64,000 nucleotides of DNA. It comes from Lama guanicoe (taxonomy: Eukaryota). The position numbers and the translations under genes were made by a program. The notes beneath the pieces were generated by a model. That model was not told where the DNA came from, made no database searches, and was given only the letters and a program-made list of their open reading frames with translations. Within the stretch, counting starts at the first letter, position 1. Each line of letters starts with the position of its first letter. Location: contig MU053431.1 of assembly GCA_013239625.1 (NCBI GenBank), positions 2,320,485 to 2,384,484 on the forward strand, read 5' to 3'. Shown piece by piece: positions 1 through 64,000 of the stretch.

Positions 1-910
1 AAGCCCCCACAGATCTCCCGAGACCTTCCCGACCACCAGGGCCGAGACTGCCCAGCCAGGGCCTAGCGACAAAGAGCCAGGGAGAGTGCAGGGAGACTTC
101 CCCCCCTGCAGAGGGAGGCTGGGGCCTGGAGGAGGTTGTGCGGTGGAGGGGGTAAGCTGGTTTCCACACTGAAAAGGAAATCCTCCTCCTGACTGAAGAG
201 GCAGGGTGTGGCAGGGCCCAAGCACAACAGGGAACATTCTGGGGTTGCCCAAACCAGAGGGCCTTACCTCCAGCTACTGGAGGCTTCTCCAGACAGCAGC
301 TCTTTACCTCATCCACTGAAATAAGCCCCACTTTGCCTGCCCTGATTTCCACTCTCCCTCCCTCCCCCACGCCCCACGAGCAGCTGGATGCAGGCTGGAG
401 CTGAGAACTGGGAGTGGGTTCCAGAACCCCCAGGGCTGTGAGGGGTCATGGGTGGTGGGTTCCGCAGCTTCCCACCCGCGGTGAAGTCCCTGAAGGGCTG
501 GAAAGCTCAAGGCATGCAGCCTGTTCTGGGTACCACCGTGTGCCCGCGGGGGCTCACGTCTGGTTGGAGGGCTGAGCATGCAGAAGCAAAAACCCCCAAC
601 CTGTCTTGGGTGAGAAGGGGCGGGCCCCATCCTCAGCGGAGAAGGCCAGAGCAGAGGGGCACTGCGGGGCCTCGGCCTGAAGGGCTCAGCCCAGGGCTGT
701 GACAGCAGCAGAAAGGGACCAGAAACGCAGGGGCCATCGTCCAGCTGCTCGCCGCCCCCACAGAGCTGGAAAGGTGGGGGCAGGCTAGACCAGCTGGGGG
801 CCAGGGCCCAAAGCAATGGCCAGAGCCCGGGAAGGGGGGTCCAGGAGGTGGGAGGGAGACAGGCTGTGCTCTAGGACTGGGGCGAGGGTCATTGAACTAC
901 TCCAACTCCA

Positions 911-930
911 GGCCACGCCAGGGGGCGCTG
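911..930 (+). promoter_or_regulatory. Possible CTCF site upstream of the PPDPF promoter
   Basis: ggccacgccagggggcgctg resembles the CTCF core CCASYAGRKGGCRS; motif match only. Confidence 0.35.
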
Positions 931-949
931 CCTCGGAAGCCCAGGTCTG

Positions 950-1760
950 ACCGACGCCGCAGGACTGAACTTCCGCCGGCGCAGGCCGGCGAGAGCCAGG
1001 CCAAGGGGGCGGGGCAGGGAGGTGCTTGGGGCGGGGCCGAGCCGAGGCCTCGCAGGGGTCCTGGGCGGGGCCTGGATCGAGGCGGGGCCTGGGGGCCAGC
1101 TCGTCCCGCCCCCCGTGACGAGACTGCGGCGCCGCCGTATAAGGAGACGCGTCCGCGCGTGCGCGCCCCGCGCGTCTGGGTCGTGGAGCTGTAGCTCGCG
1201 GTCGCTTCTGTAGATGGGCTCCGTGGAGTAGCGTCCCCGTCCCCGCCACCTGTGATCGTGCGCCGAGGCCCACGAGGGGTCGCCGCCGAGGTGAGGAGCT
1301 GGGGCGGCGCGAGGGTGGGGTCGAGCGGCCCTCATGGGCGGCGCGGGCCGGCCCGTGCGCGACGGTGGCGGGGCGGGTCGCACGGCGGCCGAGAGGAGGG
1401 CAGGGCGGGCGGGGTCGGGGCCGCGGGCGGGCAGGGGCGGCGGGCCGGGCCCGGGACGCGGAGCTAGGGGCGCGCTGGCCGCTTCCACGAGCCCCAGGCC
1501 TGCGGCCCCGCGCACAAAGCGCCTTTGTTACCCCGCGCGGCCGGTTCGGGCTGGTTGGAACCGCCCGCGCGGAGAGGGCGGGCCGGGAGTTCCCGAGCCC
1601 CGCCTCGGTTGGGTAAACAAACCCAGCCTTTGTGCCCCGCCCCGGAGCCCGCGGGGCTGAGCCTGGCGTCCCGACCGGGCGGCTCAGCTCGGGTGGGGAG
1701 CGTCCCTCTCGACGGGCAGCGGTGACCAAAGGGGTTCCCCGACGGCGCCTTTGCAGGTTT
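950..1760 (+). promoter_or_regulatory. PPDPF: CpG-island promoter and non-coding first exon of PPDPF
   Basis: Dense CpG, several GGGCGG GC boxes (~1005-1090), TATA-like TATAAG at 1138-1143, likely first donor GAG|GTGAGG at 1291 and acceptor TTTGCAG ending 1756. Confidence 0.75.
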
Positions 1761-1780
1761 CCACCAGCCCAAGCAAGATC

Positions 1781-2497
1781 ATGGCAGCCATCCCCTCCAG
1801 CGGCTCGCTCGTGGCCACCCACGACTACTACCGGCGTAAGTAAGCCCCTTGCTCGCCCCCTCCCCAGGTCTCACCCAGCCCGTGGCGGCAGCTCCAGTGT
1901 CTTGAGAACCCTTATCTGGGTGGGGAGTGAGCTGCTAAAGATCCCTGGCACTGGCCCTGTGCTGCCAGCAAAGCCAGCATTTGGCCTGGTGGGCAAGGGG
2001 CTCAGTACCCTGCAGAGCTGACTGGGCCTCTTCTCTCTAGGCCGCCTGGGCTCCACTTCCAGTAACAGCTCCTGCGGAAGTGCAGAGTACCCTGGGGAAG
2101 CCATCCCCCACCACCCGGGTGAGTGGAGGTCCTGTTCCCATCTGTCCCCAGGGGCCCTCTGGAAGGAGCCAGCTGCAGCATCCTGACTTCACTTTGCTTC
2201 CTTCAGGTCTCCCCAAAGCCGACCTGGGACACTGGTGGGCTAGCTTCTTTTTCGGGAAGTCCACTCTCCCATTCATGGCCACAGTGTTGGAGTCCCCAGA
2301 GCAGTGAGTCCACTTTCCTGGGGGGCAGTGACGGGGGTGGGCAGGTGGAAGCAACCTCTGACCACACGCTCTCCCCCAGCTCGGAATCGCCCCAGACTTC
2401 CACCAGCGCGATCACCTGTGACCTGGTTCGGGAAGCCGTGGGGAAGCAGCAGCCTGGCAGCCAGCCTGGCAAAACCAACTCCAGGCCCCCGTCCTGA
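1781..2497 (+). CDS. PPDPF: Pancreatic progenitor cell differentiation and proliferation factor, 115 aa
   Basis: Coding exons 1781-1835, 2041-2118, 2207-2303, 2380-2497 (348 nt, all GT-AG) give MAAIPSSGSLVATHDYYRRRLGSTSSNSSCGS...GHWWASFFFGKSTLPFMATVLESPEHSESP...RPPS*, recognisable as PPDPF. Confidence 0.96.
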
Positions 2498-2737
2498 GTG
2501 GCTGCCACCAGGTGCCAGGCTTCCTTCCAAGGCGCTAGGCTCATAAGAGCCCTCCCCCTCCCCTTCCCTCCCCTCCCTGAGACGAAGCAGGCTACAGCCA
2601 ACAGAAACAGTTGGGTTCTTTAATATCAAAACAGCAGAACGCCAAAAAGGAAGTTAAGAGAACCACGCTCTTTACTGTCCAAGCCACACGAGAGCCTTCC
2701 TGACACTTAATAACCCCGTGCCTTGCACCAAGTAGAA

Positions 2738-2743
2738 AGTAAA
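2738..2743 (+). terminator. PPDPF: Probable variant poly(A) signal (AGTAAA) of PPDPF
   Basis: AGTAAA followed ~20 nt later by GT-rich gtgtgtgtgagctgtgtg; no AATAAA seen nearby. Confidence 0.4.
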
Positions 2744-4332
2744 CTCCAGGCAGCCTGATGGTGTGTGTGAGCTGTGTGCCCCCCCGCCGTGGGAGAAGTC
2801 ACCCATACTCTCATCCTTCTCACTTCCTGGGCGGTGGGGAACTGGCCTTGCTCCCTGGGCCTTCCTGGGGCCCCTCCCTAGGCGGCCACCCCCAAGGTCT
2901 GGCCCAGGTGCACATGGGGAGGCAGCTCTGGTGAGCATGGAGCCTCGCATCTGAGAAGGGGTAGGGTGCCTTGCTATGTTGGGGAGCTGGGGAGAGCAGG
3001 CAGCCCAGGAGCTGGACTGGAGGCCTCCAGGGCAGCCACTGAGGTCAGGGCCCTCTGTGACTGCACCCCTTGTCCCTGCCACTAATGCTGGGGGCTGGGC
3101 CTCTGGCTCTGGATTCAGGAGCCCCAGCTAGAGGGGCCCAGTGCCCCTTGAAGGACCTTGAGGAGGCCGTCCTCAAGCTGGTGTCGGGTGGTTCATGTGC
3201 CACGTCTTCCCAGGTGCCTTCTGGTAAGGGGTCACCTCTTCTAGCCTCTTGAAAGATGCTCTCTCGACAGGATTCCCCCAACCCTGGGGGCGTGGCCCCA
3301 GGCACCCAAAACTAAGGCTGAGGAGTAGGTGGTGTAGGACTGCCCTAGAGGGGCCCTGCCACCAGGGACAGCCCAGCTCTGGGTAAAGTCCAATTCCAGG
3401 GGCTCTGTGTATGGTGGTGAGGTGTGGCTCATCCTCTGCTGGCCTCCTGGTGGTTGGCTGGTGGTGTCCAGCAGAGGTGGACGGGGGGAGTGGAGGGAGG
3501 CTTGGTGGGAGGTTAATGGGCTGGGCTCAGCAGGCCCTTGAAGGAGCCCATCCTCTGACCTCCCCATCTGCACTCTGCCTCATTCGCACAGGTCCATTCC
3601 AAGGCACTTGGATGGCTAGTGGCCTCCAAAGGCTGCACCCTCTGTCCTGCCTGCCCTCAGTGTGTCCAGACAGACTGCAGGGTTGGGGGATGAGCTCCCC
3701 TGTGGTCCAAAGGCTGGTAGACAGTGATGAGCCAGGGGGAGGGGGCATACCTCCAAGGCTGGCCTGAGACCCACCCAGTCTTTTTGGCCACAGTGTCCAG
3801 ATGAAGCCCCCACATCCCCTGGTGGCAGCTGCTGATTGCTGAGGCAGGTGGCCAGGGACAGCCGCCTCGCACCAGGTAGCAGGCATCAGGGCCCCTGTCA
3901 ATGCAGAGTGCTGGAAAGTCCATGCCCCCTCAAGTTCAGGGGTCAGGCAGGGCCAGGTGGCAGAGGGAGTGCAGCCGAAGCCTAAATCCCCACCGTGCAC
4001 AGCCAGGGAGGCTCAGTCCTGTCCTGACAGCCAGTGGGCTTCGGGTCAGGACCAGGGACAGGTCCCCTCCCTTAGTTCCAGAGCAGGCGTGGGCTCCGGA
4101 GGGCCTGGCACTTTCCAGAGCTGGTGTCTTGAGGAGTAGGTGGGAAGAAGGGGTAGTCTGAGCCCCAGACTGCACTGGGTGAGCTCTCCTGCCCCGGGAC
4201 AGGGCGGGCCCAGTGCTGCCGGGGCCCCTACCTGGGAGTGTCCAGTTGGTTCAGGAGCTGTAGCCTTAGCACAAATTCTCAGTAACTCAAGGTCAGCCCA
4301 CATCCTTGATCCGCGGTTGCTCAGGCCCTTCC

Positions 4333-10732
<6,400 letters not shown>

Positions 10733-11399
10733 GGCCGGTACAGCGACAGAACTGGGCCTCCTGGCCTCGCCGCCTTCACTGGCCCAGCTCAGACACCGCT
10801 GGCTAGGAGCAGCGTGTGGGCAGGGCTGACGCTGACAGGCCAGCCCGCCCCACTGGGCCACTGCCCACTTCCCTGACAAGGTGGCGGGGCTGGCCACACC
10901 TGTGCCACCAGGACGGCCTCCCCCAGGCCTCCCCAAGCACCCTGGACTCCTCCCTGAGGGCCCCAGCAGCTGCCCCCCATTCTCCTACCCCTGGGCCAGA
11001 TCAGTCTGGGCACTCATCTTGCCTCCCTGCTGTGGGGAACCTGCCCACCAAGCAGCCACTCAGGTGTCCCTGGCCACACGGCCGGACCTGAGCACCAGGG
11101 GAGGGAGGGTGGGGTAGCTGATCGAGCCAGGGCGCTCCCTTCCCAAACCTCCCAGGGCTGCTGGGACTGAGCCAGGACACAGCATCAGGCAACTCTCAGC
11201 AGAGTGGCTGCTGGAAGCCCCGGTGGGCACTGCGTCTCTCCCCACGACCGAAGGGTCTTCAAGTGCCAGGTGCCTCCTCCTCACCACGGAGCCCGCGCAG
11301 TTCCTGAGCCCAGCAGGGAAACCCTGCCATGACAGGACGGCGGTGAGGACGAGGACCAGGAGAAATCACACTCTAACCCTACTTCCTGGCACTTTCGCT

Positions 11400-11405
11400 T
11401 TTATT
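11400..11405 (-). terminator. SRMS: AATAAA poly(A) signal, probably for SRMS
   Basis: tttatt on +; first AATAAA I found downstream of the SRMS stop, ~670 nt before the PTK6 ATG. Confidence 0.6.
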
Positions 11406-13208
11406 GAGACGAGACTGGGACCACTCGCTTCACTGAAACCAAGTCCAAGTGTCGTTTCCCAAGTTCGTGAGCACACAGAGCAGCCCGCTCAGTTCTGAGC
11501 AAGGAGGGGCCAGTCCCGGGGGCAGGGACCCAGGGCTGGGCGGTGAGCTGCTCGGCTCCCCTGGGCTCCAAGGCCCCACCCCGCACGCCCACCCCTCACC
11601 GCTGCCGGGACACCTGGGCGCCGCGTCCAGGGCCTCGGCCGGCTGTGCGGGGGGTTTCCCGGGGCCACACCGGGATGTGGCCGCGGGAGGGCTCTGAGGT
11701 GGAGATTCTGGTCCCTCCCTAGGCACCACCACCAGACCTGTTTGGCTTGTGCTGAAGAGATGCCCCAGGGATGTGCCAGTGACCCCAACCCTGAGCACAC
11801 CCGCCTCCCCGGTCACCGCCCAGCACAGCCCTCCAGCCACAGTACACCTGCCAGCCCCGCTCCCCACATGCCACAGTTTCCCGGAAACAAAGCGGGTGAG
11901 CCCTCCAGCGTGGCCAGAGCCCTGAACCCCTCGCCACTTTATCTGGGAACCACCCAGAGCCGGGTCAGGGGCTGCAGACCAAGGCAGACCCCCTAGCTGC
12001 CTGCGGTCCCAAAAGGCTCAGGCCAAACCCACCTGCCCCTACCGTCTGCCTGGGTCGGGAGGACGGTGTCCCAGGCTCTGACCCACAGCCAGGCCGACTG
12101 GGGCCCTGAAGTGGCCTGTTCCTACCTCCTACCTAGTCCTTTGGGCTGCCTCTGCCCACAGTGCCCACCTCTCCCCTCTGGGAAGGCTCCAGTCCCCGCC
12201 CTCCACTGTCTGCCTCTTGGAGACCAAAGCCATCAGGGTGAGCTGGAACCAATGTGATGTCCTGCCCAGTCCACATTTGGTGACACTCTGATGTGGCTTG
12301 AAACCAGCCCTGTGGGAAGTCGCATCCTGGAAACTGGCTGCTTCCTTTCCCAGGGGAGCTGGTCATCACCCAGGTGCCCAGACGACATGGCCTCTGCCCC
12401 ACCCCCTCCTGCACAGCCAGGCCAGCACCCAGCCCCACGCCTGAGGCACTCTGCCTCCCTGACCTTTGTCCCACCCCCAGAGACCCCACCCCCAGCATAA
12501 CTTAGTCACCTTCCAGTGGCCTGACCCATCCCACCCCCCTCCCCAGCCCTCTCTGCTCCAGCCCCAGGGAGATGGAAAGGGCTGTTCGTACAGCTTCTGC
12601 AGCCTCAGCCGGTTCCTGCCAACAGCCCAGGAGTCGTGCTGCCCCTGGGTCCCTGGTTCTGGGCGCAAAGATGCTCGCGGGTGGGGACCAGCTCTTCCTC
12701 CGCTGTGGTAAGCCAGCTAGGGGACCATGCATCAGCTCCAGCTCCTGCTCTGATCTAGGGGCTGATGTGTGTGCTGATGGCCGCGCCCTGCCTGTGCTAT
12801 GTGGGGCCAGCGCCCCGATTCCACCAGAGAGCCCCAGCACTGCCGCTTCAGCAAGGCCACAGCAGGACTTTGGAGACACTGGGAAGCCCACCTCTCACTC
12901 TTGACTCTGAGAGAGCTGAGGGGGCTCCATCTGGCCTTCTCTGCAGAGATCCTTATCCCACCAGGGACACCAGTCACACCAGGAGAGGACCCCAGCCCCT
13001 CCTCTGTCTGAGCAGGTGTCTGCATATGTATGCCTTGCATGCACATGCAAATGTCAGAGCGTGTCAGGGCGTGTGGCCCAGGGCCAGAGGCTGCGCGGGC
13101 TGGCAACAGTTTTGGGGCACCAGAGACCCCTGTGTGTGTTGACCTGTCCTGTGGGTTGGGAGGCTCCTCGGCAAGCGGGTGGCCCTGGCCAGGTGTCTGG
13201 GGCCCGAG

Positions 13209-20032
<6,824 letters not shown>

Positions 20033-20509
20033 GCCCCGCGACGCGCCAGGCCCCGCGGGGCACCCCGACGGGACACCAGAGGGGCGGTGGGATGGCGAGC
20101 GGCGGGGCCTCGCTGCGCGGGGCCTCAGCTGGCGCGCGGTGCTGGGGGACGGTCTCCCCAGGGGCTCCCGGCCAAGCGCGCAGAGCCCCCGCCCGCTCCC
20201 GGCGGTGCGCAGACCAGCGCAGGGGCCCCCAGCCCCGCATACACGACGGCGGCTCCTCTCCCCGGCCTCGAGGGTGTCTCGCGGGCCAGACTGGCCCGCG
20301 ACTGCTCTGATCCGGCTGCGGCTGGGGTGGGAGCCGCCGCAGAAGCGGAGTCGAGGCGGCCTGGAAGAGGGTGTCCCAAAACCGGCGTCGGGGCGGGGCT
20401 ACGGGGCGGGGCCTGGTGGGTGGGGTCTCGTGGGCCGTAAAAGGCGGAGAGGGGAAGTCCCTCTGGGGAAGGAGTCGCCAGCGTCTCGGCTGTGCCAGGG
20501 TCACTCTGC

Positions 20510-20650
20510 CGGTGTGACCTTGTAGGACAGTTCTGCAAGGTGTTTCCCTTCGGGGAAACTGGCAAAGGGTACTTGGGATCTGTGTTATTTCTTACAGCTG
20601 CAGATGAATCTACAATTATTTCAAAATGAAAGTTTAATTTTAAAAAATTA
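20510..20650 (+). mobile_element. L1 (L1MC-like) extreme 3' end
   Basis: ggggaaactggcaaagggtacttgggatctgtgttatttcttacagctgcagatgaatctacaattatttcaaaat plus A-rich tail. Confidence 0.6.
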
Positions 20651-21319
20651 GCTGAGGAATGAGAAATGGGGAAAAAAGAAGATCGGAGCTGGCAGAGGTC
20701 CAGGACATGCCTGGCCCAGAGGAGAAAGGAAGGCTGCGCTGCCCCTCCACCCCCTCTCTGTGGGTGGGCCGCAGGTCTGGGCCTTCCTCCCACTACTTTT
20801 CATTCCCCCCCCCTACTTTCCAGGTGCCAGGCACCCCTCGACCTTCAGACAGCACCTCCGTTTCCACATAATCCAACTCTTGCCCCTCGGACCTCTAAGT
20901 AACCATAACAATGACAGACCGTAATTACTGAGTAAGCGCCCAGGTCTCTCCTTCCCAGGCACGACCTGCGGGGGCTTCGACGCTCAGGCCTGGACCCAGA
21001 GGACAGGCTGACTGGGGCTTAGCCTCCTCCCAAGAGTGAGGTCAGTAGGAGGGATGGGGGTGCCGAGGGGAGGCTCTGCCGCGGAACAGCCTGGGCGGGG
21101 AGCCAGGCGCAGACACGCCATGCTGGAAGGGTTCCCGCCACTGACCTCCCAGTAGTTGGAGGCAGAGGCGTCCCTTGCCTTGAGGAGGCTCCCGGGTCGT
21201 GACGCCCCAGGTTCCCAGGGAAGGGAGTCAAGTCTCTGGACGGTTCGTCCAAGCTGAGACCAGGAGGCGGGCCCAGGGCTGAAGATTCGGCTGGGAAGAG
21301 AGGTTCCCTCCATCGGGGT

Positions 21320-21650
21320 CCTGGGACCCGGGACCGCGCGGCGCGCTATCTTGCCGCAGCCCCTCCAGCCACGGGGACCAGGTCCCCACGCCTTGGGCTC
21401 TCCGCCCACCCTGCCTCCACCCCCGGGAGGGCGGGGCGTCACAGAGGCCGGCGATCCCCATGGCAACCGGCTGGACGCCGAGCGCGCGAGGCTGGGCGCC
21501 GGTGGCTCTGCGCACAGTGGGCGGCACTGCTCGGCGCTCTCCGGGAGGCAGGGCAAGTGGGCGGGCGCGGGGAGGCTGGAGGCTGGAGGCGGTGGGGAGG
21601 CGGGCTGGGGGTGCAGGCGGAGGTGGGCAGGCAGGCGCGAGTGGAAGCAG
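21320..21650 (+). promoter_or_regulatory. FNDC11: CpG island, probable FNDC11 promoter, with RFX X-box half site
   Basis: CpG-dense block ~1.5 kb upstream of the FNDC11 coding exon; ccatggcaac at 21458-21467. Confidence 0.5.
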
Positions 21651-23132
21651 ATTTAGGGGCAGTGGGCTTGGGGTCAGGGGTATGAAGTTGGAGGTGGAGT
21701 AGAATGTAGGTCTGGGAAGGCCCGCCAGGGCAGGCAGCTTCTTTCCCAGAGTTCACCAGCAGCCCCTCGACAGTTTTCCAACTGAGGCCGCTGGCAAATG
21801 AACACACTTCTGTCCCGTAGCCGGATCTGGAGAAAGAGTTCCCTCCAGAGGTGGCCTGAATCTGCCACAGCCTCTGGCCACCATGGGACTTGGAGTCCTG
21901 GGTCCTAGTCTCTGTTTGCACCTCACCCTGATACCCTCTCTGCAGCACCAAGGCTGGTCTGCCTCTGCCCCAGGAAGTTCAAGGCTGGGCCTTTGCCGGT
22001 GGGGCAGGGGGGAGGGGGCAACGGAGGGTGGGGGGACCAGCTTGAGTCCCAGCCTCACTTTGCACTTAGCAGTGCAGACTTGGGCGGGTCCCTTAGCCTC
22101 TCAGCTCCCATTTGTAATTCATCCAAACTTCAGGGGATTGGGACAACCTGAGATCTCCCAAGTGAAACCACTGGGTCTGTCTCACTGAGCTTGGAAGTGG
22201 CTGGGACCTGGGACAACAGCCAGGGATGCTGGCTCCTTCTCCAAGGAGCCCCAGCCTTGTGGCCACGGCCTGCCAGGCCTGGGGGGTGCACTGGCCCCCT
22301 CCCACTGACACACAGAGCTGGGAACCCACATGGGGGAGGGTGCAAAAGGAGACCCAGGCTCTGGGGTCCCTGCTGGGCTCAAAGCCCTGACTGAGAGCAA
22401 GCAGCAAAGTGTCCTGGCCTCAGGCACCCGCCCTGTGAGGCAGCGTGATGACACCTCACCACTTAGGGGCCTTTCTCCTGGAGTCAGTGAGCTCTCCAAG
22501 TTATACCTGAGACCCCAGGACACACCCTCAGCCATCAGGAGCTGGCACGATTACTCCTCAGAGCTGAGGCCTCGGCCAGCCTGCCCCCCGATCTGGCCCC
22601 ATCCCCAGCTGCCTTGTCTCTCAGAGACCTTGGTCCTCTGCTCTGTGCCTGCAGTGAGGCATGGAGGGTCTGCAGGACAGTGGTGTCCCCCACTGAGGTC
22701 TGGTGCTACTCAGACAGGATCACACTGAGTCCTCTCAGCTGCTCCAGAGGGGCACCGCGACCCCATCCAGATGTGGCTGCACCACTGGTCAATGGCTGGG
22801 CTCTGCACGGGCTGTTCTGGCCCCAAGCGCAGTCTCAGCCCTGCTCTATGCCATCAGAGCCAACAACCAGTAGTGTTGGCCCCTCAACGTCCACTTGCAC
22901 CCAGATCTGCAGCCTGCCCGCCTGGCCCTCCAAGCAGCCTCTTTCCAGAGAGTTGAGCCCTCCTCCCCCGGCCCCCGGGGAGGGCAGAGGGCCCAGCAGT
23001 GGGAGGGGAAGTGGGCCTGAAGTCACCCACACACAAACACTGCCCCCAGCGAGCCCTCAGGTGGGTGGCAGAAGCCGGTACGATGGTTCTAGCTCATGCC
23101 CTCCCCCCTCCCCCTTCCCCAGCTCCCAGACC

Positions 23133-24134
23133 ATGAATTTCCAGGTGACAGGCCTGGGCCTGGACAAAATGAAGCTGGACAGCCCCCAGTCCTTCCTGGA
23201 CCAGGAGGAGGCAGAGGAGGCTGAGGACAGGCAGCTGCTGGAGCCCGAGGCCTGGCGGACCTACGTGGAGCGCCGCAACGCTCTGCGTGAGTTCCTGACC
23301 TCAGACCTGAGCCCCCAGTTGCTCAAGCGCCACCATGCCCGCATGGAGCTCCTCAGAAAGTGCTCCTACTACATCGAGATCCTCCCCAAGCCCCTGGCCC
23401 TGGGTGACCAGAACCCGCTGGTGCTGCCCAGCACCGTGTTCCAGCTCATCGACCCCTGGAAGTTCCAGCGCATGAAGAAGGTGGGCACAGCCCAGACCCA
23501 GATCCAGCTACTGCTGCTTGGGGACCTGCTGGAGCAGCTGGACCACGGCCGCGCTGCACTGGACTCCCTGCTTGAGTCGCCCGACCCTCGGCCCTTCCTG
23601 GCTGGCTGGGGGCTCGTGGAGCGGCGGCTGGCGGACCTGTCGGCCGTCATGGACAGCTTCCTGGCCATGATGGTGCCGGGGCGTCTGCACATCAAGCACC
23701 GCCTGGTGTCCGACGTTGGCGCCACCAAGATCCCGCACATCCGGCTCATGTTGAGCACCAAGATGCCCGTCATGTTCGACCGCAAGGAGTCGGTGGCCTA
23801 CCAGGACTGGGTCAGCCTGCGCTGGTTCGTCACCATCCAGCCAGCCGTGCCCGAGCAGTTTGAGCTGCGCTTCAAGCTGCTGGACCCACGGACACAGCAG
23901 GAGTGCCTGCAGTGCGGCATCATCCCCGTGGCCGCCTGCACCTTCGACGTCCGGAACCTGCTGCCCAACCGCTCCTACAGGTTCACCGTCAAGCGGGCCG
24001 AGAGCTACACGCTGGTGTACGAGCCCTGGCGGGACAGCCTCACCCTGCAGACCAGGCCAGGGCCCCCCGAAGGGCCAGCCCCCAGTCGGCTGGGCAAGCC
24101 AGGCCTGCCCCTGACCACACCTTCCGAGAGATGA
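23133..24134 (+). CDS. FNDC11: Fibronectin type III domain-containing protein 11 (C20orf195), single coding exon, 333 aa
   Basis: Pyrimidine tract and AG at 23121-23122, then acc[18 protein letters not shown]...[16 protein letters not shown]...[13 protein letters not shown]...FN3-like [17 protein letters not shown]. Uninterrupted. Confidence 0.95.
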
Positions 24135-24154
24135 TTTTCTGATATTTATCCACT

Positions 24155-24160
24155 AATAAA
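24155..24160 (+). terminator. FNDC11: AATAAA poly(A) signal of FNDC11
   Basis: AATAAA 20 nt after the stop, with a second copy ~12 nt downstream. Confidence 0.8.
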
Positions 24161-24540
24161 GAGGAAAATAAACACATGCACACAATGAGAGAGACCAACC
24201 TGCTCACGCTTGAAAGGCGGCAGCAGCTGTGAGAGTCTTTCCTGACCCAACCCAGCCCACCCTCAAGCCCCAGGCCTCCAGCTCCTGCACCTTTTCCAGG
24301 GAGAGCCCCAGCCAATCTTTCCAGGACACTGACCCCTGGAGCGAGAAGCTTCAGCCCAGCATGTGGCTGCCCCGAGGGCTCCACCCCTGGGCCCCAGCCC
24401 CTCCCACATCTCCCCCACCCACCCCCTCCATGACCAGCTGTGGGCCCAGCACAGGCTCCGCTCTTTCCCGCCTCCTGGGCTGGGATTCCCCAAGGGAAGA
24501 CAATACCCCCAGGCCCTGCCCAGGCCCCACTGGGGGCCGT

Positions 24541-24640
24541 CACCGCCCTGTTACCACCGCCCCAGTTCCACTGCCCCCAGTACCCCCGCCCCAGTTCCAC
24601 CGCCCCAGTTCCACCGCCCCAGTACCACCGCCCCCAGCTT
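24541..24640. repeat. Minisatellite, ~7 copies of a 14-15 bp unit CCACCGCCCCAGTT/A
   Basis: Directly visible tandem units. Confidence 0.85.
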
Positions 24641-25692
24641 CACCGGAGACACGGGGCCCATGGCCAAGAGGACATTTCTTTTAACGAAAATTAAAGTCTT
24701 ATCTTCTCCCCAAACGAAGCTGAAGTTCACTGCAGCCCCACCCAGGGTGACGCCCACCCGGGGTGGCCGAGGTCCCAGTAAGGGAGCCTGGCCAGGTCTT
24801 GTTTGGGTGGTCCTCCCTGCAGTTCGTCAGCGCTTCCCACCAACTTCCAGCGTCCAGCCCGTGTGGGTGACCTGGGGAGTCTGTCCTCGTCCTCTGTGGT
24901 CGTGTCACCCCCCAGATCGGCCAGCAGCTCGCTCCCTCCCCGCACACACGTCCACTTCTGGAAGGCGATGTGGCCGTTGCGTCCATGGGTCCAGGAGGGA
25001 CAGCCCTGGCTGTGCTGTGTGCCCCGGCTATGGCTGAGGAGGACTGTCAGTGGGAAGAGGCCCAGAACCACCCCCAGTACACTGATAACTAGCTTTCCGC
25101 CCCTCACCACGGACACTATGGTGGTCACCACGACAGACCTCTGAGAAGAGAAGGTGTGGCCAGGAAGACAGCCCCCCCCACTGACACGTGGCTGGTTGAG
25201 GGGCCCCCAGCTGTGCCAGGAAGGCCCAGCAACCCCCTCCCCGGCTGTGGACAGTGCACTGCAGGGTTGGGGCGGTCTAGCCTGGGGCCCCCTCCGAGGC
25301 CTCTTCAGCCTCTGACGCACTCATGGTGCTGTGTGCTGGCCAGGGGCTAAGCCATACTGTCACACGCTCTGCGGCATCACACGGCAGGACACAGACACGG
25401 CCTGAGGGGCAGATCCAGGTCCTCAGTACTGCAAAGAAACGCAGATCCAGCTGGGTGGCCCTGCCCTGGGAGCAGGCCCGAAGCTGCGAGGGGGCTGCGG
25501 AGCTCAGAGTAGAGCCCCATGTCCACAAGGGGCTTGTCACCTGGTTCCCCTGCCTGAAGGACACAGGGGTGTGGGTCTGAGTTAGATGGCGCACTGATGG
25601 CCGAGAAAAGGCCCTGTCTTCCCTCCGGGGAGGCCTCCCTGCCTTGAGTTTGGGCTGAGGACCCTGCTCCAGTAAGAGACGCTAGCTTTTGG

Positions 25693-25698
25693 TTTATT
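25693..25698 (-). terminator. HELZ2: AATAAA, probable ancestral HELZ2 poly(A) signal
   Basis: tttatt on +, ~420 nt beyond the apparent ancestral HELZ2 stop. Confidence 0.55.
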
Positions 25699-26110
25699 TG
25701 AAACTAGAGAATGAATCGAGCCCCACAGACCACACCCAGTGTAGTCAGAGACGGTCCAAGAACAGCCCCGACGGGGTTCCCGTCCTGACCCCAAACCTTC
25801 CCAGTGACACTAGAACCACTCCAACCCGAGATGCTCCCTGCCACCAAGTGCCCCAGTGCAGCAGCTCAGGAGGGTGGAGCGCAGACTCGTCCCCTTTCCT
25901 CCCAAGTCTGCACACAAGGCGAGGCTGGCCTGCTCCCAGCCTGGGTGGTAACTGTGCACTGCCACAGCTGGCCCCCCGCGACCCCTGCTCAGTCTGGCAG
26001 TGACCACTGAAGGCCCGTGGGTCCTGCTGAGAGGGGCCCGCCAAGGCGGTGGTAGAAGAGGGCTCTGGACTCTCCCGTGCTGTCCTGGAAGCCTGAGGGC
26101 AGTGAGGTCT

Positions 26111-29100
26111 TCAGGGAGAGTGTGACTTCCCATAGACTTTCACCTCCGAGGCGGGGCCAGGCTCTGCTGGGCCTCACAGAGGTCCAGGAGTCAGGACCAG
26201 ACCGGGCAGCAGCGCAGAAGGTGGTGGTCTCCTGCGAGGGGAAGCAGGAGTCAGAGGTAGCCCTGCCTGCAGGAGGAGCGGCCCCAGCCCTCCGTCCCTG
26301 ACCAGCTCTCACCGATGCCACAGAGCCCCTCCTGGGCCCGGGCGAGGGCCATGGTCACTTGGATGGGGTCCGCAGTGATGCCCAGGGCGTTTTTCAGCCA
26401 GTTCTTAGTCGGTCGCGGGTCTATGTCACTCTTGTCACAGGTGCGGACCATGCTCACTATAACATAGTGCCACTGGCTCCCGTGGAGGCGAGGCGAGTCT
26501 GGTGAGGCCCCTGCCACCCACCCACCTGACCCCTCGCGCACAGGCCTCCCGCCTAGTGCCAGCCCCACCCTGACTCTTGGTGATGGAACACACGGTCACT
26601 CGTGGAACATCTTCCTGATGCTCAAGTCTCTTGCTGATCTCAGCCAGCTGGGCATTGTAGGGCGTGAGGATGGCAATGTTCTTGGGGCCCACTGTCCCCC
26701 TCAGAGGCAGCTCTCTGGCGATGCAGACCTGAGGGACCAGGGGTGCCGGTGAAGCCAGCCCTGATGTCTGTCCCACCCTGGGCTCCCTCAGCGACTCTGC
26801 CTCCTCCCCCAGGGAGCCCTCCCAAGCAAGGGGTACCAGGGAGGGCCCGGGGGAGGGCCGCCACCACTGCCATCTCCTCATCCTTCGCCTTGGAATCCTC
26901 ACCCTCTTTGTCCGTAGACAGCAGCCGGCTCTTCTGTTTGCTCTGCAAGTGGCCAGAGATGACCGAGCAGCCCTTCTCGTCAGCGTGGCCCAGGACACTG
27001 GGCGGCCTGCCCAGGCCCTGCCAGGTCTTCAGTTCCCTTTCGTAGAACTCCCCTGAGGGGAAGGCACAGATGCGCTCATGCTGGAAGGCAGGGACAGGAG
27101 TCAGGGCCAGGCTGGCCCTCGCCCACCTTGGGCCCAAGAGCTCTGGGCACTCAGCATGTGGTACTGCATGTCCCACAGGCAGGCACCCCTGAAGTACCTC
27201 TGTCACAGATACCGGTCCAGCCCCAGCTTCTGCAGCAGCTCACTCTTGACCACAGGCCGCAGCTGCTTGTGGTCCCCGAGAAGGACCACCTGGGAGGACA
27301 GGCAGGCATGGTCCTGACCCCTCGGCCAGCAGCGCCCCACCCTGGAGCTGCCCACGTATTCCCTGCACCTCTGCACCCCCAGGGACACACGCCTGGGCTC
27401 TCAGCTCCTGCTTTACCCACCTTCTCAGCCTGGGAGAAGTTCACCAGGGGAATGAGGGTCTCTGGCTCCGAGGCCACACCCGCCTCATCCGCAAGGATCT
27501 GCCGGATGTCCAGGTCCCCAAGGCTGGTGGAGCCCGCATGCCAGCACGTGCACAGGACGGTGCAGTGCCGGTCAAGCTCGAATTTCCAAGCCTGCCCTAG
27601 GACTTTCCTGTACCTATGGGGACACCATATGGTCGCCCAGGCTGCACCCCTGCACCCTAGGCCAGGAGGCAGCCCCATGGCTTCAGCTGCTTACCAGCTG
27701 AGGTCCTCCTTGGAGAAGATCTCCCCTTCCTGCAGCCGGGCACCGAGGCCCTGACGTCAGCCGCATGGGCGTTGGAAGACTGCCGGACCCGGTGATGCAG
27801 GGCGATGCTCCTGCGGCGGGTGGCAGTGAGAAGACCTGTGTGAAGCCGTGTTGGCTCCTGCCCGAGGCAGGGCCAGCTGGACAGCCCCCGCCCCTCGCCT
27901 CCACCCTGTATAGAACAACAGTGGAGAGGCTGCACCTGAGGGTCTGGCTGGGCCTCCCCACCTGAGGGGTCTTCTTAGGGGGCCCCTGCTGCCCACACCC
28001 GGCACTGGGCACTCAGTGGCCTCCTCCTGCTCCCTGTGCACGCGAAGGGGCTTCAGCTTTGCCCTCCTGCTCAGGAGAAGTGCTGGGGAAGCCAGGGTGT
28101 GAGTGACGGCTCCCGGACCCAGCTCCCCCGGGCAGAGCCCCTCCGGCTGCCCCGGTGCGCCTGCCAGCACGCCACCGACTGGTTGGAGGGGCTGCAGCAC
28201 AAGATGGGGGCCCCCACAGCTGGCCACTGTGGGAGCCATAGGCTGGCACCTGCTCCTCGTTTGACGTGCAAAGCCAGTAGGCAGTGTGGACACCCAGCAC
28301 CGTCTTCCCAGAGCCTGTGGGCAGAGCATGGGTTGAGCAGAGCCCCCACCTGCCTGCCTGGGCAGTCTCGCAGCTCCCCCAAGGTGGGTCCCCCCTGGTG
28401 GGCCCCAGATGACCGTGAACTGCTTCTTCAGAGCCTCCCTAACGGCCTTGTTCTGGCTTGGGTTCAGCTTGTGATGGCCTCCAGGAATGTCGAAGGCTGG
28501 TCATCCAGGAAGCTGCTGGGGGTCCCTGAGGAAGGAGGCAGACCTCTGAGGACTGGCCGGGGCAGGGCCGGAGAGGTGAAGCTGAGGGCTCCCCATCCAC
28601 CCACCTCTGTGGAGGGGCTGCTGGCTGGCCCTGGGCTATGCTGATGACCCACGGGGATGCACGCTTGAGCCAACGCACAGCTTCTTCTTGGCAGCTGGGG
28701 CAGGTGGGGGTGAAGATGGATACCAGACACCAGCAGGATCTTCCCGGGCAAGGAGCACTGCCCACGGGCCACCACCCCAGAAGGAGACGGGGGTTCCCAG
28801 CACACCCAGCCCACCCGCCAGCCTCTCCCCGGAAGCCACTCACAGGCCCCGGGCGGTGAAGCGGCCCCAGGCCTCAGCACCTCTTCCAGAACCACACCCA
28901 TGGCCACGTGCTGAAGGAGGAAGGGCACCTGCTTAGGTGCGTCCCGCAGGTTGGCCCAGCCCTCCTTTGGGCTCCAGTCCTCCGCCAGCCCGGGTGTCAC
29001 CCAGGTATGTGTGTCGGGGTCATTGTTTCGGACAGGGATGACGCAGCTGGCCGGGGGGCGTGGTGTGGCCAGCAGCCCTTCGAATCGGATGCACGGGTAG

Positions 29101-32100
29101 CAGTGGCCAAAGCTGATGTCAATGCCATGCTCCCGGAGGAAGGCGGGCTCCAGGCAGAAGGTGCCCTGCAGCTGCCCCTGGGGCGTCTGCTCCGCCCCAC
29201 AGGGTATGGCCACATCCTGCAAAGTCACAGGATCGTTCTAAGCCTGGAGTCGGCGCGGGCAGCCGACTCCAGGCTTAGTCTTCCACGTCCTGGTGCCAGT
29301 CCCGACCCCCCTGGGGCACACAGGGCGAGAAGCCGTCCCCTGGCTGCTCCACGTGCTCCAGGCAAAGGCTGAGGTCAGGCGCCACAGACCACAGCTGCGG
29401 GACTGGCTCCAGGAGCCTACGCTACAGGGCGGCACTGAGCTGGAGCTGTACGTGCAGTGTATCCCCACTACCAGCTCCCGGGCTGCCTCCACGAAGGGCC
29501 GCAGGCGCTCCACCTCGCCTGTCCCGGCTCCTGCTGCTGGGGCTCGAAGCTGGGCTCGCCCCACTGTCCACCCTCGGCTTCTTCATCAGCCTCAGCAGCT
29601 GCTGCCACTGGGTGGCGTCCACAGGCTGGACACATGGGTCAAGCGGGGTGCCGGGCAGTGGGGGGCACCGCCCACCGGCCTGCGTGGAGTAAGCGTGGTG
29701 CCGCCATAGGAGCTGCAGCTGCAGCCACCTGGCCAGCCACAGGAGTGCCTGGCCGGCCGCAGGGGTGCGTAGCCGGCTGCAGGGGTGCTTGGGTGGCTGC
29801 AGGGAGCTGCAGTGCACGGGGTCGAGGTCCAGAAGGGTCTTGTGGCTGGCTGGGAAGAACAGCTTGAAGCAGGTGTCCTCCGCGGCCACCACAAAGCCCA
29901 GCTTGCTTTGCGGTTGGGTCTTGAGCCGGGTGGCCAGGTTCAGGCCGCGAGCCCAGCGCTGGAAGTTCTGGGCGCACCTGTACTGGCCACTGAAGTCCTG
30001 GCAGAGCTCATCAATGTCTCCGGGCGTGCAGGGGGACCCTCCTTGGCCCAGTGCCAGCAGGATCTGCCGCTGCAGCACCACATCCAAGTACCTGCAAATG
30101 GGTGAGGTGGCCCAGGTGTACCTGTCCACCTGCAGCAGGTAGTGGCCATCCAGCTCCATGTCCTGGCGGCTGAAGACTGTGCGGCCTTGGGCCCTGCACA
30201 AGTCAAGGAGGGCAGGAGCCAGGCAAGGGTGCACATCGTCCGTGGCGATGAGATCCGCCAGTCAGATGAAGCCCTGGGCGTGGGCTGCAAGCTGGAGTTA
30301 CCTCTAGACGGAGACCAGGATGTGGAGCTGCAGGTCTGGGGAGATGTAGGAGCTGAAGCTGCCCAGCCGGTGGTGGCAGAGGTGTGGGGACAATGGCACC
30401 CAGTCCTCCTGGTCCTGGCTCAGGGCTCGGAGCCAGCTGAAGCTGGGCTCGCGCTGCACCCGCAAGGGTGTGACCCCCTTTGTACCCTCACTGTCCACCA
30501 GGAATTTGGCCACCTGGCTGTTGAACTGGACCATGTACTCCTCGACCATCCTGTGGGCCACGCGGAAGCCCAGCACGCTGTCCCCGTCAGCTGCTTGTAA
30601 TGACCGTCGCCCCTGAGGCGGCGCTGGCACAGCAGGCGGGAGAAGTAGCACGCGGCTGCCACGCAGGCGTGCACAGAGTCCAGGCAGGCTGGCAGCTTGA
30701 GGCCGGCGCCCCGGTGCCCCCGGTCACCTGCTCCGCCTCTGTACGGGTCAGCTGGTGGTCAGAGCAGATCACAGCGGGTGCAGAGCACTCGCTCTTGAGC
30801 TGGCTGCTGCCCTTCTCGGTCGTCAGGAAGCGGGAAACGGCTAGGTGGTGCTGGCCTGGCAGGAGGCTGGCTGGCAGCATGGACCCTGCTCCTGGTCAGG
30901 GGCGTAGATGGTGGCCCCCCCCCGCCTGCAGGCCTCCAGGCCCAGCGCCCTCATCCCTGGGCATGCAGCTGGCCATGTCAGCGGTGTGCGTGGCCACCTC
31001 ATACATGGGGCCCCGGTCCTGGGCGCTGATGGCGCCGTCCAGGTTGCAGGTGAGCGGGGGTCCACGGCGAAGGCCAGGAAGCTGCTGCAGCCCTCCAGGC
31101 AGCTGGGCGCCCGGCTGAGCTCAGCGTGGTGCCTGTGCAGCGCCTCGCGGACCGAGGCCGGGTGTGGGGAGGCTCCTTCAGCCTGCAGGCCAGGTCAAAG
31201 ATTTGGAGACTGCTCCCAGGTGGTGGCCTCGGGCAGCACCTTTAGGACGCCCAGTGGGTAGTAGAAGTGCTCCCGCCACAGAAGGACACACACCCAGAAG
31301 AGGCGGCAGTGCCGGGCCTCCACCGAGAGCGGCTCGTGCCCCACGCGCTGCACGCGGCCCTGCAGAAGGTGGTGGACAGGCACCTGCAGTGGGTCCTGCA
31401 GCCCAGCCACGAAGACCTTGGTGGCACAGCCATTGACGGGGGTCATGACGCAGGGGTCCCACTCGTCCACATGGCACACGAACGCCAGCTGGCGATGCTC
31501 CCTCTGATGAATGCTCAGCACGCAGCCCTGAGGCCACCCGGCCCAGCTGAGGACCTGCACCAGCGCCTCGTCCCCAGGGAATGCCATCCCGCAGTGCAGG
31601 CGGCCCTTGAGCTGGTTGGGCCCAAACTTCCCATCGTCCAGCGGACGCTCTCACCTCCCGGAGGCTCTCTCGCAGGAAGGCGCAGCGGCAGTGCTGCTGG
31701 GGCCACTTGTGGAGAAGTTTCTGCTGTTTGGCTTCCGGCAGGTTCACATACTGCCACGCCGGCTGGGGAGACAAGGGCCGGGCGAAGCTGTCCAGCAGCC
31801 CATCCTCCTGGACGGTCACTGTCACGTCCCGGCTGTGGTCCAGGAGCTGCTGCGGGCGGGGCTCGTTGCTGCCGAGCTCCCTGTCAGAAGGCCAAAAGCC
31901 CACAGGGCCCTCGGGCTCCCTGATCTCTGGGGCTGACGGTCCTGCCACAGCGCTTCTGGGGACCATGCCCCTCCCACATGTGCTGTGGCCCACCCCCCAC
32001 TACCCCCTCCTCTGGAACAGTGTCCTTGGCATCTGCTGCCACAAACCTTTCTGTTTCTTGGGCCGCAGGCTGCCAGCAGCTGGCCCAGCTCTGCTTCTGG

Positions 32101-35100
32101 ATCTGCTCCAGCGACAGGCCCTCGGGGCAGACGGCGCCGTGCTCCACACACTCACGGAGGAAGCTCCCCCAGAGCTTGCTGCAAGCCTTCAGGGAGCAGA
32201 GGGCCACAGCGTTGCCCACGCCGCCACCTGGGCCTGCGTGTGGGTCGTGACGGTGCTGAGCACGCGGGCGTCCGTGAAGCACCCTGGGGCCGGTGCCCCC
32301 GGCTCAGCAGGCTGCGGGTGGTGTGCAGCGCGCCCAGCACCACCACCAGGAAGACCCGCCTGAGAGGGGGGCAGTTACAGGGTCAGGCTGGGCCAGAAGA
32401 GGGAGGGGAAGGACGATCACCCACCTGGCAGATTCTCAAAGCTGCCCACAGACACCTGGCCCAGGTCCCTCTTCCTCAGCTCCTGCCTCAGCGCGCTCAC
32501 TGGAGACACACCACCAGGTCAGGTGAGGGGCCCCAATGAGGCATAGCGTCCCCTGCCAAGGACAGGACCCTGGCTCCCAGGTCCTGGGAGGTGAGTATCT
32601 GAATATCTCAGACCCTCGTATGGAAGGAAAGCAGACAGAGGAGGCCTACCAGGCCACAGGCGGAGGGAGGCTTCCCCGGGAAACGGGGCTTGGGGGAAGC
32701 TGCCCTGGGCAGCAGGGTCTCACCTGGGCCCTGTGGGACACAACGCGGTGCTCCTCTGCTCCCGGTGGCCCCAGCACTGGGGCCAGGAGTTACAGACCTC
32801 CTGTACCTTCTCGACAACCTGAAGAACCTCGGCTGCATTCAGCCAAGACGTCGTGGAGACGTCGCACTGGAGCTGCCCACCACGCAGCAGAACTGGAGCG
32901 GGTACCACCGGGGTGGCCAGGGATCTTGCCGCTGGCCTGGATGGAGCGGCCGCTGGCTAGGGAGACGTGGTCGGAGACAAAGCAGACAACGGTCTGGGTG
33001 GAGCAGTAATTCTTGTACAAAATAATGCAGCTCCTCTGGGCGACCTGGAGTGTTTGCTGCCAGTGGTGCTCGAAGAGGCGGTGCAGCAGCATGTCTGGCC
33101 CCCGGGTGCCCTACCACACTGAAGAGCCGGGGCGTGCCCTGCACGTGGTTGCCCGCCAGCACCACTCGGGTGCCGGGCGCAGCGTAACGCAGCGGGGTGA
33201 GCGTCTCCCACTCCAGCATCTGGGAGGCCTGGTCAATGAGGATGTGGGAAAAGAAGCCAATGGGCACCCCGAGCTCGTGTGTCTGGGAGGTGCTGGCCAA
33301 CACAATGTGGTGCCGCTCCAGGTCAGCAGGCGAAAGGCCTGGTGGTCCTCGGTCAGGCAGCAGTACCTCAGCGTGGCCGCGTCCGTCAGGCTGGGCGGGC
33401 AGTCCGTGTGCACCACCCAGAGGGGAGCGGCCTCAGGGTGACTGCTGCTGACGTAGGGGCGGAAATACTCCACAGTGTAGGTGTCAGCCGCCCTGTGGTG
33501 GAGAAGGGCACAGCGCCTGTCTGCTAAAGTGCCTCCCGTGCTTCCCCCCTGCCCAGACAACAGGCAGTCCGACCCTGCAGCAGAGGGGACAGACAGAGAA
33601 GCAGGAGGTCAGTGCCCGATGAGAACCAGACAGCAGCAGAGCCCTGGGGAGGGCGCAGCATGGGCCGGGCCACCAGGGCGGCCCGAGACTGGGTTGACCC
33701 TGAGCAGCCAGGGAGTAGCAAGACCTGGCACCACCTCTCCGAAGGAGACAGGACCACCAGCTAGGGCCTCTGCCTGACATGGGCCCCTGGAGCCCCAGTC
33801 CTGTAACCAGTCAGCCCTGGCAGAGATGGGGAGCCCCGTGCTGGAGCAGCTGTCCATCTAGGGGGAACTATGACAGGATTTTCAGAACACCCAAGTCTCG
33901 CCCCAGGAAATGCTGGGGTGGGGGTCAAGCCACAACCCTACCCACCACTCTGCCTGGCCCATGTTCCTCTGTGGACAGGAGACCATGCACCGGGCTTGAA
34001 GCACAGGCGTCCCCTGTCCTCAGCCCGGTACTGACTGTCAGGGAGACTCTCAAGTGGCTGGGACTGGCCCCAGGGGCTTCACTGCCACCAGCCCAGCCCC
34101 CACCCTCTCCTGGAACTAGCTGCTGAGATCTCCAGTGAACCTGGGAACCAGCCCGAACCCCAGACCCCCAGGTCCCTCCTCTTCTCCTGGGGCGAGGCCG
34201 GGGAGCGGGGAGAGCAGCCCAGCGGCCCCAGCTCACCTGTTGGTTCGTGTACAGAGGAGCACCTTACGAGGGGCTGGCAGGCGACCTCCAGGGAGGCCAT
34301 GGCCAGCGTGTAGGTCTTGCCCGTGCCAGAGGGGCCACAGACGAGCAGAGGGGCAACAGGCTGCCCCTACCCCAGGGCTGGTCCCTGTGATGACCGCCAC
34401 AGCCTGCTTCTGCCTGCGGTTGCCCTGCAGTGTGGGTGAGACAGGCTCAGGGCAGGGCAGGGTGCAGGCTGACAGGTCAGGAACCACCAGGCCCTCCTCT
34501 GGCAGTGCGTCCACTGCCCGGTGCCAGAGGTGGAAGGGCAGCAGATCAATCTGGAACTGCACTTCCAAGATGGGGCGCCCAGGCTTGGGCTGTAGCCCCA
34601 GGGCTGCGCAACAGTGGGCAGGCAGCAGCAGCCACAGCACCTGCCCCGAGTTGGGCCGCGTCTCCACCCGCACCCCGCACACCCTGGGATCAGGCCCAGG
34701 CACGGGGGCCACGAGCGCCTTCTCAGCAGAAAGCCCTCGTCCACGTCAGGCATCGAGGAGGGGATGGGGGTCTCAGTGTACAGGGCTCCCCGTGGCGGCA
34801 AGAGTGTGTCCAGGACTGACGTCTCCTGTGCTGTCCGACAGTTCAGCCTAGGGGGAGAACATGGGTCGGCTGACCAGGCCCACGGTGCTGCAGCGGGCAC
34901 CAGGCAGCCCCTGCCCCCGCCGGCCCCACTCACTTGGCCACCGGGTGTCGCTGAGCAGCCTCCTCCTCACACAGAGCCCAGTGCAGCTTCTGCCGGGGTC
35001 GGTGGGAAAGATGGGGCCCTGGTCAGGGGACTCCAGGGCTGGAGCAGGCCCCGTGGACTTGGCCACCTGGGCACCGCCATCCTCTCCAAGCCAGGCACCA

Positions 35101-37424
35101 CGTGGCGGTTGCCTATGTTCCAGCGGTCCGGCTCCTCAGGGAGGTGGCCAGGTGGGCGTCGCCCACGGCCCCGGAAGTGCTCCCAGCCCACCTGCAACTC
35201 CAGCTTCCTAAGCAGCACCGGCCGGCAGCCAAAATCAAAGACCACCCATTGCTCGAAGGTGCCTGGGGAAGCGCTCTGCCCGAGCACCCCACCCGGAACA
35301 TGGCCAGACAGCCGGGCACGCAGAAGTGCTCTCTCTGGGCAAAGACCCGGCCTGTTGAGAGGCTGGGGGCCACCGTGAGAAGTCTGCTCCAAGGTCTTGC
35401 TTGAGCAGGGCTACACATCGCAGGGGCTCTTGGGGCAGAAGATGGATGGTGAGGTGGCCCCTGGAATCCACCCTGCCCATCAAGGTCCAGGCTGCAGCAC
35501 TGACCCCTCCCTTCCCTCCTGGCTGTGACCCCAGCAGGGCCCTTGGCCTCTTTGAACCATGAGGCTTCCTCTGCAAGATGGGGTCACTGAGCCAGCCTGG
35601 ATAGCCATTGTGGCCCAGGTGATGGGGGCAGTGTGGGGCGCTCAGTGGGGACCAGCCCAGCACTCCCTCTCTGCACCAACCCCAGCGGGAGACACAGGCT
35701 TGCTTCAGATCCCAGACTCAGGAGAGGCTGCCCAGGGCAGAGCTCCGGACCCCAGACCCCAGCTGCCCCCTGACTGTGCAGCTGCTCACCTCAGAATAGA
35801 TGTTGAAGGTCTAGGCGTGCGCCGCCTGCCGTTCCCAAGTCCACCGCACCAGGGGCCGCTTGCAGCCGACAGATACATGGTCAAGGGTCTCGGCCAACTG
35901 CCCAGGAAGCCAGGGGTCAGCAGGGCAACCCTGGGTCAGCTCTGCCCCCATTCTCACAGCCCCCACTTACCACCAGTACCTCACCGGCACTGTCCTGGCA
36001 CTCAGCCAGCAGCTTCTCGCAGTGAGACCCCAGCCCATCCTGCCAGGCCGCTGACCACCTCAGCTTCACGGTCCAGAATTCTGGGTCCACTCCTGCAGCT
36101 CTTGCTTTGCACCTTGTTTCAGAAGTCCCCGAACTCACAGAGGCTGGGCCTGGCGGGAGCGGGGGTGATCAGCAGGCCACACGGGGGTGAGGGCCCTCAG
36201 CCCAACACTGACCCATCCATGTTGGGGAGCAAAGCTGATACCAGGCAGAGGGCAGGGAGCACCCCCATCCCACCCACTGCTGCACACCCAGAACCCGGCA
36301 GGAGTGGCCTCCGTGGACCCCCCTTCTCCACCCCTCAGAGGCCACACAGAAGACAGGGAATCCTGGTTCCAGCTGAAGGGGGTTCATCCCCCATCCCCAA
36401 ACCCCGCTTTCCTGTCCTTACCGCAGGCAGAGCTCCAGAGGGGCGAGCCCAGTAGGCAGGCTGTGGTGCTTCGAGGGCACGACTAGTTTCGATTCCAGTA
36501 TCTGTGCATGCTCCAAGGAGGAGCAGTGGTTCTCGGAGGCCTCCTGGGAGTGGCAGGTGACAGGCAGGCATGGCAGTCCAGCTGGACTCTGGGGCGCTGC
36601 CCATAGGGGGCTGTGTGCCCATCCCCACTGAGGGCAAGGGCCGTGAGCAGGCCCTTCCAACCGAGCTGGGCCTCCCACACAGGCACCTCCACAGTGTTGT
36701 GATCACAGCGGCGGCGGGACATGCCGTGCCGGCACCAACACCCTCGCTACACGCATTCGCAGTAGGCCAGGGGCCGGTGGCCCCAGACATCTACCTGCAC
36801 CACCAGGACTTGTTTTCGACAGCCCCCCGTGCTCACATGAGCCAGGAGAGTGGGGCAGTTCCCATGATCGGGGCACCAGCCGTGGGGCTCCACTGGACAG
36901 ATGTGCGGGGGGCGGCGCTGGAAGCAGGGAGAGCGGAGTGTCTGGAAGGGGCCACCAAACTCCGCGAGGATGGCATCAGCCGGGGCCAGCGGCTTCCCCT
37001 GGGCCGCGCCGCTCTGCGCCCCCACCTTCACCCACAGGTGGCCGACGTTGTGCTCGAGCTCAAAGGGCCAGACTAGCGCCCCCTCGGGGCTCCTGGCGAA
37101 GGTGCACCGGTTGCCGTGGCGCCTGCAGCCAAGCCCCGGGCTGTAGTAGCGGCAGACCTCACCGCGCACAGGCTGCGGGAAGCTGGGCGGGCAGTCCACC
37201 TTGCGCTAGACACTGCTCTCGGAGGCTCTCTTCAGGCGGGCCAGCAGGATGTCCCAGGCACAGCTGTGCTCCACCCTGCTCTGCAGATAGGTGCTCTCAC
37301 TGAGATGTGGGGTGCAGCAGGAGCAGGCCAGACACAGGTCCACCAGGGCGCACAGGCTGGCCGGGGACGGCTCCTGGGTGGCCTTGGGGCTGGTGGGCTG
37401 TGTGCCGGACCCTGGCAACTCCAT
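26111..37424 (-). pseudogene. HELZ2: Helicase with zinc finger 2 (PRIC285), intron-containing disrupted gene at the syntenic position
   Basis: HELZ2-like fragments in order but in shifting frames: LCALVDLCL, CRRHGNRCTFARS, FEQWVVFDFG, GPSGTGKTYTLAMAS, RNB pieces (HRMVEEYMVQFN, YTWATSPICRYLDVVLQRQI), DEAGVASEPETLIPL, VLLGDHKQLRP, ITKSQG, ARAQEGL. In-frame stops at 37206-08, 36747-49, 36119-21, 35811-13, 27203-05, 26191-93; many frameshifts; broken splice sites. Confidence 0.92.
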
Positions 37425-38399
37425 CTCTGCTGCTGGCCTGGCTCCGGGGGCCCTCTGGGGATGTTCACCAAAAGTGGGAAATCTGGGGCAAGAGCAAGGA
37501 GTGAGGTCAGGAGAGCTGTACGCCCTGGGTCCAGGCTCAGACACACTCTCCTCTCCCACAGGCCAGGGGCCAAGGGAGCAGCAGCAGGGTCGAGAATTCT
37601 GCTAACGTGACGGGAGAGGGGTGTCTAGTCCAGGGAAGCTGGGCCCCATGATGCTGACCTGACCGAGACCAGCCCAGCCCTGGCCTCTTGAAGGGTCTCT
37701 GGGTCCTGCCCACAAGAAGCCAGGCAGGCTGCACGGGAAGGAGGCTGCCCAGAGACCAGGGAGAGCCCTGGGAACCCAGGGCTCCCGGCGCCACCCCTCA
37801 GAAGCCCCGCTTCCAGGCCTTTGCATTCCAAGGTCCCTCGGGCTCTGGGTCTCCTGACTCTCCCAAGGACAGCACCCCTTTTTCTGTGACATGAAGGTTG
37901 TCTCCTGGGAACAAGGCACCCACACCTGCCTGGATGGGGCCGTGGGAGGGGTCAGGAGAACAGAGCAGGTGGGAGGCAGGACCAGCAGCACCAGGGCTGC
38001 AGGAGGAAGCCGGACGGCGGGGAAGGGGTGGTGCCCAGCATAGCTGGGACTGAAACTGGTCCCTGCAGACACTGCTGGGCCTCAAAGGGAACTTCCGAGG
38101 GAAAGTTTGAGAGCGACACGAAGATGATGTTTGACAAGGAAATGATGGAGCCCTGAGCGCCCTGGGCTGGAGAACCCTCCTGCTCCAGGGATGCCAAACC
38201 AGGGGCCGTCTGCAAATAGGGGTAAATGAGGGAATGCAGGAACAGGAAGAGCAGCCAAGAAGCGGCAGTTCAGCAGTAAGAGCCCTAGTTCCTCCTCAAG
38301 GGACACCTGGACAGCTGACACGGTCTTGAGCTCTGCAGGAGCCAAGGCCCCACCAGGTGGAGGATGGGTTGATGCTGACTGACTCCTGGCTTCAATCAG

Positions 38400-38625
38400 C
38401 CAAAGCGTGGACTCCGTCGACCCTGGCCCCAAATCTGCTGAATTCTCCTTTGTTTGGGCCCCTTAACGAACACGCGCGCACCCTCAGCTTAAGATTCCCC
38501 AGTTTTGCTGCTGAGGACACACTGCGTGGGATTCCTGCTGCCCTGACCTGCTGCAGCTAGTAACTGCTTCCTCCTCTCGATCTCTGGCTCAACACCAAGA
38601 GGTAAACTCCGCTTTGGGTAACAAA
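38400..38625 (+). mobile_element. LTR fragment (3' part)
   Basis: LTR-like text (gattcctgctgccctgacc...gtaactgcttcctcc...) ending tttgggtaaca. Family not assignable. Confidence 0.45.
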
Positions 38626-38849
38626 ATGTTCTGGCATAGTTTTTCCCAAGAGCACTTGTTAAAGAAGGAAACAATTGTACAAAACTTGCTTACAAAAATC
38701 AGAAGTACGAACAGAGAGAGAACAACAGCAGCAGAAGTCAGAAGCAAGCCACGGGGCTGGGACGGAAGGCAGCCTGACCCTGCTGCGCTCCGAGGTCACG
38801 TCACACGTCTGCGTCCTGCTCGGCGGGAAGGAAGCGTGTACAGAAGGCG

Positions 38850-39395
38850 TCTCAGCACATGCACATCGTGACCTGTCCTCCAGGCCCTCTCTGGGTTGAT
38901 GGGAGGGAAGGGGGCAGGGCACAGCCTTCAGAAGCATGACGCGGCCATTGGGGGCGCGACATGAGCTGCTTCGCGCCAACAAAGCCCACGATGGTGGAAG
39001 ATTGGACTTCCAGTCGACCCTGAGCCTCATGATGCACTCACACAATACTTCAGCTGCCACGTGACACCCCCACAGGCGCCGTGACAGTCCTGAGCTGACC
39101 ATACAAGGCCCCAAAGTGGACTCCGGGAAGTCCCCGCCCCTTTCCCAAAATAGTTGGGATAATCCCCCCACTTGTTAGCGTCTAAAGTTCCCGAGCCCAT
39201 AAAACCACCGCACCCAGGGCCTGTCGTGCTGGGACGGCCCACCCTCTGTCCAGGGACTGTGCATCTCCCTGAATAAATCCGCTTTCATTTTACTTCTGAA
39301 TTCTTTCCTGCATGAAGCCAAGGACCCTCACTCTCAGGGACTTCCTGGAGACCAGGGACATGACCACCCTCACAGACCCCCATCACCCTGCATCG
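38850..39395 (+). mobile_element. ERV1-class solo LTR
   Basis: Promoter-like cgcccctttccc, TATA-like cccataaaa ~39197, AATAAA at 39272-39277 followed by U5-like ctgaattctttcctgcatgaagccaagga. Confidence 0.6.
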
Positions 39396-39620
39396 CCCTC
39401 TGGCCTCACAGGCATCCAGAGCCAATAGCCCGTTTCCTCATCTCAGCAGGAATTCTCCCCCAAACTCCAGACGCAGGGTTCCTCAACCTCTTCAGCCCTC
39501 CCTCTCCTTGTCAAGCAGGCCTCACCCTAACCCTGGACCCCTCTGCCCTCCCTACGTCATCAGCAGGTCCGTCCACACTGGCCTCCCTGTTAGAACAGTC
39601 CTTTCAAAACTCTGCTCTGG

Positions 39621-39650
39621 GAGGGACGTGGAGGGACGTGGAGGGACGAG
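39621..39650. repeat. 10-bp tandem repeat (GAGGGACGTG) x3
   Basis: gagggacgtg gagggacgtg gagggacgag. Confidence 0.8.
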
Positions 39651-41619
39651 GTGGGACTAAGTCTAGGAAAGGACAGTGGCCACAGCCTTCATCATGTGAG
39701 TGAAGCACGGAGTCTCCGTATCTCCCCAGGGTCCCTACCAACCACAAAGGGAAAGGTGGCTTTGTGGTGCAGACGCCCAGGGACAGGATGTCAGCACAAA
39801 CAGGACAGCCTGACTTCATGGGCTCTGGGCACGACGCACAGGGGCTCACAGGCAAACCTTAACCAGTCTCAAGGAAACATCACAGACTCGGCAAATGACC
39901 CTCAGAACGTCCAGACGCAGAACGTGGCCTGGGTTCTCAGAGGGGATTTGTCAGGAAAGCACGCGTGTGAAATTACTAGACGGTTCCAATTTGAATTGGC
40001 ATCTGTAATATTGCATCGATGCTGAACTTCCTCTTGACAACTGACAAGAAGCACCAGTTCCCACATGAAGCAGGAGGGGTAAGCGGCATGGTGCCTGCAA
40101 CTTGCTCAGACGGTTCAGAAATGAAAGTTCTTACAGACGACAAACCACACAGGACACGATGTGAGCAGCTGGTCAGTCTAGAGTACATGAAAGTTCTTTG
40201 CACATTTACTACACATTTGTGTGCATTTGTTTGAAATGACATTAAATTAAAAAGTCACAGAATCATCCTCTGACCCCCTTGCTAACGCTTCCCTCTAAGG
40301 CCCGCTGCCTTTGCCTGAAGACACTGGAAAAGCCCCAGAGGCCCCCCGCGGCATCTCCGTAGGGCCCAGCCACGTCCACCTGCAGTATGGTCTGGTCCTC
40401 GGCGGGGCCCAGCAGCCTCACCCAGCAGAACTCACCCAGCAAGACACCCACCCCAGCAGAACTTTAAGGGCCGTCAAGAACCCCCCAAGGACACACCCAG
40501 CGACCCTCCCAGAAGGGAGGGCGGTCACACCCCGGCCCAGGAGCAAGTGGGTTGCTGAGTCCACGGATGGGAGGGTCCCCGATCGCATCAGCATCCCAGG
40601 GGGTCCTGGTTTAGCTTGTGGGGAGGGATCAGCCTTCCCCTGGCTCATGGGGAAAGGGTCACAGGGGACACATCCCACTGGGAATAGGGGATGGGTCGGG
40701 GGGCGATCTGACCACGAGGTGACACCCCAGGAAGGGTCTCCACCGTGGCTAGCCCCCGCTGCTCTCCCTGACCTGACTCCAAAATGCCTCTGCATGGTGG
40801 GCTCTCACCTCCACCCATGCGCCCCCACCCCACAACCTGAACCTCTTCAGGGGCCCCCAGACCAGTCCCTGAGCAGAGGGCCATCCTGGTGAAGACGCTG
40901 GACAAGCGCACCCTCCCCCCCAGGAGGAGCTGGCAGCCGCACCCCTTCCTGCCCCCACCTGAGGTCTGACTACTGGCAGGTCCTCCTCCAGGGCAGGGCC
41001 TTATGGGCTGAGGGTTCCTCCCTGTACCCCAGGCCCACCGCCCACCATCCTGGGTGCCCTGTCTCCATGGGGTCTTCCCCAGAATGACCTGCTGGAGATG
41101 CCCCAGTGACAACGAGGGAGGGTGGGGTGGGCTGCACCCCAGTCCCACAACGCACCTTGACCGAACACGCGGACTCCAGGCAGGGCCTGTGCGCAGAGTC
41201 TGCCGTGACTGGGGGTCCAGTTGGGCCTCCAATGCCAGAGCCCGCATCCTGCCTGGAGACGCAGACGAGGCTTGCTCCCGAGGCCGGAGATCTGAGTTCA
41301 CACTCCTGGCCACACAGCCCACCGGGGTCTCCAGGACCTGCTGCTGCAGGAGGGGTTGGCCGCTGATGGAGTGTCGTCTGCGTGGCAGATGCTGGGCTGC
41401 AGGGGACACGATCCTGCCTGTGGCCCAGAACACGTGGAGCGCGGGACAGAGCCCACCGCCCATGCTGGGGGAGGCACTGGGCAGGGGGAGGGGTCCCACG
41501 CCCACAGGCCCTCAGCTGATCTTGGAAGGGCGCTGGCCCAGGGCAAGGGCAGGCCACCCCACAGGCGGTGCTGGGGCCTCTCACCGAAAGCAGCTCAAGA
41601 GAGATCATCAGCATCTAAG

Positions 41620-42030
41620 CTGAATCGCAGAGTTTTTAGGAAACAAGAACACTTCACAGCCTCGGGGCAGGTAAATATTTCTTTAAAAGGACATGAAAAG
41701 CACTTTTAAAAAAAATCGATAAACTGGATTTCATAAACATCAAAAATTTCTGTTCTTTAAAAGATGCCCATGAGAAAAATGAAAAGACAGAGCATCGACT
41801 GAAAGAAAAAACTCAACATACACATATTTGATAAAGAACTGTATTTTCTTAATCTTAAAACTCAATAAATTTGAAAAGCCCAGTTTTCTTGAAACGAACA
41901 AAATAATTGAACAGACACCTCATATTGAAAAGTATACAAGAGACCACATGCATGTTAAAAAGGAGCTCAAATCCCTGGCCACCAGGGAAATGCAAGCCAA
42001 AGCCAGAGCGACACCGCTGGGAACCCGCTG
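41620..42030 (+). mobile_element. L1 ORF2 3' fragment
   Basis: gataaactggatttcataaacatcaaaaatttctgttc...gaacagacacctc...agggaaatgcaa, typical degraded L1. Confidence 0.7.
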
Positions 42031-42213
42031 GGAAGGCTCGATTTGGGAAGACTGGCGGTACCGGTGGACGGGGCGCTGCGGGGCAGGCGGTCCCGGAGAA
42101 GGAGGACCAGGCCTAGCTTTCTTGGCACGAGAAGCCGTTTTTGGCCTCCCCGTTTCATGATCTGAGCTGTTCCCAATGCTTGGCCTTGAACAGGAGCAGG
42201 TCTCAGTAATAAG

Positions 42214-42336
42214 ATTTTTTTTATTTATTTTTTATTTTGGGGGAGGCAATTAGGCTTTTATTTGTCTGTTTATTTTTACTTAATATTTTTAATGCATGCT
42301 AGGCACATACTCTGACCCTGAGCTACATCCTCCCCA
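42214..42336 (-). mobile_element. tRNA-derived SINE, camelid-like, internally deleted
   Basis: T-rich tail, ggggaggcaattagg, tttatttt, then gcatgctaggcacatactctgaccctgagctacatcc; taaga on both sides is a possible TSD. Confidence 0.6.
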
Positions 42337-42479
42337 GGAGTAAGACCTTGAGGGAACAGAAGAACAAAGGACTGAAACCAGCAGGAGAAGTGGCAGGGGC
42401 AGAGACAGTGCGTCAGCCTTTCTGACTCTCCCGGCTTTCATCGCTGCAGCTCAGACTCTGTCTGCCTTAGCCCCGAGTC

Positions 42480-45400
42480 TACGCCGAACTCTCCCCCTCT
42501 GCTCAGGCCCCTTCACCAACATGCACGCACCCTCAGCTCAAAACCTCCCCGGTTTTGCTGCTGGGGAGCCACTGCCTGGGAAAGGCCCGCGGTGCCCTCC
42601 TTACCTGCTGCGACTCCTGCACCTCCCTCCTGGCCATCCTTGGCGCTGTCGTCTGTCAGCTTCACACCCTCCGGGAGGTGCGTGCTGGTTCCGGGAGCAG
42701 AGCCGGACTCAGCCGCAGCACCGTGCCGACCCACTCCGCCCTCGGGACGTCGTTCCGCCCGCACCTCTGAATCAGGCTATGAAATTAATCCTGGGAAATT
42801 GTGCCTCAAAGGCCAGACGCTTCCTGTGCGGGCAGCTGATCAGCTGGGCTTACGTGTGCTTGCGAGTACTTAGTTGACAGCTGAAGGAAATCGGGCCCTA
42901 CGTGGCCAAGACGGGGTTCTTCCGGGCTCCGAAACTGAATTTTGAGCACGCGGTTAGAGCTGGCAGCCTTCTGTGCCTGCAGGGTCTGCTGGAAACAGCC
43001 GTGGTAAGTGTTTGCCCCTTTCTGAAACCAGATTAGCGGGGAAACACAGGGCTAGGGATTGGAAGGTCTGCTAAACTGTTGAAACTTTAGAGAGCGCTCA
43101 TCTCATACCATTGCACCCGTTTTCTTTCTTTCTTTGTTTCAACTTTTCAGTCATAGTGCACACCCCCTCCATTTCTTCTTCTTTTCCTTTGATCCTACCT
43201 GACCAGGTGTTTTGAAGCTTTTCGCCATTTTGGACAAAGTTCCCAAGGTCAAATTCTAAATGAAGTTCACTTGACCTCCAGCTAACTTGAAGGTTTTCCA
43301 GAGGGTCACAGGAATACCTCAGAACACTCGTTTTTCTCTCCATCTCAGAGACAGAGATTAAATTAACCAGGCTTGTTGGGTATGTCAAATTACATGGGAA
43401 ACTTTATCTAGTGAGTGGGGATACAGCGTCTTAGGTTGTGCCATACAGGTGAATGCTATTAACACAGATGTTCTAGACATCATATGGAACTCCCGAAGTT
43501 CTGGTGTGTCCTGGTAAATGAGCTCAGTCACGATTTTAGTAGTTATCGTAAATTGTTGTATGTCCCAGGAACCACCTTTCTTCTTGTCGGTCGCATTGTA
43601 ATCAGATCTTTAACCTCACATTTTTAAAGACTTTCGTCATTTATGGACAGTTATGATTTTATCCTGATGTTTTGGCAAAAATGCTTCATCTTCAAAAAGA
43701 TTCATAGAAGACTTTTTGGCAGGTACAGGTTTCTGATAACTTTCAGATCATAATGCTGAACTGGGTAAGAAATTAAAGAATTTCTTCTGGAAAATCTGAT
43801 GGCTGCATAAAACTGTTAACAGAAGATCACGGATCAGTCACATAGGGCTGAGCAAACGTATGAGTATGGGTATAATTTTAGTTTTTCTCTCTGAAATATT
43901 ACTTACTGGGTTTTAATCTGCGTTTTCCAGATACAAGGAACCCTTTGGACTATACCCTGCAAGTAGAATTGCAACATTGATCCTTTCCCTCTACCTGATC
44001 CCTCCAGAATCTGGAATCTCTTAGGTTCCCAGCAGCTTTCTCAGGAATATAAAGAAGTCCAACTCCCAACTGGTACAGGAATCTCCAGGCAATCTGGGGA
44101 CGTCAAGGAGAGAGGAATTCACCCACATCTGTCGATATCACAGATGGAGTCCACGACACACCTCTGGCCTGGCTTTCTTGGCCTGGGTGTTTTTAAAGTT
44201 TAGCCTGAGGATTCCTCAGGAGAAGTTTTAGCACAGCCAATTTAAAGAGTCTACGTGGTCAGTTAACCGAACTTATCTCACAAACAATTAGTCTTAATTT
44301 GGCTATATTTGGTAGGGAAATGAGGGTAGTTTTAGAGAGAAGGTTGTGTTTCAGTGGGTATTAAATTCTGGTTTTGCTAATTGAGGTCTGTGTCTACTGG
44401 CTAAGACTCACCTTCCGGACCACGCCCTGTAAAGTTTGTTATTAAAAGGTCACTCTAAGTTTGTTTCTGAAGCTCATCACGAACTTTGGAAGAAGACTGG
44501 ATTCACCACGACCTGCAACCAGGAGATTACTCATGCTGGACAAGACATCAGATAAAGTGCTCTTTGCAGCCGGTTTGGAAGATACCTCATCAAGCCTCTC
44601 CCGAATGAACTGCAAGTCCTGTTTCTTTCTTTCTTTCTCTGTCTTATGAGGGGGAGGTCACTGAGTCTATTTGTTTATTTATATGTGGAGGAGGTGCTGG
44701 GGATGGAACCCAGGACCTCCTGCATGCTAAGCGTGCTCTCTGCCCCCTGCGCGGCACCCGCCCCCCGCAACTCCTGCTTCTGACCTGCGGCTTCAGTTGG
44801 GACCAGCACTGCCCGACCAGGACAAGACGATGACACCCGGAGCAGACGGCTGAGCCAAGACGCCAGGCCAGGCCTGCAGCACGTAAGGTGACAACTGCTC
44901 ACAGTTTTGCTTATGAACCAGTGTATTTCCTCCTTGGGCTCAATCATACGCAAGTTTCAAAAATCAATCCAAATGCTGAGTTTGTGGCCAGTTACCTACG
45001 CCTCGTGCTCCCAGGTGGACTTGGTGGATTTCTCTCCTCCAAGGCTCTAACTGAACGGCCTTGAGAAATTTTGTTTTAAAAGCACCGTACGAGCTAATGT
45101 TACCACCAATATCACTAAGCGAGACCCTCTTACTTGGCCAATTAGCGGGGACTATACTGAACTGGGCCATAAATACGGCTTTTCACCAGATGTTGACTAT
45201 TGAGTAGCTCCTAACAGGACCCAGTGGTTGAGGAAGCACGGTCACGAGCTTTGTTCGGGGTATGCACCGTTGGTTTCCTCTGAGCTCAGGTCGCCTACGG
45301 GCAGCCGTGCAAACAGCCCCTGTCAATCTGCGACATCAGTCTGTAACATGAGCAAGCTGGTTTCTGTCAGGTTCCCAGTGATATGATCGTTTGGCCACAG

Positions 45401-45912
45401 TATTTGTTGACTCATCTTATGACCCATCAAGTGTCAGATTTCTGCTCTGAATGATCTTCCCAGTTCGGAGAATACCAGGGAAATGGTTTAGTTCAGGAAG
45501 ATCTTGACTTAAATCTTTGCTAATGACATTTTGGTGATCATCGTGGAACCTGTAAGGTGCTAGCTCCTTGCCTTTCATGGTGCGTCGTCTGCTCTAAGAT
45601 AATGATGCCTAAGCGACCTGGAACTATAGATCACGTCTAGAGTTCTCTATATCGTGATGGACATACACCATGCGCATGTGAAAACATAGGCTTCAGTCTT
45701 ACTGAACTAGAACTGGCTCTCAGTCCTTGCCGAACAGTCTTCTAGTATAGCCCCCACCCCCAGGCCCGAGAGAGAGAACTGGCTGTTAGGACCCTGCACT
45801 GAGGGGCGCGACGGGCCCGAGGCAGGCAAGCAGCCACCCTGGCATCAAGGGACCAAACGTTTGCTCGCCTAAAGCTTTCTGCTGAAAGACTAATGATCAA
45901 AGAGGGGCAAGT
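42480..45912 (+). mobile_element. Degenerate ERV1-class internal region, no intact ORFs
   Basis: gag-matrix-like remnant (LGNCASK; WPRRGS) ~42790-42960, weak env-TM-like remnant ~45240-45560, purine tract aaagaggggcaa just before an LTR. Confidence 0.55.
44670..44770 (-). mobile_element. tRNA-derived SINE, camelid-like, nested in the ERV
   Basis: Minus strand ...agagcacgcttagcatgcaggaggtcctgggttccatccccagcacctcc + A-rich tail; B-box-like GGTTCCATCCC. Confidence 0.7.
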
Positions 45913-46359
45913 TGTGAAACAAAATTCACATTTTATGGCAAAACAAGGATTTAAATGTGGTTTTTTTCTCTGCCCGTTGGCCTCTTCTCTCCCAGCACTG
46001 TGCACTGTGTGTCTGCGTTATGTGTTGACCAGACCTCCCCGCTCCTCAGAAATGCCTGCCCGACCGTAAAAAGCAGCGTTCTCCCAGCATCAGCGGGACG
46101 TCTCCTTAAAGACAACACTCCTTCTTGGTCCCGTGAGGGGCCGTGACGACGCTTAAACCTGGACTGTGTGAACCGTCAGTGAGGCGCCGTGTAACATGCA
46201 GCCCTCTGTCTCAAAGTTCCCTAACTGCCTTGACTCCCTATGGGCAGAACCGTTCTCAGAGGATTCTGAGATGCTGTTCCTGGGTTATAATCCTCAATTT
46301 GGCCCAAATAAAATTTCCATTTCTTTCTTAGATCAACTGATTAACTTTTCATCCGCACA
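45913..46359 (+). mobile_element. 3' LTR of the ERV (MER34/MER39-like)
   Basis: Starts TG after the purine tract, ends CA, AATAAA at 46307-46312. Confidence 0.65.
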
Positions 46360-46714
46360 ACCTAGAACGTAGTGGGGGAAGCCCACAAAGTAAACAGGAT
46401 GAGGAGGAAGTGTTATTCAGTGCAAGTGGGAACCCACCAAAAACAGTGTTTTTCAAACTTTTTGCCTGGAATCTGCAACCAAAGTTTCCCAAGTACCACT
46501 TTGACTCCACGTGACGCACACTGCGCCTTCTATCCTGCTCTCCTTGTTCCCTCTGTTCGGCTGTATCCTACTATCTTCATGTTTAAGAGAACACAATCTT
46601 CTAAACTGACTCCACAAACACTAAAATGTTACCGTCTGTTTGAAAGACAGTAACCAAGAAGCTATGTCAACCATTATCAACCAGAAGCCAAACCTTAAAA
46701 TACACAGAGCACCC

Positions 46715-48068
46715 AGTTTGACCTATAGATTTAGGGCAATCCCAGTCAAAGTCCCAGCAGGTTATTCTGTGGACATCGGCAAGGGTCACGTCGGGGGGAA
46801 ACAAAAGACCCAGAAGAGCCAACACGATACTGAGGAAGAAGAACGAAGTCAGAGGACGGACACCGCCCGACTTCGAGACTCACTGTAGAGCTGCAGGAAT
46901 CAGGACAGTGGTGCTGGTGAAAGAACAAACAGATCAATGGGGCCGAACAGAGAGCCCAGAAACAGACCCACAGACAGACTCCAGTGGTCTTTGACAAAAC
47001 AGCAGAGACAGTCTCTTCAACAAACGGTGCTGGAACCACCGGACGCCCACCCACGTGCGAAGGTGAATCGAGACCCAGGCCTGGCACCACGCACAGAACG
47101 AGCTCAGAGTGGGTCTCAGACCTAGAAGCAAAACGCAACACTCCTGGAAGGTAACACGGAAGAAAATCTAGGTGATCCTGGGTATGGCGATGACTCCTAG
47201 GTACACCACCAAAGGTGTGATCTGTGAAAGAAATGCTAGATAAGTAAGACTTCATTAAAATAAAAAAATAGGTCCTGCAAAAGATAGTATTAGGAGAACT
47301 AGAAGACACGCCACAAACTAGGGGAGTATATTTGCAAAAGACACACCTGATAAAGGACTGTTACCCAAATACACAAAGAATTCTGAAAACTCAACAATAA
47401 CAAAACAAACAACCCGATTTAAAAACGGCCAAGTACTTTAACAGACACCTCACCAAAGAAGACATACAAATGGCAATTCTCAAAACTCAGAAGCAACCAA
47501 GACGTCCTTCTGCAGGTGAATAAATAATAAACTGGGGTGCATCCAGACAGTGGAATATTATTCAGCACTAATCGAAATGAGCTGCCAAGTCATGAAAAGT
47601 CATGGAGGAAACTTAAATGCACTTAACTAAGTGAAGAAAGCCAGCGTGAAAAGGCTACAGACTGAGTGAACCCAACTGCATGACATTCTGGAAAAGACAA
47701 AACTATGCAGACGGCGAAAGGATCAGGGGTTGCCAGGGGCTGGGGAGATGGCAGGAGGAACAGGTGGAGCCCGGGGGACTTCAAGGCAGTGAAACCCCTC
47801 GGTGTGATGCTGTGCTGGTGGGTGCACACCACCATACACGTGTCCAGATCCGCAGATGCACACGCAAGAGTGAGCCCTGGCGTCAACTTCAGGCTCTAGT
47901 GACAGCATCCTGTCCGTGTAGGCTCACTGGCTTTAACAAATTTCCCACTGTCATGAGGCTGTTGGAGAGGCCTTGCCGGGGGTAGGGGGCATACAGGAAA
48001 TCTCTGTATTTCCCACTCAAGTTTGGTGTGAACCTAAAAATAAATATGAATAATAAATAAATAAAATA
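46715..48068 (+). mobile_element. L1 (L1MB/L1MC-like) ORF2 end and 3' UTR with A-rich tail
   Basis: tatagatttagggcaatcccagtcaaa..., cagtggtgctggtgaaagaac, agacttcattaaaataaaaa, aacagacacctcaccaaagaagacatacaaatggcaa; ends aataaataaataaa. Confidence 0.85.
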
Positions 48069-50042
48069 CATGATGTATTTTAAAGTATTTTATTTAAGAG
48101 ATGTCAAATCAATTCACTGGACAAATTGGAGACTGTAAGTCACCTCTCTCAGAAACCAAAAGATCAAGCTGAACAAAAAACAAATCCAAGTATAGAAACA
48201 AAAAACAAATCCAACAGCTAGTTAACTAGCCTGTTCCAAAAGATGCGAAACCCACTTGGCCAAGAGAAAACACACGTTTTGTTTTCAAGCACACACGGCA
48301 CTTACAAGAACTGATGTGGTACAGGCACCCAGCTGGGTGGTGGGGACCCCGAGATAGGGGACCTAGGCTGGGGCTGCGTGGGGACTGGAGGGACATTTGG
48401 GAGATGAAGATCATGTGGGACAGGGCGGGGAGTCCCTCCCGAGGACACCTGGGCTCTGGAGACCCGACACGCATCTGGTCCGCACACCCTGCCATATACA
48501 AGTGCCCCTCCCAACCTGCGGACTCCCGCACCGGTTCTGCCAACGTGGGGCCCAGCCACACTGCAGGGAGTGCGTCTGGGATGGACCGTGCGCTCCCCAT
48601 GTCCCTGGGAGGGGTGGGCCTTCTGTCTGTCGACTGGCTGTGTTGAGGCTGCACCTGTGCCCTTTGACCCTCTTCAACGTTTTCACTGATCAAAGAACAG
48701 GTTTTTGTGGGTGTTCTGCAAATCACTGGAGGATAAAAGTTGAGTTAGAAGGGCCTGCCTTGACCTGAGTGCCCCCACCAGTGAAGGCAGGCTGCCTCAC
48801 CTTCAAGCCCCCACCCTTTCTGGACCCTGCTCCCCACCAGCCCTGCTCTGCTCCTGGCAGTCCTGGCCAGCCCAAGGCTGCAGGAACCAGTGTACACAGG
48901 CCACAGCTGAGTGAGGCGCCAGGTGCAAGCTGGATCCACTACCAGAGTTTGGACCTTCAGAGGAGGAAGCAGCTGGTGCTTGGAGTCAGGGTCCCCGCTG
49001 CCCTGGGTCCAGGTGCCGAGTGTCCGCCACCCTGAGCCTTGGTGTGCTTCCCTGCACGCCTTCTCCACAGTAACGACACTAACAAGTGCTCAGCCACACC
49101 CCTCCCAAGCAGCCTCGCAGGGGTCCACCCCTCCCTGGGCATCTGTGGGCCCTCAGATCTGGTGGCCCAGGAGACAGTTCTGGGGGCAGCACCATCCACC
49201 CAGTTGCTCCGGCCAGCCTCCTAAGACCTCCCCTCCAGACGCGGCACCCTCCGCCACTCCGGGGCCATGGGGACTGCACTCCTGCCCTCCCACTGCCCGC
49301 CCTCCGCGCAGTGGTCTCTCCTGGCCACCCAGATGCTCCGTTCGTGTCCCTACACCACCGTCCACTCCTGACATTTCCTCTTGGGTGGTTCCCAGGCCAG
49401 AGGACGTGAATCTTTGAGCAGGAGCCTCAGCCTTGCTCAGAGGAGGCAGTGCTGAACTGTGCCCACCAAACGGGCATCGCACAGGCTCCACACCAGCTGC
49501 TCCACGGCTGAGGGCACGGTAAGGGCAGCAGGGCCACCCGCCCATCTGGGCTACGGAGCCCCCTCCCCATGCCTTGCCCACGCACACGCGTGAGGAGGAC
49601 CCTGAGGCGTGGCCGGGGGCTTTCCTCCTTAGTGGGGAGGGGGCACCGTGGTCATGAGACCCCTAGGAAGGGCTGTACTGGGAGCAAGAGACCGAGGACA
49701 CAAAGGGACCCACTTGGCCACCACTGGCCTAGGCACTCGAGGCTCGGTCAGCAACTGCCACTTCCAACTCAGGGCCAACCAGGCAAAGCCGAAGGTGCCC
49801 CCCAAACCGGTTGTGAGGCCAGCCACCCCCGTGAGCCGCACAGACCTTCGCTGCCCCAGCTTCCCAGCTTCTGCGAGCATGTATCTGTTCTCTGCCCAGG
49901 CAGGCAGGCCACGAGCACAGGTGCTGGGGACATGGCAGGAAGACCCCAGCCCTGGGTGCTGGCAGGAGCTGCATCCCCAGGGACGGGCCCCAACATGGAC
50001 AGCCTTTCAGCACAAGAGGCAAACACGAGATATGAAAAATGT

Positions 50043-50048
50043 TTTAAT
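50043..50048 (-). terminator. GMEB2: ATTAAA, probable GMEB2 poly(A) signal
   Basis: tttaat on + in an AT-rich patch with U/GU-rich sequence downstream on -; gives a ~1.95 kb 3' UTR. Confidence 0.55.
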
Positions 50049-51988
50049 TTTAAATCAAAGTACCAAGCAGATACTTGCAAAACAGCATACAAAGTAGAAC
50101 TCAGATGCCTCCCGTCGCCAGGCTGCCTCTGAGCCCCTCAAATCAAAACCCAAGCACAGGACAGCCCCTGCTGCCAGGGCTGAAGGGGAGGAAGGGGCGG
50201 GTGCTGACAGTGAGATGGCCTGACCCCCAGAGCCGGTGGTCTCTCAGAGGACAGTGGGCCCCTCCCCACACCCTGGGGCTTGGGGCCCGCCAGGCACAGT
50301 GTCCGCGGGAGTGGCTCCGGGCACCTCCGAGCGGGCAGAGGTGCCATGAGGGGCTGCGAGTTGACTCTGAAGCCTCCGTGGCTTCCATCTGTATGGCTCT
50401 GAAATGAACTTTCCACCCAGTGCCCCACGGCCTGCAGGTGTGGGCGGCTTTTGAGGACACGGCAGGTCTGACTGGGACAAAGGTTCCAAGGACAAGACAC
50501 CCAGTTTTGTTAGCGACATGGCCTGCCACAGTCTGAGCCAGACGCCCACGGGGCCCCACCGCTGCGTGTATCAGAGATGAGGCTGGAGGAGAAGCGCGTA
50601 ACAAACGAGGAAGTGACATCACGCAGGAACCGGCGACCCATGACAACGGCCGGCCAAAAGTGACGAACAAGACAGCCTCAGTGCTTGATGTGGGGCGAGG
50701 GTGCTGAGGCGGGGTCCTGGGCCCCTGACGGACACAGGACGGATGGACGGAGCCCAGGTCCCTTCAAAGTGCAAGGCGGACAGTGGCTTCTCTCTGGGTC
50801 TCTGCAGGTGACAGGAGGCCCGGGGTGGCCGTGGGGACCCCCTGCTGCAGCAGCTTGAGGCAGGGCGGCCTCTGCCTGGTCTTCTCCTGAGTCCAAGATC
50901 AGAACTGCAGCTAGCCGGCTGGTCCACACAGCCTTCCGCGGGCATCTGGGCACCTGCTTTGCCCAGCGCTGGCCCCCAATGCCCTGGGGCACAGTGTCAG
51001 CCAACAGGGTGCAGCCCACCTCCAGGTGGCGACAAGGTCCCGGGGGCTGAGGCTGCCACACCGGCCCCAGCAGCACAGGCGCTCGTGGGCCCCCATCGAG
51101 GCACGTAAGCACTGGGTGTGGACCCGCTATCCCACGCCCGGCCCAGGACTGACGCCCAGGGCTCGCCCGCCAGCACTCCCTGGAGGCCGTCCCTACAGCC
51201 CCTGTGGACAAAACACTCTGGAACCAGAGCAGACAGGGAAGCCTAGGCACTCAGCATCGCTTAGGCTGAAAACACTATAAATCTGACTCTTCCTAGAAGC
51301 CGACTAAGGAGTTCACTTAAAAACACCCACAGAGCGTGTGCAAGAGCCCGAGCCCTGAGCGTCTGCCGGGTGGTGGGGGGCGGTGCCCCACTCTGACCCG
51401 TGCTGCTCAGGCCCCTTGGCCCTCTGGCCAGGCGGGTGCCGGAGGTCTCATCCCGACTCCACAGCCCCTGAGCCATGACAGACCCGCTGACACCTGTTCC
51501 GGGGACGGGAGGACAGGGTGCTGGCCACACTAGCCCTACAGAAAACTGTGGGAAGAAACCAAATCCATAGGATCCATGAGTCTCCACACTTGGGGGCAGT
51601 TCCCAAGACACGTGCTAGCGACGGCCTCCCAGCCGGCGGGCAAGGGCTCTGCTCCCCGCTGCGCGCACGCCACCAGCCACACCTGGGCCTCCATGGCCTC
51701 CCCCGTGGGCTCCCGACCAGGGCCCAGTGTGTAAACAGTATTAATAAGCAACAAGTGGAAAAATATATTTCCCAAGAAAACAGGAGGAGGCTCGGGACTC
51801 GGAGACCATGTGCCAGGCCGTTGCAACGCCCCTTCCTCTCCTCACGTCTGTTTTGGCGTTTCCTCTCTTTGGTTCTGCAGCCCCACGTGGCCCCGTGGCC
51901 ACTGGGCGCTAGCGCCGAGCTCCCACCCGGCCGCAGCCTGAGAGGCGGCCAGCCCTGTGCCCGCGAGGGCCTCACCCTCCGCTGACAG

Positions 51989-54900
51989 CTACTTGTGCTC
52001 GTGGCCCTCTGCCATGGCGGCCACCTCGATGGTGGCTGTGTGCTCCTCGGGCCCCGGGGCGGCCACGGCACTCTCCATTGCCCCCGTGGGCACTGTCACG
52101 ATGGTGCTGCCCCCGGGTGACACCTGGGCCACGTTCTGCAGGGTGGGGCCCAGGCCGGGCAAGGTGAGCAGCTGCAGAGGGCTCACAACCTTGACCACAG
52201 TGCTGCCATCCTGCATGGCGGCCGTACTCAGGACCGTGAGGCTGGAGGCGTCCGGGTGAATCTCCACCGTGTTGGGGAAGGTGGTGCCTGAAGAGGCCAG
52301 TACCGTGTAGCCCCCCAGCAGCGGCGAGGCGGGGGAGCCGGCCGGAGCAGCCTGGGGGGCAGCCTTGCCCAGCACGGGGGAGGGTAGGGTGGACACCACT
52401 TTGCCCAGGGGCACGCCGGCAAGCTGGGAGACGGGCACGCCCGGGGTCAAGGCGATAGGAGCAGACTGGGCAAGCACCTGCGAGGCGATGGCAGCCGGCC
52501 CAGACGTGGCCCTTGCAAGCCGGGGCCGCTTCACTGGGGGCGGCAGGGAGACGGGCGTCAGCGTCATGAGCACGTTGCTGAGGTGCTGGGACTTGTGCTT
52601 GAGCTCCTTGGCGCGGCGGCGGTGCTCGTCACACTGCTGCTCCAGGGCTGCGGGGACAGGGCGCGGAGTGACTGTGGGGACGGGGGTGGGGGCGTGACTT
52701 GGGGGACGCGGACAGGGACAGGGTGCAGGCGTGATCACGGGGCCAGGGTGTCCTGGGGGGCAGCAGACCACACACAACCTGCCCTGACCAGGCCTGTGCG
52801 GACTTGGTGTCTGACCGCCCCATCCCTACGGTGACACCCTGTCCTGTCCCCGCAAGTCCCCTGCAGTGACGCTCTCTGAGGGCCAGTCTGATGGGGACCT
52901 GCCGCTCCACGGAAGCGTGAATGCGTCTGAGGCAGCACCTGCCAGCTGCCCGGCGTGGGGACAGCCTTCCCTGTCCTCTGTAATGCCTTCTGCCCTCCTA
53001 ATGTCTGTGTGGGAAGCTGCTCTCATGACGTGTTAAGACACGGAGATCACGACAGACACGTAACCTGCCTGCCTCACACACACCCACAGGCGTGTCCCCA
53101 GTTAGGCGCCCCAGGAGCGGGGAGGGAGGCACAGTCTTGCGGGTGAGCCGTGGGGCTGCAGTGCATCCAGGGGTGGTCTGGCGAGGGTCGTCACGGTGTC
53201 AGCAAGCCGGGTGCCCCCAAAGCCCCCTTGGGAAGAGTGCTCCCATGCAGCGGTGCCAAGGGCCCGCAGGGGAGACCAGCATACCTGCCAGGTCGCGGGC
53301 GTACTGCTCCCGCGAGCGGTCCATCTGGCACTTGTGGCTGGCCAGCACCTTCTTCACCAGATCCAGCATGCCGAAGTTCTGCACGATGTTGTTGAGAAGA
53401 ACGGCGTCTGGTGGGGGGTGGGGGGTGCGCACGGTAAGGACGCCGCCTGCAGCAGGCCTGGGGGGCACCGCGCGGCCCCGAGGCAAGGAAGGGCCTGGGG
53501 GGCGTGGGCTACCTGCCCCCCACCCCCCACCCCCCAAGCTGAGGTGGCTGGGCTCAGCTCTGAGCCGGGAGGAACAGGCTGCAACCATGGGCCCCCCACC
53601 CCGCGCAGAGCAGACACGGCCCCTCACCTCGGAGCTGCAAGGGAGGGTCCTGGACCCGCTGTTGCAGGCCCTTCATGGTCTCCAGCAGCTCCTGCTGGAA
53701 CTCCTGGATGACCTCGTCCAGCAGGCCAGCATCCTTGAGCCCTCGCCAGAAGGCAAACGTGTCATCTGTGAGAGAAGGAGGGGCTCAGAGACGGGGGCCT
53801 GTACTGGCAGCCCCCCGCAGGCTCAACCCCAGGGAGGAACAGAGAGCCGTCTGGAGGACGAGGCTCTGCGGGCAGCAGTGTCCCCGTGATGACAGGCGGG
53901 AGTCCGGTGGGTCGGCCAGGCGGGAGACGGCATTGAGCACGCCTCCAGACACTAGGACAGTTGCTAGTGCCCGGCCCCGGGCAGAGACCCCACAGGCCCG
54001 TGCCTCCACCGGGAGGGCTCTGCACGGCCTTGCCCCAGGGCCCTCCACCGAGAGAAGCTGCAGGAAGGGCCCCGTACCTCCGATGGCCGTGGTCCAGTCC
54101 CCAGGGTCCTCACAGGTCTCTATGGTGATGGTAGCGGGAGACCCGTTCACTGCAACCAAGACGGGACGGCGTGAGCCTCTCTTGCGATGGGCCGGCATCC
54201 CCCTCACTGCACCCCAGCTCGAGACTCTCCTTCATCCCATTTTCACAAAACTGCCGGACGTGCACGAGCGCGACAGAGGACTCACGTGCCTCGGGTTCTG
54301 GGCTCCCCCTTAGGCACACAGAGGAGCAGGCACGCCCCAACCCGCCAGTCTGCTCAACGCCCCGCCGCTCCTGTCATGCCGACAAGGAGCTGCTGCACCC
54401 GCCAGCCGGGGCCACAGGGTGGCCTTCCTGCCAACCTGCTCTCAGGCCTGCGGCCTGGGCCCTTTGCATCTGCCTCACCGACACCATCGTCCACTGGGGC
54501 CACTACCACGCTTCCATTTTTGTAAAGCCCCAGAAGTGGGACGTGGACCGCTGTATGCCACCCAGAGGTTCACCTCTGACCCCGTCTCTGGCGTCTGCAG
54601 AGCCCTGGACACGGTTCGGATTTGGACACTTGGGGCTTAGAAATAAGCCCAGCAACACAATGTCCAGGTAGACTTTTTGGCCTCTCCCACAGCTGACGGC
54701 GGTCCTGCCAGGGGAGGCCAGATGCTGGGAGTAACTCTCCTAGTTTGGGCTCACAGGGAACCTTCACGCTACAAGTGAGTCTGCGTTCTGAGGACCCCAG
54801 CTGAAGAAACCACCACGTGGGTGAGTTTAAGAAAAGCAACAGACTCGTCCAAACCATCGCGGGATCACAGGGTTCAAAGAGCTAAATCCCAAACCCTCTA

Positions 54901-57900
54901 CCAGACACAGCACCTGAGGTGTGAGAACCCGGTCCCTTCCGGGAGGTGGGTCACCGCGGACGCCTTCTGTAAGGCAGAGCAGAGTCTGCACCCTGAGGAG
55001 GCCCTGTTCTTGCGGAAGCCACCAGCCCACCAGGAGTGGGATACGCATCTCCTGGTGTCTTCTGGGGTTGGGGCCTTGCCATGACCCAGCCCCACCCACA
55101 CTGCCTCGTGCAGTCCCAGGGGCCAGACCAGGACCCAGACCACTTGCAGACAGTGACCACTGGATGAGCAACGGGCCGACGAGGGCTAGGCCCCAAAGCC
55201 AGTAGCCTGCGTGTCCCTGGAAGGATGCCACGACGGGGCCACTGCCAGCCAGGCCGCCAGGCAGGGCGTAGCGACTGCACAGGGGATGAAACCCTGGCCT
55301 CACCTATGCCCCCGGGTCTCCCTCACCATCCTCCCAGGTACAGGGCAAGGCGCCTCGACCAACCACCGTCCAGTCTGCGATAAGGACGGCCCCTGGCCAC
55401 ACGGCAGCAGGCCCAGACTGGCCGTGGGGTCACAGCGCAGGGACACTGTGGCTCCCATCTTGGGAAGCATGGCCCCGCCCAGTTCTCAGTGGGCAAAGCG
55501 AACAGGGGCCTCATTTCATTCCAACTGCAGTTTTAAAAAGAATCTCTACTCAAAACCCTGGAAGAAGTTCCAGGGAGTGTTTAGTCCTTCCACACTTCAG
55601 AGCTACGGACACCAACACAAAAGAGTGTCACACATGCGTCAGCAAACGCAAGCGGCAGGGAACACTGAGCGGGAGCCTGGCCACGCAGGCCTGCGGCCCC
55701 AGGGCGAGGACGGAGGGCAGGCCGGGCGCTGCCCGTGTGGCCGGAGCAGGGCTGGGCCCTGGATGCTTGCCTGGTTCTTCTTTGTACACATCTCTACACA
55801 CGAACAACTGTATCTTACAATGAGAATGGCTTAAAAGGAGACCGTGCTTCAACCTTCCCTGTGGAGGGAGCTGCCATTCAGCCAGACTTCCTCGGTGGGG
55901 AAGAAGGAGGTGGCCACTGACCCCTGGGGCCCAGAAGGGACACTGAGTAGGTGGGGAGGCCCCGCTCAGGCTGGCAGCAAGGGCCCAGCACATACCATCG
56001 GCCGTGGCGGGTGTGAGAGGGATGTACTCGGCTGGCGTGGGGCTGCCCAGGGACGCACGGGCCCCTGAGAGGTCGATCTTGGTACTGCGGCAGGTGTTGG
56101 AGCAGACCCTGTCGTGCTGGTAGAAATCCAGCTCTCCGGAGTCCATGATCTTCCTGTGCAGGCGAGGGGACGAGAGCTTCATGGGGGGCCCAGGCGCAGC
56201 TGGACGGCCTATGTGACTGGACAAAGATGCCCCCCTCACCCCTGCCCACAGGCATGTGCTCAGATCCGCGGAAGGAATGGGGGGGCCTGACCTGGGCAGG
56301 TCCAGGGTGGCCTCTCCAACACCCCAGCCCAGCTCCCTCAGCCAGCCGCCCTGGCCATCTGCGTGGCTCTGTGGGAAGTGGGACCATAGTGGCTGGTGCC
56401 CGAGGGAGACACGAGGCTGTCCTGGAGGTGCAGTCAGCACTGTGGGGGCTGGGCAATCCCCCGGGATGCTCTGCTGCCTGCCGGCCCCAGGGACAGCCCC
56501 AGGGCTGACAAGGTGTGGATGACAGCAACCCTGCCCAGTGCACAGCTGGAGAGGTGGAAACCTTCCACCAGCACCCCGGCTCCTCACTGCCCAGAGGCTG
56601 CATCACGCCCGCACCTGCCCCGATGGCCTCCCTGGCCCTCCTCTGCAGCCTGGCCCAGAGGTCCTGGATTTAAGTCCAGTGTCTCAGCTCATCTGCCCTG
56701 AGCTGCCCTGGGGCTCCTGCCACCCTCAGCCTCTGGGCAGCGTGACTGCATATGGGTGGACACACTTCCCAACTGTGCTCTTTCAATGAAATGGCTGCGG
56801 CTAGGCCACCGAGACACTCAAGATTGGTGAGCAGCGCCTCGAGTGCAAGGCCCCGGGCCAACAGGAGGGCGCAGGGCGGCTGCTCCAGAGGGAAGCTGGA
56901 GTGGGGAGCTGCAGGGTGCCCAGGGTGTGCTCCCTGAGGGCAGAAGACAGCTGGGTGCCAAACATGCCTGCGGACGGCAAGAAGCCACTCCTCCCAAGAA
57001 CAAATGCACAAAGGAGAGGAGCAGAGCAGCCCCCCAGCTGGGCCAGGCCCCGTGAGAACCAGCAGCCCCGTGCACAGCCGCACAGAGGGCCCCGGTCAGA
57101 GGTCTGGCTCTGGCCGAAGAGGAAACGTTAACATGGGGAAACGAGGCGCTACTATTCCAGGGGCCGTCCACTCAAAAGCTCAGTTTGTCCTCAGGCTTCT
57201 TGGAAGGGGCACCACCCCTCGTGTCTCATGGGCGCAGGGAAGCAGTCAGAACCCCCCCACAGGAGAGCCCGAGCAGGAAGCCCCAGACCTCAGACTCCAC
57301 GTCTGTGTGCGGTGGGTGGGGGCCGGCCCGACGCTCCCCACAAATCCCGAATCAACCTCAGCGGGAGGACGAGGTGTCGGGAGAGAGCGAGAACAAGACC
57401 TCGGCACCCACAAGGGCCAGCACGCCTGACTCCAAAGACAGGGAGGTTGGGGCTCTGGGCCGAGGCCCCCTGAAAGGTCAACGTCACAACTGTCACAGCA
57501 TCACACAACAGTCAGCCTGGTGCAGACCAACATGGCCAGGGAGCACAGACGTGGCCCCGACGGGCCCCTTGCCCGGCAGACTGGCCGTCCAGAAGGGACA
57601 GTGACTGAACAACGGGCCAGACTAACGCACCGCAGCTTAGACGGGGCATGCTCTCTACTGGGATCCAAGTTTGGTGACGGTGGTGGAAGAGACGAGCTCG
57701 CTGCGCCTGCAGGGGACGCACGGGTGGGACGCACTCACAGCAACCTGTGGGTTTCGCACGCCCACTTCAGGAAGTAGTACAAACCAACAAGGCATGGAGG
57801 CTACACTGAGAGATCAGGCCCAGGTGCCTCTCCGACGTGCAAAGGCCATACGGCAGCACTTACGTTTCACTGGGAAACAGCTGCGAGTGCTTCTGGTAAA

Positions 57901-60900
57901 GAGCTGGCGGATGTCAAACTGAGACAGAGGCCCTTGCAAGCCTGACACGGTCGCACGCTGGCAGAGGTGTGGGCCGTTGCAGCCCCAGGGATACTGTCCG
58001 CGCTCCTCGTGGGTGCAGCGCACCTCACGGGGTCAGCTCTTCTGCATTGGCCCCGCCCCACCCACCGCCCCGCCCCACCCTGCCCACCTGAGCATGATGC
58101 CGTTCATGCGGATGGCTCGCTTCCAGTCCTTCAGCGTGGACTTGCCCGCCAGGTGCACAAATTCCTTGGGGCTGATGACATGCTCGTCGTACTGAGGGTA
58201 GAAGAGCAGCCAGGGTCAGGACGGGCCCCACCACCCTCCTCACCAGCCTGGTCCCCCGTCCAGAGCCGGCCCCGGCAAAGGGCACCACGCAGGCCGCAGG
58301 CCGCTCTCCACCTGACACTCAGGATCCAGCACTGGTGACTGGTGGGCAAGAGCACCCCGTTGAGACCAGCCCAGCCGGCATGCAGTGGCCACAGCGGGTG
58401 GCCAGGTGCCCAGCCCGGGAGAGAGCTGAGTGCTTGGCGGCCTCCCCAACAACACCCCTGGGCCCAGCACTGGGGAGGGCAGAGGTGACCACATCACTCA
58501 GAAAGGCATGGCACACTCCCCCTCCAGACAGCACCCAGCAAAGCTCCTGACGCGTAATTTAGCCCAGATGGGCACACACATCACACTGGGCGCGGGGCGA
58601 TACAACGCACCCACATCCGGCAGCTGCGGACGTCCCCTCGGCCGCTGCCCCGGCCCAGCAGCACCCGCCATCACGGAAGCACACATCATTTCAAAGTCAG
58701 GGAACTAAGAAAAGAAACGCTGACATACTGAGGAAGTCATTCTGGCTTATTCAGTTGTTCCCTTAAACTTGATGCTAACGAAAACAGCCTATTGTGACCC
58801 ATCAAGCAGGTATTACACGTCCGCTTTATTATTACAGAAAAGAGCGCACTGACCAGAAGTAAAGAATGCCCATGTTAAAAGTAAAGGTTCAGTGCCCCGA
58901 TCCTGGGTGCCAGCGCCAGTCCTCTCTCGCCAACGAGCCTCCCGTCCCGGGTGCCGAGGCCACGCCGTGCGTGCAGCACGTGCTGGGCTGCTTTCTGAGA
59001 CCTCGAGGAGATGCGTCCTTGGCTTGTCTGATGTCCCCCGTTCTGACGGGACACGAACCTGTGCTGGAGGCCCTGCTTCTCAGGAGCAGCTTCTCGGTCA
59101 CCTGGGGAGCAGCTTCTGGGCTAGTCCTCCATTTGGCTCAAATGAAACTCTTTTCTCTTCTTCTTGTACATTGATGATTCTCAACACAGCTGCCCTACCC
59201 ACTCACAGGGTTCTGCCGGTTTCCCCCAAAGGTGCAGCACAGACGGCCCGAGAAGGTGAAGCGTCCTCTTCAACCTTGTTAAAGACCCGAAATAAAACTG
59301 CACTGTCTCAGAAAACAAGCAGGAGGGGCTGGACGAGTCCCCGGTCTCAGCAGAGGCAGAAACCAAAGTGCCACCTGTGTCCGGGCGCCCTGCTGGGTGA
59401 GCCCAGGTCAGCCCAGATCACTGGCCAGGGGAGCAGAGCCCTCGGTTCTCAGGCGGGTCACACTGTCCTCGTCACGCCACACAGATGCAAGGGTTTTACA
59501 CGCTGAAGGTTTGCTGCAAACCTGTGTCGAGCAAGTCTCTCGGCACCATTATTCAGCAGTGTTTGCTCAGTTTGGGTCTCTGGGTCACAATTTGGTATTT
59601 CTCACATTTCTACCTTTTTCATTACTATTATATGTGTTACCGTGATCTGTGATCAGTGACCTTTGATGTTACCACTGTGACTCGCTGGAAGCTCAGGTGA
59701 CGGTTAGCATTTTTTTAACAATAAAGCATTTTTAAGTTGAGGTATGTAAACTGGTTTTAGTCGTGATGCTATGACACCATTAACAGACTACAGTCCAGTG
59801 TAAATGTGGTTTTTATACGTGCAGGAAAACCAAAACGTTTGTGTGACTCCCTTTATTGTGACAGTGGCCTTGTTAAGGTGGCCTGGAACTGAACCCACAG
59901 TGTCTCCACCACACTCGGTCTCAGCAAACGCGACCCACCCAGGAACCCTCTTGATGGACGTGGTCGTCCTCATTTCCAGAGCACCTGCCTGCGCGCTGAG
60001 TCAGGAAGCCACTCCCTCCCCTCGCTCAGCTGGTGGGGAGATGGCCCAGCCCAGGCAGGTGGAATTGAGGACCTCCCTGGCCGTGGCCCGAGCACACAGG
60101 TGCGCTGGTCATGCCCCCTGACCTCCCTGCCCCGTGGCATGTCGAGCCTCCCGGGACGTGCATCAGGGCCAGGAGGAGCCCCTGCCTGCAGACTCACCCC
60201 GCCTCCTGCCACCCCGAACCCTGGACCACCTTCCCTCTGCCTGAAATCATTTCTGAGAACATCCCTAGTTATGCCTTGCTGGTGGCAAACATAGTTTTGT
60301 CTGAAAACGTCTTCATTTCCCCTAATTTTTGAAGGTGGTTTCACCGCGTGTGGCTGACCCAGCACTTCTAGGGCCTCAGCTGCGGGGGAGTCTTCTCTTG
60401 GCAGCTCCAGCGTGGCGGTACCTACGGTAAACCTCTGGGCTCCTGCCCGCTGCTCTGCTGGGACTCCCCCCTCTGCAAGGTGGGACAGCACAGGGCCACC
60501 TTGAGACACTTGCGTGAGCTGCTGAGTCTCGCCTTCACTCCTGAGAGCAAGGCTCCCATGAACATGCACGACTCTCAAGGCCAGGAAATTACTGCTGACG
60601 CAATGCTGTCTAACCCACAGGCACTGTTCCAACCTCACCAACCGTCCCAGTGACAGGCTCTGTGGTGACATTTCTCTCTGAGCAGGACCGCACGCCACAC
60701 TGGCTGCCGCATCTCTCCTCCTCGAACCACACGGCTCCTCAGCCTGCCCACGTCCTCCTGACCCCGACGTCGTCCGTGAGGCACGTGGGCCAAGGTCTTG
60801 TAGACAAGAAGCGTGTCCCTCAGTGTATCTGATGCTTTCCCTCAGTGGAGCCAGGCTGTGTGTTTCGTCAGGAGCGCAGAGTCCTGGCCACTCCATCAGG

Positions 60901-63168
60901 AGGCCCGAATGTCGTCCATCGTTTGGGGAGCGATCTGCCGGGCCCCACCAGTGTTCTGGAAGCAGGACCTTCGTGACGGGGACACCCTGAGACAGCCATT
61001 CCTCGGCCAGCTCCCCGGACGTCCGGCTCCAGCGCCTCCTCCACGGTAGTCAGCTGGCACACGTACTGATGTCACAAGCAGTGAAACACGATGCAATAAA
61101 CGAGGGCTCGCAGATGCTGCTTCCACCCGAGTCACAGCCCACGCTTCTCGCTCACCACTCTGACAGTGAAGTGTCTCAAGCAGCCAGGGGAGGTCCTCCG
61201 GGCTGGCACCTACACAGCTTTCTGAGTAGCTGGTTTCTCTTCATTCACTCAGTCTGGGATGTCAGACCTCTGTAGGCCTCTCTCCTTCCGTGGTTATGAG
61301 AGCCCTCAGCCCGGGGACGTCTCGGGGGCTGGTACTCTGAACAAGGTCCTCACGTCTGTCTTCCAGTTCACTAATCATGCCTTCAACTGTGTCTAACCTG
61401 CTGGAAAATCTATCCACCTAGGGCTCAGTTTTAACTTTTTTCATTTCTAGTTTGTTCTTCCAAATCTGCTCATGCTTTACTCATGTTTGAGCCTCTCTCT
61501 TATTTCTTGAAATAAACACAATTGCTTTATATTCCATGTCTCAAAACTCCAACCTGCAGCATTTGTGTGTCTAATTCTGCTGCCTGCGGTTCCTGTGTGC
61601 ACTCAGGCTCTTGCTTCCTTGTGTGCTCAGGGCTTTGTTTTGTTTGACTGTGTGCTGCTCCTTTTCTTGGAACTTTGTCTGCTAAAATTACCTGAAACCT
61701 GGGATAAAGATGAGTTCTTCCAAAAAGGACTTTTCATTTGCTTCTGTCAGATCCCTGGGAGAGCTGCCAGCCAGGACCCACTTACACCTACACGCTCGGC
61801 CTAAGTTTTCAGACTGTACAGGCCACGTGTGAAACCTCAAGGGGCCCCTGTCCGCCCGGTGCTAAGACATGAGAACATTTTCCTTGTCCTGGGGAACAGA
61901 GGGGCTGGGAGGACATGCGCAGTGGTCACCCAACACTGGAGACCTTTGGAAGCAGCAGCGTCACAGAGACCATCCCCGCCCCCAGCTTGAGGAGGCATCT
62001 AGAAGGTGCTTTATGAAGACACCTCAGGTAGCACTGCCGGGTGCTTTCAGAACACGGTGAGTCTGGACACCTGAGCCACAAGTGGCAGGAGCACATCCTC
62101 CCCTTCATCCTGCTCCCAGCTGCTAACCGCCCAGCCACTCACCCTGCCCGACAGCCACCACCAACCCCAATCCCAGCAAGAACAGAGCTGCCTCCTTCCC
62201 AGCCTCTCTCCACAGCTTCCCTCCAGGAACAGATCGACGTGCCCTCAGCGAAAACCCTGTCTGTCCTTGGAGGCTCCGCCCTCTCCCCTCTGCTCTCCCA
62301 GGCATAGGATTTGGGCCTTCTCAACCCCTACCCCGCAGGCCACCCCCCAGAGGAGGGGTCTCCTCTCGTTTTCTTTTCTTCGCACTGCAGTTCGGGGAGG
62401 CTCCCTGCAGCCAGCCACGCGCTCGGTTTGGCTGCATCAGACCCTCACCTGCACACACTTCACGTTGATCCCAGGACACACGAACTTCCTCCAGATGAGG
62501 TTGGCCCTGCTGTCCCCGCAGGTGATGGGGTACACGATCTCAGCCTCCAGGCCTTCCTCCTCCTCAGCCATCTTCACTTCTCAGAGGTGCAGAGGCAGGG
62601 AAGGGGCAAGACAGAAGATCAGTCACAACTTCCCCAAGCACTTCCTGCAGGGGCACAAACCTAACTACCAACCTGCAAACCAGGCATCACAATCCGGGAA
62701 GGACTGAGACAGGACCCGGGTGGGCAGGGCCACGTCGCATCAGCCCAAACTACAGAGCCCCAGAGGAAACAAACTGCCTGCAGTGACTCCAGAGAAACCT
62801 ATTCTTAGCATTTTGGTGAGTTCTGAGGCCTTTGATGAGGCAGCAGCAAAGGACCAAGGGTGAGAAAGAGTCCCCATGACCACTCACAGATGGCGCAGTA
62901 CGGAGAACCGCAAACCTGCGCTGGCCCCTCACCCCAGGCCTCCGGAAAGGAGCCGCACGAGGGCCCCGGGGACCTCGATGGTCAGCCTGCAGCCAGGAGG
63001 ACCACTGCCTTGGGAAAAACTGTCTGCAGAGATGCCAGCAGGCCCCGCGGTGGGAAGGCAGGCTCCCTACCTAACACGGCTTCCTTGAGCTGTGAGGACG
63101 CAGTGAATGCAGCTGCAGCAGCCGCCGCTGCATTTTCTGTCTCCATGTTGTCTTCTGTCAGGTCACCC
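51989..63168 (-). CDS. GMEB2: Glucocorticoid modulatory element-binding protein 2 (SAND/KDWK domain); partial, start lies beyond the window
   Basis: Exons 63168-63071, 62576-62449, 58191-58088 (KSTLKDWKRAIR), 56153-55996, 54149-54078, 53765-53628, 53407-53285, 52647-51989 (...AMAEGHEHK*). All GT-AG, consistent phases, no stops. Confidence 0.96.
58690..59187 (+). mobile_element. Solo LTR (MER34/MER39-like) in a GMEB2 intron
   Basis: 3' end ctagtcctccatttggctcaaatgaaactc...ctcaaca parallels the end of the LTR at 45913-46359 (atcctcaatttggcccaaataaaatt). 5' boundary uncertain. Confidence 0.5.
59440..59915 (+). mobile_element. Internally deleted Tigger1-type DNA transposon
   Basis: Tigger1-like left part (tgaaggtttgctgcaaacctgtgtcgagcaagtct) joined to right part (gttagcattttttt...cagactacagt...gtgtgactccctttattg...ggaactgaaccc). 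Confidence 0.75.
60230..61780 (-). mobile_element. Patchy, old antisense L1 fragments
   Basis: T-rich stretches such as gtctgaaaacgtcttcatttcccctaatttttgaagg and tcttccagttcactaat...tgtgtctaacctgctg. Confidence 0.4.
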
Positions 63169-63389
63169 CTGGGAAGGAAGGAGAGGAGAGGGGGAGACAT
63201 TAACACCCCGAGACAGCGAGCCCCGCAGGGGCCCGTCCCTGCACCGCCATCCCCACAGGTGCTTCTCCAAGTGGCCTGTCTTGTTCCAGCTGCATCTCCG
63301 GTGCCACAAAGTGCCCGGCGTGTGACACCAGCACAACACCTTGGGGGAGGCGATGACCACAGGACCGGGAATGCTTAGCCTCCACAACT

Positions 63390-63800
63390 TCCTTTAATAA
63401 AGGTTTTAATTTCTATCATAATGATTTCATATGATTATAGAAACTATCAAAAAGTATAAAATTTCAGAATGAAGGAAAAAGAAATCACCCTTGGCCTAAC
63501 CTCGTTTTATACAAAAATATAAGACAAATCAAATGTCAAAGTAAAAAAGGTGCAACTATAAAAGTGTTATAAGGAAAAAAATTTTTTTTAAATCATTGCA
63601 AAGTGGTAAAAAGGTGTTTTTTTTTTTATGTGACACAAAATCCAGAAATAAGAGACAAAAAGTTTGCCTTAAAAAATAAAAACTTTCTGTGTGGGAGAGA
63701 AAAAACCCAGAAACAATGTTTTAAAAGAGAGAATTGGGGGAAACTTACACAACATAAGGAAGACAAACAACTCCCTTCCTCATAAGACACAAAGAGCCCC
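63390..63800 (+). mobile_element. A-rich L1-derived fragment
   Basis: Abrupt A-rich block with L1 ORF2-like wording (ctaacctcgttttatacaaaaat, tatgtgacacaaaatccagaa). Confidence 0.45.
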
Positions 63801-64000
63801 AGGGGAGCTGGCCAAGCCCTCACTGGGGGCCTCTTCCGACTTTCAAGAGATGCAAACAGAGGCCCCACCCAGCGACCAGGGACAGTCAGTCCTGGACAGG
63901 GCACTGCCTGCAGCTTGGAGATCAGGGACCTTTGACCAGGCCTCCCTTAGGGAAACTAACCGTGCAGAGAATGCAGTCCCACGTGCGGCCCTGTGCAGGA

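What the first reader, a model, noticed from the sequence alone, without database searches (positions are those of the whole stretch)
26111..37424. HELZ2, an interferon-stimulated RNA helicase/exoribonuclease, appears lost as a unitary pseudogene in this (probably camelid) genome
Seen: at least six in-frame stops, frameshifts in most exons I traced (three in exon 34847-34237 alone) and broken splice sites, with introns retained and the gene in its normal slot between FNDC11 and GMEB2. The ~4.2 kb of PPDPF, PTK6, FNDC11 and GMEB2 coding sequence here has no such lesion, which argues against assembly noise. Known: HELZ2 is an interferon-induced UPF1-like helicase with an RNB domain, a PPAR coactivator, with reported antiviral and LINE-1-restricting activity. 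Inference: a long-standing lineage-specific loss that could matter for innate immunity (camelids host MERS-CoV) and lipid metabolism. I cannot tell whether this loss is already published.
Basis: partly seen in the sequence, partly recalled or inferred. Interest (0 to 1): 0.85.

Follow-up and report, generated by a model that had tools for sequence, protein, structure and literature searches.

The report
Dead antiviral helicase gene in camelids
The antiviral RNA-unwinding and RNA-degrading gene HELZ2 is wrecked here by about 40 stops and frameshifts, several shared with Old World camels, so it likely died in the common ancestor of camels and llamas, after its two helicase motors had likely begun to decay in the ancestor of even-toed ungulates, which would leave the pig copy as a predicted nuclease-only enzyme.

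Summary
Window 26111-37424 (minus strand) is the single HELZ2 locus of a probable South American camelid. Six intact orthologues agree on 9 stops; 31 frameshifts recur in at least 5 of 6; three splice sites are broken. Five neighbouring genes (5.6 kb) are clean. Camelus ferus and dromedary gene models share a stop, three frameshifts and a dead donor, so these are not assembly noise and predate the roughly 16 My split. New here: pig HELZ2 is also eroded (63 of 621 otherwise invariant sites; 21 identical to the camelid change), and pig, peccary, vaquita and camelids all lack a conserved helicase-2 arginine. Likely history: relaxation on the artiodactyl stem, then separate losses. A cetacean loss is already in a supplement (PMC7498332). 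I found no camelid loss in print, but TOGA/Zoonomia tables were not seen. Ruminant loss is only suggested. A MERS link is unsupported.

The parts
26111..37424 (-). HELZ2 unitary pseudogene: 19 former coding exons, about 8.4 kb of former coding sequence, introns kept
   Evidence: collinear with 2,900-2,960 aa orthologues over their whole length
36422..37424 (-). First coding exon (zinc-finger region); stops at 37208 and 36749, frameshift near 36563; a 72-codon ORF precedes the first stop
35790..36149 (-). Coding exons 2-3; frameshifts near 36124 and 36074, stop at 35813
34934..35429 (-). Coding exon 4; AA acceptor, four frameshifts (35375, 35280, 35074, 34997)
34237..34847 (-). Coding exon 5 (helicase 1 Walker A); three frameshifts (34723, 34370, 34270)
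32724..33492 (-). Coding exon 6 (helicase 1 Walker B, DE changed to DQ); five frameshifts
28840..32359 (-). Giant coding exon 8 (helicase 1 motif VI, OB folds, RNB nuclease); at least 12 frameshifts, 4 stops; helicase 1 motif VI Arg to His near 32242, shared with pig; RNB DD changed to DG with a frameshift inside the catalytic loop near 31050
29545..29600 (-). Frameshift shared with Camelus ferus model EPY87819.1
   Evidence: the camel model runs from the wrong frame into the ancestral frame without an intron
29728..29767 (.). Tandem 20-nt duplication inside the former coding exon; copy number differs from the Camelus models
28393..28394 (-). Broken splice donor (GG)
   Evidence: 6 of 6 references
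28160..28180 (-). One-base deletion at 28172 and GC donor, both shared with Camelus ferus model EPY87818.1
   Evidence: the camel model reads the same shifted frame through the donor
27740..27752 (-). One-base deletion near 27746, shared with Camelus ferus (inferred from the model's residues)
27203..27205 (-). TGA stop not present in Camelus (Trp there): a later lesion
27153..27154 (-). Broken donor (CT) shared with dromedary and wild camel; the helicase 2 motif IV Arg just upstream is His
26481..26482 (-). Broken splice acceptor (CG)
   Evidence: 5 of 6 references
26191..26193 (-). TGA stop shared with Camelus ferus: model EPY87818.1 ends at exactly this codon
23133..24134 (+). FNDC11, intact single coding exon (downstream neighbour, control)
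   Evidence: gene name recalled from the sequence
13209..20032 (-). SRMS, open frame over 8 exons (control)
   Evidence: gene name recalled
4333..10732 (-). PTK6, open frame over 8 exons (control)
   Evidence: gene name recalled
1781..2497 (+). PPDPF, open frame over 4 exons (control)
   Evidence: gene name recalled
51989..63168 (-). GMEB2, 8 coding exons, open frame (upstream neighbour, control)
   Evidence: gene name recalled

Best explanation
This is the only HELZ2 locus found in the genome, broken by about 40 stops and frameshifts, some shared with Old World camels, so it is a unitary pseudogene that likely died early on the camelid stem and would yield no working protein. Shown: the lesions, their sharing with Camelus models, a single locus, clean neighbours. 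Inferred, step 1: selection on HELZ2 relaxed in the ancestor of all even-toed ungulates, most strongly on the helicases. Helicase 1 lost its motif VI arginine (pig and camelid share His). Helicase 2 lacks its motif IV arginine in every artiodactyl sampled (Cys in pig, peccary, vaquita; His in camelids). Inferred, step 2: the weakened gene was then lost separately in camelids and in whales, probably also in ruminants, while pigs kept an open frame with the RNB active-site aspartates. Inferred, step 3: any transcript would stop after 72 codons and be a nonsense-mediated-decay substrate, so camelids would be natural HELZ2 knockouts.
For: Lesions. Controls. One locus: three own-genome searches gave strong matches only here (7 of 7, 4 of 6 and 1 of 1; the other two matches are 28 bits). 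Not noise: 20 runs from 9 studies and 4 organism labels hold 0.93-0.95 of 692 sampled words over 28800-35400; if all 28 robust lesions there were errors the ceiling would be 0.877 (binomial P 1e-5 to 1e-9). Shared with Camelus: stop 26193, frameshifts near 29565, 28172 and 27746, CT donor. Neutral since the split: window versus dromedary differs at 32 of 425 in-frame and 6 of 89 out-of-frame or intron-derived codons (P=1.0), and at 14 of 237 conserved versus 16 of 186 variable sites (P=0.34). Old: 43 of 237 conserved sites carry shared camelid changes against 9 per lineage since the split; crude neutral-equivalent stem time is 45-136 My against about 40-44 My available (dates from PMC12127551). 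Stem relaxation: of 621 sites invariant in 47 non-artiodactyl mammals, the window changed 145 and pig 63, against 0-24 for intact species; 35 sites changed in both (14.7 expected, P=5e-9), 21 to the same residue; no control species shares more than 1. The tree joins pig and window (support 1.0; stem 0.10, pig 0.22, window 0.46). Pig changes are enriched in the helicases (42 of 328 versus 30 of 454, P=0.004). Among 157 long HELZ2 proteins only the 11 pig entries lack the two arginines (143 and 138 keep them; 3 and 8 did not match the pattern). Dolphin and killer whale losses.
Against: Most frameshifts are short deletions, the commonest long-read error type. The 58-mammal screen included alpaca and Bactrian camel yet listed only dolphin and killer whale for HELZ2. 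The alpaca annotation used in PMC10873959 treats HELZ2 as coding (p.Cys1440*). Camelus, vaquita and peccary evidence comes from predicted protein fragments, not DNA. Stops are somewhat fewer than the missense spectrum predicts (6 versus 10.5 at conserved sites, P=0.10), which fits a spell of relaxed-but-open evolution and a later death. Ruminant loss rests on absence only. The own-genome searches score only the best candidates and the assembly has 55,231 contigs. Long-branch attraction could add to the pig-window grouping, though identical shared residues argue against that.
Confidence: 0.88

Rival explanations
1. Assembly noise: the gene is intact and the lesions are sequencing errors in a GC-rich region.
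Against: 0 lesions in 5,632 nt of equally GC-rich neighbours; word share exceeds the all-errors ceiling; independent Camelus assemblies share a stop, three frameshifts and a dead donor; 145 of 621 invariant residues are changed between the breaks.
Confidence: 0.02
2. Camelid-only loss of a gene that was fully constrained until then; the pig changes are independent or adaptive.
For: Pig keeps a full-length frame (2,847-2,902 aa models, no X, no out-of-frame window) and HELZ2 is listed as differentially expressed in virus-infected pigs (PMC6719071). CpG decay can give parallel Arg to Cys or His changes; the motif IV residue differs (Cys versus His).
Against: 21 identical pig-camelid changes at invariant sites, many of them not CpG-type (F>L, C>W, Y>S, E>Q, T>S), against at most 1 in controls; G2782S in all five artiodactyl sequences and N2833H in pig, peccary and vaquita; cetacean loss.
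Confidence: 0.15
3. A duplicate died while a working HELZ2 copy survives elsewhere in the genome.
For: Fragmented assembly; searches give floors, and one search used a stricter first look.
Against: The locus sits in the orthologous slot with introns; queries from three parts of the gene hit only this locus; no long camelid HELZ2 among 82 and 120 listed database hits, only 312-542 aa fragments.
Confidence: 0.02
4. The locus survives as a short or non-coding functional unit, for example a zinc-finger or helicase-2 fragment, or a regulatory transcript.
For: Gene predictors build 312-542 aa models from the remains; exons 14, 16 and 17 have no stop or frameshift.
Against: The models use intron and out-of-frame sequence and diverge at the neutral rate; the zinc-finger exon has two stops; all domains carry 19-27% change at invariant sites.
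Confidence: 0.05

Closest known systems
Human and mouse HELZ2 (PRIC285/PDIP1): interferon-induced 3'-5' RNB exoribonuclease with two UPF1-like helicases (PMC10516660, PMC9839780; passages read)
   Same: Same locus, domain order and exon series; 58-62% identity after reading through the breaks.
   Different: No open frame; Walker B of helicase 1, an RNB aspartate and both gamma-phosphate arginines are altered.
HELZ2 erosion in dolphin and killer whale (PMC7498332, one supplement row)
   Same: Same gene lost in another artiodactyl lineage.
   Different: That list names no camelid although alpaca and Bactrian camel were screened; no lesions, dating or mechanism are given; whether any lesion is shared with camelids is untested.
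Other losses of interferon-stimulated genes in artiodactyls: DDX60 in ruminants (PMC7498332 table), IFIT2/IFIT3 in cetaceans (PMC5747502)
   Same: Unitary loss of an antiviral RNA-acting gene in a large mammal clade.
   Different: Here the decay appears to start on the stem of the whole order, with one lineage (pigs) keeping a partly degenerate protein.
UPF1-like SF1B helicases (UPF1, PDB 2xzo)
   Same: Horse HELZ2 helicase 2 aligns to UPF1 (E 2e-41), including QYRMH (motif IV) and NVA.TRA (motif VI).
   Different: Artiodactyl HELZ2 lacks the motif IV Arg in helicase 2; pig and camelid lack the motif VI Arg in helicase 1. That these equal UPF1 R703 and R865 and are needed for ATP hydrolysis is recalled; the paper was not held.

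Membership tests
HELZ2 orthologue | Zinc fingers, SF1 helicase, OB folds, RNB, second SF1 helicase, in this order | tested here: met
   Collinear alignment to horse P0018 over its whole length; Pfam on P0018 gives AAA_11/12, OB_HELZ2, RNB
HELZ2 orthologue | Position between FNDC11 and GMEB2 | tested here: met
   Both neighbours spliced in the window; the human gene order is recalled
HELZ2 orthologue | Groups with artiodactyl HELZ2 in a tree | tested here: met
   Pig plus window clade, support 1.0, 29 sequences, 2,081 columns
Unitary pseudogene | Inactivating lesions across the coding region | tested here: met
   9 stops in 6 of 6 and 31 frameshifts in at least 5 of 6 references; 3 broken splice sites
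Unitary pseudogene | No working copy elsewhere in the genome | tested here: met
   floors only, in a fragmented assembly
Unitary pseudogene | Introns kept (not a processed copy) | tested here: met
   18 introns recovered at nearly the same places with all six references
Unitary pseudogene | Lesions fixed in the lineage | tested here: met
   Five lesions shared with Camelus models; word share in 20 runs. Not checked base by base in reads
Unitary pseudogene | Neutral evolution | tested here: met
   Protein-level proxies only; dN/dS not run for lack of orthologous DNA
Unitary pseudogene | No protein made | not testable with these tools
   No RNA or peptide data examined
Functional HELZ2 enzyme (this locus) | Open frame with Walker A/B in both helicases and the RNB aspartates | tested here: not met
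   First stop after 72 codons; helicase 1 DE to DQ; RNB DD to DG plus a frameshift
Interferon-stimulated gene (this locus) | ISRE near the promoter and induction by interferon | tested here: inconclusive
   GAAANNGAAA (pattern recalled) has 4 matches in the window, none between 32.1 and 46.3 kb; the promoter was not located
Active UPF1-like helicase (pig HELZ2) | Motif IV and motif VI arginines present in each helicase | tested here: not met
   All 11 pig entries have His at helicase 1 motif VI and Cys at helicase 2 motif IV; Walker A and B are kept. Activity untested

The most novel reading that the evidence does not exclude
Both helicase motors of HELZ2 were disabled in or soon after the ancestor of all even-toed ungulates. 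The gene was then lost at least twice (camelids; whales, with or without ruminants), and pigs keep a nuclease-only HELZ2 that has regained the canonical catalytic aspartate. Cattle, sheep, camels and whales would all be natural knockouts of a factor that unwinds structured viral and LINE-1 RNA, and the pig protein would be a natural separation-of-function enzyme.
Probability: 0.5. Interest if true: 0.7.

Novelty: new member of a known kind. Interest (0 to 1): 0.52.

Why it matters
HELZ2 is interferon-induced from fish to human, degrades structured RNA with its helicases and nuclease together (PMC10516660), restricts LINE-1 mainly through its helicases (PMC9839780) and affects fat metabolism in knockout mice (as cited in PMC10516660). 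A whole mammal family living without it, and an order in which it has been decaying for about 60 My, gives natural knockouts and a candidate helicase-dead variant in a farm animal. It also corrects annotation: a published alpaca study lists a HELZ2 stop codon as a high-impact variant (PMC10873959), which is meaningless in a dead gene. Gene losses of this kind are common in mammals, so the surprise is moderate.

Tried and rejected
Laying public contigs on the locus gave no result, so read-level confirmation is open. No RNA holder listed; this says nothing on expression. Two metagenome scans for host DNA of other mammals found nothing (21 and 288 pattern matches, none confirmed), so no ruminant or whale DNA and no dN/dS. 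A taxon control through a neighbour's protein cluster failed because the exact sequence is not held. Literature: ten searches. HELZ2 with pseudogene (29 papers, 28 listed), gene loss (5, 4 listed), camel (11, 10 listed) and cattle (9, 9 listed) showed no report of a camelid loss in titles or abstract starts; some searches were swamped by papers without HELZ2. Supplements of PMC6760925, PMC6386725, PMC5865188 and PMC12127551 hold no HELZ2. TOGA/Zoonomia tables, NCBI and Ensembl gene status and bioRxiv supplements were not seen and may already record the loss. The UPF1 structure paper was not held. The Atlas look-up returned nothing usable. Rejected: processed pseudogene (introns kept), a MERS-specific adaptation (age, no evidence), pig model hiding frameshifts (no low-identity window). 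No fold or complex job was run; it would not change the answer.
Full report
What is there. The stretch 26111-37424 on the minus strand aligns over its whole length to mammalian HELZ2. A window fragment retrieved 82 HELZ2 proteins, and tblastn with them gave a collinear chain of hits that changes frame inside exons. No spliced aligner was available, so I wrote one and ran it with a 21-sequence profile and six single references. Each gave 10-12 stops and 33-37 frameshifts at 58-62% identity. Nine stops recur in 6 of 6 references; 31 of 43 frameshift clusters recur in at least 5 of 6. Three splice sites are broken and two are unusual. Ten of 19 coding exons have a frameshift and 14 have some lesion; the first stop comes after 72 codons. 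Helicase 1 Walker B reads DQ, and the RNB loop has lost an aspartate and carries a frameshift.

Is it real? PPDPF, PTK6, SRMS, FNDC11 and 8 GMEB2 exons (5,632 nt) splice into open frames with no lesion (names recalled). Twenty public runs from 9 studies and 4 organism labels hold 0.93-0.95 of 692 sampled words of 28800-35400 (one may be the source). The 28 robust lesions there touch 12.3% of words, so they cannot all be errors, though up to about half could be. Stronger evidence comes from other assemblies. Camelus ferus model EPY87818.1 ends at exactly the stop at 26193, reads the shifted frame at 28172 through the GC donor, has the residues expected from the deletion near 27746 and reads through the CT donor. 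EPY87819.1 passes from the wrong frame into the right one near 29565 without an intron. Dromedary KAB1262407.1 shares the CT donor. Other lesions are later: the stops at 27205 and 29277 are absent in Camelus. Three own-genome searches found only this locus.

Which animal and how old? The remains are 87-94% identical to dromedary at protein level, and four organism labels share nearly all words, which points to a South American camelid (inference). Window and dromedary differ equally in the ancestral frame (32 of 425) and in out-of-frame or intron-derived codons (6 of 89), and equally at conserved and variable sites: neutral since the split, given as 16.3 My in PMC12127551 (passages). Shared camelid changes at conserved sites (43 of 237, 6 also in pig) far outnumber later ones (9 per lineage). 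A crude conversion gives 45-136 My of neutral decay on a stem of about 40-44 My, so the gene probably died early. A mild stop deficit (6 versus 10.5, P=0.10) leaves room for a relaxed but open phase first.

The wider picture. With pig HELZ2 as query, the best 120 of 346 hits run through 88 placental clusters to marsupials and birds, and pig is the only named artiodactyl; the unnamed clusters place with bats, rodents, primates, horse, shrew and hedgehog. This is absence only. Rabbits, xenarthrans, tree shrews and moles are missing too, and an alpaca model known from PMC10873959 (passages) did not appear, so corrected models may be left out. I took 48 of the first 88 proteins (2,850-2,980 aa) and used the 47 non-pig rows, which are not independent. 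Of 621 unmasked invariant sites the window changed 145 and pig 63; ten intact controls changed 0-24. Thirty-five sites changed in both pig and window (14.7 expected), 21 to the same residue, 10 of them in helicase 1; the ten controls with five or more changes share at most one. The tree gives pig and window a long common stem. Pig changes are enriched in the helicases (P=0.004), and pig's RNB Pfam score is as high as horse's (191 versus 184) while its helicase scores are lower (204 versus 256). Among 157 long HELZ2 proteins only the 11 pig entries lack the helicase 1 motif VI and helicase 2 motif IV arginines. The first change is shared with the window; the second position is lost in pig, peccary, vaquita and both camelids. 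Alignment to UPF1 places them in QYRMH and TRA; their role in ATP hydrolysis is recalled. The only vaquita and peccary hits are 308 and 285 aa degenerate models. Pig also has the canonical RNB aspartate that human replaces with asparagine.

What is known. Human HELZ2 is an interferon-induced exoribonuclease whose helicases let it degrade structured RNA; knockout mice live and resist diet-induced obesity (PMC10516660, passages). Its helicases, chiefly the second, are needed to restrict LINE-1 (PMC9839780, passages). A 58-mammal screen lists HELZ2 as eroded in dolphin and killer whale only, with alpaca and Bactrian camel in the panel (PMC7498332, passages and supplement rows). A multispecies interferon study names HELZ2 as induced in human, rat, horse, dog, two bats and chicken (PMC5747502, supplement rows); its other three species are recalled to be cow, sheep and pig, and unnamed gene ids could hide it. 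A pig study lists HELZ2 as differentially expressed (PMC6719071, table). Ten searches and four further supplements gave no camelid loss; TOGA tables were not seen.

Verdict. A real, old unitary pseudogene shared by all camelids sampled (confidence 0.88), best read as the end point of a relaxation that began on the artiodactyl stem. The kind of event is known and a cetacean instance is in print. The camelid case, the stem relaxation and the predicted helicase-dead pig enzyme are what I could not find described. Interest 0.52; the MERS link should be dropped.

Noticed in passing
P0086 and P0134-P0146 (pig HELZ2 models): Pig HELZ2 has lost a conserved arginine in each helicase but has the canonical RNB aspartate (DLDD); all full-length models printed start without Met, recalling the non-AUG start in humans.
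   Followed up: partly
one search hit list: No long HELZ2 from ruminants, whales, hippo, rabbits and pikas, armadillos and sloths, tree shrews or moles among 88 placental clusters; further losses are possible, or a database gap.
   Followed up: no
P0295 (Catagonus wagneri model, 285 aa): The peccary fragment has Trp for the helicase 2 motif VI Arg and a degenerate motif V, so HELZ2 may be broken in peccaries as well.
   Followed up: partly
window 14523-14893 (SRMS exons 4-5): SRMS has an open frame, but exon 4 seems to start about five codons late, exon 3 is about four codons short against the recalled human protein, and the exon 5 acceptor is purine-rich with an in-frame alternative 27 nt upstream; possible weak splicing.
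   Followed up: no
window 38400-48000: The interval upstream of HELZ2 is lower in GC, has no CpG island and holds LTR-like repeats by eye (related 60-nt blocks at 38447 and 42496); the HELZ2 promoter and first non-coding exon were not located.
   Followed up: partly
window 29728-29767: A 20-nt tandem unit inside the former RNB-side exon differs in copy number between the window and the two Camelus models; a possible lineage marker.
   Followed up: partly
PMC10873959 Table 1: A 'high impact' HELZ2 stop (p.Cys1440*) in suri alpacas lies in what is a pseudogene; the annotation used evidently corrects the lesions.
   Followed up: no
P0264, P0342: Two HELZ2-like database proteins are heavily shifted towards F, L, V, W, Y, as expected from C-to-T converted (bisulfite-type) reads; artefacts, not genes.
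   Followed up: no
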